A DNA stretch of 64,000 nucleotides, taken from a virus (taxonomy: Duplodnaviria; Heunggongvirae; Uroviricota; Caudoviricetes). Positions 1-64,000 of this stretch are shown piece after piece (position 1 is the stretch's first letter; the number at the start of each line of letters is the position of its first letter). Where the stretch lies: IMG/VR virus record IMGVR_UViG_3300050821_009523; one strand, given 5' to 3'. The translations under genes were made by a program, and so were the position numbers. The notes beneath the pieces were generated by a model, which did not search any database, was not told where the DNA came from, and saw only the letters and a list, made by a program, of their open reading frames with translations.

Positions 1-121
1 CGGCAGGCTCGCAGTTGTTAGGGCTGTAGCGGTAGCTTGCCTCGGTGCTGCACGCATCGCTGCAATAGCAGATGCGCCGCTGCGCCAGGATGGGCAGCTG
101 GCACCATCGGCAAAGCGTCAT
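1..121 (-). CDS. Partial CDS running off the left edge; Cys-rich N-terminus (MTLCRWCQLPILAQRRICYCSDACSTE...), possible zinc-finger protein
   Basis: Reverse-strand ATG at 119-121 with an open frame to position 1. CxxC/CxC spacing in my own translation. Weak RBS. Not in the ORF track because there is no stop codon. Confidence 0.2.
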   Translation of the reverse strand, partial: MTLCRWCQLPILAQRRICYCSDACSTEASYRYSPNNCEPA

Positions 122-245
122 GCCGAGCGCATCGTAGCCGCAATGGAGATCGCGCGAGGACAGCACGCGCTTGTACCTGCGCGGATCGGCCGCGGGCCAA
201 GGCCAAGGCGCCGGCAGCTGAGCCTGCGGCGTGCGCCACTCGCTC

Positions 246-932
246 CTAACGGCCATCGCGTTGCGGCGGCGCAGCGTCGAATTGCGCAAGTGCGTCTTGG
301 TATTCCTCGCGGCGCGCACATTCAGGATCGGCCGCACGCGCAGCGAGAAAAGCACGCCATTGCGCACGCCAGGGGTCTGTTGGCGATAGCCGGAGCGGGA
401 GGTGCGCGCCACTGACAAGCGCTTCGATACGCGGAGATAGAAAACGCAGGAGCCGCCTTCCGATTGGCGGTACTACTCCATAGCTCGCGTGATCCGCTAG
501 AATCTCGCGCGCGTCAACCGGAAACCTCTCTAGCACCGTGCCATCACGGCCGTATATCTTGACCAACTGCTGCGCTGGCGCCGTTTGCGGCGGGAGCATT
601 GCGAGCCAACGCTCGTGGGCTGCTATTTCTCTTAGCGTGGCTGCCGCGCAGGCGTTGGCGGCGTCGATGAGATCCTGCGCTTGCGTCTTCCCCCCTGTCC
701 ACAACAGCCGCTTGCTGGACACCGCGCCATACTGCTTAACCTTGGCGCGCAGCGCGCGCCCGCACCATTGGCATTGCTCGAAACCAAACTCTGCATGCGC
801 CGCCTCGACGGCCCACCGCGGCTCGTCGATTAGTTGCTGGAAGTCGCAGACGCAGTGTCCGCTGCGCTGTTCGTGCACGGCGTTTAGAGTGCGCTGAAAG
901 GCGCCTGCGGGCGAGTCTTGCAGTGCGATCAC
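246..932 (-). CDS. Hypothetical protein (228 aa)
   Basis: Long ORF co-oriented with neighbours. It shares an approximately 30-aa motif (LERFPVDAREIL...PP.G) with ORF 6607-7059. Confidence 0.45.
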   Translation of the reverse strand: MIALQDSPAGAFQRTLNAVHEQRSGHCVCDFQQLIDEPRWAVEAAHAEFGFEQCQWCGRALRAKVKQYGAVSSKRLLWTGGKTQAQDLIDAANACAAATLREIAAHERWLAMLPPQTAPAQQLVKIYGRDGTVLERFPVDAREILADHASYGVVPPIGRRLLRFLSPRIEALVSGAHLPLRLSPTDPWRAQWRAFLAARAADPECARREEYQDALAQFDAAPPQRDGR

Positions 933-1447
933 GGCTTAAAGTGCGCGCACGTCCAGTGCTCGAAAACGACAGTGCGGTCGTACTCGGACGACGGGCAGCT
1001 GCACGCGCCCCAATCTGCTCCGTGCGCTCCATCTAGGCGTATGTAGTACCGACAGCCACCGCACTGCAAGGTGTAGTCAGGGTGCTCGCCGTGGCGCGGC
1101 TTGCAGTTGACTAGGTTGCCGAATGTCTCCGGCCACGCAGGATCAGAATCGCTTGGTGGCACGTTGTCAGGCAGCCTTTCGCGGAGCTTTGCGATCCACC
1201 GCGCATGAACATCGTCAACAATGGCAACCGGGCCAAAAGGGAATGCGTGCTGCGCCAACGCCCACGCTAGGCGTATGCCGCCGCGCGGTATTGCTTGTAC
1301 CGCAGAGAACATTATGCCGCTATCGGCTACGATCTGCGCAAGTGCCGCGATGTCACTGTCCGAAAGCCAATCGCAATCGATTTTCCACCTGAGCGGCCTG
1401 CGCGAGGCGGACAGAAAATCGCCGTATTGGAATATATCGCCGCTCAT
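929..1447 (-). CDS. Hypothetical protein with C-terminal Cys/His-rich putative zinc-binding region
   Basis: 172-aa ORF. Its start overlaps the stop of the upstream gene by 4 nt (ATGA). C-terminal CxxC...CxC...C pattern. Confidence 0.45.
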   Translation of the reverse strand: MSGDIFQYGDFLSASRRPLRWKIDCDWLSDSDIAALAQIVADSGIMFSAVQAIPRGGIRLAWALAQHAFPFGPVAIVDDVHARWIAKLRERLPDNVPPSDSDPAWPETFGNLVNCKPRHGEHPDYTLQCGGCRYYIRLDGAHGADWGACSCPSSEYDRTVVFEHWTCAHFKP

Positions 1448-2001
1448 CGCTTGCTCTTTTCATACTTTGCGATGATCTCGTGCGCGGCAGCAAGCTCTGC
1501 TGCCGAAAGCGGGCGCTGCGGTGGCATTGGCGGCAGATCTGGTGCCTCAGGTTTGCCAGCCGCGATCCAGCCCTGCATAAAGGCGCCGAGATCTCCTGCC
1601 AGCACGCCATGCACGTCCTCTGTTTCTATGCCGGTGCGATGGTCCTTGGCGCGCTTGTACGGATCAAGCGTGTAGGTGCGGATGCCAGCCCTGTCGAGGG
1701 CCGCACGAATGTGCTGCGGCACAACGATCTCCACTTCCACAAACGACGTGTGCCGGCGCCGCTGCGGATCGTATGGGCTGATACGGCAGAGACTGTGGAC
1801 GCCCACCTCGCCTGTCAGCAGCTCGTGTGCTGTCTCGTCGCAGATCATCACAAACCAGGAGCCGTCTTCCTTAAAAATGCCCACCGGGCGCCCCCGTTTG
1901 GCGCCCCATCGTTCGTAGGCGGACGCCAGCATATATGCAAAGTCCTCCGTCTCTTTGCCGCCTGCTCCGGGTGTTACGGAAATGGTGATCTCTTCTTGCA
2001 T
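1444..2001 (-). CDS. Truncated class-I peptide chain release factor 2 (RF2/PrfB)-like protein: codon-recognition superdomain only, no GGQ domain
   Basis: Block-wise similarity to RF2 recalled from memory. [27 protein letters not shown] matches RF2 [51 protein letters not shown] matches [24 protein letters not shown], with the SPF tripeptide as SPY. [38 protein letters not shown] matches RF2 C-terminal [37 protein letters not shown]. The roughly 100-aa GGQ domain is replaced by about 8 residues, and N-terminal domain 1 is absent. Confidence 0.7.
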   Translation of the reverse strand: [185 protein letters not shown]

Positions 2002-2069
2002 GTTTCAATCCTCAGCAAGCATTTAACTTACGGCCAGCGGTTGACAAAGGGTTATTGGCATGCATTCGA

Positions 2070-3263
2070 TCACTGGTCTCCCGCCGGCCGCAGTTTTCTC
2101 CATTCTTGCCAGAGGTGCTTGAGCAGCATTTTCTCGGCATACCGTTTCGCGCGGTTGTGGCAGTGGCCTTGCGAACGGTAGGCGCTTTCCTTGCCCTTGG
2201 GGATCTCTAGCGCTGGCGCCACGATTAGCCCAGCGGCTTCCGCTTGCTGTACCCCGTACGCCTTGCGCGCAAGGTAGATCTCGCGGTATGGCCCCTGCGC
2301 CTTGATCATCGCGTCGCCGATTACCCACAGCACCGAGCGGCGGCGTGGCACGTAGCCTGTCGCTACGCCAGCGACGAGCCGTTGCCGGCCGCCGCCGATG
2401 GGATCAAGGCCAACGCCCATGCGGGTCCAGAGCTTTGCCGGATTGGCGTAGCGGTTTAGATCGCCGGCCTCCGCAATGATTTGCCCGAGGCCGAGTGCGC
2501 CGAAGCCCTTTATGTCACGCGCCCACGCGGCCCAGATTGGCAACTGCTCGGCTAACTTGCGCAGTTCCTTTTCTGGTGCCAGCCGCTCCTGTGCCAGCAT
2601 GTCGCGGGCGCGCAACAGTGGGGATAGGTGCCGGAGCGCAAGTTGTGCCTCGGCGATAGTCAACTCGCGCGTGTCGTTCACGATTGCGTTGTAAAGCTCG
2701 TTGGCGCGTGCCTTGTTTGTCTTTTTCGGATCGCCCACGAATGCGCGGCAGATCGCATGCACTTGCAGCGTCAGTTTGTTCGCCGCCTTAATGAAATCGT
2801 CACGGCGCCTGTGCGCCTCGATGATCTGTCCGATCAGGAGGGAAATTGCGGAGGGCGGATCGGCACACGCGGCCTGGGCACCAGCGGGCAATTGGCCTTT
2901 CCGCCCTCCGCGTACGGCTTGCTCGCTCGGCATGTCTGATATGGGTGCCAAAGGTGCCTTGGCCTTGCGAGGTGGGTTAGGGGCCGCGCTCGGCATGCCC
3001 TTAGTGGGCGCCATATCTAAGTTGGCCTTGCGTGGCTTGGAAACTCGCGGGTGCGGGGCGTTGGCATTCATTGCCCGGATATCATGAGCTTGCTGGCCTC
3101 CGCCCTGCGCCCGCGTTATTTTAGGTGCCGCGCCGGTTGACATGGCACCAATGGCTGTCAATTGAGGTATGGTCTTTCGGCGCGGCGAAGCATTAGGCGA
3201 CGCGGTTGGCAAGTGCGCGTCGGTTGCCGTGCGTTCCGTGGCCTCCCGCGCCGCCCTATTCAT
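2070..3263 (-). pseudogene. IS110-family transposase-like ORF with only the C-terminal Transposase_20-like region and a low-complexity Pro/Ala/Lys-rich N-terminus (fragment or co-opted domain)
   Basis: KGFGALGLGQIIAEAGDLNRYANPAKLWTRMGVGLDPIGGG resembles the IS110 C-terminal motif (GIGPITAA..AEIGD..RF.SAKQLAAYAGL.P). No DEDD N-terminal domain (no IGIDV.K-type start). The first ~150 aa is compositionally non-protein-like. Confidence 0.45.
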
Positions 3264-3828
3264 TTTTCACATCCTTGTTCATGCGCTCGATCTCGCGCTC
3301 CGGCAGCACCTCGCGGATCGTCTTCTTGTCCTCGCGGTCAACGTGCTTACGTAGGCGCTTGAGAAAGCGGGCCTCGCGCATGTTGCCGGCGGCCAACGCC
3401 TCGCGCGCCTCGATGGCTCTGGTGAGATCGCTATAGCGTGCTTCGCCGAGCTTTACGCCGCCGCCTAGCGTAAAATCGTTGTACCAGGAAAAGGCAGCCA
3501 CCGCACGGACGCGCTCTGTTGACTCGCGAGTGTAAGAACCGTTGCCGCTTTCTGTGCGTGCTTGTGTCCTCGTCTTATGGTTGGTGGTGTAGGCGCAGTT
3601 GGCGATGTAACCGCGCACCACCTCGCTCAAAAACTCTTCGCCTACCTGCCGCCACACATCGGGATCGCTAAGGCGATCGTATAGGTACTGCGCCGCCACC
3701 GTCCACCGCTCCTGCGGTGCGGCGCTGTCGGCCGCCTTGTTGGCCTCTTCGGTAAGCGATGCGAGCGTTAGCGGCTTGCGGCGCCTACGGCCCGGTGCAA
3801 CTGTAGGTGTTGTCGCGGTCTGTAGCAT
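3256..3828 (-). CDS. Hypothetical protein (start refined to the internal Met with a GGGAGG RBS)
   Basis: cat at 3826-3828 is preceded on the coding strand by agagacGGGAGGctttg. Protein-like composition. Lys/Glu-rich C-terminus. Confidence 0.45.
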   Translation of the reverse strand: MLQTATTPTVAPGRRRRKPLTLASLTEEANKAADSAAPQERWTVAAQYLYDRLSDPDVWRQVGEEFLSEVVRGYIANCAYTTNHKTRTQARTESGNGSYTRESTERVRAVAAFSWYNDFTLGGGVKLGEARYSDLTRAIEAREALAAGNMREARFLKRLRKHVDREDKKTIREVLPEREIERMNKDVKNE

Positions 3829-3851
3829 CAAAGCCTCCCGTCTCTGATGGA

Positions 3852-4091
3852 TTAGGCCATGCCTGTTGCTTCGAGTATCTGTGCCCACGGTATCTTGAGC
3901 GCCGCCGCCACCGGCCGCAAGACTGTGGCCTTTGGCGTTGTGGTGCAGGCCACCTCAATCCACCGCACCGCTTCCTCTGAGATCGTCTCGTCTGATAGTT
4001 GGCTCGCTGCGTCGGCCAGCCCTGCTCGCGTCAGTTTCGCCTCTAAGCGTTTCTCGCGGATCAGCCGGTGCAGTTTGTCCAAGGCTGTCAT
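3852..4091 (-). CDS. XRE/Cro-CI-type helix-turn-helix transcriptional regulator (79 aa)
   Basis: HTH-like LTRAGLADAASQLSDETISE. RBS GGGAGGG upstream. Sits at the boundary with the divergent + strand structural operon. Confidence 0.55.
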   Translation of the reverse strand: MTALDKLHRLIREKRLEAKLTRAGLADAASQLSDETISEEAVRWIEVACTTTPKATVLRPVAAALKIPWAQILEATGMA

Positions 4092-4303
4092 CCCTCCCTA
4101 TCTGCCGCAAGAGTGTAGCACAGCGGCGCTGCTACTTGCCGCGCCAAAATGACACCCCCAACATATAGGGCAATACCACTATGCCAACCCCTACGGCCGG
4201 AAGCCCGTAGGCCGCTGGCACCCCACCCCGGCGAGCAGCCTGGATAGGCCAGCACCGATGACGCCGCAGGCGGAAGCCTAAAGCGCTGAAAGGACACAAG
4301 ATA
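4092..4303. promoter_or_regulatory. Divergent intergenic regulatory region between the XRE regulator (-) and the head module (+), containing two short hairpins
   Basis: 212 bp noncoding. Inverted repeats gtagca-N9-tgctac and cctacgg-ccggaagc-ccgtagg. Reduced GC. Confidence 0.4.
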
Positions 4304-5077
4304 ATGCCTTGGAAAGTGGACGCAGAGGGAAAAGTAGCATCAGCCGACGGCAAGCCGGTCTTCGTGCACGCGGACGGCAAAGAGACGGGCTTTGACGGCG
4401 ATCAGGCGCTGGCCAAGATCAGCTCCCTGCAAGCCGAAAGCAAGATACACCGCGAGGCGAAGGAGGCTGCCGAGCTGGCGCTGGCACCCTACAAAGCGAT
4501 CGGCGATCCAGCCGAGGTGACGAGCCTTGTCGAGAAGGCCAAGAAGGTTGAGGCCAAGAAGCTGATCGACGCGGGCGATGTGGACAAGTACAACGCCGAG
4601 CGCGACAGGGGCTGGCAAGAGAAGGTGGACGCCGAGACGAAGCGCGCTACGGCGCTTGAGACGGCCCTGTTCGAGGAGAAGGTCGGCGCCAAGTTCGGCA
4701 CCAGCAAGTTTGTAAAAGACAAGCTCATCGTTGCGCCCCTCTCGGCGCGCCAGTTGTTTGGCAGCAACTTCAAGCTCGAAAACGGCGAGGCAATCGGTTA
4801 CCTCAACGGCACGAAGATCACCAGCAGAGAAAAGTTCGGCGAGCCGGCAGGCTTTGACGAGGCACTCGAAATCATCGTCCAGGCGCACCCCGAAAAGGAC
4901 AATCTGATGCGCAGCGCGGCCGGCAACGGCAGCGGCGCGCCGCCTTCGCCGCCGCCAGACCGCACAGCCACCAAGCAGCCAGACATGAGCAAGTTCAAGC
5001 CCGAGGAGCGTCTCACGGCGTTCTTCGCCGACAAGATGAAAGACCAACTGCCGCCGCCTGGACCAGGGGCGCGATAG
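4304..5077 (+). CDS. Putative head scaffolding protein (257 aa, Lys/Glu/Ala-rich, coiled-coil-like)
   Basis: Immediately upstream of the capsid-like gene. Highly charged helical composition. RBS aagga upstream of ATG 4304. Confidence 0.5.
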   Translation: MPWKVDAEGKVASADGKPVFVHADGKETGFDGDQALAKISSLQAESKIHREAKEAAELALAPYKAIGDPAEVTSLVEKAKKVEAKKLIDAGDVDKYNAERDRGWQEKVDAETKRATALETALFEEKVGAKFGTSKFVKDKLIVAPLSARQLFGSNFKLENGEAIGYLNGTKITSREKFGEPAGFDEALEIIVQAHPEKDNLMRSAAGNGSGAPPSPPPDRTATKQPDMSKFKPEERLTAFFADKMKDQLPPPGPGAR

Positions 5078-5125
5078 TCAACAGGCCGGCAGCAATCACG
5101 CTCTCCGGCGCGGAGGAAAATGTAA

Positions 5126-6055
5126 ATGGCTCTGACACTCATCGAGGCGTCCAAGCTGAATAGCGGCGACGTGCTCAAGAGCACTGTCATCGAGGCATTC
5201 GCACGGGAGAGCGACATCCTCAAGGTGCTGCCCTTTGAAGACATCCAGGGCGGCGGCGTTACGTACAACCGGGAGAGCACGCTGCCAGGCATTGCGTTCC
5301 GCGGCGTCAACGAGTCTTTTACGCCCAGCACCGGCGTCGTGAACCCCCTGACAGACGCACTGTCAATCATCGGCGGCGAAGTGGACGTGGACCGCTTCAT
5401 CATCAGGACGCGCGGCGTGGCGGTGCGCGCCAACCACGTCATGATGAAGGTGAAGGCGCTAGCCGCGCAGTTCACCACCAGCTTCATCAAAGGTGACAGC
5501 ACCGTCGATCAGCGGCAGTTCGACGGGTTGCAGGTGCGGTTGACCGGCAACCAGCTGATCAGCGCGGGCAGCGCGGCTGGTGGCGCTGCGCTTTCGCTCT
5601 CGGCCGTTGACCAAGCGATCGACCAGTGCTACAGCCCGACGCACATCATCCTGTCCAAGGCGCTGCGGCGCCGCTTCCAGCAGGCTGCACGCAACGTGAA
5701 CGTTGGCGGTTATATCACGTGGGAGCCGGACGAGTTTGGTCAGAAGGTGATCAACTACCAGGGGCTGCCGCTGCTCGTGGCGTACAGCGACAACGGGGGC
5801 GACGAGGTGCTGCCTTTCACCGAGGCGGCTGCCTCTGGTGCGGCAACCGCAACCTCTCTCTACGTTGTCAGCCTCGGCCCCGAGCGCCTCACTGGCATCC
5901 AGAACGGCACCATCGACGTGCGTGACCTCGGCGAGTTGCAGGCGAATGCCGTCACGTTCCGTACGCGCGTGGAATGGTACACCGGCGTTGCGTTCTACCA
6001 CCCGCGCGCCGCGGTGCGCGTCAACCAGATCGGCAACCTGGCCCTCGTGGCCTAA
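5126..6055 (+). CDS. Putative major capsid protein (309 aa)
   Basis: Position after the scaffold gene. Size and composition typical of HK97-fold capsid proteins. Strong RBS GGAGGaaaatgtaaATG. The assignment is positional and compositional; not verified by search. Confidence 0.55.
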   Translation: MALTLIEASKLNSGDVLKSTVIEAFARESDILKVLPFEDIQGGGVTYNRESTLPGIAFRGVNESFTPSTGVVNPLTDALSIIGGEVDVDRFIIRTRGVAVRANHVMMKVKALAAQFTTSFIKGDSTVDQRQFDGLQVRLTGNQLISAGSAAGGAALSLSAVDQAIDQCYSPTHIILSKALRRRFQQAARNVNVGGYITWEPDEFGQKVINYQGLPLLVAYSDNGGDEVLPFTEAAASGAATATSLYVVSLGPERLTGIQNGTIDVRDLGELQANAVTFRTRVEWYTGVAFYHPRAAVRVNQIGNLALVA

Positions 6056-6078
6056 ACAGGAGGCAACAGAAAAGGGCT

Positions 6079-6564
6079 ATGAGCCGGAACCGCACCTTTA
6101 CCTACGACTCTGGGCTGCTGCTCAGCGATGGCCTGACGGCACAGACGGCGAGCGGTAACGCGCTGGTCGGCGGCGCATCGCAGATCCTCAACCTTGGCGG
6201 CGGCCCGCCCAGCACCCTCGGCGGCCCGACCGAATACGGCATGTTCGAGGCGTATCTCGTCGTGGACATCACGGCGATCGAGATCAACACCTTGTCGCTC
6301 TACAAGCTCGGCTGGCAGTTGTCCGACAGCTCGACATTCGCCAGCGGCGTGGTGGAGAAGGCTACCTTCCTCGTCGGCAATACCACCGCACTGGACGCAG
6401 GCGCCAGCACCGGCGTGGGGCGCTATGTCTTCATGGTGGACAACAGCTATCCCGAGGGCACGCTTTACCAGTATGCCCGCATCTACCTGACGGCGAGCGG
6501 CACCATCACGACCGGCATCGCGTACCGTGCCTTCCTGGCACCGCTGATGGGTGCTGGCGGGTAA
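6079..6564 (+). CDS. Hypothetical head-associated protein (161 aa), possible decoration or minor capsid protein
   Basis: ATG at 6079 with AGGAGG at 6057-6062, 24 nt after the capsid stop. Gly/Thr/Ser-rich beta-like composition. Confidence 0.45.
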   Translation: MSRNRTFTYDSGLLLSDGLTAQTASGNALVGGASQILNLGGGPPSTLGGPTEYGMFEAYLVVDITAIEINTLSLYKLGWQLSDSSTFASGVVEKATFLVGNTTALDAGASTGVGRYVFMVDNSYPEGTLYQYARIYLTASGTITTGIAYRAFLAPLMGAGG

Positions 6565-6606
6565 ACCGCAGCAGGCCGAAACCAAAACGGGGGGAGGGGG
6601 TAACGC

Positions 6607-7059
6607 ATGCTGCCTAAGGTTACGCTGTATCACAAGGAAACCGGCGAGGCGATCGAGCGCTTTGGTGTGGATGCGCGCGAGATCCTGTCGTCCGGAGAGT
6701 GGGGGTTTGAGCCGCCGCCTGGCGTGGTGCCCGCGGCGGCCGCCGTGCAGCCTGTAAGCAGCGCTGGCGACGAGCCTGTCAAGTCACCGCTGCGCCTGAT
6801 GCCGGGGCTAACTGCTGCCGGCGAAAAGTTCCTCCACGGCTACGGCGTCGAGACGTTGGAAGAACTTGCCCAAACGCCGTTGCACAAGCTCCAAGTCCTC
6901 CCCGAGTGGAGAGCGCTGGAAATCGAGGACCAGGAGCCGATCGAGGAATACCTGCAAAACGCTGCCAGCAAGGCCGACACCAAGGCGGCCGTTGCGACCA
7001 GCAGCCGGCGCGGCGGCAAGGCAACGCCTGCGCCCGCTGCGCAGCAGCCGGCGGGTTAA
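6607..7059 (+). CDS. Hypothetical protein. The N-terminal motif is shared with ORF 246-932. Central segment is helix-hairpin-helix-like (LHGYGVETLEELAQTP)
   Basis: RBS GGGGGGAGGGGG upstream. IERFGVDAREIL...PPPGVV vs LERFPVDAREIL...PPIG. Confidence 0.45.
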   Translation: MLPKVTLYHKETGEAIERFGVDAREILSSGEWGFEPPPGVVPAAAAVQPVSSAGDEPVKSPLRLMPGLTAAGEKFLHGYGVETLEELAQTPLHKLQVLPEWRALEIEDQEPIEEYLQNAASKADTKAAVATSSRRGGKATPAPAAQQPAG

Positions 7060-7062
7060 CGC

Positions 7063-7581
7063 GTGGCGTTGACCCTAGAGGATGGGACCGGAATAGCGAA
7101 TGCCGACAGCTACGTCGCAAGCGCAACCATCGACACGTATGCAGCAGGCAGCCCCATCGGGCAGTGGTGGCTGGCGCTCGCCACGCAACTGCTCAAGGAC
7201 GACTGCGCACGCCAGGCGGCGCGCTACCTCGACAGCGTGTATGCCTCGCCCAACCGCCTCACGGGGCGCCGCCAATACCCCACGCAGGGGCTCGCGTGGC
7301 CACGCGCTTACTGTTTCGACCGTGACTCCGTACCGGTCAACCAAAACTACATCCCGCCGCCATGGGTCACGGCGCAGATCGAATTGGCTCTCCGCGCTGC
7401 GCAGTATGGCAGCACCCTCACGCCCGACCTCACGCGCATCGGCGGTTTCGCGCGGCGAGAGCAGGTTGGTTCCGTCTCGATCGAATTCATGCCGGGTGCG
7501 CCCGCGCAGCGCCAGTACCCATATGTCGAGCAAGTGCTGGCGCCGATCCTCCAGCCGGCAAGCGTACTGATGAGGGGATAA
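7063..7581 (+). CDS. Hypothetical protein; candidate head-tail connector or head completion protein
   Basis: GTG start directly after the upstream stop. Position between head and tail genes. Confidence 0.35.
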
Positions 7582-7586
7582 CGGAC

Positions 7587-7922
7587 ATGGCTGCCGTGAC
7601 ACCAGTTGTAGGGCCGCAGGTGTTGCAGGCCGCTGCGGTGGCGAATGGCAACGGCACGCAGTTGGATTGCGGCGGCTTGTCCAATATCGGCGTCCAAGTT
7701 ACGGGGATCACAACCGCAACGGTGAACTTCGAGGCCACAATCGACGGCAGCACTTGGTACCCGGTAAGCGCCCTTGCGCATGCCAGCGCCACACAAGTCA
7801 CCAGCACGGCAGCAGACGGCCTTTTCCGTGCCGACGTCCGCGGCTTTCTGTCGTTTCGCGCACGGATCAGCGGTTGGTCCGTTGGCGCCATCACGGTCAC
7901 GGCAGTAGGGGTCTACGAGTAG
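7587..7922 (+). CDS. Hypothetical small structural protein (111 aa)
   Basis: ATG 7587 with a GAGGGG RBS. Beta-rich composition. Located in the structural module. Confidence 0.4.
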
Positions 7923-7936
7923 GGCGCGGCGCCGCT

Positions 7937-9211
7937 ATGGCCATCAACACCACAACTCGGTTACTGACGCCTAGTCCTGTTGAGCCGTCGATCTCGATCA
8001 CGGATCTACAGCAGGCTTTCGGCGCGGCCGGGCTCCTCCCGCTCTCTGGCTATGGCGGCGGCGGTAGCAGCGCGGTGTGGTACACCGGCAGCGGTGTGCC
8101 GAGCAGCGGCACGGGCAACGTAGGCGATCTATATCTCAACACCGCAACCGGCAACGTGTATCAGAAAGGCGCCGGCGGTTGGGGTGCGCCGATCGAGAAC
8201 CTCGTCGGCCCTGCGGGCGCTACTGGCGCGGCTGGTGCAGCAGGCGCCACGGGGCCTGCTGGCCCTACCGGGCCAACGGGGGCTACCGGGGCCACGGGCG
8301 CAACTGGCGCCGCCGGGGCGACGGGGCCGCAAGGCCCGGCTGGCGCCACAGGTGCCACCGGCCCAACGGGGCCGCAAGGGCCTGCCGGGCTAGGCAATCC
8401 GCTCGGGGCAGGATCGCTCGGCGCGGCAGCGGCGCAGTTTGTTGCGGCTGGGGACGGTTTCTGGCAGCCCGCGGCGCATGTCGTCGGTGTCCAGGCCGAC
8501 TCATTCGATGTGGAGCGCTGGGAGGCGGCGGCCTCGGCGGTCAACTACCTGCGGGTGATCGCGCCGGCGACTGGCGGCAGCGTCCAACTGGCCGCGGCTG
8601 GCTCCGACGCGACGGTTGGCTTGACGCTCACGCCGAAGAACAACGGCAACGCGCTCTTCAACAGCACTGGCATCTTCCAGATCGGCGGTAGCGGCAACGC
8701 GAACCCCGGGCTCGCCACCTACATAGCGGGCTTCTACGGTAGCGGCCCAGGTAACGCTGTTCTCGGGCTCTTGCGGGCCGACGGCGCAGCCCTGTGCCAC
8801 CTGGCGATCGCCGGCCTTGAGTTGACCGACGCAGGAGGCCTCGGTGATACGAGCCACAACATTCTGGTCTTCGATATCGCGCGCCATCAGCAGGTCTACG
8901 TCAGCGACTGGACCGCCGGCTGGTACAGCGGTTCGCTGAACCCTGGAGCTGGCCACGCGCCGGACGTTTCGGTCGGCCGCGCGAGCGCAGGGGGCGTCCT
9001 CTCCGTCAATAGCAGCGCCAGCAACGATGGACTCGGCAAGATCGCCTTCGGCGGCGGCCGAGCCATCGGCCTCACCTCTACGGCCGCCGCCGCCACCACC
9101 ACTGAGTATCCAAACAGCGGCGATTGGGGTTTGCACAAGAACACCACGACCGGCGTAACGATGCTGGTCCGCAACGACGGCGGCACGATCAAGTCCGCCG
9201 CGCTGGCATAG
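7937..9211 (+). CDS. Collagen-like repeat (Gly-X-Y) fibre protein (425 aa)
   Basis: About 20 consecutive G-X-Y triplets ([34 protein letters not shown]...GPQGPAGLG). The C-terminal globular region is Gly/Ser/Asn-rich. Confidence 0.7.
8207..8396 (+). repeat. Collagen-like Gly-X-Y triplet tandem repeat inside the fibre gene
   Basis: Periodic ggc-NNN-NNN nucleotide pattern encoding GPA/GAT/GPT triplets. Confidence 0.7.
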
Positions 9212-9220
9212 GGAGACTCG

Positions 9221-9475
9221 ATGATCGTCAAGAATCAAGACGGAAGCGCCACTATCACCGACAAGGATGGAAACGTCGTCCGCTACGAGATCGGACTGGA
9301 TCCGAACGGTTCCGACCGCATGCAGCTGCTCTCGACCGGGAGCACGGGCAATCCTTCCCCGATTTTCGAGGGCGAAAACAGCGCCGGGCGCGCCAGCGGG
9401 CGATTCATCGATTGCGGTGGCTCGGCCGATGTGCTGACCGACCCCGAGACCGGCTTCGTTCGCTGGGCCGGTTAA
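9221..9475 (+). CDS. Hypothetical protein (84 aa)
   Basis: RBS AGGGAGAC, 4 nt spacer, ATG 9221. Co-oriented in the structural module. Confidence 0.45.
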   Translation: MIVKNQDGSATITDKDGNVVRYEIGLDPNGSDRMQLLSTGSTGNPSPIFEGENSAGRASGRFIDCGGSADVLTDPETGFVRWAG

Positions 9476-9478
9476 CCG

Positions 9479-9670
9479 ATGGCCTTTCTCGTCCAAGATG
9501 GCCCGATGGCCCTGATTTACGAGGCGCTCGCGACGCACCCCGTAGTGCGTGCTTGGCAGATCGTGAACAACCTGCAACCGGTTGCAATCCAGGCTGCACC
9601 AGCCGCGGCTGCGCCGCCGCCCGAGCAGCCCGAGCAGGCGCCACCAAAGCCCAAGCAGCACCGCAAGTAA
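9479..9670 (+). CDS. Hypothetical small protein with Pro/Ala/Gln-rich C-terminus (63 aa)
   Basis: ATG 4 nt after the upstream stop. Confidence 0.35.
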   Translation: MAFLVQDGPMALIYEALATHPVVRAWQIVNNLQPVAIQAAPAAAAPPPEQPEQAPPKPKQHRK

Positions 9671-9680
9671 GGACAGCCTC

Positions 9681-10346
9681 TTGACAATCACGCCGACAGC
9701 ACTAGATACCGACCTGCGCGCAATGGCGCAGTCGCTGATCGGTGCGCTTGGCCGCACCCTGCTGCTGCGTCGGCCAGTGCGGCAAGAGATCAAGGCGGGG
9801 GCCAACATCGGCACCGTTGCGGTATCGCCACTGTCCTCGGCAGCGCTGTCTGTGAACGGTAGCGCGCTTGCTGGCGCAACCGCCATCGGCCTGCGGCGGC
9901 CTATGGGCTTGTCGGGGCTGCTGGTGGCCAACGACTCGCTGCTGATCGGCGGCGCAAGCTACCGCGTCGTGGGCGGCCCATACCAACCCGACGGCGCGGG
10001 CGCGCTTGCTGCCGTTACATTCACGCCAGCGCTTGCCACACCTGCCAGCGACGGCGATCCGGTGGCTGTAACGTTTTCCGGCACGGAGTACACCATCAAG
10101 GGGGCGGTTTCGGGGTTCTCGCTGTTTCTCATCAACAGCAGCGATAGCCAGATCGAGTCCGGTGATTTTAAGGTCACGATTGCGCAAGCAGACCTTGATG
10201 CGTTTGGCATTCAGCCGACCACCAAGGATGAGCTTTACAACGGGCCGGACACAACCTACCCGCGGTGCGCGATCTTGAATGTCACGTCCATTGCGAGCGG
10301 CGAACAAGATGCAGCGGTTGAGCTACACGCGAGGGCTGCAAAGTAA
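9681..10346 (+). CDS. Hypothetical structural protein. TTG start at 9681 after an AAGGACAG RBS; the alternative ATG start is 9723
   Basis: Open frame begins right after the upstream stop at 9670. Beta-rich composition. Confidence 0.4.
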   Translation: MTITPTALDTDLRAMAQSLIGALGRTLLLRRPVRQEIKAGANIGTVAVSPLSSAALSVNGSALAGATAIGLRRPMGLSGLLVANDSLLIGGASYRVVGGPYQPDGAGALAAVTFTPALATPASDGDPVAVTFSGTEYTIKGAVSGFSLFLINSSDSQIESGDFKVTIAQADLDAFGIQPTTKDELYNGPDTTYPRCAILNVTSIASGEQDAAVELHARAAK

Positions 10347-10846
10347 TGGCCGCGTCCGCCACGTTGGCGCAGTTTAATGCGCAAATCGACAAGTGGATCG
10401 GCGTCACAATACCGGCCAAGGCCGTTGCCTTCCAGAAAAAGATCCACTTTATGGTGCTGGGCGCGGCTTTCCAGGACGCGCAAGGCAACATCCGCATGGT
10501 GTCGGGGCTGCTGCAAATGACACCCGTCGATACGGGCCGTGCGCGCGGCAACTGGCAGTCGTCGGCCGGTACGCCGGCGAGCGGCACGATCGAGGGTTTT
10601 CCGAAGAGCGCGCGCAAGCCGGGCGATACCGCCGCGACGGCTGATTTCATCGGTGCACCGCCCACACCCGCCGAGCAAGAGGCGGCCGCTGCGGGCCTCG
10701 GCGGCTTGGTCTTTGGGCAAACCAGCTACATCACGAACAATCTGCCGTACATCGCGATCCTGAATGACGGTGGCGTCAACCGTGTGGCGCATCACATGGT
10801 GGAGCGTGCCGTGGCAAACGTGCGTAGCGTGCTGGCGGCCGGATAG
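10346..10846 (+). CDS. Putative tail completion / head-tail joining protein (HK97 gp10-like)
   Basis: C-terminal NNLPYIAILNDGG...HHMVERAV resembles the HK97 gp10 family signature. Start overlaps the upstream stop (TAATG). Confidence 0.45.
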   Translation: MAASATLAQFNAQIDKWIGVTIPAKAVAFQKKIHFMVLGAAFQDAQGNIRMVSGLLQMTPVDTGRARGNWQSSAGTPASGTIEGFPKSARKPGDTAATADFIGAPPTPAEQEAAAAGLGGLVFGQTSYITNNLPYIAILNDGGVNRVAHHMVERAVANVRSVLAAG

Positions 10847-10859
10847 ACACATGGGCGTC

Positions 10860-11141
10860 AAGATCAACGCATGGGGCGGCACCGACAAGCGGGGAATCTA
10901 TGAGTTCCACTGCCCTGGCTGCGGCCTTGCGCACGCTGTCAGCACCCGCGGGGAGCATGCGTGGACGTGGAATGGCTCGGACGAGAGCCCCACGTTTACG
11001 CCGTCGATACTGTCATGTGGCAGCGACAGCGAGCGGCGTTGCCACAGCTTTGTCAAGGACGGCCGCATTCAGTTCCTCACGGACTGTTATCACAACCTTG
11101 CGGGCCAGACGGTCGATCTGCCCGATTGGAAAGATGTGTAA
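10860..11141 (+). CDS. Small Cys/His-rich putative zinc-ribbon protein (93 aa)
   Basis: FHCPGCGLAH...C...C..C pattern. ATG at 10860 downstream of the gp10-like stop. Confidence 0.4.
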   Translation, partial: KINAWGGTDKRGIYEFHCPGCGLAHAVSTRGEHAWTWNGSDESPTFTPSILSCGSDSERRCHSFVKDGRIQFLTDCYHNLAGQTVDLPDWKDV

Positions 11142-11612
11142 GTGGCAACCAATGTCCATGCGAATGCTGTGCAACTCCTCCGCGCGCGCCACGAGGCGAA
11201 ATTCGACGGCAGCGGTGGCCTACGGCCCGGCTTTGCGGTCAAGTACCCGAACTCACCCGATTTTGTGCAACCGGACAACGCGCCGTGGTCCGACTGGCGC
11301 CCCATGTGGGCGCACGCTACCCAACTCACAGCCAACGCTGCGGGCGGCGAGCGCCGGATCGGTACGCTCATCGAGGACATCAACGTACCGCGACTCAACG
11401 GCGAATTGTTGCCGGCGCAGATTGGTGATGACATCTGCGTCGTCTGGCGCCCCGACACGCCGGACTTGCCATATGTCATCCCGTCGGGCGCTGGCTACAG
11501 GTTCCGTTTCTTCCCGACAACCGTTACGGAAGTTGGGATTGCGCGAGACGACAATGCGTGGTTTCGCTGCACGGCAGTTACACCGCTCTGGTACGACTAC
11601 GTCCCGAGCTAG
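11142..11612 (+). CDS. Hypothetical protein (156 aa)
   Basis: GTG start adjacent to the upstream TAA. Structural module. Confidence 0.45.
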   Translation: MATNVHANAVQLLRARHEAKFDGSGGLRPGFAVKYPNSPDFVQPDNAPWSDWRPMWAHATQLTANAAGGERRIGTLIEDINVPRLNGELLPAQIGDDICVVWRPDTPDLPYVIPSGAGYRFRFFPTTVTEVGIARDDNAWFRCTAVTPLWYDYVPS

Positions 11613-11630
11613 GCGAGAGGAGAAAAGGCC

Positions 11631-12815
11631 ATGAGTGCGAGCAGCTCCGTACGGCATACGCGCCTAGCGACGCGCGAAACGACCTACGGCACGCCCATCA
11701 GCAGTGCGGGTAGGGTTATCCGCCGCACTGGCGGAAACTTCGCCGTCACGACAACGGCTGGCGCCAGCAAAGAGGTGCGGACTGATTTGCAGTCCACGCA
11801 GACGTACCGCACCAACCAGGCTAGCACCTACACGATCGAGGACGAGTGGGTATACGGCGTCCACAACTACGAGCTTGAGGACCACTTCCTCAATACCTGG
11901 AGCCCGCTGCTGAGCAGTAGCGTAACGACCAGCAGCGCCACAGCGATCAGCGCGGCCAGCAGCGACAACAGTTTCAACCGCGCCACCGGCGACTTTACGG
12001 TCGATGGCGTCGTGGTGGGGGCGCCAATCAAGACTGGCGGCTTCACCAACGCAGGGAATAACGGCGTCTTTCGGGTGGTGTCCGTAACGGCACTCAAGAT
12101 CATTGTGGCGGGCACGCTCATTACGGAGGCAGCCGGCACCAATAGCCTCGTGGTGGCGCGTTACCTGCGGCAAGGCACCACGGACATGTTTGTGACGTTC
12201 GAGGAGTATTACAGCGACCTCGCGACGCCGCAGTACATCGTCTATCCCGGCATGGTGAACGACATGTGGGAGTGGAAGTTCTCTCACCCCGGCGAGATCA
12301 CCACCAAGTTTGACTACAAGGGCCGGCCGCCGATTCCAGCTGCCACCACAGGCAGCAACAACGGCACCATCACGGCGTACGCGGCTAACCCCGTGATGAA
12401 CAGCAGCGACAGCTGGAAGGTGGCGATCGAGGGCGGCACGCCCATTACCGTGTGGGTGAAGGACTTCACGATCACTTGCAAGAACAACAAGCGCGAGATC
12501 GGCAGCGCCGGCACGCTGGGCGCCAAGCTGCAAGGCAAGTCCACCTTCGACGTGGCGGGCCAGGTAGTGCTGTACAACGACGCCAACGGCCTGCTGATCG
12601 CCAACAAGCACTTTGCCTTTACTGATTCCGCCTGGGAGTTTCAGTGCATCGATGCGCTGGGCAACACCCAGCACTTCTATATCCCGAAGCTCAACTACAC
12701 CGCTGGCGCGCCGCTTTCCGGGCCAAAGGACCAGGACGTCATGATTACGTTGCCGTTCACGGCGAAGCAGGATCCTGTGACCGGCACGATGATTCAGATC
12801 TCGGCGTTTTCGTGA
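11631..12815 (+). CDS. Putative major tail (tube) protein (394 aa)
   Basis: Position directly upstream of the G/GT chaperone pair and the tape measure gene. Ser/Thr-rich beta composition. Strong RBS GAGAGGAGAAAAGG. Confidence 0.5.
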   Translation: MSASSSVRHTRLATRETTYGTPISSAGRVIRRTGGNFAVTTTAGASKEVRTDLQSTQTYRTNQASTYTIEDEWVYGVHNYELEDHFLNTWSPLLSSSVTTSSATAISAASSDNSFNRATGDFTVDGVVVGAPIKTGGFTNAGNNGVFRVVSVTALKIIVAGTLITEAAGTNSLVVARYLRQGTTDMFVTFEEYYSDLATPQYIVYPGMVNDMWEWKFSHPGEITTKFDYKGRPPIPAATTGSNNGTITAYAANPVMNSSDSWKVAIEGGTPITVWVKDFTITCKNNKREIGSAGTLGAKLQGKSTFDVAGQVVLYNDANGLLIANKHFAFTDSAWEFQCIDALGNTQHFYIPKLNYTAGAPLSGPKDQDVMITLPFTAKQDPVTGTMIQISAFS

Positions 12816-12819
12816 CGCC

Positions 12820-12895
12820 GGGGGCTGGCGCTGCCGGGTGGCGTAAAGCCTAGGGCCGAAAGCCCGCCTCCCGGCCCGGCAGCGCCGGTTGTAGC
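12820..12895 (+). terminator. GC-rich hairpin(s) after the major tail protein gene; candidate partial terminator or attenuator
   Basis: Inverted repeat ctggcgctgccggg ... cccggcagcgccgg, with an inner gggc-cgaaa-gccc hairpin. No T-tract. Confidence 0.3.
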
Positions 12896-12962
12896 AATTG
12901 GTAGATATGGGTGCTACGCGCTGCACCAATACGGGGGGCAGAAACCGGGAGGTAACAACAAC

Positions 12963-13430
12963 ATGCCTTTAGATGTGCAAGGCTACAACGCAGACCCTCT
13001 GTTGGTGAAGTGCGGGCGCCCCGTCGATCTCGGCCGCAACAAAGACGGTACGATGCGCCGCATTTGGGTGCGCCCCTTTGGGCACGCCTACGATGCGCGG
13101 CTTTCGGCACTGCGCAAGAACGCTGGCGAGCGTGCGTGCCAAAAAGACCCAGAGCTCGACCGCGAATGCCAGATTGTGACGATGGCCGAGCTGATCCTTT
13201 GCCGGCGCGACCCGCAAGGCGCCGACATGGACGCATGGGAAAACTTCAAGGGCGCAGACGGGACAACGTACCCACCAACGCTCGAACATAAGAAGGACAT
13301 GTTGCGCGGCGGCCTCCAGGGAGAAGACCCCAACAGTTACACCCGGCAGTTCTTTCTCGACGTCGCAACTGTTGCGGGCGAGCAGGCGACATTCGTTGCG
13401 GAGGAGAAGGAGGCAGCAGCAAAAAACTGA
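12963..13430 (+). CDS. Tail assembly chaperone, G-like (155 aa)
   Basis: Located between the major tail protein and tape measure genes. It ends 3 nt after an AAAAAAC slippery heptamer. The downstream ORF is in the -1 frame. Confidence 0.55.
   Translation: MPLDVQGYNADPLLVKCGRPVDLGRNKDGTMRRIWVRPFGHAYDARLSALRKNAGERACQKDPELDRECQIVTMAELILCRRDPQGADMDAWENFKGADGTTYPPTLEHKKDMLRGGLQGEDPNSYTRQFFLDVATVAGEQATFVAEEKEAAAKN
13421..13427 (+). promoter_or_regulatory. Programmed -1 ribosomal frameshift slippery site A_AAA_AAC giving a G-T fusion chaperone (12963-13843)
   Basis: Zero-frame codons are gcA AAA AAC TGA. The -1 frame reads AAA AAA CTG ATG... and stays open to 13843. This matches the conserved phage G/GT arrangement. 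Confidence 0.55.
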
Positions 13431-13843
13431 TGGAGTGCCTCGCTTACGAGCTGAGGCACAGCGGCAGCCCAGAGATCAGCCAGTTCGAGCGTGACATTGC
13501 GGAGCGCGGCAACGAGGAAGCGCGGGCCAGGATTGAAAAGCGTGAGCGCAACAAACCAGAGCTCTGGGCTGCCAACCGCTTGGCGTGGCGCGTCTTCTGG
13601 CACACGACGCGCGGGCGCAGTAACGGCATGGGCATGGGGCTCATTGCGCCAAGCGAGGTGGCGACTTACCTGCACACTTGGCTGCCGGAGCTGCACCTCG
13701 ACGAGGAGGAGCGCGAGGATTTGCTGCTTGCCGTCGAGCGCCTCGACGAGCGGTACTACAACCACCACAACAAGAAAAAGGACACACGGCCGCCCATTGT
13801 TGGCCCCGATGGGCGGCCCGTAGTGCCGAGCGGCGATGGCTGA
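13430..13843 (+). CDS. Tail assembly chaperone T-like segment (137 aa); likely expressed mainly as a -1 frameshift fusion with 12963-13430
   Basis: -1 frame relative to G. Start overlaps the G stop (TGATG). End overlaps the tape measure start. Confidence 0.5.
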   Translation: MECLAYELRHSGSPEISQFERDIAERGNEEARARIEKRERNKPELWAANRLAWRVFWHTTRGRSNGMGMGLIAPSEVATYLHTWLPELHLDEEEREDLLLAVERLDERYYNHHNKKKDTRPPIVGPDGRPVVPSGDG

Positions 13844-16800
13844 TAGCGAGAGCTTGCTCATCAGCGTGGACCCCGGAGGAGTTGTATCCGGGGTCCGTGT
13901 CGCGGCTGCATCACTCGATCAGCTCAAGGCCAGTGCTGCATCTGCCCTAACGGGCGTTTCGGGCGTCACACAAGCGGCAGGCGCCTTTACGGGCGCGGCC
14001 AGCGGCATGGCGCAGGCCGCCGGGACCGTCACAGTCGCACTCCGTACGCAGTCCGGGGCCATAAGCCAGATAGCGGCCCAGCAAGCCGTCATGGCGCAAG
14101 CCACGCAGGCGCTCGCCACAAAGTATGCCGGCGCGACGGGCGACATGGCGGCTGCCACAACCGAATGGAAAGCAAAAGTGCAGGAGGTCTATACCTACCT
14201 GCTGACCGGCAAGGAGGCGTTCGGCAGTTGGGCCACTGCCGGCGTCACGTCGTACCGCGAGGTCATCGACGCGGTTGCGGAAGTGGAGACATCGCTTGGG
14301 CTGCTGATGCTGACGCAGGGCACCTACACCACAACTGCCGCCACCGCCACGAGCGCGACGATTACCGAAGCAGCCGCGATGGATGCCCTTGCGGCTGCGA
14401 TCGTCCAGGTACGGGAGGCGCAGGCCGCGACGGCCGGCACAGGCGCCGTAGCGGGCGCCACGCAGGCCACGACGGGCGTCGTAAACGTGACGGCGATCGA
14501 AGCAGAGGCAGCGGCGCGCGGTGCTGACACAACGGCGCTCAATGCCGAGGCCGCTGCCGCAGCACGCCTCGATGCCGTACTGACAGATCTCGCCGGCAAA
14601 ACGACAGCCGCCAGCTTGCGCGTGATGGTAGCGGGCGATGCCCCTGCGCTCGCGTTGGTGAATGCGGAGCTAGAACAGCGCGACGCGCTGATCGCTGCCG
14701 GCGCCGCGATGTACAGCAAGGAAGGCGAATTTATCATCCTGAACGAGGCTGGCGCTGCCGCTGTGCGTACGCAGGTCGTGGCGCTACAGGAACAGCAGGC
14801 TGCGCTTGCGGCTGTAAACGCCGAACAGGCCGAAACCGCCGGTGCCTTGGGCAACATCGAGGCGATCGGTGCCCGAATGGTGATCCGCATGGTGCTAATG
14901 GGCATCGTGCTGGCGCTCGGTGCAGTCGTCACGAAGAGCGTCGAGGCGGCCACAGCCTTCGAAAACAGCATGACGCGGTTGCAGACGCTCGTGGGTGTCT
15001 CTAAAACTGAAGCCGACAGCTATCGCGGCGCGATGGCTGATATCGCCGTCTCAACAGGCCAGACGGCAGACGAGAACGCCAAGGCGATGTTTGCCATTAC
15101 GTCCGAGGGCATGCGCGGGCAGAGTGCGCTCGACCTGCTTAAGGCGAGCGCCGAAGGCGCGGCCGTTGGGTTGGGCGATCAGACGGTCGTGGCGCGGACA
15201 GCCGCTGCCGCGATTGAGGCGTATGGTGCGCAAAACCTGTCCGCAAAGGAAGCGATCGGCGGCCTGATCCTTGCGGCGCGCGAGGGTAACACTACAGTCG
15301 AGTCTATTGCGTCAGCCTTCGGCCGCGTTTTGGGTGTTGCGGCGGCCGTCCATGTCGGCTTCGATGACGTCATCTCCTCGATCGCATCCTTCACACGGAT
15401 GGGGGTGAGCGCGCAAGAAGCCGCCACCGGCCTGCGTAGCACTATCCAAGCACTCGAACTACGGAACACGAAGGGCGCCAACGATGCGCTCAAGACAATC
15501 GGCATGTCGGTGGCATCGCTCCGCGAGGAGATCCAAAGCAAGGGCCTAGCAGCATCGCTCGTGGATATCGTGGCTAAATTCAACGCCGCAGGTAGTGGCG
15601 CCGAGGCGATGGCCAAAATCATCCCCAACATTCGCGGCTTGGCAGAGGTGCTTTCCAACGCCAACAGCCAAGCGACAGCGTATGTTGGCATCTCTGAGCG
15701 CGTACATGCAGAGATGGGCACAGCGCTCGACGACGCTAACAAGATAGCGGAACAAAACCCGGCCAATGTCTTCCGGCAGATGACGGCAGCGGTAGGCGTG
15801 GCAGCAATCGCGATCGCAAGCGGCCTGCTCCCGCAACTTGTAGGGGTGGCGAATGCGATCAAGGAGGCCGCCACCTCGGGCGACTTACAAAAGTGGGCAT
15901 CGGTAGCGGCTACCGCGTTCGGCGGCGTGGTGGAAATCGGCAAGGTGCTGGCCGCGATACTGGCTAACCTGCCGTTTCTGATCACAGCTTATGCCGGCTC
16001 GCTCGCCATAGCCGCCGCCGCAGAAACCAGCGTTGCCGATGCTGGGGCCTTTGTTGCACTCCGGCTTGAGGCGATCGGCGCTGCCATCGCGGCCAACCCG
16101 GTCGGCGCTGCCGCGGCGGCATTTGTGTTGCTCGCGCTGGCCATGAACCGCGTGGCTGTCGAATCGATAGCCGATTCAAACGCCTTTTTGGACGAAACTG
16201 CCCGCATGGCTGCACAGGAGCCGGTGCTCGCTCGCCTACGCCAGGGGTATGACGTATTGACAAAGTCGATCCGTGACCAGGGTGATGCACTGCGCGAAAA
16301 CCGCGACAAGGGCACCGTGACGGCTGTGCCGGCCAGCACGCCAAGCGGTTCTGTTACGCCAGGTTTTGGTGCCCAAGCGTCCACTAGCGCTAACTCATTC
16401 CTGGGGCAGATGGATGCAATCAACAAGGCGTACCAAGTACAGGTGCAGGCGGCCGGGCAGGATAAGACGGCCGTTGCGGCTGCCGATGCTGAGCGGACAC
16501 ACGAGATCACAAATCTACAGGTGAGCACGCAGGCGTTTCTTGACCACGCCCGCGCTGTGCTAACCGACCGCGATGCTGCGCTCAAGGATCAGATCGCCAA
16601 CCGCGATCTCGTGGCGGAGCAACTACGCCAAGCGCAACAGCGCCCGACGGTTAGAATCGGGGGCGCCGACCCCATCACGGTACGTAACCCGGCGATTGAC
16701 CAGAATGCGGCCGCGCTACAAAACCTCAATAACCAGATTAAGACCAACACGACGCAGCTTGCGAACGACAAGGCGGGTCTCGATGCACAGCAGGCGGCGC

Positions 16801-19800
16801 TCAACAAGAGCAAGGTAGCGGCACAGCAAACCGGCACAGCACACCAAGATCTTGCTAAGGGCGTTCAGTCGGCCATCACGGCGATCAAGGATCAGATCGC
16901 CCTACAGGCTGTGGAAGCGGCCGATGCAGCGAAGGTAGCCCAGGCCGAGCTTGGCGGCGCCGAAGCCGTGCGCCAAGCCAGCATTGCGGCCGCTGCTGAC
17001 AAGCAGATCCGCGAGGATGTCAACAAGCTGGTCAAGGCCGGCATGTCGGATAAGGCAGCCGAAACGCTTGTAGAAAAAACCTACGGCGACCAGATCAGAA
17101 AAAATGCTACCGATCTTTCCAACGCGGCGCAAGAAAAGGCGCGGGATGCAGCGATCTACCAGCAGGGCAAGACGCTTGCCGAAGCCGAGGCGGTAGCGCA
17201 AGCAAAGGTTGCGGATGCTGCCAACGGCAACACATTCGCGAGCCAGCAGTTGACGGCGCAGTACCGCACAGAGCAAGAGATCGAACGCCTTTTTCCCAAT
17301 ATCCACTCGGCTGATGCCGAGGCGTTCAGCGCGAAGCAAGCCGCTATCGAAAACGCGCGGGTAGCGGGGGAAAAAGACAGCGCCGCCATGAAGGTGCAGG
17401 TGGAGGATTCTACCAAGCTCCGCGAGGCGGAAGCGGCGCTCAAGGACGCGATCGGCAACACTACGGCCAACAGCAAGGAGTTGGCGATCCAGCTTGAAGC
17501 AGAAAAGCGCATCAAGGAGCAGGGGGCGGCGGGCGACGCCGTAAAGGTTGCGGCAATCACAGCCGAGGTGCGCAGCACGCGCGACAGTGTTGATGCAGAC
17601 AAAAACAAGATCGAAGTGCTGAAAGATCTCGCCAAATACACAGATGACGAGGTGAAAGCGGAAGCCAAGGTACAGGATCTAGCTACGCGGCTGGGCATCG
17701 AGCGGCAGATGTCGCCTGCACTCGCTGCGATCGTTGCGCAATACAAGGAGCTGCGCACCGCATCCGAGGCTGTCAAGACGGAGGAGTTGGTCCAGATCGA
17801 GATCGCTAAAAAGAAGATCGATCTTAACGCCACGGGCGCGGCAGCGGCTATTGCCCAGATCCGCGCCGAGGTGATCGAGCGCGAAAAGACTCTCGATACG
17901 CTCGGCAAACAAGAGGAGGCACTCAAGCAGCTTGCCGATACCGAAAAGAGCGCGTCCGCGACGTTTGGTAGTGATCTCAAGAAGAGCGGCGAGGATGCCG
18001 TAGTCGCATGGTTAACCGGCACGCAGGTCAGTTTCAAGAACCTGCTTGTCCAGATGGATAAGGATTTTGCCGATTGGTTGTTAAAGGCCGGCGAGCGGGC
18101 GCTACAGGAGAATCTCGCACAAAAGGCGCTCGGCAACCTCGATTCCACCTTTGGGGGCGGTGGCCTGCCGGGGCAGATCTCAGTAGCATTTTCAGGCTTG
18201 GATGCCGCAGCACAAAAAATAGCGCGGGCTGGCGACACGATGGCCGGAGCGGGGACCGTGCTTAGGGATTCCGCCGATATACATACGGCTGCCGCCGCTA
18301 CGCAAACCGGCGCCGCCGCTACCCAGACGACGGCGGCCGTTGCCCACGGCGCCGCCGCTACGACGCAGGGCGCAGCGGCTGCCACAAATGTGGGGGCGGC
18401 GGCCACCCATGTTGTAGCTGCCGGGACGCAAGTTGGTGCGGCAGGTACGCAGGTGGGGGCAGGCACAACGCAAGTAGGGGCGAGCAGCACGCAGACGGGC
18501 GCCGCCGCCACCCAGTCCGTCGCGGCCGACACACAAGTGGCGGCGGCAAATGAGAATGCGGCCAGCGGCGCAGGCAATGCGGCCGGTGGGGGCGGCGGGC
18601 TCTTCGGGAACATCGGCAGTTGGTTTAGCGGGCTCGGTGCCGGCGCCATCGTGGGGTTGATCGGGGCGGCTGTAGTAATAGGCGCAGCGCTGATCGATTC
18701 ACACCAGGTTGACGCTTGGCGCGCACGCCAATATTCCACGGAAGCCAACGTCAGCCTTACGTCTGGGCCGCAGTATAGCGCCACCGGCCACCTCCTCTCG
18801 GATTTCCCTGCCGGCGCTGTCAACCTTGGCATCGGCAACATGGATGCGACGGGGCAGAAGTTCTCCGAGGCACTGCAATCATTTTTCATGAAGTTTGAAC
18901 AAGCTACCGGCAGCATCTTGACGCAACTGCCCCATATCGAATTGCAGATCAAGGCCGACGGCAAGGATTATGCCGTCGTGGTCGCTGGCCAAGTCATTGG
19001 GTTCTTCCAGGACGTGGCGTCGGCCACAAATGCGGCTATCATTGCTGGCCTCAAGGCGGGTAATTGGAAAAACCTGCCGCAGATCATCCAAGATTACATA
19101 ACGAGCGCGACATCCCCCACGGGAAACCAGCCGGCAGGCGTTGACCCGAATGTCGTCCTGCAAAATGCCACGACACTGAAGACCATTATGGACAACTATG
19201 CGCTTGCCCTCCAGGGGGCTGGCGCGGCGGTGTCCACTACGATGCAGGGCTTCATCGATGAAGCCGACAAGATGCGCCAAGCCGTGCTGAGCATGCACCT
19301 GTCGGCACAAGACACCGCAACGATGCTTAGCCAGATCGACGCCACGTTGGCGATCAACATACAGGCCGAGCGCGATGCGCTTACAGGGCATAAAGAGTCG
19401 AATGCCCAGATGCAGGCGGAGGAGGCCGCGGCTTTCAACGCCAAGAAGGCTATCGCGGTGGCCCAGGTTCTAATCGATGAACAGACCATCCTCAATATGA
19501 TTGCCACGGCGGACGCAACGGCCGGCTTTGGGAATGCGATCGGCGGTGTAGGTGCTGGCATCGCCAGGACGGCCGAGGGGATGCTCAAGATCGTCGGAGT
19601 CGTTACGGGCGGCAGCCAAGCCTTGGTTGACGCTTACAACCAACTGGTGGCCGTAGAGCAGCAGCTCCAAAAGATACCCGACCTTAAGCCCGGCGATGTC
19701 AAGATCCCGGGCGGCAGCAGTTCCGGGGCCAGCAACGCGCAACAGCTTGCGGACATTTTTAAGCAATTTGATGAGCGCAATCTCGGGGCCTACGGCAAGT

Positions 19801-21611
19801 CCCTCGCCGCGATCAACAAGACTTGGGACGACGCCGAGAAGCTCGCAGGCAAGAACCATGCGGCGCTCGAAAAAATCAACAAGGACCGCGCCATAGAGAT
19901 CGCAGAGCTAAACGCACAGAGCCGTGCGGATATTTTTACTAAGGTGCGCGACTTCACGATGAACGGCAACGATAGCGTTGCGAAGCAAATGGACCAGGTT
20001 GGCGATAGCGCCAATACGCTGATCGCCTCGCTGCGCGAGCTGTGGAAGGCGGGTGTTATCACAACCCAAGAGCTACACCAAAATGCCAACGCTGTCCGCG
20101 CAGCCGCAAAGGCGCAGCAGGCGGCGCTCCTCGCGGCCTTTGAAAAAACCGTCAGCGATTTTATCAATGCGGGTAGCGGCAAAGCGTTCGCCGTTACGAG
20201 CGCTGTCGATGCCGTGGGGGACAGCGCTGACAAGCTGATCGCGAGCCTTACGGCGCTTGCACAGTCTGGCTACATCACGGCACAGCAGCTTGCGGACCAG
20301 TCCGCCGCCATCCGGCAAGCCGAGTTGCGGCAGCAGCAGGATATCGTCACGAATGCGGGTAACCAGTTGCTCCAAGAGCTTTACGGCTATCTGAAGGACG
20401 ATAAGGATGCCGCGAAACTCAAGTATGACCTCACGGTAGCGGATCTCCAAATGCGGCGCGCGGAACTGGAAATCGAGCTGACGACGCTCAATATGTCGAA
20501 GAGCATTTTGGCAGAGCTGGACCCGCTCATCGCAAAGGTGATCGCTGGCGGCCCAGCGCTCTTCGAAACAAATAGCAGCACCAACGCGGCAGCGGCGAGT
20601 AGCGCGACAGCCCTGTCAAACGCGCTCGATAGCGCCGTCACGTCGCTTAAGGAATTCCGCGACAGCTTGGGGCTCGACACCGCGCTGTCACCCTACACGC
20701 CGATGCAGCAATTCCAGATGGCGCAGGCCACCTATCAGCAGACTGCGCAGTTGGCGCTTACCGGAAATGCCCAAGCGATTCAGCAGCTCTCGACCGATGC
20801 GAAACAATATCTCACTGCCGCGCGCGCTTATCTGGGGAGCACCGAGGGTTATACAGAGATTTTCGACGCCGTGATGGCGTTGCTCAACAACATCCTGGCG
20901 GCGTTCCCCCCCGCTAGCACTACGGGCAACCAGCCGGCGGGACAGTTGACCGGGCCGGCCGGCCAGCCGCCGGATTACGTACTGGCATACGGCCCGAATG
21001 GTCAAACGGTACTCGTGCCGCCTGGCGCTGCCCTTGGCCCCGGGTGGAGTTTTGATCCGCAGCCACCCCCGCCGCCGGGCGGAGGCCCGAACATCGGCGG
21101 CGATCCGACGCACGGCCATGGCCCCGTGCCACCACCTAGTGGCGTGACGCCCCCCCCACCTGATCCGGCGGCGGCACTACAGACTCTGGCTGACAATGCA
21201 ACTACGGCCGCTGCGAATCTCGGGGCACTCGCCACCGGCTTCACTACGCTCGCGCAGGCACTTGCCGCAATGGCGGCGTCATTGCACGGACATGTGCCGG
21301 GCTTTGCGCTGGGAGGCGTTGTGTCGGGTGACCAGTTGGTGCGGGTAGGTGAGGGTGGGCCGGAGGCAATTATCCCGCTGGCGGGCGGCAGGGCCGTGCC
21401 TGTGCGGATTCAGGGCGGCGGCGCGCCAGCGGCCAGTAGTGACACCGGTGCGGTTGCAGCAGAAATCAGGGCGCTGCACGGCACGCTGATGACCGGTATC
21501 GTGCGGCTTGAGAAGGCGATTCTGAGCCAAGCTAGAGAGAACGCCACCACAAAGACTGCCGCGCAGCGCGCCAGCTCGCTTGTGCTTGTGGGGCGCCAAG
21601 TGAAGCAATGA
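13836..21611 (+). CDS. Tail tape measure protein (2591 aa)
   Basis: Giant Ala-rich helical ORF downstream of the G/GT chaperones. Hydrophobic segments around residues 340-780 typical of TMP cores. Coiled-coil repeats. C-terminal Pro/Gly-rich region. Confidence 0.85.
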   Translation: MADSESLLISVDPGGVVSGVRVAAASLDQLKASAASALTGVSGVTQAAGAFTGAASGMAQAAGTVTVALRTQSGAISQIAAQQAVMAQATQALATKYAGATGDMAAATTEWKAKVQEVYTYLLTGKEAFGSWATAGVTSYREVIDAVAEVETSLGLLMLTQGTYTTTAATATSATITEAAAMDALAAAIVQVREAQAATAGTGAVAGATQATTGVVNVTAIEAEAAARGADTTALNAEAAAAARLDAVLTDLAGKTTAASLRVMVAGDAPALALVNAELEQRDALIAAGAAMYSKEGEFIILNEAGAAAVRTQVVALQEQQAALAAVNAEQAETAGALGNIEAIGARMVIRMVLMGIVLALGAVVTKSVEAATAFENSMTRLQTLVGVSKTEADSYRGAMADIAVSTGQTADENAKAMFAITSEGMRGQSALDLLKASAEGAAVGLGDQTVVARTAAAAIEAYGAQNLSAKEAIGGLILAAREGNTTVESIASAFGRVLGVAAAVHVGFDDVISSIASFTRMGVSAQEAATGLRSTIQALELRNTKGANDALKTIGMSVASLREEIQSKGLAASLVDIVAKFNAAGSGAEAMAKIIPNIRGLAEVLSNANSQATAYVGISERVHAEMGTALDDANKIAEQNPANVFRQMTAAVGVAAIAIASGLLPQLVGVANAIKEAATSGDLQKWASVAATAFGGVVEIGKVLAAILANLPFLITAYAGSLAIAAAAETSVADAGAFVALRLEAIGAAIAANPVGAAAAAFVLLALAMNRVAVESIADSNAFLDETARMAAQEPVLARLRQGYDVLTKSIRDQGDALRENRDKGTVTAVPASTPSGSVTPGFGAQASTSANSFLGQMDAINKAYQVQVQAAGQDKTAVAAADAERTHEITNLQVSTQAFLDHARAVLTDRDAALKDQIANRDLVAEQLRQAQQRPTVRIGGADPITVRNPAIDQNAAALQNLNNQIKTNTTQLANDKAGLDAQQAALNKSKVAAQQTGTAHQDLAKGVQSAITAIKDQIALQAVEAADAAKVAQAELGGAEAVRQASIAAAADKQIREDVNKLVKAGMSDKAAETLVEKTYGDQIRKNATDLSNAAQEKARDAAIYQQGKTLAEAEAVAQAKVADAANGNTFASQQLTAQYRTEQEIERLFPNIHSADAEAFSAKQAAIENARVAGEKDSAAMKVQVEDSTKLREAEAALKDAIGNTTANSKELAIQLEAEKRIKEQGAAGDAVKVAAITAEVRSTRDSVDADKNKIEVLKDLAKYTDDEVKAEAKVQDLATRLGIERQMSPALAAIVAQYKELRTASEAVKTEELVQIEIAKKKIDLNATGAAAAIAQIRAEVIEREKTLDTLGKQEEALKQLADTEKSASATFGSDLKKSGEDAVVAWLTGTQVSFKNLLVQMDKDFADWLLKAGERALQENLAQKALGNLDSTFGGGGLPGQISVAFSGLDAAAQKIARAGDTMAGAGTVLRDSADIHTAAAATQTGAAATQTTAAVAHGAAATTQGAAAATNVGAAATHVVAAGTQVGAAGTQVGAGTTQVGASSTQTGAAATQSVAADTQVAAANENAASGAGNAAGGGGGLFGNIGSWFSGLGAGAIVGLIGAAVVIGAALIDSHQVDAWRARQYSTEANVSLTSGPQYSATGHLLSDFPAGAVNLGIGNMDATGQKFSEALQSFFMKFEQATGSILTQLPHIELQIKADGKDYAVVVAGQVIGFFQDVASATNAAIIAGLKAGNWKNLPQIIQDYITSATSPTGNQPAGVDPNVVLQNATTLKTIMDNYALALQGAGAAVSTTMQGFIDEADKMRQAVLSMHLSAQDTATMLSQIDATLAINIQAERDALTGHKESNAQMQAEEAAAFNAKKAIAVAQVLIDEQTILNMIATADATAGFGNAIGGVGAGIARTAEGMLKIVGVVTGGSQALVDAYNQLVAVEQQLQKIPDLKPGDVKIPGGSSSGASNAQQLADIFKQFDERNLGAYGKSLAAINKTWDDAEKLAGKNHAALEKINKDRAIEIAELNAQSRADIFTKVRDFTMNGNDSVAKQMDQVGDSANTLIASLRELWKAGVITTQELHQNANAVRAAAKAQQAALLAAFEKTVSDFINAGSGKAFAVTSAVDAVGDSADKLIASLTALAQSGYITAQQLADQSAAIRQAELRQQQDIVTNAGNQLLQELYGYLKDDKDAAKLKYDLTVADLQMRRAELEIELTTLNMSKSILAELDPLIAKVIAGGPALFETNSSTNAAAASSATALSNALDSAVTSLKEFRDSLGLDTALSPYTPMQQFQMAQATYQQTAQLALTGNAQAIQQLSTDAKQYLTAARAYLGSTEGYTEIFDAVMALLNNILAAFPPASTTGNQPAGQLTGPAGQPPDYVLAYGPNGQTVLVPPGAALGPGWSFDPQPPPPPGGGPNIGGDPTHGHGPVPPPSGVTPPPPDPAAALQTLADNATTAAANLGALATGFTTLAQALAAMAASLHGHVPGFALGGVVSGDQLVRVGEGGPEAIIPLAGGRAVPVRIQGGGAPAASSDTGAVAAEIRALHGTLMTGIVRLEKAILSQARENATTKTAAQRASSLVLVGRQVKQ
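18290..18560 (+). repeat. Internal tandem repeat in the tape measure gene encoding about 10 copies of an (A)AATQ(T/V)GAA-like motif
   Basis: Protein: TQTGAAATQTTAAVAHGAAATTQGAAAATNVGAAATHVVAAGTQVGAAGTQVGAGTTQVGASSTQTGAAATQSVAADTQVAAA. Confidence 0.5.
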
Positions 21612-24600
21612 GCGCCTATACGGACTTGCTGGCCGATGCGGACGCGCAGCTTGCGCTCCTTGTGGTGGTGTCGGGGCTCAACGCGCAATCCGGCCTCGTG
21701 GAGACGTACTACTTCTGCGACCAGGGGACGGCCAATACACCCGCGAGCGGCTTCATCACGGAGCCAACCGATACGCCGGCCAACCAGATCTTCGAACCGC
21801 GAATCATCTCGGCGCTATCGATCGACGCGTCTGTCGCGCAAAAGGACCAGTTTGGGGGCGAGAGCTTTCCCGCCTATGGCCCGTGGCAGTTTGACAACAC
21901 GGATGGCGGCAGCGCAACGCTCACGTCCCTCGTGGTTAGCGGCAATATCGCAACGGCTGCGTGTGCAAACCCGCACCCGTGGGGCAACGGCGCCCTAATC
22001 TCGATCCGCGGTGCGGCAAGCGCCGTCTACAACGTCACGCGGCAGCCCGTCACGGTGCCGGACGGCCCAGCGCCCACCACGTTTAGCTTTCCACTCGTGA
22101 CGGCCAACGCCACGGTCAGCGGGCCGCTTACCGCCACAAGCGGCCTCGACAATTGGCGGACGCTTTCGTTTGATGGGCAGTTGCTCATCGCGTACATCGT
22201 CGGCACGCGCTTTAACGGTACGGTTGTGGGTTGGGCGCAGGCAGGCGTCCCGTTTACCGGTACGGTGGCGGGTGACGCACTGGTGGACGAGCAGAAAGCC
22301 ACCCTGAATGCGCGTGACCTATCGGCGTATCTTTCGCGCGACGTGCAGACCCACCTCTACCGCGGCATGTCGAATTGCCTTGCGCTGGATGGCGCCACGC
22401 AGTATGCCGTCCTGACGAGTTTCGCAAGCAGCGCCGAAAAGACGTACGAGTGCTGGTTCCGCTGCAAGGGCAACAACGGCGCGGCCAACACCCAGACGGT
22501 TGCGTTTCAGGGGGTGCAGACCGGCGCGAATAACGAGGACTGGCACATTCAGATCGACACCGCGGGGCACGTTGGGTTTGTGGTATACAACGGGGGCGCC
22601 AGCAGCGTGGCCGTGACGGCAAGCACCGCAGACTACCGCGACGGAAAATGGCACCACGCGGCTTTGGCCATCACGACGGCTGGCGCGCTGATGTCAGCCT
22701 ATTTGGACGGCGTGCTGGTCGGCACCGCGACACCGGGTGCCTTCACGGTGCGTACCGGGAACCTCGTGGCGGGTGTCGGCACGGGTGGCAACTATTTCTA
22801 CGGCGAGATCGACGAGATCCGGTTCTGGTCCGTCGCGTTGGGGCAGCTTGAGATCCAGCAAAACATGGCACGCGAGCGCGTAGCGGACAGCCGCATGCGC
22901 GGCTATTGGCGTTGTAACGACAACATCAATAACTCGCTCTTTGACGCCAGCAACAACGGGCTCACCGGCAGGCTCACGGGCAACGTTGCGAACAATATGT
23001 GGACGTGGTCGGGCGAAGGTTACCCCGACATTGCGGGCCAGCAGAAGCCCTTTGCCGTAGGGCCAATTGCAGAATTTTCCCCTACGCTCGTGGACCCCGG
23101 CAGGCTTATCTACCAGGCCCATGACGGCGCCATCCTTGGTGTCCCGTGGGTTTGGGACAAGACGGGGCCGCTCACGCCGGCTGTGAGTTGGCAGATACTA
23201 GACGCGGCGCGCGGCTTTCTCCAATTGCTCGTCGCGCCGCAAGGTAAGATCTCATGCAGCGTCCAGCCGGCTACGAACATCTTTGGTAGTTGCCTGAGCT
23301 TTGACGGCGCTACGGGCTTTGCGAGTGCCACCTCGATGCCGTGCCCTGCCGGCAGCATGTCGCTCGAGGCACTCGTGCGCCTGCGGGCGATGAACGCGGC
23401 AAACGTAAAGATCGCTACCTTTTCGGCAAGTGGCGGCGTTGCGGCCGGGTTGCGGCAAGTGCAGTTTATGGCTGCTGGCCTAGCGCAGTTTAGCGTCCGG
23501 AACGACGCTGGCACTGCCTATAGCGCGACAGCTGCCGTGCCGGCAACACCAGGCTTGTGGTATTGGGTGGCGGGCGTGCTGGACGTACCGAACTTGCTGT
23601 TGACTCTCTATGTCAACGGCATTTCTGTCGCCACTGCCGCTGTGACAGGCACATTCAACACCGTGCTGTCCAACTTTTACATCGGGCGCCGCGATGATGC
23701 TGCGCAATACTTCCCTGGCGAGATCGACGAGGTACGCATCTGGAATGTTGTGCTCTCGGCCGCGACGATCAACGCCAACATGATGCGCGAATTGGCCGGC
23801 AACGAAACAGGCCTCGTGCACTATTGGGACTTTGACGACAACGCCGGCACCACAACGGCCGATGAGGTAGCGGGTGGCGCTACCGTGACGCTTGGCGGCC
23901 CAGCGGGTGTTGCGGCCTCAAGCACCGCCATCAGTGTGTCGAGCACGGACAACAGCTACAACCGTGCGGCGGGTAGTTTCGTGGCGGACGGCTTTACGGT
24001 GGGGCAACTGGTGCAGGCTTTTGGTTTCGCCAACGGCGCCAACAACGTGCAGTCCCGGATCGTGACGGTTGCGGCTGGCAAGATCACGGTCAACGTCTTG
24101 CTCACCACCGAGGCGGCTGCCACTGGCCAGACGCTTATCACAGCGGCCGGCTGCGCATGGGCGCCGTCGCGCTATTCGCGGGCAGACCTCGCGTACTGGC
24201 TCGTGACGGCCTCGCCCAATGCGCCGCTCAAGCCGGCGCAGATCGCCCTCGCGTCTTTCGTGCAGTTCAACATCGACGATAGCAGCGACAACGGCGAGTT
24301 GTGCGAGGCAAAGAAGGCGCGCACCTTCCTATCTGTCCTGGACGCGCTCATCAATTGGGACGGCTACTACGGCGGTACGCGCGCTGGCCTATTGCAGGTT
24401 GCATGCTTCAACCCGCCGACCGGCCTGACGTCAGCTGGCGACTTTGACGACAGCGCCATTACGGGCGATCTCGTACCAGTTGCACAGGCGCTCCCGGTCT
24501 ACGGCGTACAGGTCCAATATGCCCAAAATTGGGCAGTTTCTAGCCCGCAAGATATCATCGGGATCATTCAGTCGAACAGCGCGCGGTACAGCTTCGCCAC

Positions 24601-24919
24601 TAACCAATGGCGCACGGCGCCCAGCGGCCAGACGGTGCCGACCAGCACGTACCCAGATGGCGGCCTGCTGCTCGTCCCCACGACGCTACAGAGCCAAGCC
24701 GCGGCCCAAACGCTGTCGGACCGCCTTTACGGTATATACTCCGTACGGCATGACTACTACGAGGCGCCGCTAACGATCGTGCCGCTCTCCCTCGATACGG
24801 GTGCGGAGATCACCTTGCAGCGCAACCGGCTGGGCCTAGATGGCAAGCGGTGGTTCCGCCTCGTGGGGTACAAGACGGATGTCGATTTGCGGCAGATGAC
24901 CGCTAAAGTGTGGGCCTGA
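21608..24919 (+). CDS. Large tail protein (1103 aa) with two LamG/concanavalin-A-like lectin-type domains; candidate distal tail or baseplate protein
   Basis: Start overlaps the TMP stop. Two copies of a LamG_3-like signature (GEIDEIRFWSVALGQLEIQQNMARE and GEIDEVRIWNVVLSAATINANMMRE). Confidence 0.6.
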   Translation: MSAYTDLLADADAQLALLVVVSGLNAQSGLVETYYFCDQGTANTPASGFITEPTDTPANQIFEPRIISALSIDASVAQKDQFGGESFPAYGPWQFDNTDGGSATLTSLVVSGNIATAACANPHPWGNGALISIRGAASAVYNVTRQPVTVPDGPAPTTFSFPLVTANATVSGPLTATSGLDNWRTLSFDGQLLIAYIVGTRFNGTVVGWAQAGVPFTGTVAGDALVDEQKATLNARDLSAYLSRDVQTHLYRGMSNCLALDGATQYAVLTSFASSAEKTYECWFRCKGNNGAANTQTVAFQGVQTGANNEDWHIQIDTAGHVGFVVYNGGASSVAVTASTADYRDGKWHHAALAITTAGALMSAYLDGVLVGTATPGAFTVRTGNLVAGVGTGGNYFYGEIDEIRFWSVALGQLEIQQNMARERVADSRMRGYWRCNDNINNSLFDASNNGLTGRLTGNVANNMWTWSGEGYPDIAGQQKPFAVGPIAEFSPTLVDPGRLIYQAHDGAILGVPWVWDKTGPLTPAVSWQILDAARGFLQLLVAPQGKISCSVQPATNIFGSCLSFDGATGFASATSMPCPAGSMSLEALVRLRAMNAANVKIATFSASGGVAAGLRQVQFMAAGLAQFSVRNDAGTAYSATAAVPATPGLWYWVAGVLDVPNLLLTLYVNGISVATAAVTGTFNTVLSNFYIGRRDDAAQYFPGEIDEVRIWNVVLSAATINANMMRELAGNETGLVHYWDFDDNAGTTTADEVAGGATVTLGGPAGVAASSTAISVSSTDNSYNRAAGSFVADGFTVGQLVQAFGFANGANNVQSRIVTVAAGKITVNVLLTTEAAATGQTLITAAGCAWAPSRYSRADLAYWLVTASPNAPLKPAQIALASFVQFNIDDSSDNGELCEAKKARTFLSVLDALINWDGYYGGTRAGLLQVACFNPPTGLTSAGDFDDSAITGDLVPVAQALPVYGVQVQYAQNWAVSSPQDIIGIIQSNSARYSFATNQWRTAPSGQTVPTSTYPDGGLLLVPTTLQSQAAAQTLSDRLYGIYSVRHDYYEAPLTIVPLSLDTGAEITLQRNRLGLDGKRWFRLVGYKTDVDLRQMTAKVWA

Positions 24920-24920
24920 G

Positions 24921-26339
24921 ATGCCGGGTAGTGTTCTGCTCAACACGAACATCGCGTTGCTTGGGCTGCCCAACCTCGCCGACAGCGCCACTCTAACGAG
25001 CAGCCCCGTTGCAGTCAGTGCAAACGGGCAACCGCTCTCTGCGGCCAACCTACAAAACCCTGCGCTCCCGGTTGTCTGGCGCAGCGCCAGTAGGGCCAGT
25101 CCCTTTGCCACCTATATTGCGGGTAATATGGGCGGCTTTGCACGTACCGTGTCGGGCATTGCGTTCATCGGCCATTCTCTTAACGGCTATACGCAAGCGT
25201 ATAACTCGCCACCCGTTGCGACAGCGCAGTGGCGGTGGCGCAGTGCTGGTTGGGCAGGCAGCCAAATCTACCCTATTTTGTGCAAAACTACTCCGCTTGC
25301 GATCTTAACATCAACGAATCTCTCCGGTGCCGTTAGTGCAATTCAAGACCCCGATCCAGAGAATTGGGACGCGAATTGGCTCACTGCGACTAGCGGTGGT
25401 AGCAATACGTCCCTTCGGATATCGTTTGCAAATCCTACATATATGCAATTGGGTACGGCCGCAACAACCAATAACAACACCACAACTTTACCAATCGCAC
25501 AGATCTTTTACGTAACGGTGCGGCGCACCTCGGGCGGCGGCGGCACAGCCCCGACCGTTGCGTTTACGCTCTACGAAAATGGCGTGTCCAGGGGCACGAT
25601 TACTGGCGGTGGACCAGTGTCATCAACTACCGGCGTCACATATGTTATTTTTTGGTCTGGCGCGTCCCTGTCTAACCAGGGGGACGATGGGCGCGTGCAG
25701 TTACAGATCGACGGCGCAGCGGCCGGTGGCAATACGGTGGAGATCGGGGCCGCTGGTTGGGCTAAAGAAATAGTGGCGGGCAGCGGCTACACCTACAATG
25801 ATTCCGGCTGGATGCCGGTAGTGTTGCCGTTGTCGTACCCGTCCTATACCTCGCCGTTGACGGAGACGTACTTCCCCGGGGCTATCAACGTAGATAGCTT
25901 TTTCCTCGACTTTCAGGATTCAGGGAACGTCAATAACTATCTCCAAGCCGGCCGGCTAATTGTCTCAGTAGCGTATACCTTTGCGGTGGGCGTGGACTAT
26001 GGGTGGGGCATCTCCTACAATGACTATTCAGGTAAAGCGCGCACCAAAGGCGGCCAGCCGGTAAACAACCGCACGTATCGGGTGCGTGAATTTGTGGGCC
26101 AGCTGACAGCCCTGACGCAGACCGAGGCATATACAATTCTCGACAACTTGGACAGAATGAAGGGCACGACGGGAGATTTCCTCTGCATCGTGCACCCGGA
26201 CGATCCCAACTACCGCTATATGCGCACCATGTATTGTCAGCAGTTGCTACTCAATGGTGCGCAAAACCAAGACGCACTGATTTCGCAGTGGAACATCGAT
26301 CACTACCAACGCAAACTGCTCTTCGAGGAACGCCTGTAA
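24921..26339 (+). CDS. Tail fibre / receptor-binding protein candidate (472 aa)
   Basis: Follows the distal tail protein. Gly/Ser/Thr/Asn-rich. Contains a 270-bp low-GC patch (25265-25530). Confidence 0.5.
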   Translation: MPGSVLLNTNIALLGLPNLADSATLTSSPVAVSANGQPLSAANLQNPALPVVWRSASRASPFATYIAGNMGGFARTVSGIAFIGHSLNGYTQAYNSPPVATAQWRWRSAGWAGSQIYPILCKTTPLAILTSTNLSGAVSAIQDPDPENWDANWLTATSGGSNTSLRISFANPTYMQLGTAATTNNNTTTLPIAQIFYVTVRRTSGGGGTAPTVAFTLYENGVSRGTITGGGPVSSTTGVTYVIFWSGASLSNQGDDGRVQLQIDGAAAGGNTVEIGAAGWAKEIVAGSGYTYNDSGWMPVVLPLSYPSYTSPLTETYFPGAINVDSFFLDFQDSGNVNNYLQAGRLIVSVAYTFAVGVDYGWGISYNDYSGKARTKGGQPVNNRTYRVREFVGQLTALTQTEAYTILDNLDRMKGTTGDFLCIVHPDDPNYRYMRTMYCQQLLLNGAQNQDALISQWNIDHYQRKLLFEERL

Positions 26340-26341
26340 TG

Positions 26342-26755
26342 CTAGGGGCAACTCGCGGGCAACGAGAAGACGTCAACGATATAGGTCTGCCCGAACTCGT
26401 CGCGCAGCGCGTTGACGTGGCCGGCCACCCGGATACAGGTGCCCGCGCTCATCAGCCGGCAGTTGATCGGGCTGTCGGGCGGCACATAGACGCCACCCGG
26501 GAGGTGCAGGGCGCTGTTGATCTGCTGGGTAGTGACTTCAATGTACGGATCACCCACACTAGGGCCGTAGGTGTTGTCCACCAGCGCGCAGATCGTGCGT
26601 CCGTCGGGCGCCTGCATGAAGATGGAGGTTGCCTGTCCAAACTCGCGCGGGTCTGCCACGGTGCCCTTGACGGGGCCAAAATAGCCGACTATCTGCGCTG
26701 GTACCTGACTGGCGGTAAGGGCCAAACCGAGTGCGGCGATCAACAAACTGCGCAT
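26342..26755 (-). CDS. Secreted protein with N-terminal signal peptide (MRSLLIAALGLALTASQVPAQ...), 137 aa; moron-like
   Basis: Start at the internal Met with a GGAGGA RBS 5 nt upstream. Classic n-h-c signal peptide. Opposite strand, abutting the end of the tail module. Confidence 0.5.
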   Translation of the reverse strand: MRSLLIAALGLALTASQVPAQIVGYFGPVKGTVADPREFGQATSIFMQAPDGRTICALVDNTYGPSVGDPYIEVTTQQINSALHLPGGVYVPPDSPINCRLMSAGTCIRVAGHVNALRDEFGQTYIVDVFSLPASCP

Positions 26756-26770
26756 GGTGTCCTCCGACAA

Positions 26771-27263
26771 TACCCCGGCGGCAACGGCCTACGGCTTGCG
26801 CCTGGCAAGGTGGGCCGCCAGCGCGCTGCGCACCGGGGTAACGTTGGGCCAGTTGTGGGTAACTGCCAGGCGCCCCACCAAAGGCGAGCGTACCAGTTTG
26901 CGGCTGCGATGACAAGTGCAGCCGTTACCGTGTTAGGGTGTATAGCAGGAGAAGATTTAGTGGAGGGCGCCAAGCTTTTGAGGGCCTGGCGCCCGGCCAA
27001 CCGGACGGGTTGGTTGCAAGCCGAGGGGAATACTACCAGGATGCTACCCAGAGTGCAAGTCTCAAACTGCATCCAGGAGTTGCATGGGCCACGAGCGGCG
27101 GCGGCCCACGAGTGGAGCGACCAGGAAACCCGGGCTCCGGGCCGATAATAGATTCGGCGCGAAACCCCTACGTCCCGGTCACGGCACGGCCGAAAGGCCG
27201 CCATTGTACTAACTGGCTGCTCCGCCCGCCTCCCCTCAAATGCCAAGGGAAGGGGTGTAGGCC
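26771..27263. other. About 490 bp noncoding region with reduced GC and several GC-rich hairpins; candidate promoter/UTR or small RNA region
   Basis: The only ORF here (26234-27148 +) is an Arg-rich antisense artefact. Hairpins such as gggcc-N12-ggccc and cccgggctccgggcc. Confidence 0.3.
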
Positions 27264-27593
27264 ATGGGACAAGGAATCGCTGACCACTTGGCGCTGATTG
27301 CACTCGGCACGCTGGCAACACAGTTGGTGCTCGGGTTCATCGCGTTCTATGGCTTTTACGCCGTCGGTAGGCGCATTATATCGGTGGAGATACCGGGTGT
27401 CATCTCCAACGTCAACGAGCGCATGGAGAAGTTCGAGCGCGGGTTGGAAACGCTGCACAAAGATCTAGTGGAATTGCGCCGGGACTTCGCAGCGTTCCGC
27501 GAGACGGCGGCCGAGCGCCAAGGGCTGCTCCAAACGCTGAACGAAAGAATCAAATGGATGGAAGACGCAAAGCGGAGAACGCCGCGGAGTTAA
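27264..27593 (+). CDS. Small membrane protein: N-terminal TM helix plus coiled-coil (109 aa); holin/spanin-like or regulatory
   Basis: TM helix LALIALGTLATQLVLGFIAFYGFYAV followed by a heptad-like charged helix. RBS GGGAAGGGG. Confidence 0.45.
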   Translation: MGQGIADHLALIALGTLATQLVLGFIAFYGFYAVGRRIISVEIPGVISNVNERMEKFERGLETLHKDLVELRRDFAAFRETAAERQGLLQTLNERIKWMEDAKRRTPRS

Positions 27594-27596
27594 GGC

Positions 27597-27944
27597 ATGG
27601 AGCCGCAACCGCAGCCAGTGCACCTCGAAGCAAGGCTCGAGGTCAAGGGAATGGTGATGCCGGCGTGGTTTTGCATGGTTTTGATAGGTGCTTTTGTGCT
27701 AGCGGTAGCAACTATGTTGATCGGCGCCGCGACGATCAGCGCACAAACTAGGGAGATGCGCGTGCTTGAATTGCATGTCCAGGACATCGAAAGCGTTTTG
27801 ATACGGGCCGGTATCGCGCGGCGTAGCGATTTCGCCGCTTGGGTCAACGGTCAAGTAAAGGCGCGCGATGAGCAAGATAGCGATAGCGGCGCCGTTAGTA
27901 TTAAGCCGCATACACAGAGCAACGCAGGAGGCGGGAGGCGTTGA
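27597..27944 (+). CDS. Small membrane protein: TM helix plus coiled-coil (115 aa)
   Basis: TM helix MPAWFCMVLIGAFVLAVATMLIGAA. Start 4 nt after the upstream stop. Confidence 0.45.
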   Translation: MEPQPQPVHLEARLEVKGMVMPAWFCMVLIGAFVLAVATMLIGAATISAQTREMRVLELHVQDIESVLIRAGIARRSDFAAWVNGQVKARDEQDSDSGAVSIKPHTQSNAGGGRR

Positions 27945-27963
27945 CAATGTGGGGAGATGTAAA

Positions 27964-28338
27964 ATGTCTGGCGCACGTTGTAAAGAGATCATCGACAACC
28001 TCGCGACAATTGCCGCGGCAGCCATCTACTACCAGCACCAGCCGCAACAGTCCGGGCTACTGGAAAGCCACGAGCAGGTGGCTCCTGCCGATCTACAACT
28101 GATCTGCATGAAGTGCATGTGCCTTGGGCCTACGACCGCGCTAGTGGGCAGCAGCAGCGGTGCGTACGTAGTCCAACAGGATGACGTGGACAAGATCTCG
28201 GTGGCATGTGCAGGCGTGGTGGCGGCCTTCAAGACACGCGCACGCGCCACCATTCATGCGGCAGCCGTAGCGTTCGGCGCCGCTGTGGACCAACTGCTGA
28301 CGGAGTATGGCTACCCGCCGGCAGGCGCGGGCACCTGA
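27964..28338 (+). CDS. Hypothetical protein (124 aa), start refined to the ATG with a GGGGAGA RBS
   Basis: RBS GGGGAGAtgtaaaATG. Its stop overlaps the PAS gene start. Confidence 0.35.
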   Translation: MSGARCKEIIDNLATIAAAAIYYQHQPQQSGLLESHEQVAPADLQLICMKCMCLGPTTALVGSSSGAYVVQQDDVDKISVACAGVVAAFKTRARATIHAAAVAFGAAVDQLLTEYGYPPAGAGT

Positions 28339-28712
28339 TGGCCGTTCGCGCCCTCCCTGACCCGGAGCTGCTCGCCGAGATCGTCGAGTCGCTACCCGAC
28401 GCGGTAGTCATCGCCGACCGCAGCGGCACGATCGTCCTCGCCAACCGGCAACTTGAGCTGCTCTTCGGCCACCCCCGTGCCCACATGCTCGGTAAGCCGG
28501 TCGAGTCGCTTCTGCCGGAGGCCCTGCGCGAGCGCCACCAATCGCACTTTGCCGGCTTCGCGAAGGACCCGCGGGTGCGCCCAATGGGCGTCGGCCTTAC
28601 CCTGACAGCCGTCAACCGCAGCGGCGAGGAGTTTCCGGTCGAGATCAACCTGGCGCCACTGGTGGTGACCGAGGGAATCTACTTCTGTGCGGTGATCCGA
28701 AAGAAGGCGTAG
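28338..28712 (+). CDS. Standalone PAS sensor-domain protein (124 aa)
   Basis: PAS-like PDAVVIADRSGTIVLANRQLELLFGH...LGKPVESLLPE...EFPVEINLAPL...GIYFCAVIRK. ATGA overlap with the upstream gene. Confidence 0.6.
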   Translation: MAVRALPDPELLAEIVESLPDAVVIADRSGTIVLANRQLELLFGHPRAHMLGKPVESLLPEALRERHQSHFAGFAKDPRVRPMGVGLTLTAVNRSGEEFPVEINLAPLVVTEGIYFCAVIRKKA

Positions 28713-29074
28713 TGGCCGAAACATTCGAGCTGTCGGGCTGGGGCGAGTTGAAGGAGCGCATCAACCGCGACATCGGCCGGGTAGAGGCCGCTCAGGAGAG
28801 GATTGAAAGATCGGTGCAGGACGTGCGCGAACTCATCGGCTCCAAGATCGACGCCTTCCGTAAGGAAGAACTCGAAAAACTGCGCGGTGAACAGCAGCGA
28901 GAGGCCGAACGCGCCCGCAAGCTGGCGGAGGATCTCGAAGACAAGCTCTCCAAGCTTGCGACCCAGACCGCCGCGCAGATCTCGGCGCTCCAAGTCAAGG
29001 CAGGTGTCTGGGGCGCGCTCGCCGGCGGAATCCCGGTAGCGGTCATGGTCCTCTGGCAGGCACTCAAACACTAG
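28712..29074 (+). CDS. Coiled-coil protein with C-terminal TM helix (120 aa), tail-anchored membrane protein
   Basis: GTG start overlapping the PAS gene stop. Charged helical region, then GVWGALAGGIPVAVMVLWQAL. Confidence 0.45.
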   Translation: MAETFELSGWGELKERINRDIGRVEAAQERIERSVQDVRELIGSKIDAFRKEELEKLRGEQQREAERARKLAEDLEDKLSKLATQTAAQISALQVKAGVWGALAGGIPVAVMVLWQALKH

Positions 29075-29090
29075 GGAAAGGAGAAGGGCC

Positions 29091-29243
29091 ATGGGGGTTC
29101 TGCTCGTCGTTGTCCTGTTACTCCTGCTTTTTGGCGGCGGTTGGGGTGGTTACCGCCAGTGGGGGCCGCGTGGCGGCATCGGCATCGTCGGGATCGTCTT
29201 GTTGGTGTTGCTGTTGCTCTGGGCCTTCGGCGCCCTACGCTAA
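29091..29243 (+). CDS. Small hydrophobic membrane peptide (50 aa): MGVLLVVVLLLLLFGGGWGGYRQWGPRGGIGIVGIVLLVLLLLWAFGALR
   Basis: Strong RBS GGAAAGGAGAAGGGCC before ATG 29091. Two hydrophobic helices. Not in the ORF track because it is shorter than 60 aa. Confidence 0.4.
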   Translation: MGVLLVVVLLLLLFGGGWGGYRQWGPRGGIGIVGIVLLVLLLLWAFGALR

Positions 29244-29260
29244 AAGGGGGGGGGTACACA

Positions 29261-29452
29261 ATGAGACATACCACAGTCCCACCGCCGCACCGTCCGCATC
29301 ACAAACAGCCGCCGGTTGCGCCACCACTAGACCACGAGCGCGAGCGGGCCGAGGTACTGGCACGCGAGGCGGCCGAACGCGAGCAGGCACGTACCACCGC
29401 GCCGCAGTGCTGGTGGCGCCGGTTGTGGTGGTGGCTCACCAACGCATGGTAA
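29261..29452 (+). CDS. Small basic Pro-rich protein with Trp-rich C-terminus (63 aa)
   Basis: RBS AAGGGGGGGGG before ATG 29261. Confidence 0.3.
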   Translation: MRHTTVPPPHRPHHKQPPVAPPLDHERERAEVLAREAAEREQARTTAPQCWWRRLWWWLTNAW

Positions 29453-29471
29453 CGAAAGGGGGCAACACGCG

Positions 29472-29642
29472 ATGCATTACTTGAGCTGGTTTGCGTTTTT
29501 CGGCTTCTTGCTCACGGGTTGGTTCGGTGTCCAGCACGTCGGGACTTCGAATCCCCTCACGACGCGTGGCATCGTAGCGCTGGCGGTCTTCGTTGTGGCA
29601 GTGGTGCTGTACCTGCTGCTTGTCATCCACGGCGGCGCCTGA
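29472..29642 (+). CDS. Small two-TM membrane protein (56 aa): MHYLSWFAFFGFLLTGWFGV...LAVFVVAVVLYLLLVIHGGA
   Basis: RBS AAAGGGGG upstream. Own translation. Shorter than the ORF-track cutoff. Confidence 0.4.
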   Translation: MHYLSWFAFFGFLLTGWFGVQHVGTSNPLTTRGIVALAVFVVAVVLYLLLVIHGGA

Positions 29643-29685
29643 CGGCTATCAGCGGCAGCCTAAAGGCCACGGGAGGAACCAAGCG

Positions 29686-30153
29686 ATGCGTATAGGCAGC
29701 AGTACCACCACCATAGCGGCAGCTCTACTGCTCGCCCTGCTGGCCGCGCCAGCGGGCCTGTGGGCGCAGGCGGCCCCTAGTGGCCTGTCGGCCATAGGGG
29801 GCACAGTCTTCGCCAGCGGCAGGGGCAACCCACAAGCGGGAATCGGCTATCCGCTGGCCGAATGGGCCAGCATCTTCGGGCGCGGCCATGCAGGTTGGGG
29901 CCACGGCACCGTCGAGGGCATCGTCACGACCACGGACGTGGGGATCGGGCTCGGACACCGGTTTGAGGATTTTCTGTCCGGCCAGGGACAGCGCGTGTCG
30001 TTTACCATCGGGCCGGCCTATACGGTCCGCTGGAAAGCAACGCGTGCAGGGAGCGGCGGCCTACGCGGTGGCACCCTCGGGATCTTCGCCACGGTTGCGT
30101 TGCGGGCGCCAAACCCCGCGCTTGCGCCGGCCGCACCGCCGGCAGAAAAATAA
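29686..30153 (+). CDS. Secreted Gly-rich protein with signal peptide (155 aa); possible outer-membrane beta-barrel (Lom/Ail-like) moron
   Basis: GGGAGG RBS. Signal peptide MRIGSSTTTIAAALLLALLAAPAGLWAQA. Alternating hydrophobic beta-strand pattern. Confidence 0.45.
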   Translation: MRIGSSTTTIAAALLLALLAAPAGLWAQAAPSGLSAIGGTVFASGRGNPQAGIGYPLAEWASIFGRGHAGWGHGTVEGIVTTTDVGIGLGHRFEDFLSGQGQRVSFTIGPAYTVRWKATRAGSGGLRGGTLGIFATVALRAPNPALAPAAPPAEK

Positions 30154-30172
30154 GAGAGAGAGGGCATTCCCC

Positions 30173-31339
30173 ATGCCACAGGCGAAACAGGCGAAACTAG
30201 AACACATACGGCAAGCGGCGCTGGCGCCGCTCTGCCTCGGCCAACAGGATCCCCCCACGGTCGATGTCCCAGACGGGGAGCCGATCGCCATCAACCCGCC
30301 ACCGCCGGTTGTCTACAGTGGCCTGCAAGGGACAATCAACCAGTGGTTCCTGCGGCTGGTGGCCGCCATTGTGGTGGCGCGCCGCTGGCCGGCGCTTTTC
30401 TCCCGCGTTACGGCCGCCACTGAGTTGCTAGCCTTTCTCGCGTTGCAGCGCACGCTTGGGCACCAGTGCGTCAATGCGACAGCTTTTGACGGGCAAGAAC
30501 CGTGGCCGCCCGAGCCGCACAACCACCTGCACCTGAGCGCGGCGGCTGCCGCCCTCTACGAGGCCATGCGGCACGGGCCTGCGGAAGTGCTGTCGGCCAT
30601 CATCGATTGGTGGGCTGTCCACTTCCTTGGGATTTCGTACTACTGGACGCCGGGACATGGTTTCGCAACGCCATGCGGTAGGGCACTTTCTCTTCCCCCC
30701 CAATGGATATGGGACGCTAGGGCGTACGCCTTGGTGATGCTGGGCGAGGATGGAGACGCCGCCAAGGCGCGGTATGGCAACCCAGCGCCCCCCTCGCGGC
30801 CAGCATGGGAGCTGTTCCGCCAATGTTTTGCGCAGTTTCCTGCGATCCGGGAGCGGATGAAGTCCATAGAGCTAAAGCTAACGACTCCCGTGCGCCTGTG
30901 GAAATCGCCAAACGGCGACTTCGCCGCCATCCTGACGGAGGATTCACCCTCGATTTTCATGCCTTGCGCTGGTGTCGTGGTCCAGGGCGGTAAGATCGTA
31001 AAGAGCGAGCGCAAGGTGGGGGACTTCGTTATCCCGCCTGGGGAGCCTACGATCATCGGTGCCGGCGGTACGGCACTGCCCCCCCCGGCGCCGCCGCCGC
31101 AAGGGCCACCGCCTGCTGCTGACAACACAGCAGCCCTCAAGGCCATCTCGGCACAGATCGCCGCATGGCACCTGCCCGACAAGCAGAGCTTCGACCTATT
31201 GCGCGCCAAGCAAGCGGCGCTGGTGGCCGAACTAGCCGCCGGCACGCCGACGCGCCCGCTGGCCGCTATCGCGGCCGACGTAGCGTCCTTCGGCGCATGG
31301 GCGCACGAGCTAGCAGACAAGATCCGCGCGCTGGGTTAG
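30173..31339 (+). CDS. Hypothetical protein (388 aa) with Pro-rich linker (PPPAPPPQGPPPA)
   Basis: RBS AGAGAGAGAGGG before ATG 30173. The longer ORF upstream of this ATG is low-complexity. Confidence 0.45.
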   Translation: MPQAKQAKLEHIRQAALAPLCLGQQDPPTVDVPDGEPIAINPPPPVVYSGLQGTINQWFLRLVAAIVVARRWPALFSRVTAATELLAFLALQRTLGHQCVNATAFDGQEPWPPEPHNHLHLSAAAAALYEAMRHGPAEVLSAIIDWWAVHFLGISYYWTPGHGFATPCGRALSLPPQWIWDARAYALVMLGEDGDAAKARYGNPAPPSRPAWELFRQCFAQFPAIRERMKSIELKLTTPVRLWKSPNGDFAAILTEDSPSIFMPCAGVVVQGGKIVKSERKVGDFVIPPGEPTIIGAGGTALPPPAPPPQGPPPAADNTAALKAISAQIAAWHLPDKQSFDLLRAKQAALVAELAAGTPTRPLAAIAADVASFGAWAHELADKIRALG

Positions 31340-31356
31340 GGCCGGAAGGGTAGGGG

Positions 31357-31389
31357 GGCCGGCCCCGTGCAGGGAGCCGGCCTCTTTTT
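31357..31389 (+). terminator. Rho-independent terminator between convergent genes (stem ggccggc / gccggcc, loop cccgtgcaggga, then TCTTTTT)
   Basis: 7-bp GC stem followed by a T-tract, 18 nt after the stop at 31339. The convergent minus-strand gene ends at 31476. Confidence 0.5.
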
Positions 31390-31475
31390 GCTTGCGGTTA
31401 GGTGTTGCGGGTGTTGGAGCGTTGTGCGCAGCAGTTACCCGCTGGTGCTAGCAGCGGAGGCGGGGGGTACGACGC

Positions 31476-32504
31476 TTAGTGTATCACCTGCGCGCTGCCT
31501 GGCAGCGCGATCATCGGGACGGGCGATGCGCCGCCGCCAATGTAGAGCGGGTATTTCCCATCCCACTTTGACTGTAGGATCTCTAGCCGCTTCCATTCAA
31601 GCAAGGTGGGGGTGATGGACGAGGTAAGCGCGGCATTCGCCCTTGCTTCGCCCTCGGCAACCGCCACCCGCTTGTTGGCCTCGGCCTGCGACACTTTCAG
31701 CTCATTTACCGCCTGCTCTGCCTTCTGCACCGCCGCTACCTTGGCGTTGATCGCCTGCTGGATCTCGGGCGGATAATGCAGCTTCCCGATGATGCCCAGC
31801 TGTTCGATAGTCAAGCCGTATTGGGCAGTCATCTGGCTTAGTAGCGCGAGCACGGCATGTTCGTAGGCAGCGCGTTTCGTGCTATTGATCTCGTCGGCCG
31901 TGAAGTTACCCGAAAGGCGCCCAAACGCGATACGGGCCGTGTTGTGCAGGAACCCGTCAGTGAACGTTTTCAGATCATCGCTACGGAACTTGACATAGAA
32001 CGCCGGCACGTCCTTGTCCACGAGGTGGTAGGAAAGCGATACGTCGGCGCCCACCACCATGTTGTCACTGGTGTTGAATGTGATCTCCTCGTTGGGGTTT
32101 CCCTCGGCGGCATCCTTGGACCACACGACGGTTTGCACGTATGTCGGATATTGGAAGACCGTCGATCCGAACGGCATGTAGAAAACCCACCCGGTGGAGA
32201 GTGGCAGTTGGTTGACGCCGCGGTTGTCGCCTGCGTTCGATACCTTGATCCCCACATGGCCCGGGCCGATGCGCGTGCAGCCGGTAAGCAGCGGCACGAA
32301 AAGCGCCACCGCTACGAGGCGCAGCATCCACCGCCATGCGCTGGGAAAAACGGCGACACAGGCAGCGCACAGGCCGAGAATCAAAAAGATCCCCGCTGCA
32401 TTCTCCGCGTCGTCGCGCTGGTTGAGTAACGGCAGTATGAGAGTAAACAGATAGGCGCACACCACCGCGCCCAGGATCATGCATGCGATTTTCAGCGGCC
32501 TCAT
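31476..32504 (-). CDS. SPFH / band-7 (HflK/C, prohibitin, stomatin-like) domain membrane protein. An internal Met gives a lipoprotein signal (MLRLVAVALFVPLLTGC)
   Basis: SPFH-like region FRSDDLKTFTDGFLHNTARIAFGRLS...AEANKRVAVAEGEARANA. N-terminal TM segments and an LTGC lipobox. The alternative start is near 32327. Confidence 0.65.
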   Translation of the reverse strand: MRPLKIACMILGAVVCAYLFTLILPLLNQRDDAENAAGIFLILGLCAACVAVFPSAWRWMLRLVAVALFVPLLTGCTRIGPGHVGIKVSNAGDNRGVNQLPLSTGWVFYMPFGSTVFQYPTYVQTVVWSKDAAEGNPNEEITFNTSDNMVVGADVSLSYHLVDKDVPAFYVKFRSDDLKTFTDGFLHNTARIAFGRLSGNFTADEINSTKRAAYEHAVLALLSQMTAQYGLTIEQLGIIGKLHYPPEIQQAINAKVAAVQKAEQAVNELKVSQAEANKRVAVAEGEARANAALTSSITPTLLEWKRLEILQSKWDGKYPLYIGGGASPVPMIALPGSAQVIH

Positions 32505-32618
32505 TTCGTCTGCTCCTCCCGTCTACATTTGCGGCCGGACTTGGCAACCGGCCCCGTGGTTTACGGCGGCCGAAGCCGCCGGCCTCGCCTCAAGCGTTCC
32601 TCTCCATCGGCCCCGAGC

Positions 32619-32861
32619 CTAAACGCACCTGGCGGTATCGCAATTTTTCAGCGAGCAGCCGTTCGTGCAGTCCGTGATGCAGGTTAGCCCCTGCGTGCAC
32701 TGACAACTGATCGTGCAGCCGGCCCCCGTTCTGCAGTCTCCAGTCGCCGGGGGCTCCGACTGATCGCCGCAACCGCCACGGGCCACTCTCAGAAGCGCCG
32801 TCCGATCCAACGCCCGGATGGTTTCCTTGTTGAGGCTGAGCCGCCTTCGGTTCTTCTTCAT
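32619..32861 (-). CDS. Cys-rich peptide precursor with double-glycine-type leader (80 aa): leader MKKNRRRLSLNKETIRALDRTALLRVARGG, core with 10 Cys and many Thr/Ser
   Basis: Strong RBS AGAGGAGAAGGAC before the ATG. Non-hydrophobic leader ending GG. Core CGDQSEPPATGDCRTGAGCTISCQCTQGLTCITDCTNGCSLKNCDTARCV. High-GC3 codon usage consistent with the neighbouring genes. Confidence 0.5.
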   Translation of the reverse strand: MKKNRRRLSLNKETIRALDRTALLRVARGGCGDQSEPPATGDCRTGAGCTISCQCTQGLTCITDCTNGCSLKNCDTARCV

Positions 32862-33306
32862 GTCCTTCTCCTCTCTTGTCGATCGAGCATTTGAGCGCTC
32901 GCGGAGGCCGCCCGCAGGCGGCTACCGTCAGGGCTCAAGCCTTTTTCAGCGGCATGTGTGCACAGCAAGGCTCACGAGTGCCAACGTACAGCGCAACTCG
33001 TTGCCCTCAACGTACGGGACATAGACCAACTGCTCCGCATCAAGTTGCACCTCGTCAACGCCAACGTCGGGCCGCGCGCGATACACCAGCGCGCCGCATA
33101 GCCGGCAAGCAACTGGCGCATAGCCTGCGATCCGCGGCCGCGCTAACGGCATGCGCGCCCCGCGCCGCGGCGCACTGCGCGTTCCGTTCTGTTCTTGCGC
33201 CATGCGCGCCAATCGACAAGGTAAGGGCAGCTACAAAAGTTTCTGTCCACCGCGCGGCGCCGGAGCCCAGACCAGGGGCAGCGCTGGTGCCGGTTGTCAT
33301 GTCCGT

Positions 33307-33492
33307 TCACGTCGGCCTCCGCTTTGGGTCTTCCCACTTGTAGTGCGTCGCCTTGAAGGCGCGGACCCGTATTCGGTGGGGCCGCCGCGCGTCCCGTTGA
33401 TTTTCCGTCTGGCACAGTTTACCGGGCCGCGCGCCGCACTTGGGGCACGCTGTCTCGACTTCGCACTGCCACTGGTAGCGCGGTGTCATCAT
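33307..33492 (-). CDS. Small basic zinc-ribbon-like protein (61 aa)
   Basis: CPKCG...C motif. Start overlaps the PurA-like gene stop. Confidence 0.35.
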   Translation of the reverse strand: MMTPRYQWQCEVETACPKCGARPGKLCQTENQRDARRPHRIRVRAFKATHYKWEDPKRRPT

Positions 33493-34763
33493 GGTGTATC
33501 CTCCACAAACTGCATAACCTCGGTTTCGCGTGCTGTCGCGGCCGTAGGTCCATGCAGCGTAAGTGCTACCGGCACGTAGCAGCTGTCCTCGATAGCCGCA
33601 ATAAGGTCCTCTGCGTACGAATATTGCGGCGCGGCGTGCTCCATTACGTGGGTGCGTGAGTCTGCCTGTATATTCGAGAGCTTGACGCGGTCGGGCAGGC
33701 GCTTTAGTCCGGCATAAAGGTAGTTGTTGGCGTAGCGCGCCGTCGGCCTTCTGTCCATGTGCGTTATGGCGAGCACATCAGGCTTGGCGGAGGCGCAGGC
33801 GTAGCGCGCCGTCACCATGTCGAAGCACCCGACGCGGAATGGCCCCATCCAGTGGTGCAGGCTGTTGTGCTGCTCGGGCACTCGTTGTGCTAGCGCGGCG
33901 TATTCTGTAGGAAACGGCCCGGGGCCGTGGCGCGTAGCGTAGCTGCGCAGGACGCCGATATGTAGCCGGTCGGTGCAGCCAACCTCATTGAGCAGTGTGT
34001 CTGCATTGTGAAACGTAGCGTCTGTCCAACTGTTGTAAGGCGCAAAGCCGTGTACCGCATCGATGAGCAAGCCCTGTGCGCCCTCAAAGACGACGGCGTC
34101 CGCTTTGGCGAGCACGTTGTTTGTGGTGCGTAGCTCCATTTCCCCGAGCGCGTCCTGGTAATTAGCAACGATCTCGGCCGGTACGATCTTTTGCGCCTCG
34201 CGGTATTGTTGGTTTGCAGTGCCGAGCGGCCGTAATTGAGACAACGTCAGTGCGCGGATGAATGTCAGTAATGCTTCGCCCGCTGCCGCAGCGTCAGCGC
34301 GGCCCACAACGTCGCCCACACGCAGGGCCAGATCCTGCGATGCACTTACCAGCGCCTCGCCCACACCGAGCCCTACGCTGCCGTGCCGCGCGGCACCGCG
34401 CTCTATCTCGCGTGCCTGACACAGCAGCCGGTGCCAAGGCGTCACGATCACGCACCGCGGATCTATCGAGATGCGCGGGCGCAGCCCCTTGCAGGTGAGC
34501 ACTTGGCGCTCGACGTCGAGAGCCAGCGGATCGACGATCATAAAGCGCGATAGGTGGGTAGCGGCGCCAGCGAGCGTGCCGGCGCCGAATTGGCTAAAGC
34601 CGTGCGTGGTGCCGGTTTCGGCGTCCACGACGTGGTGCAACGCTTGCGGGCCGCCGTTGTAGCGCACCACAATGTCGGCCTTGTGCTTGCGCACCAGGAA
34701 GTCGGTCAGGCAACCTTTCCCCTCATCGCCGTATCCCAAGCCCGCAACGCAATAAGCTCTCAT
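33489..34763 (-). CDS. Adenylosuccinate synthetase family protein (PurA/PurZ-like), divergent
   Basis: GLGYGDEGKGCLTDFL matches PurA GTQWGDEGKGKIVDLL. VVRYNGGPQALHHV matches VVRYQGGHNAGHTL. VFEGAQGLLIDAVHG matches MFEGAQGTLLDIDHG. YATRHGPGPFPTE matches YSTRVGAGPFPTE. The aspartate-binding loop GATTGRRRRTGWLD is replaced by HHWMGPFRVGCFDMV. Start refined to Met 52 of the listed ORF. Confidence 0.7.
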   Translation of the reverse strand: MRAYCVAGLGYGDEGKGCLTDFLVRKHKADIVVRYNGGPQALHHVVDAETGTTHGFSQFGAGTLAGAATHLSRFMIVDPLALDVERQVLTCKGLRPRISIDPRCVIVTPWHRLLCQAREIERGAARHGSVGLGVGEALVSASQDLALRVGDVVGRADAAAAGEALLTFIRALTLSQLRPLGTANQQYREAQKIVPAEIVANYQDALGEMELRTTNNVLAKADAVVFEGAQGLLIDAVHGFAPYNSWTDATFHNADTLLNEVGCTDRLHIGVLRSYATRHGPGPFPTEYAALAQRVPEQHNSLHHWMGPFRVGCFDMVTARYACASAKPDVLAITHMDRRPTARYANNYLYAGLKRLPDRVKLSNIQADSRTHVMEHAAPQYSYAEDLIAAIEDSCYVPVALTLHGPTAATARETEVMQFVEDTP

Positions 34764-34970
34764 GAGCAGCGCTCCGCCGGCTTGTGCGTGGCGCGCCACT
34801 CTGCGATGGCCTGCTGCTGCGTGAGGCCGCGCGCCGCAGCGCAGAGGAGCCAAAGGCCAGGGATTTCGTACCGTGCGCCAGCGTGCGTGCTGACGCCAAC
34901 CTTGCCGTCGAAACAATTCAACTCGTAATCCATAGCCTTTGGCCCTCCCGGTGCCGTATGCCGATGTTCG

Positions 34971-35987
34971 TTACAGCCGCTCGACCTCGCTGGCGTCGCC
35001 CACCACAGCCGGCAGGCCGGCTGCAGAGTATTTGTCCAGCGCGCCGCCGCCGCCAGCCTTTGCGAGCGGCACGAGCGCCTTGGCCATCGCGTCCGTGATG
35101 ACGCCGTCCGTGAGCATGTCCTGGACGCCGACGTGCTCCTCGCACAGCGCCACGGCCGCCACGATCGTCTCGCAGATCTTGTTGGGCTCGTCCAGCTTGA
35201 GGACGTTTTGCTGGCCGAGGAGCGCCTGCCAGTAGCGGCGCAGCTCGTCGTCGTGGTAGTGCTGTGTCATGTTGGGGATGACGAAGAAAACGTGGTACCG
35301 CTGCTGCGCCTCCCGCACGATCTCTTCCAGCGGGATGTTGGCCTGGATCTTGTCGCCGATGATCGCCGCCACTTGCTCGCGCGACACCTGCGGGTAGGCG
35401 TGCTCGTCGCCGATGAGAAAGAGGTAGCCGCGTCGCCCCCTTTTCTCCCAATTGTCGTGCGCCGTCTTGCGGGCGTAGAAGTACAGGCCCAGCTCGTATG
35501 ACTCCTGGTAGGTGCCCCCGCCGTTAGCTGTCAACCAGATGTTTTCGAGGTCGTTGTCGATCTCAAGGCCGGACTCGAACTGGCCGACTTGTAGTGCGCC
35601 CTCGCCACGTATGCTACTCATCGCGTCGTAGTCATCCACCGCGCCGATGCAGATGGCTGGGTAGGCGTCGCCGATGTAGCGCTTGCCGCTGGCCTTGTCG
35701 TCGAGAAAGGCGCCCATCAGTTTGGTGAGCCGTTCTTCGATGATGCCCGGCACATCGCGCATGCTGCCGGTGGTGTCGAGCAAGAGCCCGATCGGGAGAG
35801 AGACGGGGTGCGCGTCGCTGTCGCGCGCCTCGCGCACCTTGACGCCCTTGGGGCTCAGGCTCGCATGGACGCCGTGCGCCTTGCCGCTGGCCACCGCTGC
35901 GGTGTGCTTGAACACCGGCGTGGCGGTCGCCAACCGGGCCGCTACGCGGGCACTGTAAGCCGTGCTGCTGTAAACGCTGCCTCCCAT
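34971..35987 (-). CDS. von Willebrand factor type A (vWA) domain protein (338 aa)
   Basis: MIDAS motif LLLDTTGSM (D-x-S/T-x-S), then downstream T and D residues. Start at the internal Met with RBS AAAAGGAGCAA. The upstream part of the listed ORF is low-complexity. Confidence 0.65.
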   Translation of the reverse strand: MGGSVYSSTAYSARVAARLATATPVFKHTAAVASGKAHGVHASLSPKGVKVREARDSDAHPVSLPIGLLLDTTGSMRDVPGIIEERLTKLMGAFLDDKASGKRYIGDAYPAICIGAVDDYDAMSSIRGEGALQVGQFESGLEIDNDLENIWLTANGGGTYQESYELGLYFYARKTAHDNWEKRGRRGYLFLIGDEHAYPQVSREQVAAIIGDKIQANIPLEEIVREAQQRYHVFFVIPNMTQHYHDDELRRYWQALLGQQNVLKLDEPNKICETIVAAVALCEEHVGVQDMLTDGVITDAMAKALVPLAKAGGGGALDKYSAAGLPAVVGDASEVERL

Positions 35988-36006
35988 GGTGTTGCTCCTT
36001 TTCCTG

Positions 36007-36990
36007 TCAATTGACTGGTATGTCCAGCCGGACGAACTGCGGTTTGCCGTATTCGGTGAGGGCCACTTCGCGCCAGCGGTCGTGGAGTTGAAACACGCTT
36101 TCTGGCCGCGCGGCCGGAGACTCTGCCGTGCACCACTCAAACAGGCCACGAAAGCGCTTGGGTATCGTATCGCCCTTGCCCGCCGCGCGGCTGGCGGCGT
36201 ACCACATCGCGGCAGCCGCCATGTAGATATCGGTGGCACAGTAAGCGTCTTTCTTGAACACCTCGGGCGGGTAGTGTGCCCGCCACTTCTTAGAAACCAA
36301 CGGTATGTGCCACTTGCTTGGAAAATCGACACTGCACACCCAATCCACCAGGACAAGTCCGTGGTCGTCCGGCCTGTAGAGAAGATGGTGCGGCAGCACA
36401 GCGCCGTGGATCAGGCCGTGGCTGTGGGCATAGCCGAGAATTTCTAGTAGCCGGTTCATCATCCACACCACATGCCGAAACGGCAAGCCACCAGGAAACG
36501 CCTGCCGGATGTGCGTCAGCGGCAAGCAGCCTTGCGCCAGAGACAGCACGTTAACCGCGCGGCCAGATGCCTCAAAAGCATCGTGCACTAGCGGCAGGTA
36601 ACGCTTGAAAGCGTCCGTTTTATTGTCTGCGTGCAGCGTCTTAAGAGCTGCGCGTTCTTGCGCGAGCAGCGCGTTGTCGCTAGCGGTGCGCACGATCTTG
36701 GCTACCGCCTCGGTGCCATCGAAAGCCACGAGGTAAAGATCGGAGATCGCGCCGCGCGCCAACGGCGCAGTGACGGTCCACTTACCCAGCTTGATGGCCG
36801 GCGCGTTGCCGTTGACAAGTGCATGCATCTCGCCTAGCCGCTTAAAGGCGCGCTCGGCCCTGTCGCGCTGGGCGGCCTCGATCCTGTCCGGGTGGCAGAG
36901 TGCGGCTAACTGCTTAAAGGTGGCCGCCGCAAAGATGTCCGCCGGCACCTTGGCGCACTCGATCAGGCGCAGCGCAGCTTCGGTTGTCAC
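36007..36990 (-). CDS. J-domain (DnaJ-like, HPD motif) fused to a protein-kinase-like domain lacking the catalytic HRD aspartate (probable pseudokinase)
   Basis: N-terminal FKQLAALCHPDR...RAFKRL (J domain). Kinase-like VAKIVR (beta3 Lys), LAQERAAL (alphaC Glu), HGLIHGAVLPHHLL in place of HRDLKPxN, and LVDW in place of DFG. Confidence 0.55.
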   Translation of the reverse strand: MTTEAALRLIECAKVPADIFAAATFKQLAALCHPDRIEAAQRDRAERAFKRLGEMHALVNGNAPAIKLGKWTVTAPLARGAISDLYLVAFDGTEAVAKIVRTASDNALLAQERAALKTLHADNKTDAFKRYLPLVHDAFEASGRAVNVLSLAQGCLPLTHIRQAFPGGLPFRHVVWMMNRLLEILGYAHSHGLIHGAVLPHHLLYRPDDHGLVLVDWVCSVDFPSKWHIPLVSKKWRAHYPPEVFKKDAYCATDIYMAAAAMWYAASRAAGKGDTIPKRFRGLFEWCTAESPAARPESVFQLHDRWREVALTEYGKPQFVRLDIPVN

Positions 36991-37298
36991 AGCGCTGGCC
37001 TCTCGGAAAGCTGGCGCCCGCGCGATGCGCGCACGTAAGCGCGGTGCCAGAAAGCCTCTGCCGGCGTGCGCCCGTCATCGTATTCACGGCGCCACGCGTC
37101 TGCCTTCCACTGGTCAGCTTCATGCTGCTTGACACCGCCTTTTGATACGGCATAGGCACGCAGCTCATCAAACCAAGGCGGGAATGCCGCGAGGCTCCTA
37201 CGGCGCAGCAGCAGCCACCCCGCAAGCGCACCGAACGCGCCGCATCCGAAGGAGTAAAGGCCAATCGAGACGGCCGGGAGCCACCATAAACCGTCCAT
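36987..37298 (-). CDS. Small single-TM membrane protein (103 aa)
   Basis: Start at the internal Met with RBS GGGGGGA. TM helix WWLPAVSIGLYSFGCGAFGALAGWLLL. TAATG overlap with the upstream gene. Confidence 0.4.
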   Translation of the reverse strand: MDGLWWLPAVSIGLYSFGCGAFGALAGWLLLRRRSLAAFPPWFDELRAYAVSKGGVKQHEADQWKADAWRREYDDGRTPAEAFWHRAYVRASRGRQLSERPAL

Positions 37299-37582
37299 TA
37301 GTCTCCCCCCGCACCTTGCGCGAGCGAATGGGGGCGCAGTAACTTCGTGTCGTGTGGCGCCTCCGGCCGGCCGGAGGCGCCCCACAACTCCCACCGCGTC
37401 TCGAAACGCACGCGCTCCATCCGCAATTGAATCAACTCGTCTTCCAGTTGCGCCGACGTTTGGTTCATCGCGGGTGCTGGCGATTCCTGGCAACGGTGGA
37501 TCGCTTCGATCACTGCCGCTTCGAGGTGGTCGAGCACTTCACGGTTTACCCCAACTACCGGTGCTATTTCCCCGTTGGACAT
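37298..37582 (-). CDS. Hypothetical protein (94 aa)
   Basis: Co-oriented. Overlaps the RuvC-like gene end and the downstream gene start. Confidence 0.35.
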   Translation of the reverse strand: MSNGEIAPVVGVNREVLDHLEAAVIEAIHRCQESPAPAMNQTSAQLEDELIQLRMERVRFETRWELWGASGRPEAPHDTKLLRPHSLAQGAGGD

Positions 37583-38097
37583 GGCGGCTCCTCGTATTGC
37601 AATTGGAGTGGTGGCAACGCAGGCGCACCGGCCCTAGTGGCGGCCTGATCGGCATAAGTGACAGCAACGGCGAGTGCGCTCCATAGGTGTCCAGAAACGT
37701 TATAGCACGGCCCTTGGTTCTTCTTCGTGCCTACGGGGCCGAGCTTGTCGATGAGAGCTTGACGGATGTTGGCGTCCTTCGCGCGCATGCTCATGCACAA
37801 ATGCATCTTGATGTCTTTGCGATAGAGCAGCGCCGGCTCTTGGCCCGTGATGGCATACCAGCGCTCGGTAAAGCGCCCAATCGCCAAGACTGTTTCAAAC
37901 ACCTCTTTCCCTACCGCCATGCCGTAACTGGCCACCATCTCAATCGCGCAGACCGCGTCATCTGCCCACTGGATCAATACGTCACGCTTTAGGCGCCAGT
38001 TTTCTATCTGCTCAGCCTTTACTACACGCCCCCCGGCCAGCACTACATAGCCGCTGGTTTCCGGCCCCGGATCAATCGCCAACACATGCGCCCTCAT
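37564..38097 (-). CDS. RuvC-like Holliday junction resolvase (177 aa)
   Basis: N-terminal VLAIDPGPETSGYVVL resembles RuvC ILGIDPG.R.TG.AV. Size consistent with the RuvC/YqgF fold. Confidence 0.55.
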   Translation of the reverse strand: MRAHVLAIDPGPETSGYVVLAGGRVVKAEQIENWRLKRDVLIQWADDAVCAIEMVASYGMAVGKEVFETVLAIGRFTERWYAITGQEPALLYRKDIKMHLCMSMRAKDANIRQALIDKLGPVGTKKNQGPCYNVSGHLWSALAVAVTYADQAATRAGAPALPPLQLQYEEPPCPTGK

Positions 38098-38351
38098 GAC
38101 ACTGCCCCGATGACCTCGACGTACAACGACTCAGCAAAGTGTCCCTTGCTCTCCCTGCCGTCGTGGTCGAAGCGCACATCGATCAGCGATTCGTACGGAT
38201 AACTGCCGAGCACCTTGCATGCCCTGCGCCCGTACCAGCGCAGCACGGTAGCGGGCTGCACCGTCATGGAAAGGGGTGTCGTGATGTCGTCGCGGAACAG
38301 CATACTGTCGAACACCATGACACGCGTGCCGGGGTAGTAAATCTCAGGCAT
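38094..38351 (-). CDS. Hypothetical protein (85 aa)
   Basis: 4-nt overlap with the upstream gene. Protein-like composition. Confidence 0.35.
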   Translation of the reverse strand: MPEIYYPGTRVMVFDSMLFRDDITTPLSMTVQPATVLRWYGRRACKVLGSYPYESLIDVRFDHDGRESKGHFAESLYVEVIGAVS

Positions 38352-38889
38352 GCGCCTCTCCCGGCGGCGGCCAGTGTGGCGCCACGAGCGTCGCGTAGTT
38401 GGAGAGGAATCGTCCCACAGTTGCGGCTCCCCCCGCGGTGTTCCACACCCGCTTATAGGTGGGCCATAGTGCCCCAGGATCGATTATCGTCGGCAACGGC
38501 TCTGGGTCGAGCCAGTACTTCATCCTGGCGATGGCGCAGGCATAGGCAAGATTCCAAATCAACTGATCTCCTGTCTCCACAGCCCCGACGATTGCGCCGC
38601 CAGTTGTCTCCGGCACCATGGTTTTACGGAGCACGAGCCAAGCCCTGCCGCTGATGCGACGCAGCGTATCTTGCTCGGTCGCCCGCTCCATCTGCCACAA
38701 CCCGTAAGCGCCAACGCCTTCGCGCACGCCTAGTTGCCGGAGATCACGGAATTGGCTTTCCTGCGCTGCCGTGGCAAGCAGCAGCGCCTCGGCGACGGCG
38801 CCGTCAATGCCGGGCACGGCTACCGCTAGGGCGGCAAGCGTAGGCCGTATCACGTACACGCCTAACTGCTGCACGTCCAATCCGCTCAT
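38344..38889 (-). CDS. Lytic transglycosylase (SLT domain) protein, 181 aa; endolysin or virion-associated muralytic candidate
   Basis: SLT signature ATAAQESQFRDLRQLGVREGVGAYGLWQM (catalytic E in QES; GLMQ-like motif). Start refined to the Met with a GGGAGGG RBS. Confidence 0.5.
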   Translation of the reverse strand: MSGLDVQQLGVYVIRPTLAALAVAVPGIDGAVAEALLLATAAQESQFRDLRQLGVREGVGAYGLWQMERATEQDTLRRISGRAWLVLRKTMVPETTGGAIVGAVETGDQLIWNLAYACAIARMKYWLDPEPLPTIIDPGALWPTYKRVWNTAGGAATVGRFLSNYATLVAPHWPPPGEAHA

Positions 38890-39092
38890 GCAACCCTCCC
38901 GTAAGCGATGCCCTCTACGTAAGTGCCGTAATGCGGCAGCGCTGGCCCGCGTTTGGTGCTGCACTCTGCGCACCTGTCGCGAACCTCCTCGGTACTGATA
39001 TCGCTCGCCGGCACGTTTACCCACGTCGCGCCTGACAGATCGGCCGGGAAGAACCTCCCGCAGGTATCGCACTTGCACGCCGGCTGTCTCAT
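38886..39092 (-). CDS. Small Cys-rich putative zinc-ribbon protein (68 aa)
   Basis: CKCDTCG...CAEC. RBS GGAGGGGG before the internal Met. Confidence 0.35.
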   Translation of the reverse strand: MRQPACKCDTCGRFFPADLSGATWVNVPASDISTEEVRDRCAECSTKRGPALPHYGTYVEGIAYGRVA

Positions 39093-39315
39093 GGCGCCCC
39101 CTCCGGCGCCTTGCGCCAGCACGCCTTGCAAGTGCCGTCATTCCGGCGCGGCTCTGGCCCACGCGTTTGGTTTCCTGCCCACCGCGGCACACCGATCGCC
39201 AACCACCTGCCGCAAAGCGAGCGGCCGTCGGCGCCGAAATAATGCGCTGCATTCGCGCCCGCTACGGTGCCCCACCCTTGGCTGCGGGCAGTCATTTGTT
39301 GTTCGCTTTGGCCGG

Positions 39316-39543
39316 TCATGGCGTCACCTCGCGCTCTACCCAGCGGCGAAAGTTGGCGATGAAGACCGTGTTGCCGCCCACCTCTTTGCCGTTTGGCGCA
39401 ATGCGGACGAAAGACAGCATGCTGCCGCGCTCGTCCTCTGGCGGCGCCGTCTGCGCCATCCGCGTCACCCGGCGCCGCATGCCGAGGAAGTTCTCGTACA
39501 GCTTGCCGACCTCGATCGTGCCTGTGTAGGGCTGGTGCGTCAT
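39316..39543 (-). CDS. Hypothetical protein (75 aa)
   Basis: Internal Met with a GGGAGG RBS. Confidence 0.3.
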   Translation of the reverse strand: MTHQPYTGTIEVGKLYENFLGMRRRVTRMAQTAPPEDERGSMLSFVRIAPNGKEVGGNTVFIANFRRWVEREVTP

Positions 39544-39779
39544 CGTGCCTCCCATTGCACTGCGCTGATGTCTTGCGGCAAGCGACCTTGTTCTTCGCAC
39601 CAGTCCTGATCGCAATGCGCCACCAGTGCCTTGCTACGCAGTAGGCCGCGCTCGAAAAGGATCGCCAGCACTTCTGACGCACCGAGCCTGTGCCCCTCGA
39701 CGACCAACCGGCCGCCGATGTACAGCCCGCTCCAATCGTCGGCATGCACCAGCACGATATCAGCCGTAGGCGCCGTCAC
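39540..39779 (-). CDS. Hypothetical protein (79 aa)
   Basis: Start-stop overlap with neighbours. Co-oriented. Confidence 0.3.
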   Translation of the reverse strand: MTAPTADIVLVHADDWSGLYIGGRLVVEGHRLGASEVLAILFERGLLRSKALVAHCDQDWCEEQGRLPQDISAVQWEAR

Positions 39780-40003
39780 GATATGTCGCCCCCCAACGGC
39801 AACGCCGCCGAATCGCTGGCGTCACAACCGGCATCGTAGCCCGCGTTGTAGGCAAGCTCCCATGCGCGGCGGACTGCTGCGTTGATTTCGCTGGCCGCCT
39901 TGGGATCGAGCGCGCCAACGCGGCGTGCGTCGTGTGCCCTACCGGCGGCAATCGCTTCCCAAACGGCAGCCTCGAAAACAGCCGATGGTGCAGGCGCGCT
40001 CAT
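39776..40003 (-). CDS. Hypothetical protein (75 aa)
   Basis: 4-nt overlaps on both sides. Confidence 0.3.
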   Translation of the reverse strand: MSAPAPSAVFEAAVWEAIAAGRAHDARRVGALDPKAASEINAAVRRAWELAYNAGYDAGCDASDSAALPLGGDIS

Positions 40004-40779
40004 TCCTGTTCCTCTGCGGCATCGTCTTCGTCGTCGGGCTCGTCCAGTTCGCCAAGATCCGCAACCCCCTGCGGCGCGGGCAGCGCCTCTCGCGCCCCTA
40101 GCAGCGCCTTGCGGTACGCGATCAACAGCGTCTCGTCCGCGCTGTACACCAGCGTGCCGTAGTCCGTTACGCCCTTGAATGTGCCGTCGCCGCCCTCCAC
40201 CAACGCGATGCCGGCCAGCTCTTCGGGCGCCTTCTTGGCGCTGCTGTACCGCAGCGCGACGGATTTGCCCTGCATGACGCGGCCTTCATAGTAGTAGATC
40301 GGCGGCTGCCCATCCGGGCCGGTTGGGGGCGTGGCCTCATCCACGATCGGCGGCAGTGCGTCGATTTGCTCGGCCCAGAGCGCCAGTTGCGCATCGTCTG
40401 CTTCGCGGCGGCTATCGTGGAGCTTGAGCTGTTTTTCGTTCTCGTCCAGCCGCATGCGCTGCACCGCCTCGTTGGTGTCGGTACGCACCAGATACTTGTA
40501 CTGCTTGTCGAAGTCGAAGTGCCAGACGCACTCCACGTCGCGGTCTTCGGTGCGGGACGTCACCTTGACGGCAAGCGCTTGTCGGTGGCCGCGCACAGCC
40601 TCGACGGCCTTCTTGAGCTGGTCCGTGGTCTGCTTTGTCTCGGCCTTGTGGGTGGCGAGCGCCAGCTCGGCGCCCGTTTCGGCCATCGAGACGCGCGCTA
40701 GCTCAAGTGCTGACGCCTCAACCTCGCTATCGTCGAGCGCAACTGGTAAAGCCCTCATTTCGGTGTCTGCCATGTTCAA
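40000..40779 (-). CDS. Hypothetical protein with highly acidic C-terminal tail (259 aa)
   Basis: Ends with DEPDDEDDAAEEQE. Protein-like composition. Early leftward operon. Confidence 0.4.
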   Translation of the reverse strand: MNMADTEMRALPVALDDSEVEASALELARVSMAETGAELALATHKAETKQTTDQLKKAVEAVRGHRQALAVKVTSRTEDRDVECVWHFDFDKQYKYLVRTDTNEAVQRMRLDENEKQLKLHDSRREADDAQLALWAEQIDALPPIVDEATPPTGPDGQPPIYYYEGRVMQGKSVALRYSSAKKAPEELAGIALVEGGDGTFKGVTDYGTLVYSADETLLIAYRKALLGAREALPAPQGVADLGELDEPDDEDDAAEEQE

Positions 40780-40829
40780 TCTCCTCCCGTTTCGTTAGGC
40801 CGCAACCCTTGCGGCGCGGTGCGCTTGTT

Positions 40830-41423
40830 TCAGTCGAAGTTGATGGCGAGCACGGGATGTAATTCGATAGCGTTGGGCGCCATCCCGTCTTGGCCGTGTG
40901 GTCTGTCAAACATGCCAACGCCTGTAACGCGTACGCGCCACTTGCTGATCAAGTGCACCAGTTTGCCCACCGTGCCGGCGTGAAAGCCTTGCGCTTCAAA
41001 GTCAGCCCGCGCCTGCCGGATCTGCGCAAGCCAGGGGCTGCCAGCCGCGCACATGGGGGCCGGTATTTCCGCGATCACCGTGTTGCCCGCGCCGTCCGTC
41101 AGAACAAGGTGGTAGTCGCAATCCTTTTCCAACTTGAAAGCCGTCAGATAGGCGACCACCATGTAGGCTGTGGTTTCGTGTGGTTTTGCTCGCCCAAGCC
41201 CCGCTTCGCTGTTAGGGCTAGGCACGGGCCATGCGCCCATCTCCGCGACGGTGGCAGCAACGGGGTTTGCTGTGTCAACGGCGCGCGCCGCATGGTCGGT
41301 GCCGCCCTTTACTGCGGCACGCTCCACCCCGCAGGTGCATGCCGGGTACGACTTGGCTGCTGCGGCCGGTGCCGCAAGGCACAACAGCAACACCGCAACA
41401 ACGGCCAGACTATTTCGTCGCAT
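40830..41423 (-). CDS. Secreted protein with signal peptide (MRRNSLAVVAVLLLCLAAPAAAA), 197 aa
   Basis: Start refined to the internal Met with RBS GAAGGGGTGA. Cleavable signal-like N-terminus. Confidence 0.4.
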   Translation of the reverse strand: MRRNSLAVVAVLLLCLAAPAAAAKSYPACTCGVERAAVKGGTDHAARAVDTANPVAATVAEMGAWPVPSPNSEAGLGRAKPHETTAYMVVAYLTAFKLEKDCDYHLVLTDGAGNTVIAEIPAPMCAAGSPWLAQIRQARADFEAQGFHAGTVGKLVHLISKWRVRVTGVGMFDRPHGQDGMAPNAIELHPVLAINFD

Positions 41424-41497
41424 GGTATTCACCCCTTCCAGTCGGTGCAATTCAACGGTAGCGCTCGCATTCGGCGCGGCACCAGCTGCCAACCCAA

Positions 41498-41781
41498 TCA
41501 GCGCGGCGCCCAAAGCGGCGGTGCCAACCGTAGCCGCTCTGTCTCAACAGCCCACGGCTCGCGCAACGCCAAGCAGCGGGTGAAGTAGTAGGGCGCCAGC
41601 ACGCGCCCATCTTGGCAGTCCTCTGCGGTGCATAGGTGCCACTGCCCGCGCCCGTCCCACGTACCGCCGTTGCTGCAGCACACCTCGCACATCACGGTGC
41701 CGGCGTCTGGGCGTTGGCCGCAGTGCACGCAGAGCGGGCCAACGGTGTCGTCACCGCATAGGGTACAAGGAAGGCCGCTCA
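41498..41781 (-). CDS. Cys-rich putative zinc-finger protein (about 94 aa; GTG start overlapping the upstream TGA)
   Basis: CTLCGDD...CVHCG...CEVCC...C..DC pattern. RBS GACGGGGG. The N-terminal 120 aa of the listed 214-aa ORF is Arg-rich, probably non-coding. Confidence 0.3.
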
Positions 41782-42009
41782 CCAATCGCCCCCGTCGTTG
41801 TCGATGCCCGGGATCGTGTCCACGATGTAATCGTGGTCCATGCTCCCCTCTTGGTCCATGGCGTGGCAGCCGCCGGCAGGCTTGCGCATCACGGTCAGCG
41901 TGCCGCTGGCGCTGAAGAGCCAGAGCGTGTCGGGCCAACGCTTTGCCACACGTTTGAGCGCCGCGATAGCCTGCGCCTCGGTGTAAGGCTTTGCCGGCGT
42001 GCGTCTCAC
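41779..42009 (-). CDS. Hypothetical protein (76 aa)
   Basis: Protein-like sequence (YTEAQAIAALKRVAKRWPD). Confidence 0.35.
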   Translation of the reverse strand: MRRTPAKPYTEAQAIAALKRVAKRWPDTLWLFSASGTLTVMRKPAGGCHAMDQEGSMDHDYIVDTIPGIDNDGGDW

Positions 42010-42263
42010 CAGCCCGTCCTTCCGGCCGCGTCGAGCGCACGCTTGACGGCCAGCGCCTCGCGCTTGGTGCGAAAGCCGTCATGCTCCGGCAACGGCTTGT
42101 CGTAGTGCGTGCCGATCCCTTGCCGGTAAGCCCATTGGACACACCAACCGGCGCCCTCGCGGAAGATCGGCGTCACGGCCCAATGCCCGTGCGTGCCGTG
42201 CTGTAGTCTGATGCGGCGCCGCTGGCCAGTCTCGATATCCTGCACGGTGATCTCGGTGATCAT
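42006..42263 (-). CDS. Hypothetical protein (about 85 aa, internal Met start)
   Basis: MITEITVQDIETGQRRRIRLQHGTHGHW... Upstream part of the listed ORF is Arg-rich. Confidence 0.35.
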   Translation of the reverse strand: MITEITVQDIETGQRRRIRLQHGTHGHWAVTPIFREGAGWCVQWAYRQGIGTHYDKPLPEHDGFRTKREALAVKRALDAAGRTGW

Positions 42264-42653
42264 GGCGCTGTCCAACCGTTCTTTGTCGCCAGCGTGCCGT
42301 CCGGTAGGCGTACCACCTCGCCCTCTTTCAGCCGCTGTTCTAGGCGCATGGTTGCACTGCGGCGCCCGAGCACAGAACCGACAAATGAGGCGAAAGCCCC
42401 GTAGACCGCCAACCCCAGCACGATCCAAACGGCGGTCATCTGCGCTCCATCTCGCGCACAAGGGCGTCCGCGTTATTGCGGGCAAGAAGCGCCACCATAT
42501 GCGACTCATGGTCTTGGTAAGCACCGCATGCTAGTAAGGCGGCTTGCGCCTGTCCCGCGAAGTGCCAGCGCCACCAGTCGCGGTCATCTGCAATGTGGTC
42601 CGCGCAACGGATTTTGTCGGTTTCAGCCGCGGCCGGCCTTGGATGCGGCACGC

Positions 42654-42923
42654 TCACCGGTACTCTCCGATGCCGGGGCGCAACGCCTCCCACTCCTCGC
42701 GCGTCTTCGGCACTCCCGGCCGGCTACGTGGGCGCCAAGCGCGCTCCAACCGGCGCGCTGCCGCTGTGCACTGCGCCGCCTGCTCGGCGTCGCCGCCCTC
42801 GCGGTACAGCGCGGCCGCCTTGTGTAGCAACTCCTGCGCCGCGCTGCGTGCGTCCGGCGCGTAGCGCAGCGCCAACAGCGCTATGGCACGGGCCAAGGAA
42901 AGCTTCGGGTTACGGGCTGGCAT
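42654..42923 (-). CDS. Hypothetical helical protein (89 aa)
   Basis: Co-oriented. Ala/Leu/Arg-rich helical composition. Confidence 0.3.
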   Translation of the reverse strand: MPARNPKLSLARAIALLALRYAPDARSAAQELLHKAAALYREGGDAEQAAQCTAAARRLERAWRPRSRPGVPKTREEWEALRPGIGEYR

Positions 42924-42937
42924 TCTGGCCTCCTATC

Positions 42938-43336
42938 TTAGGGGGTGCTGCTGCCGGTGGTGCCGTCGATCAGGGCCTGCGCCAGTCGCAGATACCTCGG
43001 CATCGCTCGCCGCACGTTACGGCGGATGTGGGCGCGGGCTGCCGGGCTGGCAAACCGCACAAGCGGCTGATCGCGACGGGAGGAGTTGCAACTGCGGCAC
43101 GCCGTCACGCAGTTCTGGCTCTCGTTGCCGCCGCCGTCCGCGCGTGCCTTCAAGTGGTCGAGCGTCACGTCCCGCGGGTCAGCGCTGTGGAGATCGCGGA
43201 GGCAGTAAACGCAGCAGAATGAGTCGCGTAGGTAGAGCGCTAGCCTGCGCTTGGGGGTGATCCAAGTGCCGGTCGGCTGGTGCGGCGAGCGCGCCAGCTT
43301 GGCTTCGCGGATACCGGTTGTGGTGTGGTTGGCCAT
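42938..43336 (-). CDS. HNH endonuclease (133 aa)
   Basis: VTLDHLKARADGGGNESQNCVTACRSCNSSR (H-N-H with CxxC). Start refined to the internal Met. First gene of the leftward operon. Confidence 0.6.
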   Translation of the reverse strand: MANHTTTGIREAKLARSPHQPTGTWITPKRRLALYLRDSFCCVYCLRDLHSADPRDVTLDHLKARADGGGNESQNCVTACRSCNSSRRDQPLVRFASPAARAHIRRNVRRAMPRYLRLAQALIDGTTGSSTP

Positions 43337-43360
43337 TGGCGCTGTCTCGATCCTGTTGGG

Positions 43361-43390
43361 AGCGTACCATGTCCCGAAAGCTGGTGTCAA
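43361..43390 (-). promoter_or_regulatory. Leftward sigma70-like promoter: -35 TTGACA (43385-43390), 18-nt spacer, -10 TACGCT (43361-43366)
   Basis: Read from the sequence. AT-richer island between divergent operons. Confidence 0.45.
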
Positions 43391-43403
43391 GCCCCCCTGT
43401 AGC

Positions 43404-43431
43404 TTGACATGATATCGGCATGGCCTATATA
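43404..43431 (+). promoter_or_regulatory. Rightward sigma70 consensus-like promoter: -35 TTGACA (43404-43409), 16-nt spacer, -10 TATATA (43426-43431)
   Basis: Read from the sequence. Followed by RBS GGGAAAGGAGGA and ATG 43470. Confidence 0.55.
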
Positions 43432-43469
43432 CTGCCGCGCCAGAGAGGGAAAGGAGGACTGGTAAGCAC

Positions 43470-43655
43470 ATGCCCAATATCTACATACGGCCCGAAACTG
43501 CGGAGGAGCTCGACCGGCTGGCGGCCGCAGTCAACCTGACGAAGGCCGAGACGCTGGCCGAGCTCGTAGAGGTCTATGGCAACGCATTCAGAGATCGCCG
43601 CGTCGTTGGCGAGGTGGCGCGGGCCGAGGCAATGGCCAAGGTGGTGGCGCCATGA
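43470..43655 (+). CDS. Small protein (61 aa), possible ribbon-helix-helix / regulatory
   Basis: First gene after the consensus promoter. Strong RBS. Confidence 0.4.
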   Translation: MPNIYIRPETAEELDRLAAAVNLTKAETLAELVEVYGNAFRDRRVVGEVARAEAMAKVVAP

Positions 43656-44023
43656 AACCCGATGCAGTAGGCCGGCGGCGGCTGCTCAAATTGGCCGCCG
43701 TGCTGGACGAGACGAATCCCGACCATTTCGACATGACCGTGTGGGGCTGCCGGACCGCTGCTTGCGCGCTGGGTACCGCTGCGCTCATCCCCAGCTTCCG
43801 CAAGCAGGGGTTGCGCCTGAAGCGCAGCGACCGCAGGCGCTGGTTGCCGGCGCCTGGCAAGGTTACCTTCCGGCGCCATCACGGGATACTGGCGGCGATG
43901 GAGTTCTTCCGCCTTGATTATCCGGCGGCGGCGGCCATCTTTCTCTTTGGGAGTGCACGCACGCGCCCGGACGAGGTTGCCAATCGCATCCGCGGATTGA
44001 TTCGCTTGGAGGCAACACCGTGA
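43652..44023 (+). CDS. Hypothetical protein (123 aa)
   Basis: ATGA overlap with the upstream gene. Confidence 0.35.
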   Translation: MKPDAVGRRRLLKLAAVLDETNPDHFDMTVWGCRTAACALGTAALIPSFRKQGLRLKRSDRRRWLPAPGKVTFRRHHGILAAMEFFRLDYPAAAAIFLFGSARTRPDEVANRIRGLIRLEATP

Positions 44024-44376
44024 GCACTGCGCCGAATCGCAACCCTCGCCCCGGCGACCTCCGCGTCTGGTGGGCGCCCCAGATCCCATGCGAACCGTAC
44101 GTCGTGCCGGTAACCAGCGTTGCCGAGGGCGCCAAGTTGCTGTCGGTGTTGGCGGCCTATGATCTATTCCAGTTGCGCATCCACGCAAAACCAGACTACA
44201 GCAACATGGGCGGCTTGCTGGTTTTCGAGGCCGACTGCGACGGCGATGGAAGACCAGGATGGAGCGAATGGACCGACGCGGACGGCTACACGGTTAACGA
44301 AAGCCCGCTGTGCTTTGTGCCGCAAGAAGATTTCTGGCTGCGACAGGGCTCCGGGCCGCTTCCGGAGGACGCATGA
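44020..44376 (+). CDS. Hypothetical protein (118 aa, GTG start)
   Basis: Overlapping start-stop. Protein-like composition. Confidence 0.35.
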   Translation: MSTAPNRNPRPGDLRVWWAPQIPCEPYVVPVTSVAEGAKLLSVLAAYDLFQLRIHAKPDYSNMGGLLVFEADCDGDGRPGWSEWTDADGYTVNESPLCFVPQEDFWLRQGSGPLPEDA

Positions 44377-45251
44377 ACGCCATGCTACAGCCGGACACGC
44401 ACCCCTATGTGGTGGACGCCCTAGAACTCGCAGGTATTCGGCTGGATGGCGGCACGCAACCGCGCGTGGCCTACGACGATAACACCGTCCTGTTTCTCTG
44501 CCACCAGATCCAGGCGAGTTACGACCGAGGAGGCGGCCTTCCGCCCATCGTGGTTTTCTTTGATGGCCGCGATCACTGGCTCGCCGACGGCTTCTACCGC
44601 GTCAAGGCAGCCATGCGCGCCAACCGCACCGCACTGCCGGCCAAGATCCACCCCGGCACGCAGCGCGATGCCATTCTGTATAGTTGCGCCGCCAACCTCC
44701 GGGGCGGCAAGCCGCGTGCCAATGCGGACAAAGCGCGCGCCGTGGACACGCTGCTGCACGACCCGGAATGGCGCAAGTGGAGCAACATGCGCATTGCGGA
44801 GCACTGCGGTGTATACCGTGGCTCTGTCGCCAAGCGTGCGGCCCTGCTTGGAATACCGCGCGCCATAGAACAGAGGCCCGCACCCCAACCGCCAAAGACC
44901 GGCAAGCGCAAGGCCGTCGAGATCGCTTTACGGCGCGACCCATTGGCTACCGGGCGTGCGATCGCTAGTGCGGCCGGTTGCAGCACGGAGCTTGTCCGCG
45001 ACGTCCGCCTAGCACTTGGCATTGCGCCGCCCCCCAACCGGCATGGCGCTAGCCCGAAGGCCCGCAGTGCACAGCTCGACAAGACAGTGCTCTCGATCGA
45101 GACCCATGCGGAGATGCTCGCCGCTTTGGATCTCGCGCCCATGGCCGGCGATCCGCGCTGTGCGCAATGGGTTAACCGCCTCAACAATACGATCGGCTTG
45201 GTGCGAAAGGTGCGCAACGCACTACAAGCCGCGAGCGGGAGGACGGCATGA
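44373..45251 (+). CDS. ParB/Sulfiredoxin-domain (ParB-like nuclease domain) protein (292 aa)
   Basis: GGLPPIVVFFDGRDHWLADGFYRVKAAMRAN resembles the ParB N-terminal box (PI.V...DG.Y.L..G.RR..AA). Confidence 0.55.
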   Translation: MNAMLQPDTHPYVVDALELAGIRLDGGTQPRVAYDDNTVLFLCHQIQASYDRGGGLPPIVVFFDGRDHWLADGFYRVKAAMRANRTALPAKIHPGTQRDAILYSCAANLRGGKPRANADKARAVDTLLHDPEWRKWSNMRIAEHCGVYRGSVAKRAALLGIPRAIEQRPAPQPPKTGKRKAVEIALRRDPLATGRAIASAAGCSTELVRDVRLALGIAPPPNRHGASPKARSAQLDKTVLSIETHAEMLAALDLAPMAGDPRCAQWVNRLNNTIGLVRKVRNALQAASGRTA

Positions 45252-46123
45252 CGGCAGCAGCAACACTCACCCACATCAAGCGGCCAGCGCCAGCGAAAAG
45301 GCCGGCGGCAGACGACACTACCGTATGGCTAAAGATCTGCGACCTGGAAATCGAGCCGCGCGCACAACGCCCCTACAGCGAAAAGCGCGCGCAGCGGTAC
45401 GCCAACGAGTTTGACCCTGACTATGTCGGTGTGCTGCAAATCTCCGAGCGCGAGGATGGCCGCCTGTACATCATCGACGGCCAGCACCGCGTAGGGGCGA
45501 TGCGCATCCTGGGTTGGGATGACCAACGGGCCGAATGCAAGGTGCACCGCGGGCTGACGCTCGCGGACGAGGCGCGGCTTTTCAACCATTACAACGACTT
45601 TGCACGCCCCACACGGTTCGATAACTTCATGGTGCGCATCACGGCGCGCGATCCGGACGCGGTGGCAATCGACGAGATCGTCCGCGGCATCGGCCTGTGC
45701 TGGCAGATGGGCGGCGAAATGGCCACAAAAGAGGGGCGCATCAGTTGCGTCGCGTCACTCGAAGGCGTCTATCGCGGCCTCAATTACAGCGCCAAGACGC
45801 GCCAGCCGATCGTGCTGCGCGATGTCTTGTTGCTCGCCAAGGGCGCTTGGGGCCTACAGCGCGACGCCTTTCGTGGTGAGATCGTCCAGGGGCTCGGCGC
45901 CTTCTTGCTGCGCTACGGCGCCAAGGTGGATAAGGAACACTTGCGCAAGCGGCTGGCAAGCGCGGACGGCGGCGCACTCGGGCTGATCGGCAAAGCCCGC
46001 ACGGTGCGCAGCCTAGAAGGAGGCGCCGTGGCATCAGGTTTCGCCAAGGTGCTGGTGTTGCTGTACAACAAGGGGCTCGGCCAAAACAAGCTGCCCGGCT
46101 GGCAGGGCGAGGAGTTGGGATGA
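45248..46123 (+). CDS. ParB/Srx-fold protein with a DGQHR motif (291 aa)
   Basis: LYIIDGQHRVGAMRILG. Confidence 0.55.
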   Translation: MTAAATLTHIKRPAPAKRPAADDTTVWLKICDLEIEPRAQRPYSEKRAQRYANEFDPDYVGVLQISEREDGRLYIIDGQHRVGAMRILGWDDQRAECKVHRGLTLADEARLFNHYNDFARPTRFDNFMVRITARDPDAVAIDEIVRGIGLCWQMGGEMATKEGRISCVASLEGVYRGLNYSAKTRQPIVLRDVLLLAKGAWGLQRDAFRGEIVQGLGAFLLRYGAKVDKEHLRKRLASADGGALGLIGKARTVRSLEGGAVASGFAKVLVLLYNKGLGQNKLPGWQGEELG

Positions 46124-48009
46124 AGGCAAGCGACGGTGCCAACACCAAGCGCAGCAAAACCTTCCGCGTCGAGGCTGTCGGCGGCGTGCGGTATGCCGAA
46201 GCGACCTTTGACGGCCCGGGCGTCTACGTGGTGCGCGGCCCGAATGGCGGCGGCAAGACGAGCTTTATCCGCGCGATCACCAAGACGCTCGGCGCCGATA
46301 CGCCGGTGGAAGTGCGGGACGGCGAGCCGGCCGGCCGGGTGGTGGGGCCGGGCGTTACGCTCAACATCCGGCAAGTGGCGCGGGCCAGCGGCAAGGCCGA
46401 GGTACAGTTGGCGGACTGCGGCCCGCTGGCGCGGTTGATCGACCCGCCCGTCAAGGGCGTAGAGCCGCGCGCCAGAGAGCGCATTGCGGCGCTATGCGCG
46501 CTTGTAGGGCTGCCGCTGACACAGGGGGCTGCCGAGACCCTATGCACGTATATTGAGGCGCCCACAGGGGCCGCTGGCGGCGGCGGCAAGCCCACCCGCA
46601 CGGTGGACGTTGCGCTGGTGCAATGGCTACTGGCCAGCAAGCCTGCCGACGTGCTGGCAGCGGCCGAGTTGCTGCGCGAGCAGTTGCAGGAGCGCGCGCG
46701 GCAGGCCGAGACAGACCGGGACCGGTGGGCTGGGCTACAACTGGCCGCAAGCGGGGAGATCGACCACGCAGAGGAAGAGATCCATGCGCTTGGCAGCGAC
46801 GGCCTACCGGAGCCGGACGTGGAGGCGGCCGAAGCCAAGGCACAGGTGGCGGCGCTCGCGTACGAGCGCGTTATGGCGAGCGCTGCCGTGCGGCAAGACG
46901 CCGAGTTTCGCATGCGCGCCATCCGCGAGGGGCGTGGCGAGCGGCCAGACATCGATGTCGCAAAGGCGGTGGCGGCCGAGGCAATGGCCGCATTGGAAGA
47001 CCAAGAAGCGCTAACGCAGGAGGCGCGAGACACGGCCGCGCGTCTGACCGGTAAAGCCGACGCGCTACGCACCAAGGCGGACGCCGGGTGGGATGCGCTC
47101 GCGCGCCCCGTGCAGGATTACGAGTGGCACGGTTTGCGCTTCGGCGAGGTCTGGGCCGGCCACCATTCGTCCGGAATGTTGGCCGATGCGGCCGGCAAGT
47201 TGCTCGAATCGGTCGAGCGCATCAAGCGCGCTGCTGGCGAGTGGGCGCTTGCCGAGGCTGCCGCGGTGGCGGCATACAGCGAGGCATCGGATGCTTCTAC
47301 GGCACGCGCGGCTGCGGAAACCAAACTGCTGGCAGCGCATGAGACTGCCGATGCGGCTAACCGTGCTGCGGAGAATGCGGCACAAGCCGCAGCCGTATGG
47401 GACCGCCAGACCGCCGAGATGGACAAACCGGTCAGCGGCGCCACCGAAGACGAGATGCGGGCCGCGAAAGGTGCGCTGGACGGCGCCAATTACGTCGTCA
47501 AGGTGCATGCCGCTAGTGCACGGCTACGGGCCGCGCAGAAAAAAGAGGACGAGACAGTACACTGGCGCGAGACGGCAACCGAGCGCGCGACAGCGCTCCG
47601 GCAAGCCGCGAAAGATGTGCACGTCCGTGTTGCGGAGTGCCTAGCGGCGCGGGGCGTGGATGAGCTGACCGTAACGCAGGGGCGGCTGCATTGGGTGGAC
47701 GCCGCCGGCAAGGGGCCAGATGGCACGGCCGAGACAGCACAGCCCGGCGCGCTGTGGGATTTCGAGACGCGGCTGTCGGATGGCCAGCGCGTGGCAATCG
47801 CCCTGCGCGTTGCGGCGCGTGCACTCGGCAGCGGGCCGGACAACTGGCCGCTACTTTCGTTGGAGCCGCGCTTCTGGCTGGCACTTGACCCGGAGGCGCA
47901 GGAGGAATTCAACCGGCAGGCCGTGACAGCAGGTTTGATCGTACTGACAGAGGAGCCGGCCGAGGGCCAGCCGGGCACGTTCTCCATTACGCGGATTGGA
48001 GGAGGCTAG
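46120..48009 (+). CDS. SMC / Rad50 / SbcC-like ABC ATPase with long coiled-coil (629 aa)
   Basis: Walker A GPNGGGKTS near the N-terminus. About 400 aa Ala/Glu/Arg-rich coiled-coil. C-terminal signature-like LSDGQRVAIAL and Walker B/D-loop LLSLEPRFWLALDPEA. Confidence 0.65.
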   Translation: MKASDGANTKRSKTFRVEAVGGVRYAEATFDGPGVYVVRGPNGGGKTSFIRAITKTLGADTPVEVRDGEPAGRVVGPGVTLNIRQVARASGKAEVQLADCGPLARLIDPPVKGVEPRARERIAALCALVGLPLTQGAAETLCTYIEAPTGAAGGGGKPTRTVDVALVQWLLASKPADVLAAAELLREQLQERARQAETDRDRWAGLQLAASGEIDHAEEEIHALGSDGLPEPDVEAAEAKAQVAALAYERVMASAAVRQDAEFRMRAIREGRGERPDIDVAKAVAAEAMAALEDQEALTQEARDTAARLTGKADALRTKADAGWDALARPVQDYEWHGLRFGEVWAGHHSSGMLADAAGKLLESVERIKRAAGEWALAEAAAVAAYSEASDASTARAAAETKLLAAHETADAANRAAENAAQAAAVWDRQTAEMDKPVSGATEDEMRAAKGALDGANYVVKVHAASARLRAAQKKEDETVHWRETATERATALRQAAKDVHVRVAECLAARGVDELTVTQGRLHWVDAAGKGPDGTAETAQPGALWDFETRLSDGQRVAIALRVAARALGSGPDNWPLLSLEPRFWLALDPEAQEEFNRQAVTAGLIVLTEEPAEGQPGTFSITRIGGG

Positions 48010-48012
48010 GAA

Positions 48013-48339
48013 ATGGACATGGGCATTACGATACGCGGCCACAGCGACGACATCGTATATGTCGAGGGTGACATCACGGAGGAGTTTTATCCCCGCATGC
48101 GGGACGACAAGCCGGCCTATCTAGCTTGTTCAGATGGGACGTTATTGCGTATTACTTATGGCGCCGACGGCAGCGGGTGCTGGCGTATCGTGCCGGTGCG
48201 ATATGGCACTTCGTACTACGCCAAGCGCGAGGCTACGGATGAGGACGAGGACTATTCCGATGTCGTGACGCTGATGGGCAGCATCGCATGGGTTGCGATG
48301 GCCGATCAGTACGCCGTGCCGGCGGGTGGTGCTGCATGA
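48013..48339 (+). CDS. Hypothetical protein (108 aa)
   Basis: RBS GGAGGctaggaaATG. Confidence 0.4.
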   Translation: MDMGITIRGHSDDIVYVEGDITEEFYPRMRDDKPAYLACSDGTLLRITYGADGSGCWRIVPVRYGTSYYAKREATDEDEDYSDVVTLMGSIAWVAMADQYAVPAGGAA

Positions 48340-48458
48340 CGCACGACACAACGGTGGGCCGCATGGGCACCCGCAACCGGCGTGACAACCTGATCCGTGC
48401 TGGCGCGCTTATCGTCGCGGAGATCGAGCGGCTGGACCGCGCCGGCATTTTGGAGTAA
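48336..48458 (+). CDS. Small protein (40 aa) MTHDTTVGRMGTRNRRDNLIRAGALIVAEIERLDRAGILE
   Basis: ATGA overlap with the upstream gene. Own translation. Confidence 0.3.
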   Translation: MTHDTTVGRMGTRNRRDNLIRAGALIVAEIERLDRAGILE

Positions 48459-48460
48459 CC

Positions 48461-48787
48461 ATGGCACTGCATCCAAAATACGACTTGACACTAGAGCAGG
48501 CCGCCAGACTGCTGGCGCGCGGCAGGTCGCTGTCACGCCTTGAGGCGGCGCAGATCGTCGGCGTCGTGGCCGAGCTAGCCAACATCCCCCTGCTGCGCAA
48601 CATCGTGTCGCCGCTCCTTGCGTTCGACAGCCCGTTGATCGATAGGTGCATGGAGGTGACGCTACAGCCCATCGCCACCAAGGCGTACGGCGTGGCATGC
48701 GACATATTCTCGGACAAAGATCAGGATAAATTCCTGGACATCATGGCCGACGTGGCCCACGCCCGCAACGGCGGCGTTGTGGAATGA
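48461..48787 (+). CDS. Hypothetical protein (108 aa)
   Basis: RBS GGAGTAACC. Confidence 0.4.
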   Translation: MALHPKYDLTLEQAARLLARGRSLSRLEAAQIVGVVAELANIPLLRNIVSPLLAFDSPLIDRCMEVTLQPIATKAYGVACDIFSDKDQDKFLDIMADVAHARNGGVVE

Positions 48788-49110
48788 GCGGCAGTGCGCC
48801 CATGACAGGCCCGCAGGTGCGCGCACTGCTGGCGCTGCAAACGGCTTGCGCTGCCAGCGCTAGCGGCCTTGTCTCTCCGCGAGAGATCGCCCATGCGCTG
48901 TGGCCCAACTCACCGGGCTGGGCCAAGCGCTCGTGGCGCAAGGGCAGCAATAACGGTGGTGCGCTGGGCGCCACCATGCCGATGAAGGCCGCCACGTTGC
49001 TGTGGCGGTTGTGGAAACGGCGTCTAGCTGCACCAGACCGACGCGGGCGCTGGCGCCTTACTGATTCTGGCGGCGCGCTAGCCCGGCAACTCATGGAGAA
49101 ACCGCGATGA
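48784..49110 (+). CDS. Hypothetical protein, possible winged-helix DNA-binding (108 aa)
   Basis: ATGA overlap. Basic, helical. Confidence 0.35.
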   Translation: MSGSAPMTGPQVRALLALQTACAASASGLVSPREIAHALWPNSPGWAKRSWRKGSNNGGALGATMPMKAATLLWRLWKRRLAAPDRRGRWRLTDSGGALARQLMEKPR

Positions 49111-49277
49111 CATATTTAAGGCACACACGAGAGGCGCAGCGGGAGTTGGACATAGAAATCGATCTGCTGGCCGCAAAGCTGATCCGCGAGCGGGGTTACG
49201 ACCAATCGGAGGCAATCCACGAGGCGCAGCGGCGCATCCGGGAGCGGCGCGAGCGGTGCGGCTACTGCGTAACTTGA
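49107..49277 (+). CDS. Small protein (56 aa) MTYLRHTREAQRELDIEIDLLAAKLIRERGYDQSEAIHEAQRRIRERRERCGYCVT
   Basis: ATGA overlap with the upstream gene. Own translation. Confidence 0.3.
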   Translation: MTYLRHTREAQRELDIEIDLLAAKLIRERGYDQSEAIHEAQRRIRERRERCGYCVT

Positions 49278-49347
49278 CTTGCGCCAGCCGCCTCGAACTG
49301 GTACACTCCGGCCGTAATAAACCAGACCAACCACGGGAGGAAAGCAG

Positions 49348-49656
49348 ATGGCCAAGAAAGCAACAAACGGAGAGGACGCGCCCAAGAGCGAGCCAGCAGC
49401 CAAGCGCAACAACAAGGCACTCGCCCTGCGGCGCAGGGGGTGGAGTTACACAGAAATTGCCGCGGAGCTCGGTCGCGCGGCCGACAGCACCAAGCCGGTG
49501 ACGCGCGATCGTGCTTGGCAAATGGTTGTGGATGGGCTGCGGGCCGAGGCGGCGGCAGCGGTCGAGCGCGGCGAGCCGGTGGCGGACGAAGCGGCGACGC
49601 TCAAGATCTTGAACGCAAAGGCCCGCAAGCGGGCCGCTGCGCAAGCGGGGGCGTGA
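49348..49656 (+). CDS. HTH DNA-binding protein, sigma-70 region-4 / LuxR-like (102 aa)
   Basis: LALRRRGWSYTEIAAELGRA motif. Preceded by an AT-richer 70-bp gap with a TTGACT hexamer and a GGGAGG RBS. Confidence 0.45.
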   Translation: MAKKATNGEDAPKSEPAAKRNNKALALRRRGWSYTEIAAELGRAADSTKPVTRDRAWQMVVDGLRAEAAAAVERGEPVADEAATLKILNAKARKRAAAQAGA

Positions 49657-49937
49657 TGGCCGCACCGGTAGCGGTGGCATACCCTGCTGGGGCGCCACGA
49701 AAGAAGATCGACCTGCTGCGCGGTTATATGTCAGCGGGCTCTTGGCATGCGGCATTGCACATGGCCGCGCGTTTCCCGCGCCTCGGCGGACACAAGGTCC
49801 GCATTACGCGCGCTTGGGACGCGCTCGCAAACCCACGAATCTACCGCGAGATGGGCCGAGACGTGGACGCGCTCGTAGCGGACGGCATCGCTGCGCTCAA
49901 GGAGCGCTACGGGGATTGCCGGAATGTTACCGTTTGA
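49656..49937 (+). CDS. Hypothetical protein (93 aa)
   Basis: ATGA overlap with the upstream gene. Confidence 0.35.
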   Translation: MAAPVAVAYPAGAPRKKIDLLRGYMSAGSWHAALHMAARFPRLGGHKVRITRAWDALANPRIYREMGRDVDALVADGIAALKERYGDCRNVTV

Positions 49938-50727
49938 AACAGTTACGGCGGCACCGGCGCCGTCCCTAACGCCTGTCGAAAAAATCGGCGACATATGGGT
50001 GAAACGCGACGACCTCTATACCTTTGGTGGCGTCTGCGGCGGAAAGGTGCGCACCTGTGTGGCACTTGCCAGCGGCGCAACAGGGGGCCTTGTGACGGCC
50101 GGGTCCCGCAGCAGTCCGCAGGTCAATATCGTGGCGCATGTGGCCGCCGCCATGGGTTTGCCCGCGTGCGTGCATACACCCGCGGGCAAACTATCGCCAG
50201 AGGTGGAGGCAGCGGTGGCGGCCGGCGCAGCGCTCGTACAGCATACGGCTGGCTACAATAACGTGATAATTGCGCGGGCGCGGGACTGCGCCAAGGTTAG
50301 GGGCTGGTGTCTTATTCCTTTTGGGATGGAGTGCGCGGCGGCAATCGAAAACACTGCTGCACAGGTAGCAAATGTGCCGGCTGGCGTCAAGCGCATCGTC
50401 GTGCCGGTTGGGAGCGGTATGTCGCTCATTGGCATACTCCACGGCTTGCGGAACGCCGGGCGGCTGGTACCGATACTTGGTGTCGTGGTTGGTGCCGATC
50501 CGGCGGCTCGCCTTACGCGGACAGCGGCGTGGTGGCAGTGTGGAGCGCCATTCGAGATCTTTAAGGCACCTGTTCCCTATTCTCGGTCCGTATCCAGGAG
50601 CCTCGGGGCAATAACCCTCGACCCGATTTACGAAGCGAAGTGCGTGGACTATTTGCGTGCAGGCGATCTATTCTGGATTGTCGGTATTAGGCAAACGGCA
50701 CTGGCGCAGGGTGTGGCGGCTGCATGA
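49924..50727 (+). CDS. PLP-dependent enzyme of the ACC deaminase / D-cysteine desulfhydrase family (fold type II), 267 aa
   Basis: IWVKRDDLYTFGGVCGGKVRTCVALASGATGGLVTAGSRSSPQVNIVAHVAAAMGLPACVH aligns with DcyD [64 protein letters not shown]. The PLP Lys is in the GGK context. Confidence 0.65.
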   Translation: MLPFETVTAAPAPSLTPVEKIGDIWVKRDDLYTFGGVCGGKVRTCVALASGATGGLVTAGSRSSPQVNIVAHVAAAMGLPACVHTPAGKLSPEVEAAVAAGAALVQHTAGYNNVIIARARDCAKVRGWCLIPFGMECAAAIENTAAQVANVPAGVKRIVVPVGSGMSLIGILHGLRNAGRLVPILGVVVGADPAARLTRTAAWWQCGAPFEIFKAPVPYSRSVSRSLGAITLDPIYEAKCVDYLRAGDLFWIVGIRQTALAQGVAAA

Positions 50728-52070
50728 CGTTGTTTCTTCCGGGGCTTGAACCCGGCAGCGCCCAGGAGATCGCCGATCGCAAACTCGCTACCCGCTTCGG
50801 AGTTCCGCCCTTCACCGTGCTGGACGCGCGGCAGGGCTATTGGCGGCAACGAAAAAACGCATGGCTGCAACTCGGCATCCAGAGCGAGATAGGACGTGGC
50901 TTCAATCTCCCGAGCCAATCCAGTGATGGTGATCCGGCCATGCGCACTTTTGATACTGAATACAAGGGTGGCGACGCATGGGCTGGCCGCGGCGCATTCT
51001 GGGGCGGCGCTATGGCGGACGGACGCGCGATCTTTCGCAGTGCCGTGGATGGCGCCAACAGAGAGCATCCCGCGACGCAGCGCAAGCGTGCTGGTGCATT
51101 CCACGATCCCGGATCGCGCGCGTCTAATTACACATCAGCATTCGACATTAACGGCCCCGACGGTAGAAGGCGATTGGATAGGGAGGAGATTGCCGCACAG
51201 GGCAGCAGCGGCCTCTCTGGCCTAACGTATGGCGCAGCGCCAGCAGCCGCTTTCGACTACTACCGCGTCAAAGAGGGCGCCAAAGAGAGCAGTACGGTGT
51301 CAGGCACCAGCGTCTTCGACCCTGTACTGTGCGAGCTTTTCTACAGTTGGTTTACGCCGCCCGGCAGCACGGTGCTGGACCCCTTTGCCGGCGGCAGCGT
51401 GCGCGGCATAGTGGCGTCGCGTCTAGGGCGCCGGTACGTTGGCATCGAGCTGCGCGAGGAGCAACTGGACGCAAACCAAGAGCAGGCGTGCGATATCTGC
51501 CGGACAGATGATCCGGTCCCGCGGTGGCTGCTGGGCGATGCGCGGGAGGTGGCGGCGCTCGCCGGCAGCATGGGGCCTTACGGAGCTGTCTTCGGATGCC
51601 CGCCTTATGGGAATCTCGAGCGCTACAGCGACGACGAGCGCGACCTATCTACGCTGGATTGGCCCGAGTTTGCAGCTGAGTACCGCAAGGTGATCGCCGC
51701 ATGTTGTGCACTGTTGGCGCCCAACCGTTTCGCGGCCTTCTGCGTGGGTGACTTTCGGGACAAGGCAGGCGCTTACCGCTGCTTCCCTGAATACACAGCG
51801 GCGTGCTTTGCCGCCGCAGGGCTCACGAAATACAACCATTTTATTCTCGTGACGCCGGCCGGTAGCTTGCCGCTGCGCGTGGGTGCACAGTTCTCTGCTG
51901 GCCGCAAGGCCGGCACCAGCCACCAGCATTTGCTCGTGTTCGTCAAAGGTGATGGCCGTGCGGCTGCCGATGCGTGCGGGCCGGTGGACGTGAATCTCGA
52001 TTGGGTGCGGCAGGAAACAGATGCCGGCGAGACGGAGCCGGAAACCGAGGACGCGCCGTGCACGACCTGA
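50724..52070 (+). CDS. DNA methyltransferase (amino-MTase; N6-adenine or N4-cytosine), 448 aa with an N-terminal extra domain
   Basis: Motif I-like VLDPFAGGSVRG, then motif IV-like FGCPPYGN. Start overlaps the PLP-enzyme stop. Confidence 0.55.
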   Translation: MTLFLPGLEPGSAQEIADRKLATRFGVPPFTVLDARQGYWRQRKNAWLQLGIQSEIGRGFNLPSQSSDGDPAMRTFDTEYKGGDAWAGRGAFWGGAMADGRAIFRSAVDGANREHPATQRKRAGAFHDPGSRASNYTSAFDINGPDGRRRLDREEIAAQGSSGLSGLTYGAAPAAAFDYYRVKEGAKESSTVSGTSVFDPVLCELFYSWFTPPGSTVLDPFAGGSVRGIVASRLGRRYVGIELREEQLDANQEQACDICRTDDPVPRWLLGDAREVAALAGSMGPYGAVFGCPPYGNLERYSDDERDLSTLDWPEFAAEYRKVIAACCALLAPNRFAAFCVGDFRDKAGAYRCFPEYTAACFAAAGLTKYNHFILVTPAGSLPLRVGAQFSAGRKAGTSHQHLLVFVKGDGRAAADACGPVDVNLDWVRQETDAGETEPETEDAPCTT

Positions 52071-52183
52071 CGCCTGTCGAAACCTATGGCGTTGGCGACG
52101 CCCGGTGGTGCGCCAAGCGCGAGGATCTGCCATGCCTGCGAAATGCACCGCAGAGATCAGGCGCATGCAGCACGAGGAGGCTT

Positions 52184-52393
52184 ATGACAACAGCTAGTTG
52201 GGGGCTTGATAGCCATAGCCATGTTGCGTCCTTTCGCGTCAAGGGCCGGCGCCGCGGCAGCTTGGTACCGCGCTGTATCTGCGGGCACACCTACGGCGAG
52301 CACATACCGCTGCCAGGCCATCCCGATGGCGTCGAAGAATGCCAAGCTGCCCGCTGCACATGCGGACAGTGGCGCCCGGAGGTACTGCGGTGA
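52184..52393 (+). CDS. Small Cys/His-rich putative zinc-binding protein (69 aa)
   Basis: RBS AGGAGG, 5 nt, ATG 52184. CICGHTYGEH...CQAARCTCGQW. Confidence 0.4.
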   Translation: MTTASWGLDSHSHVASFRVKGRRRGSLVPRCICGHTYGEHIPLPGHPDGVEECQAARCTCGQWRPEVLR

Positions 52394-53280
52394 GCTTTCC
52401 CCCCGTGCCGCCCCCATTGTGGAGGCCGGACAATCGCGAATATCACGCTGACACAAGCCGCTGGTCGGCCTCGATGCTGCGCACCTTTCGGGAGTCGCCC
52501 GCCATGGCGTACGGGCGCTACATTGCGAAAGACATACCGCCCGAGCCACCAACGCCCAGCCTGATCACTGGCTCGATCGCCAACATCCTACTGCTCGAAC
52601 CGCAGCGCGTGGACGAGCTGATCGCGATTGCGGACTGCAAGACGCGCGGTGCTGCCGCGTTCAAGGCGATCAAGGACGGCGACAGGCTGGCCGTCACGGC
52701 GCAGGAATACGAGGAGGCGCTGGGCATTGCTGCCGCTATCCGGGTGCCGCGCACCAAGGCGGCCGAGGTGGCGCAAGCCCTGCTGATGGGGCCGGGGCAC
52801 AGCGAATATGCACACCGCTGGGATGACGCCAGCGGACTAGCGTGCAAGTGCATGGTTGACAGGTTGGCGCCGCTGCCGTCCGGCGAGCCGGTGCTGGTGG
52901 AGCTAAAAACCACAACCGATCCGCGCGACGAGCCGTTTGCCGCTACCGTTACGCGTTACGGCTACGACGCGCAAGCAGCATTCAACCTGCGCGGCATCCA
53001 GCATGCGCTCGGCGGCTACATGCCGCGCTTCTTTTGGATCGCGGTACGAAACGAGCCGCCGTACGAGGTATATGTCTCGCAACTAAGCGCGGAGTTTTAT
53101 GCGTCTGGTGAGCAGCAAATTGAGCGCGACATCGCCGGCATTGTAAAGTGCCTGCGGGGCGACGCGCCGTGGTGCAGCGGGGAAGAAACTCTGCGCGACG
53201 GCATCAAACCGTTGATGCCGCCCGCATGGCGGCTGCGCGAGCTGTACCGCGACATGCGCCACACGGTTGACAACTTTTAG
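52391..53280 (+). CDS. PD-(D/E)XK exonuclease, YqaJ / lambda-Exo-like (about 296 aa)
   Basis: D...VELKTT catalytic-like block. Paired downstream with a candidate annealing protein. GTG start overlapping the upstream stop. Confidence 0.5.
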
Positions 53281-53302
53281 GACACCGGCACGGGAGGCCA
53301 AA

Positions 53303-54154
53303 ATGTCAAAGCCAAAGCTAGTAACCCAGAAGCCGCAACAAGTCGCGCAGGCGGATGATCCGGTGCAGACAGAAAGGCGCGTCATTACGCCAGCGCAAGC
53401 CCTTGAGTGGCTTTCTCAAAAGGCGCCCAACCGGACGCTATCCAAGCCGCTCGTGGGCCGAATGGCACGCGATATGTCCGCCGGCAGGTGGAAGATTACC
53501 CACCAAGGGATCGCCTTTGGTGGAGATGGGCGCCTCATCGACGGCCAGCACCGCCTCGCGGCGATCGTTGCAGCCGATGTGCCAGTGGAAATGCTTGTCA
53601 CGGTGGGCTTGAACGAGGGTACGCAAGTGCTGATCGATGACCACCGGCGCCGTGCCCTACACGATATCTTGAGAATGCAGATGGGCGAGGCGGTATCGAC
53701 GCTCGATACTGCGGTCCTGCGCTTAGTCCTGTCCGCCCCCGGCGCGCCTGACTACGTAAAGACAAAGGCAGAGTTGGTGCCGGAGTGGCCGCGTTATGTG
53801 GAGGCTGTGCAGTTCGCTACCCGCGCCCACACAGGCCCCGCCGCTGGCATTCGCGTCGCGCCAGTGCTAGCGCCTGTGGCGCGCGCCTACTTGACGCATG
53901 AACATGCGCGGCTGGCGTGCTTCCTGCGGGTGGTGATGACTGGCATACCAGAACAAGTCCCCGACGACACGGCTGCGCTAAAGCTCCACAACTGGCTGTT
54001 GAATAACCGCGCCGCCAAACGAAAGGCCTCTACTGAAAGCCTCTATTTCATGAGCCAGACCGCGCTGCGGCACTTCCTTGACCGCAGAGACATCCGGCAG
54101 TTGCGTGAAACGAGAGATGATCTCTTTCCTGTGCCGAAAGCTGTAAACTCATAA
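53303..54154 (+). CDS. Third ParB/Srx-fold protein with a DGQHR motif (283 aa)
   Basis: GGDGRLIDGQHRLAAIVAADVP. RBS GGGAGG before ATG 53303. Confidence 0.5.
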   Translation: MSKPKLVTQKPQQVAQADDPVQTERRVITPAQALEWLSQKAPNRTLSKPLVGRMARDMSAGRWKITHQGIAFGGDGRLIDGQHRLAAIVAADVPVEMLVTVGLNEGTQVLIDDHRRRALHDILRMQMGEAVSTLDTAVLRLVLSAPGAPDYVKTKAELVPEWPRYVEAVQFATRAHTGPAAGIRVAPVLAPVARAYLTHEHARLACFLRVVMTGIPEQVPDDTAALKLHNWLLNNRAAKRKASTESLYFMSQTALRHFLDRRDIRQLRETRDDLFPVPKAVNS

Positions 54155-54172
54155 GCAAAGAAGCAGACGAAG

Positions 54173-54859
54173 ATGATGCTGACTCGGCAGTGCCTCGATC
54201 GCACGATGGAGAAGCGCGGCGTATTGCAGCCAACTCTTGCTTGGCATTTTCTCCCGGCGACACGCAAACTAATGCATGTAACTGATGACCGCAAGCCCTT
54301 GCGCAGGGGGAGTGTGCTGCACCACAAATGGCCGCTCGTGGCATGCGAAGCCGGCCTACACGCATCTACCGACCCCTTGATTGCGCTCCAATACTCCCCC
54401 GGCTGCATCATCTGTCGCGTGTTGGTTTGGGGGCAGTATGTAGAGCGTTACGGCAAATTGTGTTGTGAGCACCGTAAACTGTTGGCGTGGGCCGACGCCA
54501 CTGCGGCCTTACGCCTATTCGCCGCCGATTGCGCAGCGCGCATGCTTCGCATCGAGGAAATGGACAACAAGGTAGACAAGCGCGCTTGGGGCGCTGTACG
54601 CGCAGCACGCGCTTTCGCTCGCGGCCGGATCTCTACTGTCCAGTTGGATGCAGCCCACAAAGCTGCCAGATACCCGCCGTTTATCATCGCGGGCATCTCC
54701 ATAGCCGGAAGCGCTGCCGCCGCACCACTAGCCAACCACGCAGCGGCCATATTGTCGGAAAGCCTCTCAGATTGGCACAGGAAACGCCTGCTGCGCTATA
54801 TCAAGGCGCTACTGCCGCCGGATGCGGCGCTGGTATCGCGCCGCCCGCAGAGACGGTGA
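54173..54859 (+). CDS. Hypothetical protein (228 aa)
   Basis: Co-oriented. Protein-like composition. Confidence 0.35.
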   Translation: MMLTRQCLDRTMEKRGVLQPTLAWHFLPATRKLMHVTDDRKPLRRGSVLHHKWPLVACEAGLHASTDPLIALQYSPGCIICRVLVWGQYVERYGKLCCEHRKLLAWADATAALRLFAADCAARMLRIEEMDNKVDKRAWGAVRAARAFARGRISTVQLDAAHKAARYPPFIIAGISIAGSAAAAPLANHAAAILSESLSDWHRKRLLRYIKALLPPDAALVSRRPQRR

Positions 54860-55410
54860 TGACTAGGTTTGCCCAAGCCGAAGCGTGGGAGATCCTTGAC
54901 GAACTCGACAGGAGAGGAAAGCGTATGCGCGACGTAACAGAACATTTGACACCAAGGGCGCCACAAGATGGCGCCGTAGCTGCGCTGGTCGATGCCGACT
55001 TGAAGCACAACGACGAGGCGTCCGTCACTGTAAAAACCGGCGAGCAATGGGAGCCTGTTGGCATGAAATTGATGCATTCTGCCGCCTCTGGCGTGTTAAC
55101 ATATTCGCTGCTCACCAAGCGTTTGCCGGTAGCGGGCGGCCATCTCTACTTCGTCAGCTCAACGTATTACGAAACCACGCCCATGGTCCACACGGTTGGG
55201 TTATGCTTCGTCCCGGACAACTCGCCCCATGCTGCGATTGCCCCTACCCCGGCCGGCGGTGCCTACGCGCCGATTACCGAGGAAGAGATCAAGAATCTCA
55301 TCGACAAGGATCTTGCCTTTGGCGCGAAGTGGGCACGACGCGCAGCGCTCATGGACGCGGCGAGCGCACGGCTCGGCAGGCCCGTCAGAAATCTTCTACC
55401 GATGGACTAA
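54859..55410 (+). CDS. Hypothetical protein (183 aa)
   Basis: ATGA overlap with the upstream gene. Confidence 0.35.
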   Translation: MTRFAQAEAWEILDELDRRGKRMRDVTEHLTPRAPQDGAVAALVDADLKHNDEASVTVKTGEQWEPVGMKLMHSAASGVLTYSLLTKRLPVAGGHLYFVSSTYYETTPMVHTVGLCFVPDNSPHAAIAPTPAGGAYAPITEEEIKNLIDKDLAFGAKWARRAALMDAASARLGRPVRNLLPMD

Positions 55411-55443
55411 AGACAAGCGGGCACGGGAGGCCCAACCAACACC

Positions 55444-56745
55444 ATGGCAGACAAAGGCAAGGACGACGGCACCACGCTGGAAGGCGAGATCATCGACGAG
55501 CAGACTGGCGTCGTGAGCCAGGCGCTTACTTTCGATCCCATCACGCGGGCTGAGATCGACATCCAAATCTCGACCGCCAAGCGCTACCCGCGCGACATCG
55601 CGAAGGTCAAAAAAGACATCATCGAGATGGCGACGCTGGACGAGGAGACGGCCCAAAGCTGCTACTACTCGCTCAAGCGCCGCGATGCTGACGGCAGCGA
55701 CAAGATCATCCAGGGGCCAAGCGTGCGCCTAGCGGAAATCGCGCTTTCCTGCTTCGGTAACATTCGGGCCGGAACACGGTCGCTTGGCGAGACAGAGGAC
55801 GGCCGGTTCGTGCGCGAGTTGGGGATGTGCCATGACGTGGAAAGGAACGTCATGCGTTCGGTAGAGGTAACGCGCCGGATCACAAACAAGCGTGGCCAGC
55901 GCTACGGCGACGACATGATCGGCGTGACGCGTGCAGCAGCTGGCGCCATCGCGTTCCGCAACGCCACTCTCACGGTGGTGCCGCGCGCCATCATCAAGCC
56001 TGCTTATGAGCGCGCCAAGGAAGTAGCTGTCGGCAAAACAAAATCGCTCACTGTCCAGCGCAACCTCGTGATCGAAAAGCTCAAAAAGCTTTCGCCCCTC
56101 ATCACAACCGAGCGTATCCTGGCGGCCCTTGGAAAACCGGACATCGAAGCGATCGGTTGGGCCGAAGTTGAGCATCTGATCGGGTTGGGCACCGCGATCA
56201 AGGAAGGGATGCAGCCCGTCGAGGAGGCATTCCCCGCGCCGCAGGCGGCCGGCACTGGCGTTGCCGAGGTGCTGGGCGATAAGCCGCAGGCGCCGGCAGC
56301 ACCACCCAAGGTTAGCGAGGGCGCACAGCAGGCCGTAGCGCCGCAGCAGGCGCCAACGGCACCCACCACGGCACCAGAGCCGCCCCCTGCCGCCACGGCC
56401 CCGCCAGCGGCCCCACAGCAGCCGCAGGCGCCAGCCCCGGTGCAGGCAGCCGTCCAGTTGCCAGATCAGCAGCCACAGCCTGCGCCAGCCGCCCCCGCGC
56501 TGGCACCTACGCCAGAGCCAGATGCGCCGCCCAAGGCCGCAAGCCCGGACTACCTGACGGGCGGCGAGATCACCACCATCCGGCGAATCGCGGAAAAGTC
56601 GCGCGTCAAGCTGGTGCGCCTCGCTGAAATCGTGGCGGAAGTGACGAGCAAAACGGCCAGCGAGACGGAGCCCAATACATGGCAGATCACGCCGCAGCAG
56701 GGACAAGAGATCGCACGGCGCGTGAAGGCCGAGGGGGCGAAATGA
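55444..56745 (+). CDS. Candidate single-strand annealing protein (RecT/Redbeta/ERF-like partner of the YqaJ-like exonuclease) with Pro/Ala/Gln-rich linker and C-terminal domain; assignment uncertain
   Basis: Position next to the exonuclease. 433 aa. No firm motif match by eye. Confidence 0.3.
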   Translation: MADKGKDDGTTLEGEIIDEQTGVVSQALTFDPITRAEIDIQISTAKRYPRDIAKVKKDIIEMATLDEETAQSCYYSLKRRDADGSDKIIQGPSVRLAEIALSCFGNIRAGTRSLGETEDGRFVRELGMCHDVERNVMRSVEVTRRITNKRGQRYGDDMIGVTRAAAGAIAFRNATLTVVPRAIIKPAYERAKEVAVGKTKSLTVQRNLVIEKLKKLSPLITTERILAALGKPDIEAIGWAEVEHLIGLGTAIKEGMQPVEEAFPAPQAAGTGVAEVLGDKPQAPAAPPKVSEGAQQAVAPQQAPTAPTTAPEPPPAATAPPAAPQQPQAPAPVQAAVQLPDQQPQPAPAAPALAPTPEPDAPPKAASPDYLTGGEITTIRRIAEKSRVKLVRLAEIVAEVTSKTASETEPNTWQITPQQGQEIARRVKAEGAK

Positions 56746-56912
56746 GCTCCTTTGTCTTCTACGTCTTTGCGATCGCTGCCGCTCTCCTGCTCGATATCGC
56801 ACTCGGTTGTACTACGCGCGCCGCCGCTGCCGGCGCCTGCTTGATCTCGCTGTGCGCCTTTGCCGACTTACAAGTAGACCGCATCGTGGTGGCCATAAGG
56901 GGGCGCGAATGA
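56742..56912 (+). CDS. Small membrane protein (56 aa)
   Basis: ATGA overlap. Hydrophobic FVFYVFAIAAALLLDIALG. Confidence 0.3.
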   Translation: MSSFVFYVFAIAAALLLDIALGCTTRAAAAGACLISLCAFADLQVDRIVVAIRGRE

Positions 56913-57178
56913 CAACCTCATCTGACCAGTGGGCAAACGACGTAAAGGCTGCTATCCGCGCGGGGTGGAGTTACGACATGGCCGCGGCACCGCTGCTTGA
57001 GATGGTATTAGTTGCCATCCAGCGAAAGGGGTACGCCGGCTATCCGCGCGTGGTGGCTGCCTACCGCGCTAGCGGTGGCGGTTGGCAGAAAGAAACCGTC
57101 GGTGCGCCACTCCGCGGGTTTACCTACGCCTGGCGCCCATTGCTACAGCCACCACCGCTGCCGGAGCCACAGCCATGA
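56909..57178 (+). CDS. Hypothetical protein (89 aa)
   Basis: ATGA overlap. Confidence 0.3.
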   Translation: MTTSSDQWANDVKAAIRAGWSYDMAAAPLLEMVLVAIQRKGYAGYPRVVAAYRASGGGWQKETVGAPLRGFTYAWRPLLQPPPLPEPQP

Positions 57179-57510
57179 AAAAACGCTACCGCCCAGTATT
57201 GGAGCCGTACGAAGGCCCGCGCATGCAGGAGGACCCCAACGGCGAATGGTGCCGCTACGGCGCTGATGGCTGGTGCTACGACCTTGGCCTAGCACCAACC
57301 TACAACGAAGCCAACCCGTTCATAATCACAGAGCTTGCCGTATGCGATGGAAATGCGCGCACTGCTGGCGAGCGCGATCATTCGCGCCGGATTGTGGACG
57401 CGCACCGGAGCCCCGCCAACGTGTGGCTGATGCCCGACTACAGCGCGGTTACCGGCCACATTTACGCCTGGAGGCACCCGCAGGAAGCGCCTCCGTTACC
57501 ATTAGAGTAG
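57175..57510 (+). CDS. Hypothetical protein (111 aa)
   Basis: ATGA overlap. Confidence 0.3.
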   Translation: MKKRYRPVLEPYEGPRMQEDPNGEWCRYGADGWCYDLGLAPTYNEANPFIITELAVCDGNARTAGERDHSRRIVDAHRSPANVWLMPDYSAVTGHIYAWRHPQEAPPLPLE

Positions 57511-57512
57511 AA

Positions 57513-57845
57513 ATGTTTATGACGATTCTGCTCGACACGCCGCGCGTCTATGCGGCTGCGGATGACAAGCGCGCCCCGCGCTGCTTTCGCGGCAAGCCCA
57601 GCTGCCACATGCAAAGCGACATACCGGGCGGCGCCGGCACGGCCGAGCTGCTGGCCTTTGCCAAGCGCATCAAACTGAAGGCCGAGTGGATACAGGACGC
57701 CGGCACCGCACGCGAGCATTTCGATCTCGTCGGCGCGCGCATCTCGGCCGCCGTGCTGGCCGGTGCCGTGGTGGACGACGCACGCTCGCAAGCGGCGTTT
57801 GCCGCCAAGGCGGCACTGGCGTCGGCGGCGCGTGGGCACCCCTAG
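57513..57845 (+). CDS. DUF4031-like phage protein (110 aa)
   Basis: MFMTILLDTPRVYAA...CHMQSD...ELLAFAKRIKLKAEWIQ...EHFDL resembles the DUF4031 pattern. Confidence 0.35.
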   Translation: MFMTILLDTPRVYAAADDKRAPRCFRGKPSCHMQSDIPGGAGTAELLAFAKRIKLKAEWIQDAGTAREHFDLVGARISAAVLAGAVVDDARSQAAFAAKAALASAARGHP

Positions 57846-58012
57846 TGTAGCAAACAGGCACAAAGCGCAAGGTATCGTGGACTTGGCAATTGAGAGAATG
57901 TATGATATCCTTTCAATCGAGCCTGACGACGGGAGGTATGCGACCTTCGGTCGCAGGATGCAAGCCATGCTGGAAGCCCTAGCCAATAGAGAAACGGAAC
58001 TGGCTGCCACCT

Positions 58013-58495
58013 ATGAATGACGGCGTAACTCAGAAGGAATCGGCGGCGCAGCTTCGCGAGGATCTTTATCCTTGGGTGCTCGGCGTATCCGGGCCAGTGA
58101 TTCTCTTTGCGTACGAACGGCTTTGCGTCCATTCGCTGGAGCCGAGTGCGATCACGCAGCTTCTTAGCGGTGCGCTTACGATTGAAGGCGTGATCGTTGG
58201 TTTTGTGGCAACAATCTTGGCGATCCTTTTCGCTCTCCCTGGGGGTGCAGCCACCGAAGCGATTAAGGCGACCAAGCACTTCGCGCGACTTGTCGGATTT
58301 GCGCAGCAGACAATATACGTCTCGCTGGTGGTGACGTGCTCTGCCCTGACGCTTCTAGTTGTGCAGTCGCCTCAGACGCCACAGTGGTTTCATTGGGCTC
58401 TTCTGGCGTGGGTCTATCTTCTGGCGGCGGCGCTGCTGACCTTTCAGCGTCTGGTAGCAATAATCGTCGTAATGCTGAAGGCTCCGCCCAAGTGA
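58013..58495 (+). CDS. Integral membrane protein with 4 predicted TM helices (160 aa), in a lower-GC patch; moron-like
   Basis: Hydrophobic segments ILFAY..., VIVGFVATILAILFALPG, TIYVSLVVTCSALTLLVV, WALLAWVYLLAAALLTF. GC is noticeably lower than the flanks. Confidence 0.45.
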   Translation: MNDGVTQKESAAQLREDLYPWVLGVSGPVILFAYERLCVHSLEPSAITQLLSGALTIEGVIVGFVATILAILFALPGGAATEAIKATKHFARLVGFAQQTIYVSLVVTCSALTLLVVQSPQTPQWFHWALLAWVYLLAAALLTFQRLVAIIVVMLKAPPK

Positions 58496-58498
58496 GGG

Positions 58499-58753
58499 GT
58501 GCTATCATTCCACATGCTTAAGCGTCCACGCAGATCCCGCGATCCCGTCCAGGCGGCGCACCAGGTCTACATGGAAATCATCGGGGAGGCGCCCCGGCAG
58601 GTGCCCCCGACCCCGGACGACAGCCCGGCCGCCGTCGCCAAGCGCAAGGGCGCGAGCCAGGGCGGGGCAAAGCGGGCGAAGGGGCTGACGCCCGAGCGGC
58701 GCCGAGAGATCGCCCGCAAGGCCGCTCAGAAGCGCTGGAACAAGCCGATCTGA
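58499..58753 (+). CDS. Small basic protein (84 aa) with C-terminal Lys/Arg-rich helix
   Basis: 4 nt after the upstream stop. Confidence 0.35.
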   Translation: MLSFHMLKRPRRSRDPVQAAHQVYMEIIGEAPRQVPPTPDDSPAAVAKRKGASQGGAKRAKGLTPERRREIARKAAQKRWNKPI

Positions 58754-58873
58754 TCCCGCCAAGGCGCGAGTTAGCCCAACAACGGCACATCTAGCGGCTT
58801 GACAACCAGCGCCGCCAAGCGCATGCTTTCCTGTACCTTTGGCTTGCGTACCTGCTTGGAGGTCACCAGTTAA

Positions 58874-59113
58874 ATGCCGATGCCCAGCCGTGCTGACGCG
58901 CGCCAGCGCCACCACCAGCAATACCTCAACAGCACAGAAGCAGCAGCCTATCTCGGTGTGTCGCCGTCATACCTCGCCCACATGCGCCTGCATGGCATTG
59001 GCCCGCGCTATTTCAAAGTGGGCCACCAAGCACGCTACGACCGGGGCGACCTAGAGGCGTGGATACGCGGCCAGCCGCAAGGAGGAACGCCACCAGCGGC
59101 GGACGAGAGATAG
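58874..59113 (+). CDS. Excisionase / AlpA-like HTH DNA-binding protein (79 aa)
   Basis: LNSTEAAAYLGVSPSYLAHMRLHGIGPRYFKVGHQARYDRGDLEAWI. RBS GGAGG. Confidence 0.5.
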   Translation: MPMPSRADARQRHHQQYLNSTEAAAYLGVSPSYLAHMRLHGIGPRYFKVGHQARYDRGDLEAWIRGQPQGGTPPAADER

Positions 59114-59121
59114 GCGCCGGC

Positions 59122-60186
59122 ATGAGCCGTTATCGCCGCGTGTCGTTACGCATGAACGCTGACGCCCGCTATCGCAGGCTTTCAGACCCCCAACCCTGCG
59201 GAAAGTTTTTGTGGCACCACCTTCTTTTTGGTCCGCATACCGGCATCATTCCAGGGCTCTCAGTGGCCGGCGAAGCTCAACTTGCCGAAGCGATCGGTTG
59301 GCCGCTGAAAGGCTTTCGGGAAGCCTTTCAGGAAGTCTTTCGGGAAGGCATGGCCGAAGCTGATTGGGGGGCGCGTGTAATCTGGCTTTCCAAGGCGATT
59401 GCGCACAACCCGCCAGCCTCGCCAAACGTCATAAAATCTTGGCGCGAAGCCTGGGAAGAGATACCTGAATGCGCATTGAAAGTTAAGGCGTATCAAACAC
59501 TTAAAGCCTTCACGGAAGGCATGGGGAAAGGCTTTGCGGAAGCTTTTGTGTATGCCTTCGGCAAAGACATCCCCGAATCAGGAGCAGGAACAGGAGCAGT
59601 AACAGAAGCAAGAGCAGGATCTACACAAGAACCCCCTTATAGCCCCCCTGTTGGCCCTGTAGCCGCGCCTGCGGCGCTTGTGTCAGACAGACAAGTGGCG
59701 GCACCACGTAGAAAGCGTGCGCCAGCGGCAGGGGGACACTTATCGGAGTTCGCGGAGTTTTGGGCCATATACCCACGGCACGAGTCGAAGGATAGGGCTG
59801 TTAAGGCTTGGTTGAAGACTGCCCCCCTTAGGCCGCCACTGGAAGACCTGCTCGCGATACTTGTGCAACAAAAACGGACCATTTGGCGCGATAAGGAACG
59901 CGACTTTATTCCACACGCATCCACTTGGCTAAACGGCCGCCGCTGGGAAGACGAAACCGGCACTGATAACGGTAGGGGCACCACAGCAGCCGCTTCGCCA
60001 ACAACCGAGTTTTCGCAGTTAGTCGGCACGATACGCGATGGCCTGTTCTGTAACGATGCACTGCCAGATGAAGAACGCGACGGGTTGGTAGACAAGCTTG
60101 ACGCGCTAGCACTTGGCGACACAGCAGGCGCCGAGGCGATCCGTGCGGCTGGCGCTGCACACACCGCAGGCGGCCCAACATGCTAA
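59122..60186 (+). CDS. Putative replication initiation / replisome organiser protein (355 aa)
   Basis: Directly upstream of DnaB with an overlapping stop-start. FAEFWAIYPRHESKDRAVKAWLK motif seen in phage replication initiator proteins. Confidence 0.4.
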   Translation: MSRYRRVSLRMNADARYRRLSDPQPCGKFLWHHLLFGPHTGIIPGLSVAGEAQLAEAIGWPLKGFREAFQEVFREGMAEADWGARVIWLSKAIAHNPPASPNVIKSWREAWEEIPECALKVKAYQTLKAFTEGMGKGFAEAFVYAFGKDIPESGAGTGAVTEARAGSTQEPPYSPPVGPVAAPAALVSDRQVAAPRRKRAPAAGGHLSEFAEFWAIYPRHESKDRAVKAWLKTAPLRPPLEDLLAILVQQKRTIWRDKERDFIPHASTWLNGRRWEDETGTDNGRGTTAAASPTTEFSQLVGTIRDGLFCNDALPDEERDGLVDKLDALALGDTAGAEAIRAAGAAHTAGGPTC

Positions 60187-61556
60187 GTGCGAGCGACGTA
60201 CCGCAAGTAAAAACGCTACCGCACAGCGAGGAGTCTGAGCGTGCTGTGCTGGGTGCCGTGCTGCTCGACAACGGTAGCCTCGCGGATGTACGTCTTAATT
60301 CAAACGATTTCTATTTCGAGCGCCACCGCATTCTGTATGAGTGCTTCTGTGAGCTTGCGGCAGACCGGCAGCCGATTGATACGCGCACTGTGCAGGCGCA
60401 CCTTGAACGCATCGGCGAATTTGATGCGGTTGGCGGTTTGGCCTACATCGCAGGGCTCGATATCGATCTGCCGGATATTGGGCGCATTGCAGCGTATGCC
60501 GAGATTGTCAAGCAGCGTGCTATTGCGCGCGAGTTGATTATTGCGGCTGGTGCCCTTGTCCGCAATTCACTAGATGGCGCGCAAGAACGCAGCACAGCCG
60601 CCGTAATCGAACAACATGCAGCAAAAATAGAAAGCATACGCCGGGAACTAGCCGGCGTGGAAAATGCAGCGGGCTTTCGTAAGTTGGCAGCATTCCTTGG
60701 CGACTCGGATGCAGATTACCTGATGGGGCGTGGCCACCCCAAGCCGCCAGACAATACGGTTGCTACCGGCCTTGCGAAAGTTGACCACATGACGGGCGGC
60801 CTGCGCCCTGGTGCGCTGTGGGTTGTGGCAGCACGCACCGGCGTGGGCAAGACGGCCTTAGCGCTACAGATCGCCGCACACCACGCCTGCCGCTGCGGAA
60901 AGGGCACGGGGTTTGTCTCGCTTGAGATGTTGGGTGTGGAGTTGCTAGAGCGCCTCGCGGCAGCGCGCGCTATGCTGAATTACTCTCTCGTCCGCAAGCG
61001 ACAGTTAACAACCGAAAACCGCGCACGGGTAGCGCGCTGCATGCGGGAAATCGAAAACGCACCGCTGCACATCGACGACTCAAGCGGCCTCTCGGCGCAG
61101 GAGATCGGCGCCCGCGTGCGGCGCCTACACCAACAGGCTGGTGCGCAATTCGTTGTGGTTGACTATCTTGGCCTTGTGCGGCTGGATGGCAACGACCGCG
61201 AAAAGCACTACCTGCGCCTCGGCGAGGTGAGCTTCGAGATGGCGCACCTCGCGAAGGCGTTGAAAATCGTAGTAATGCTTGTCGTGCAGTTGAGCCGCCG
61301 CAACGAACAGGAGCGCCGCAAGCCGCTGCCATCCGACCTCGCGGACTCTGCAAATATCGAGCGCGATGCCTACGGCCTCATGCTGCTACACCGCGAAAGC
61401 AAGCCGGACGTACGGGCCATCCTGGAGCCGCAGGGGTGCGTGATCATTGCGAAGCACCGCGGCGGCGAGACGGGCGAGGTGGGGATCTATTTCGACGGCC
61501 CTACGCAGACGTTCCGCGAGTTGACAGCAGATGATTTTGCAGGGGGTGGGCGATGA
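60180..61556 (+). CDS. dnaB: Replicative DNA helicase DnaB
   Basis: N-terminal PHSEESERAVLGAVLLD. Walker A AARTGVGKTALAL. Walker B VVVDYLG. Length 458 aa. Confidence 0.85.
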   Translation: MLSASDVPQVKTLPHSEESERAVLGAVLLDNGSLADVRLNSNDFYFERHRILYECFCELAADRQPIDTRTVQAHLERIGEFDAVGGLAYIAGLDIDLPDIGRIAAYAEIVKQRAIARELIIAAGALVRNSLDGAQERSTAAVIEQHAAKIESIRRELAGVENAAGFRKLAAFLGDSDADYLMGRGHPKPPDNTVATGLAKVDHMTGGLRPGALWVVAARTGVGKTALALQIAAHHACRCGKGTGFVSLEMLGVELLERLAAARAMLNYSLVRKRQLTTENRARVARCMREIENAPLHIDDSSGLSAQEIGARVRRLHQQAGAQFVVVDYLGLVRLDGNDREKHYLRLGEVSFEMAHLAKALKIVVMLVVQLSRRNEQERRKPLPSDLADSANIERDAYGLMLLHRESKPDVRAILEPQGCVIIAKHRGGETGEVGIYFDGPTQTFRELTADDFAGGGR

Positions 61557-61918
61557 ACGGTTTGATATATCTCGCGTCACCCTATTCGCATCCAGATCCG
61601 CAAGTGCGCACCATGCGTTTCGATATGGCGTGCCGGGCAGCGGCACACCTTATGGTGCGTGGAATGTTGGTGTTTTCTCCTATAGCGCACACCCACCCAA
61701 TTGCTATGGTTGGCGCGCTGCCACTAGGTTGGGATTACTGGCAGCTGTACGACAGCGTAATGCTTGGCTGTTGTGCCGAGTTGCTAATACTAACGCTGTC
61801 AGGGTGGCAAGAGTCTGCCGGCGTGATTGGTGAACTGGCAATCGCGCACAAAGACCTCGGGCTGCCAGTGCGCTACATGGCGCCGCATTCTTGGGAGATA
61901 ACCGAGGCACCGCAATGA
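61553..61918 (+). CDS. DUF1937-like protein (nucleoside deoxyribosyltransferase-like fold), 121 aa
   Basis: MNGLIYLASPYSHPDP...LVFSPIAHTHPI...WQESAGVIGELAIA. Confidence 0.4.
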   Translation: MNGLIYLASPYSHPDPQVRTMRFDMACRAAAHLMVRGMLVFSPIAHTHPIAMVGALPLGWDYWQLYDSVMLGCCAELLILTLSGWQESAGVIGELAIAHKDLGLPVRYMAPHSWEITEAPQ

Positions 61919-63324
61919 ATAATTACGAGCAGTTTATAGCGGCGCGCGCCACGGCGCGGCAGTTTGACGGCATTGACGGTGTAGAGATCGCGCCGCACCT
62001 CTCGGGCCAGTTTGCCTTTCAGGCGGATCTCGTGCGGTGGGCGCTACGCCGCGGGCGTGCAGCGATCTTTGCCGACACGGGCTTGGGTAAGACCGCGATG
62101 CAAATCGAATGGGCGCGCCACGTCGGACAGCGCGGCAACGTGCTGATCCTTGCGCCGCTGGCGGTAGCCGAGCAAACGGTGCGCGAGGCGGCGCGCTTTG
62201 GCGTACTGGTGCGGTACGAGCGCGGCGGCCGTGCGCGGCCCATCACGATCACGAATTACGAATTACTTCACAAATTCAGCCCGGGCGATTTTGCCGGCAT
62301 CGTGCTGGACGAGTCATCGATCCTGAAAGCCTACGATGGCGCCACACGCAATGCGATCATTTCAGCGTTTGCCGCGACGCCCTACCGGTTGGCATGCACC
62401 GCAACGCCAGCACCTAATGACTACACCGAGCTGGGCAACCATTCGGAATTCCTCGGTGTCAAAAGCCGTATGGAGATGCTCTCGGAATTCTTCATCCACG
62501 ACGGCGGCAGCACGCAGGATTGGCGCGTTAAGGGCCACGCGGAGATACCATTCTGGCGGTGGGTGTGCAGTTGGGGTGCTGTTGTGAAGCGTCCGTCCGA
62601 TCTTGGATACGATGATGGGGCATTCAGGTTGCCACCGTTAAAAATGTATGATGTGCTGGTGCGCCTCAACCACGCGGACTTTCACGCCGAGGGGTTGCTG
62701 TTTGCGCCAACCGTCACGACGCTAGCGGCACAACGCACCACGCGGCGCGCCACCATTGGGCAGCGGGTGGCCGAAGCCGTGCGGATCGCCAACAGCGGCA
62801 CCGGGCAATTACTCGTGTGGTGCGAGCTCAACCGCGAGGCCGATCTCGTAACGGCGGCGCTAGGGCCAGATGCCGTGCAGGTCCAGGGTGCTGATGACCC
62901 GGAGACGAAAACAGACCGGTTGCTTGGTTTTGCGGATGACCGCTATCGCATCTTGGTGTGCAAGCCATCTATCGCTGGCCACGGTTTGAATTGGCAGCGG
63001 TGTCACCGCATGGTGTTTCTCGGCGCAAGCCACAGTTACGAGGGCACCTACCAGGCGATTAGGCGCTGCTGGCGTTATGGCCAAACACAGCCGGTGGACG
63101 TGTATATCATCCGCGCTGAAAACGAAGATGCGATCGTGGCCAACTATCGCCGCAAGGAGGCCGATGCCGAGCGCCTTAGCGACGCGATGGTGGGGCACAT
63201 GCGCGACATAATGCGGGCCGAGATTAGCGCTGCGCAACGCGAATGGACGGACTACAACCCGCAGGTTGAGATGGCGATACCGCCATTCGTCGCGGCTGCC
63301 GCGCGGGAGGCGGCTACAGAATGA
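61915..63324 (+). CDS. Superfamily-2 helicase (SNF2/DEAD-like ATPase)
   Basis: Walker A ADTGLGKT. DExx LDESS. SAT-like CTAT. Helicase-C region. Typical partner of phage DNA methylases. Confidence 0.65.
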   Translation: MNNYEQFIAARATARQFDGIDGVEIAPHLSGQFAFQADLVRWALRRGRAAIFADTGLGKTAMQIEWARHVGQRGNVLILAPLAVAEQTVREAARFGVLVRYERGGRARPITITNYELLHKFSPGDFAGIVLDESSILKAYDGATRNAIISAFAATPYRLACTATPAPNDYTELGNHSEFLGVKSRMEMLSEFFIHDGGSTQDWRVKGHAEIPFWRWVCSWGAVVKRPSDLGYDDGAFRLPPLKMYDVLVRLNHADFHAEGLLFAPTVTTLAAQRTTRRATIGQRVAEAVRIANSGTGQLLVWCELNREADLVTAALGPDAVQVQGADDPETKTDRLLGFADDRYRILVCKPSIAGHGLNWQRCHRMVFLGASHSYEGTYQAIRRCWRYGQTQPVDVYIIRAENEDAIVANYRRKEADAERLSDAMVGHMRDIMRAEISAAQREWTDYNPQVEMAIPPFVAAAAREAATE

Positions 63325-64000
63325 AAGTGCTCGACCAAGTTATCCGCGAGGGGTACGCGCTCTATCGCGGCGACTGTATCGACATCTTGCGCGGCCTGCC
63401 AGATGCCAGTATCCACTACTCGATTTATTCACCACCGTTCGCATCGCTTTATGTCTACAGCGACTCACCGCGAGACATGGGCAACTGCACAACGCGCGAG
63501 GAGTTCGACCAGCACTTTCGGTTCTTGGCGCCCGAACTGTTGCGTGTCCTTAAACCCGGCAGGTTGATGTCTTTCCATTGCATGCTGCTGCCGACCAGCA
63601 AGGCGCGCGACGGGTACATCGGGCTGACTGACTTTCGCGGTGATTTGATCCGCGCGTTTACAGACTGTGGGTGGATACACCACAGTGAAGTCGTGATTTG
63701 GAAAGACCCCGTAACCGCCATGCAGCGCACCAAAGCGCTCGGCCTCCTACACAAGCAGATCAAGAAAGATTCATGCATGTCGCGGCAGGGCATTCCAGAC
63801 TACCTCGTCACGATGCGCAAGCCGGGAGACAACCCGGAGCGTGTGACACACACGGACGAGGATCTGCCCGTCCGCATCTGGCAGCGGTACGCCTCGCCCG
63901 TCTGGATGGACATCGACCCCAGCGACACCATGCAACACCGGAGCGCACGCGAGGAACGGGACGAGCGCCACATCTGCCCGCTGCAACTCGAAGTGATCCG
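63321..64000 (+). CDS. DNA methyltransferase (N6A/N4C amino-MTase, motif IV first), partial at the window end
   Basis: IYSPPFASLYVYS (S/DPPF motif IV). ATGA overlap with the helicase stop. Open frame continues past 64000. Confidence 0.6.
   Translation, partial: MKVLDQVIREGYALYRGDCIDILRGLPDASIHYSIYSPPFASLYVYSDSPRDMGNCTTREEFDQHFRFLAPELLRVLKPGRLMSFHCMLLPTSKARDGYIGLTDFRGDLIRAFTDCGWIHHSEVVIWKDPVTAMQRTKALGLLHKQIKKDSCMSRQGIPDYLVTMRKPGDNPERVTHTDEDLPVRIWQRYASPVWMDIDPSDTMQHRSAREERDERHICPLQLEVI

What the first reader, a model, noticed from the sequence alone, without database searches (positions are those of the whole stretch)
44373..54154. Early-operon module: three ParB/Srx-fold proteins (two with DGQHR), an SMC/Rad50-like ATPase, a type-II-fold PLP enzyme (ACC deaminase / D-Cys desulfhydrase family) and an amino-DNA-methyltransferase
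DGQHR ParB-like proteins plus an SMC-like ATPase recall DndB/DndD. They also recall ParB-CTPase plus SMC DNA-organising systems. The PLP enzyme family can release sulfide from D-cysteine. An MTase follows. No DndC/SspD-like PP-loop enzyme is present, so this is not canonical Dnd or Ssp. It might be a phage DNA modification, partition or anti-restriction system of a new composition. It might equally be an SbcC-like recombination function sitting next to the Exo/annealase pair.
Basis: partly seen in the sequence, partly recalled or inferred. Interest (0 to 1): 0.65.

Follow-up and report, generated by a model that had tools for sequence, protein, structure and literature searches.

The report
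Phage methyltransferase paired with PLP enzyme
This stretch of a phage early operon is a patchwork of separate gene cassettes rather than one system, but one pair in it, a vitamin-B6 enzyme and a DNA methyltransferase-type enzyme, recurs together in many phages and is often fused into one protein, so it may make a phage DNA modification that has not been described.

Summary
All the domain calls hold: three ParB-like proteins (two with DGQHR), a Rad50/SMC-fold ATPase, a compact fold-type-II PLP enzyme and an amino-methyltransferase.

The reading as one Dnd-like or ParB-SMC system is not supported. Comparative genomics splits the region into cassettes:
- **ParB pair:** a Spo0J-like ParB followed by a DUF6551/DGQHR ParB. 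The same order opens a Mycobacterium abscessus prophage early operon.
- **ATPase:** an orphan-looking family of about 490-aa proteins. In four of six independent contexts it lies next to or near RecE/RecT-type genes.
- **Modification cassette:** a 93-aa protein, the PLP enzyme and the methyltransferase.
- **Exonuclease and third ParB-like protein.**

Only the PLP-methyltransferase link is conserved. 42 of 44 viral loci with a PLP homologue carry this methyltransferase family beside it. In 28 the PLP domain is nested inside the methyltransferase, as in cultured phages Pam4 and ZS04.

The PLP enzyme is related to M6 gp52, a decarboxylase that trims amino acids attached to phage DNA. A close relative of this phage lacks the PLP gene.

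The most likely role is two-step, post-replicative DNA base hypermodification. The chemistry is inferred, not shown.

The parts
44373..45251 (+). ParB_A: a Spo0J-like ParB (N-terminal domain plus HTH region) with DGFYR where canonical ParB has GERR. First gene of a two-gene ParB cassette.
   Evidence: phrog_1033 at 1.9e-12. PDB 1vz0 Spo0J at E 2.3e-4 over residues 7-223. ATGA overlaps with both neighbours. M. abscessus prophage phiGD20-1 has the same order, a GERR-type ParB (gp44) followed by a DUF6551 protein (gp45).
45248..46123 (+). ParB_B: a DUF6551 / DGQHR ParB-superfamily protein.
   Evidence: PF20188 at 2.7e-20. TIGR03187 DGQHR scores 24.6 bits, below the 58.85 cut-off. Homologues of 32-36% identity in 66 phage records, mostly Mycobacterium and Gordonia, placed early in the lytic operon just after repressor/Cro-type genes.
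46120..48009 (+). Rad50/SMC-fold ABC ATPase with an antiparallel coiled coil. Walker A 46237-46263, signature LSDGQR 47773-47790, atypical Walker B LLSLEP 47851-47868. It has no zinc hook and carries an insertion of about 110 aa in the coiled coil relative to its family.
   Evidence: HMMER against 1.84 billion representatives gives 427 relatives, mostly 470-530 aa. AAA_23 is hit in 46 of 51. Alignment. AF2 pLDDT 89. Foldseek top matches are Rad50 7zr1, JetC, LmuB, MukB and RecN. Contexts with RecE/RecT-type genes.
48013..49656 (+). Run of small ORFs of unknown function (48013-48339, 48461-48787, 48784-49110, 49107-49277, 49348-49656).
   Evidence: No Pfam family; one weak PHROG match. Collinear homologues of 52-79% identity in the closest relative L163.
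49656..49937 (+). 93-aa protein (phrog_18237) of unknown function that travels with this methyltransferase family.
   Evidence: phrog_18237 at 3.2e-13. tblastn homologues lie close to the methyltransferase in 28 of 80 methyltransferase loci and in about 12 of 44 PLP loci. 89% identical in L163.
49924..50727 (+). Compact (267 aa) fold-type-II PLP enzyme of the ACC-deaminase/D-Cys-desulfhydrase lineage. Predicted Schiff-base lysine is K41 (nt 50044-50046). Other motifs: KRDD, phosphate loop VGSGMS, DPIYEAK.
   Evidence: PALP at 5.9e-14. phrog_3650 at 7.3e-40 and phrog_7093 at 1e-15. AF2 pLDDT 92. Foldseek matches 4d8t and 1j0a. K41 aligns to the DcyD GGNKLRK lysine and to M6 gp52 K36. Fifteen candidate catalytic residues are invariant in 44 loci.
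50724..52070 (+). Amino-methyltransferase-fold enzyme of the phage ParB-MTase family, here without the ParB domain. Motif I DPFAGGS 51378-51398, motif II GIELRE, motif IV CPPY 51597-51608. It is a circular permutation of the beta-class N6/N4 methyltransferases.
   Evidence: PF01555 at 45.3 bits. phrog_12517 at 1e-90 and phrog_498 at 5e-65. More than 7300 homologues, many with PF02195 ParBc fused. (S/T/G/A)CPPY is family-wide among the homologues inspected. PDB 2zie aligns in permuted order. No window ORF matches the fused-ParB HMM.
52339..53280 (+). PD-(D/E)XK exonuclease (DUF3799 / exonuclease VIII-like). The metagenome gene call starts at 52504.
   Evidence: PF12684 at 9.2e-16. phrog_412 at 2.9e-41. 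Gene call.
53303..54154 (+). ParB_L: a DGQHR-motif protein (phrog_5931), probably of the ParB/Srx superfamily. It is an independent gene.
   Evidence: phrog_5931 at 1.6e-43. No PDB sequence hit. Eight viral loci with homologues contain none of the other window genes. hhalign to the ParB N domain gives 70% and to ParB_B 46%.

Best explanation
The 9.8-kb stretch is the front of a phage early operon, assembled from cassettes that are inherited separately.

1. A ParB pair (Spo0J-like ParB_A plus DUF6551/DGQHR ParB_B). Its function is unknown. It is probably DNA-binding or a clamp.
2. A hook-less Rad50/SMC-fold ATPase. Its family usually sits beside RecE/RecT-type recombination or replication-initiation genes. 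It probably assists recombination-dependent replication.
3. A DNA-modification cassette: a 93-aa protein, the PLP enzyme and the methyltransferase-fold enzyme.
4. A DUF3799 exonuclease and a third DGQHR protein.

Only cassette 3 is a demonstrably coupled unit.

Proposed mechanism for cassette 3 (inferred):
- The methyltransferase-fold enzyme binds phage DNA after replication and flips out a base.
- It uses S-adenosylmethionine to alkylate an exocyclic amino group.
- The PLP enzyme forms a Schiff base through K41 with a free alpha-amino-acid group on the resulting adduct and tailors it. Decarboxylation is most likely, as M6 gp52 and ViI gp226 do on amino acids attached to thymidine.
- The simplest chemistry is transfer of the 3-amino-3-carboxypropyl part of SAM, then decarboxylation to an aminopropyl base.

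Shown: the gene pairing, the fusions, retention of the catalytic residues, and homology to DNA-acting PLP decarboxylases. Inferred: the substrate, the group transferred, and the order of steps.

The confidence given covers the mosaic structure plus a functional PLP-methyltransferase pair acting in DNA modification. The specific aminocarboxypropyl/aminopropyl chemistry alone I put at about 0.25-0.3.
For: **Coupling of the pair**
- 42 of 44 IMG/VR loci with a PLP homologue (32 clusters at 80% identity) have this methyltransferase family beside it.
- In 28 of them the PLP domain is inserted in one ORF, between methyltransferase motif II and motifs III-IV.
- The same nested form occurs in cultured phages Pam4 gp70 and Erythrobacter ZS04 gp7.
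- Mycobacterium phage Vincenzo has overlapping ParB-MTase and PLP genes.
- In the window the two genes overlap by ATGA.

**Both halves look catalytically competent**
- Fifteen PLP residues, including K41, are invariant in nested and separate forms.
- Motif I is strictly conserved and motif IV (xCPPY) is retained family-wide.

**Relation to DNA-acting PLP enzymes**
- M6 gp52 is phrog_7093. The window enzyme hits that family at 1e-15, and hhalign gives 80.6% with K41 on K36.
- gp52 and ViI gp226 are experimentally shown to decarboxylate amino acids attached to DNA (PMC8989533).
- phrog_3650 also holds Montesquieu gp41, which sits beside an aGPT-Pplase.
- A PLP-GNAT fusion follows a methyltransferase of this family, near Mom and ThyA genes.

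**Mosaic structure**
- No ParB, ATPase or exonuclease homologues in the 44 PLP loci, and a single distant ParB_L hit among the 80 methyltransferase loci.
- ATPase contexts with RecE/RecT-type genes.
- ParB pair in phiGD20-1.
- The closest relative, L163, is collinear but lacks the PLP gene.
Against: - Only about 4-9% of the closest methyltransferase loci carry a PLP gene, and the nearest relative lacks it.
- No catalytic-core column separates PLP-linked from unlinked methyltransferases. Either the whole family transfers something other than methyl, which is untested, or the PLP enzyme has no amino-acid adduct to work on.
- The insertion site lies at the N-terminal end of strand 3, which in Rossmann folds is opposite the cofactor site. 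This is my reading of the topology, so active-site juxtaposition is not shown.
- Three PLP lineages have no methyltransferase within 8 kb.
- No chemical data exist for any phage with the module.
- The ATPase contexts number only six.
Confidence: 0.55

Rival explanations
1. The methyltransferase is an ordinary m6A or m4C DNA methyltransferase. The PLP enzyme works on a small molecule tied to the same reaction, for example breaking down the inhibitory product S-adenosylhomocysteine, or processing SAM-derived aminobutyrate/ACC, so that methylation of the phage genome runs faster.
For: The methyltransferase core is unchanged between PLP-linked and unlinked members. The closest relative works without the PLP gene. 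The fold is nearest to lyases that act on free amino acids, namely D-Cys desulfhydrase and ACC deaminase. The DPIYEAK motif resembles the ACC-deaminase YE motif; that is a pattern match from my own knowledge.
Against: Scores are far below every curated ACC-deaminase or D-Cys-desulfhydrase cut-off. The nearest characterised phage relative acts on DNA-bound amino acids. The PLP-GNAT fusion and the nested architecture are hard to explain by by-product removal. Gamma-elimination on SAH is not a known fold-type-II reaction (own knowledge).
Confidence: 0.2
2. One reading: the three ParB-like proteins, the SMC-like ATPase, the PLP enzyme and the methyltransferase form one Dnd/Ssp-like or ParB-SMC DNA modification, partition or anti-restriction system of new composition.
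For: The genes are collinear, on the same strand and partly translationally coupled. A ParB protein follows the closest ATPase homologue in L059. ParB proteins can activate phage DNA-modifying enzymes (PMC13229309). ParBc proteins co-occur with phage methyltransferases (PMC12783734; PMC6536676).
Against: There is almost no co-occurrence of the ParB or ATPase genes with the PLP or methyltransferase genes across 44 and 80 loci; the one exception is a distant ParB_L hit in L087. ATPase neighbours are mostly RecE/RecT-type. PADLOC gives no Dnd, Ssp or other defence-system match beyond weak P-loop hits. There is no PP-loop enzyme. The PLP fold is type II, not the NifS-like fold of DndA (own knowledge). 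None of the three ParB proteins resembles the ParB domain normally fused to this methyltransferase.
Confidence: 0.07
3. The ParB pair and the SMC-like ATPase form a segregation or DNA-compaction device for a plasmid-like prophage or for replicating phage DNA. They are unrelated to recombination and to modification.
For: ParB_A resembles Spo0J, including the HTH region. The ParB_A, ParB_B and ATPase genes overlap by ATGA. L059 pairs the ATPase with a ParB_N/HTH_ParB protein.
Against: No ParA or parS was identified. ParB_A has DGFYR instead of the CTP-binding GERR motif. The ParB pair occurs without the ATPase in mycobacteriophages. The ATPase occurs without ParB in five of the six other contexts.
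Confidence: 0.1

Closest known systems
PLP-dependent decarboxylases of thymidine hypermodification (Pseudomonas phage M6 gp52, Salmonella phage ViI gp226; Lee et al. 2021, PMC8989533)
   Same: Both are compact, roughly 270-aa ACC-deaminase-like fold-type-II PLP enzymes encoded by phages. There is profile-level homology (phrog_7093 at 1e-15; hhalign 80.6% with K41 on K36). phrog_3650 is shared with a PLP gene that sits beside an aGPT-Pplase in phage Montesquieu.
   Different: No aGPT-Pplase, 5-hmdU DNA kinase or dUMP hydroxymethylase lies near it here. The obligate partner is instead an amino-methyltransferase-fold enzyme, often with the PLP domain nested inside it. The target base and substituent are therefore expected to differ, probably an exocyclic amine of A or C rather than C5 of T.
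ParB-methyltransferase fusions of the phage ParB-Tls (terminase) locus (PMC4738411; PMC6536676)
   Same: The methyltransferase core is the same family (phrog_498 and phrog_12517; VPPF and xCPPY motifs; more than 7300 homologues, many with PF02195).
   Different: The window copy lacks the ParB domain. It lies in the early operon, not next to the terminase. It is preceded by a PLP gene, which only about 4-9% of the family has.
CmoA/CmoX carboxymethylcytosine pathway of Synechococcus phage S-B43 (PMC12783734)
   Same: It is a precedent for a phage methyltransferase-fold enzyme that installs a non-methyl group with help from a partner enzyme, followed by further tailoring. ParBc proteins are common neighbours there too.
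   Different: CmoX is a C5-cytosine methyltransferase homologue that uses carboxy-SAM made by CmoA. Here the enzyme is an amino-methyltransferase homologue and the partner is PLP-dependent. No cofactor remodelling has been shown.
DndABCDE / SspABCD phosphorothioation
   Same: There is a DGQHR ParB-superfamily protein (like DndB), an SMC-like ATPase (like DndD) and a PLP enzyme (as DndA is PLP-dependent) in one neighbourhood.
   Different: There is no DndC/SspD PP-loop enzyme and no DndE. The PLP enzyme is fold type II, not a NifS-like cysteine desulfurase. There are no PADLOC Dnd or Ssp hits. The three genes do not co-occur elsewhere.
Rad50/SbcC and other SMC-superfamily ATPases (RecN, JetC, LmuB)
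   Same: An ABC head split by an antiparallel coiled coil. Foldseek's best match is Rad50. The genomic company is phage recombination genes.
   Different: About 490 aa is typical for the family. There is no CxxC zinc hook or hinge, no Mre11/SbcD partner, and the Walker B motif is degenerate (VVPLDG in the family, LLSLEP here).
ParB activators of phage thymine dioxygenases (5mYOX-ParB; PMC13229309)
   Same: These are stand-alone phage ParB-like proteins encoded near DNA-modifying enzymes.
   Different: No dioxygenase is present. The ParB proteins here show no conserved linkage with the modification genes.

Membership tests
DndABCDE / Ssp phosphorothioation | DndC/SspD PP-loop ATP pyrophosphatase and DndE | tested here: not met
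   Pfam, PHROG, NCBIfam and PADLOC scans of the main ORFs, plus precomputed Pfam for every called gene within 10 kb either side, show none.
DndABCDE / Ssp phosphorothioation | DndA/IscS-type (fold-type I) cysteine desulfurase | tested here: not met
   The PLP enzyme is fold type II (PALP; best folds 4d8t and 1j0a).
DndABCDE / Ssp phosphorothioation | DndB-type DGQHR protein and DndD ATPase recognised by family models | tested here: not met
   TIGR03187 scores 24.6 bits against a cut-off of 58.85. PADLOC gives only weak P-loop hits to LmuB, PtuA and mad3, and no DndD.
SbcCD / Rad50-Mre11 | ABC ATPase head with a long antiparallel coiled coil | tested here: met
   AF2 model with pLDDT 89. Foldseek top hit is Rad50 7zr1 at E 1e-9.
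SbcCD / Rad50-Mre11 | CxxC zinc hook at the coiled-coil apex | tested here: not met
   There is no CxxC anywhere in the 629-aa sequence or in the family alignment. The apex lies around residues 346-351.
SbcCD / Rad50-Mre11 | Adjacent Mre11/SbcD metallophosphoesterase | tested here: not met
   No such domain in neighbouring ORFs in the window or in the homologue contexts with precomputed Pfam annotation.
Canonical ParABS ParB (CTPase clamp) | GERRxR CTP-binding box, a ParA partner and a parS site | tested here: not met
   ParB_A has DGFYR; ParB_B and ParB_L have DGQHR. No ParA-like gene is among the called genes. parS was not searched for.
ACC deaminase / D-cysteine desulfhydrase (TIGR01274, TIGR01275, PRK03910) | Fold, the PLP lysine in GGNK(x)RK, and the KRDD motif | tested here: met
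   Foldseek. Profile alignment to DcyD places K41 on the PLP lysine.
ACC deaminase / D-cysteine desulfhydrase (TIGR01274, TIGR01275, PRK03910) | Score above the curated family cut-offs | tested here: not met
   29 bits against 289 for TIGR01275, 16.5 against 392 for TIGR01274, and 21.7 against 429 for PRK03910. The protein is also about 60 aa shorter.
Thymidine-hypermodification PLP decarboxylases (M6 gp52 / ViI gp226) | Sequence-profile homology including the Schiff-base lysine | tested here: met
   phrog_7093 at 1e-15. M6 gp52 is phrog_7093 at 2e-159. hhalign gives 80.6%, E 1.3e-5, with K41 on K36.
Thymidine-hypermodification PLP decarboxylases (M6 gp52 / ViI gp226) | Gene neighbourhood with aGPT-Pplase, 5-hmdU DNA kinase and dUMP hydroxymethylase | tested here: not met
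   None within 10 kb either side and none among the other large window ORFs scanned.
Thymidine-hypermodification PLP decarboxylases (M6 gp52 / ViI gp226) | Decarboxylation of a DNA-bound amino acid | not testable with these tools
   This needs enzymology or nucleoside mass spectrometry.
Beta-class N6/N4 amino-methyltransferases (PF01555) | Pfam gathering score, SAM motif I FxGxG and motif IV xPPY | tested here: met
   45.3 bits against 26.7. DPFAGGS and CPPY present. PDB 2zie and CcrM alignments. Motif order is permuted, and the first residue of motif IV is Cys rather than D, N or S.
Phage ParB-MTase fusion family (ParB-Tls locus) | Methyltransferase core of phrog_498 / phrog_12517 | tested here: met
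   1e-90 and 5e-65. 48-79% identity to family members.
Phage ParB-MTase fusion family (ParB-Tls locus) | N-terminal fused ParBc domain and a position next to the terminase | tested here: not met
   An HMM of the fused ParB domain finds no window ORF. The gene lies in the early or replication operon.
Phage ParB-MTase fusion family (ParB-Tls locus) | Methyl transfer as the actual chemistry | not testable with these tools
   I found no biochemical characterisation of a member of this exact family in the papers searched.

The most novel reading that the evidence does not exclude
The methyltransferase-fold enzyme and its nested or adjacent PLP enzyme make a DNA hypermodification of a new type. It would be built directly on an exocyclic amino group of adenine or cytosine from the amino-acid part of SAM (3-amino-3-carboxypropyl, then decarboxylated to aminopropyl) or from a PLP-bound aminoacrylate (an alanyl base), without the 5-hydroxymethyl-pyrimidine route used by all known amino-acid or polyamine DNA hypermodifications. 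By extension, the very large (S/T/G/A)CPPY 'ParB-methyltransferase' family of phages may not be simple methyltransferases.
Probability: 0.3. Interest if true: 0.85.

Novelty: new variant of a known kind. Interest (0 to 1): 0.68.

Why it matters
Known amino-acid and polyamine hypermodifications of phage DNA all start from 5-hydroxymethyl-pyrimidines. A methyltransferase-fold enzyme with a PLP tailoring domain built into it would be a second route, and a compact one: a single polypeptide.

It is common. More than 1000 PLP homologues were found in metagenomes, spanning 32 distinct clusters among 44 viral loci.

It also occurs in phages that can be grown: Pseudanabaena phage Pam4, Erythrobacter phages ZS04 and probably R6L, and Mycobacterium phages Vincenzo and AlanGrant. 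In those records it is annotated only as 'methylase', 'PLP enzyme', 'carboxylate deaminase' or 'nucleoside deaminase'. The question is therefore directly testable by nucleoside mass spectrometry.

Natural pairs with and without the PLP gene exist, such as the window and L163. The result would bear on how phages evade restriction, on how sequencing-based modification calls are read, and on possible tools for site-specific amine labelling of DNA.

The negative result matters too. ParB-like, SMC-like and PLP genes lying side by side in a phage early operon do not imply a Dnd-like system.

Tried and rejected
- **Nucleotide search:** megablast of the region against 50,697 phage records found no match.
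- **ATPase homologues:** tblastn against phages found none. The word-indexed protein search returned one weak hit. Pattern scans with the single protein, of bacterial genomes and of metagenomes gave almost nothing. Contexts had to come from exact look-ups of HMMER hits, so only six independent contexts were obtained.
- **ParB_B:** the single-protein scan of viral contigs found none.
- **Trans-acting ParB for the ParB-less methyltransferase:** an HMM of the fused ParB domain found no window ORF. Rejected.
- **Diagnostic residues:** I looked for residues separating PLP-linked from unlinked methyltransferases. Only variable-region columns differ. No signal.
- **Dnd/Ssp, Wadjet, Lamassu and other defence systems:** PADLOC gave only weak P-loop matches.
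- **D-cysteine desulfhydrase or ACC deaminase sensu stricto:** rejected on the curated cut-offs.
- **Literature:** ten full-text searches found no description of a PLP domain in or beside this methyltransferase family. Iyer et al. 2013 (NAR gkt573), the paper most likely to mention it, is not held.
- **The 433-aa 'annealase' (55444-56745):** it could not be confirmed. It matches only phrog_3657, of unknown function, with no Pfam, NCBIfam or PDB hit.
- **PurZ versus PurA for the adenylosuccinate-synthetase-like gene:** not resolved.

Full report
**What the window is.** It is a high-GC (about 63%) tailed-phage genome segment. Head, tail and tape-measure genes lie at 4-31 kb. A minus-strand block follows. 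From about 43.5 kb a long + strand early operon runs into replication genes: a DnaB-type helicase and a replication initiator. The window matches a 97-kb ENA metagenome contig. It has no nucleotide-level relative among 50,697 phage records.

**Check of the observation.**
- ParB_A (44373-45251) hits phrog_1033 and Spo0J (PDB 1vz0, E 2.3e-4, residues 7-223), but carries DGFYR instead of GERR.
- ParB_B (45248-46123) is DUF6551 with DGQHR.
- The 629-aa ATPase has Walker A, an LSDGQR signature and an AF2 model (pLDDT 89) of a head plus a long antiparallel coiled coil. Its best fold matches are Rad50, JetC, LmuB, MukB and RecN.
- The 267-aa PLP enzyme passes Pfam PALP. Its model has pLDDT 92, and its best folds are D-cysteine desulfhydrase and the ACC-deaminase homologue 1j0a.
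- The 448-aa methyltransferase passes PF01555.
- ParB_L (53303-54154) has DGQHR and belongs to phrog_5931. Its ParB fold is only weakly supported.
- ATGA overlaps couple the gene upstream of ParB_A to ParB_A, then ParB_A to ParB_B to the ATPase. A further ATGA overlap couples the PLP gene to the methyltransferase.

**The PLP enzyme and the methyltransferase are a conserved pair.**
- A tblastn of the PLP protein against cultured phages found Pseudanabaena phage Pam4, where it lies inside an 829-aa protein that also carries the methyltransferase. It also found Mycobacterium phage Vincenzo, where a ParB-MTase gene overlaps the PLP gene.
- I fetched 44 IMG/VR loci encoding PLP homologues of 49-65% identity. 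They form 32 clusters at 80% identity. 42 have a homologue of the window's methyltransferase next to the PLP sequence.
- In 28 of them, methyltransferase residues 1 to about 260 (VPPF motif, motifs I and II) lie upstream of the PLP domain and residues from about 262 to 425 (motifs III and IV, xCPPY) lie downstream, all in one ORF of 700-900 aa.
- Erythrobacter phage ZS04 gp7 (812 aa) has the same order with a more divergent PLP insert: ParB, methyltransferase N-half, PLP, methyltransferase C-half. The R6L paper annotated its 830-aa ORF1 only as a CcrM-like methylase. ORF1 shows the same split methyltransferase match, but I did not check its insert directly.
- The insertion point is the junction at which this family is circularly permuted relative to beta-class enzymes such as TTHA0409.
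- All fifteen candidate PLP-site residues, including K41, are invariant in nested and separate forms.

**The link is asymmetric.**
- The methyltransferase belongs to the very large phage ParB-MTase family, with more than 7300 hits. Many carry PF02195, and the (S/T/G/A)CPPY motif is family-wide among those inspected.
- This family is known from the ParB-terminase locus (PMC4738411; PMC6536676).
- Of the 80 best viral loci for this family, only 3 have a clear PLP gene and 4 a weak one.
- The closest relative of the window's operon, L163, is collinear: ATPase 80% identical, the 93-aa ORF 89%, the methyltransferase 79%. The 807-nt PLP gene is replaced there by 247 nt with an unrelated 83-aa ORF.
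- I found no catalytic-core position that separates PLP-linked from unlinked methyltransferases.
- The PLP enzyme is therefore a facultative add-on that almost never occurs without this methyltransferase.
- The 93-aa ORF upstream (phrog_18237) follows the methyltransferase family, in 28 of 80 loci, rather than the PLP gene.

**What the PLP enzyme is related to.**
- It is far below the curated cut-offs for ACC deaminase and D-cysteine desulfhydrase.
- It shares phrog_3650 with Vincenzo gp2, with the Pam4 insert and with Glutamicibacter phage Montesquieu gp41. The last sits beside a clade-2 aGPT-Pplase, a kinase and a pyrimidine hydroxymethylase, which is a thymidine-hypermodification cluster.
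- It also hits phrog_7093 at 1e-15. That family is M6 gp52 (2e-159). hhalign gives 80.6% over 225 columns and places K41 on gp52 K36.
- Lee et al. showed that gp52 and ViI gp226, both modelled on 1j0a, are PLP-dependent decarboxylases acting on amino acids already attached to DNA. They proposed K36 as the aldimine lysine (PMC8989533).
- In loci L157 and L158 a methyltransferase of this family is followed by a PLP-GNAT acetyltransferase fusion, with another methyltransferase, Mom and ThyA close by. That recalls the decarboxylate/lyase-then-acetylate logic of PaMx11.

**Mechanism (inferred).**
- The methyltransferase-fold enzyme supplies DNA binding, base flipping and SAM-dependent alkylation of an exocyclic amine. 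The PLP enzyme then tailors a substituent that carries a free alpha-amino acid, most simply by decarboxylation.
- The only amino-acid-bearing group that SAM itself offers is 3-amino-3-carboxypropyl. Its transfer by methyltransferase-fold enzymes is established for RNA (Tyw2; own knowledge). Decarboxylation would leave an aminopropyl base.
- Alternatives that I cannot exclude are base alanylation through a PLP-aminoacrylate, and a small-molecule role on SAM or SAH.
- The main difficulty is that unlinked family members look catalytically identical. Either the whole family transfers more than a methyl group, or the PLP enzyme does something else.
- The papers I could search hold no biochemical study of this exact family and no report of the PLP insertion. 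One likely source, Iyer et al. 2013, is not held.

**The ATPase.**
- The word-indexed search found almost nothing. Exhaustive HMMER found 427 representatives, typically 470-530 aa, and 46 of 51 hit AAA_23.
- The family has GxNGxGKTS, RLSxGQR and a degenerate Walker B (VVPLDG; LLSLEP in the window). It has no CxxC hook. The window protein has an extra coiled-coil segment of about 110 aa.
- Contexts:
  - L064: RecE-like exonuclease, RecT, then the ATPase. L053 has the same exonuclease and RecT genes, with a 727-aa and a 91-aa ORF before the ATPase.
  - L061: DUF3799 exonuclease, RecT-like protein, the ATPase, then a weak 'replisome organizer' match.
  - L052: the ATPase, an exonuclease, then RecT.
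  - L062: the ATPase, an RNase T-like protein, then a DnaD-like loader.
  - L059: the ATPase, then a 600-aa ParB.
  - L060: a short contig with no informative neighbours.
- No SbcD/Mre11 appears anywhere.
In the window the DUF3799 exonuclease lies 4 kb downstream. The 433-aa 'annealase' could not be confirmed.

**The ParB proteins.**
- ParB_B homologues occur in 66 phage records, mostly Mycobacterium and Gordonia. They sit early in the lytic operon, just after repressor/Cro-type genes.
- In M. abscessus prophage phiGD20-1 the preceding gene is a GERR-type ParB, giving the same order as ParB_A then ParB_B, with no ATPase after it.
- ParB_L homologues (eight viral loci) have none of the other window genes nearby.
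- None of the three resembles the ParB domain normally fused to this methyltransferase.
- ParB proteins can activate phage DNA-modifying enzymes (PMC13229309), so a role in trans is possible. Comparative genomics gives it no support here.

**Verdict.** The single-system interpretation is not supported. The region is a mosaic. Its interesting part is the PLP-methyltransferase cassette, a widespread pairing that is often fused into one polypeptide, apparently undescribed in the papers I could search, and most likely a two-step DNA base hypermodification module.

Noticed in passing
window 33489-34916 (-): An adenylosuccinate-synthetase-like gene (PF00709 at 3.5e-48) hits phrog_1211, annotated as the PurZ-type '2-aminooxy adenylosuccinate synthetase'. 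Its best phage relatives are 36% identical genes in Mycobacterium cluster C phages, annotated either as PurA-like or PurZ-like. The GDEGKG P-loop is present. If it is a true PurZ, the phage would carry 2-aminoadenine DNA, which would change what an amino-methyltransferase sees. The neighbouring genes (phrog_2971; kinase-like phrog_3043) are unassigned.
   Followed up: partly
L163:3235-3487, against window 49915-50721 and about 56912-57178: In the closest relative, the PLP gene is cleanly replaced by an 83-aa ORF. By eye that ORF resembles the window ORF ending at 57178 (GYPRVVAAYR...YAWRPLLxPPPLP). This looks like a cassette swap exactly upstream of the methyltransferase.
   Followed up: partly
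L157:3156-8551 and L158:3030-8551: A modification island in a 90-178 kb viral contig from samples with ENA accessions close to the window's. The gene order is: a methyltransferase of this family, a PLP-GNAT acetyltransferase fusion (418 aa), a second N6/N4 methyltransferase, a Mom homologue, then thymidylate synthase.
   Followed up: partly
L005-L007 (P0047 lineage, 18 contigs); L031; L033: These are exceptions to the pairing. The PLP homologue sits directly after a topoisomerase I gene in a phage with DNA polymerase A and HU, with no methyltransferase of this family within 8 kb. Two other large contigs also lack one within 8 kb.
   Followed up: no
window 47851-47868 and alignments A2/A3: The ATPase family has no canonical Walker B hhhhDE. 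The family consensus is VVPLDG and the window has LLSLEP. The D-loop ALD and a conserved C-terminal TEEP are kept. ATP hydrolysis may be slow, or may be completed by a partner.
   Followed up: no
window 50802-50813 and alignment A4: Every member of the methyltransferase family inspected carries a second, N-terminal PPF motif (RF-VPPFSVLDARQGYW..RK..W..LGI.SE.GR) between the ParB domain and the Rossmann core. Motif IV begins with Cys rather than Asp, Asn or Ser. Neither feature is explained.
   Followed up: no
window 54173-54859 (+); L053:11108-11743: A 228-aa protein with a DUF7666 match just below the cut-off and a weak Imm5-like match. It has a 42% identical homologue in a locus that also carries the SMC-like ATPase family.
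   Followed up: no
window 42938-43477 (-) and 2070-3263 (-): An HNH endonuclease lies just upstream of the early operon on the opposite strand. A transposase-like gene (phrog_4285) lies near the left end of the window.
   Followed up: no
L155:1-939 (Erythrobacter phage ZS04): A PAPS-reductase-like (DndC-type PP-loop) pseudogene or feature lies 1.4 kb upstream of the nested ParB-MTase-PLP gene and the terminase. The ParB-terminase locus of that phage therefore stacks several modification functions.
   Followed up: no
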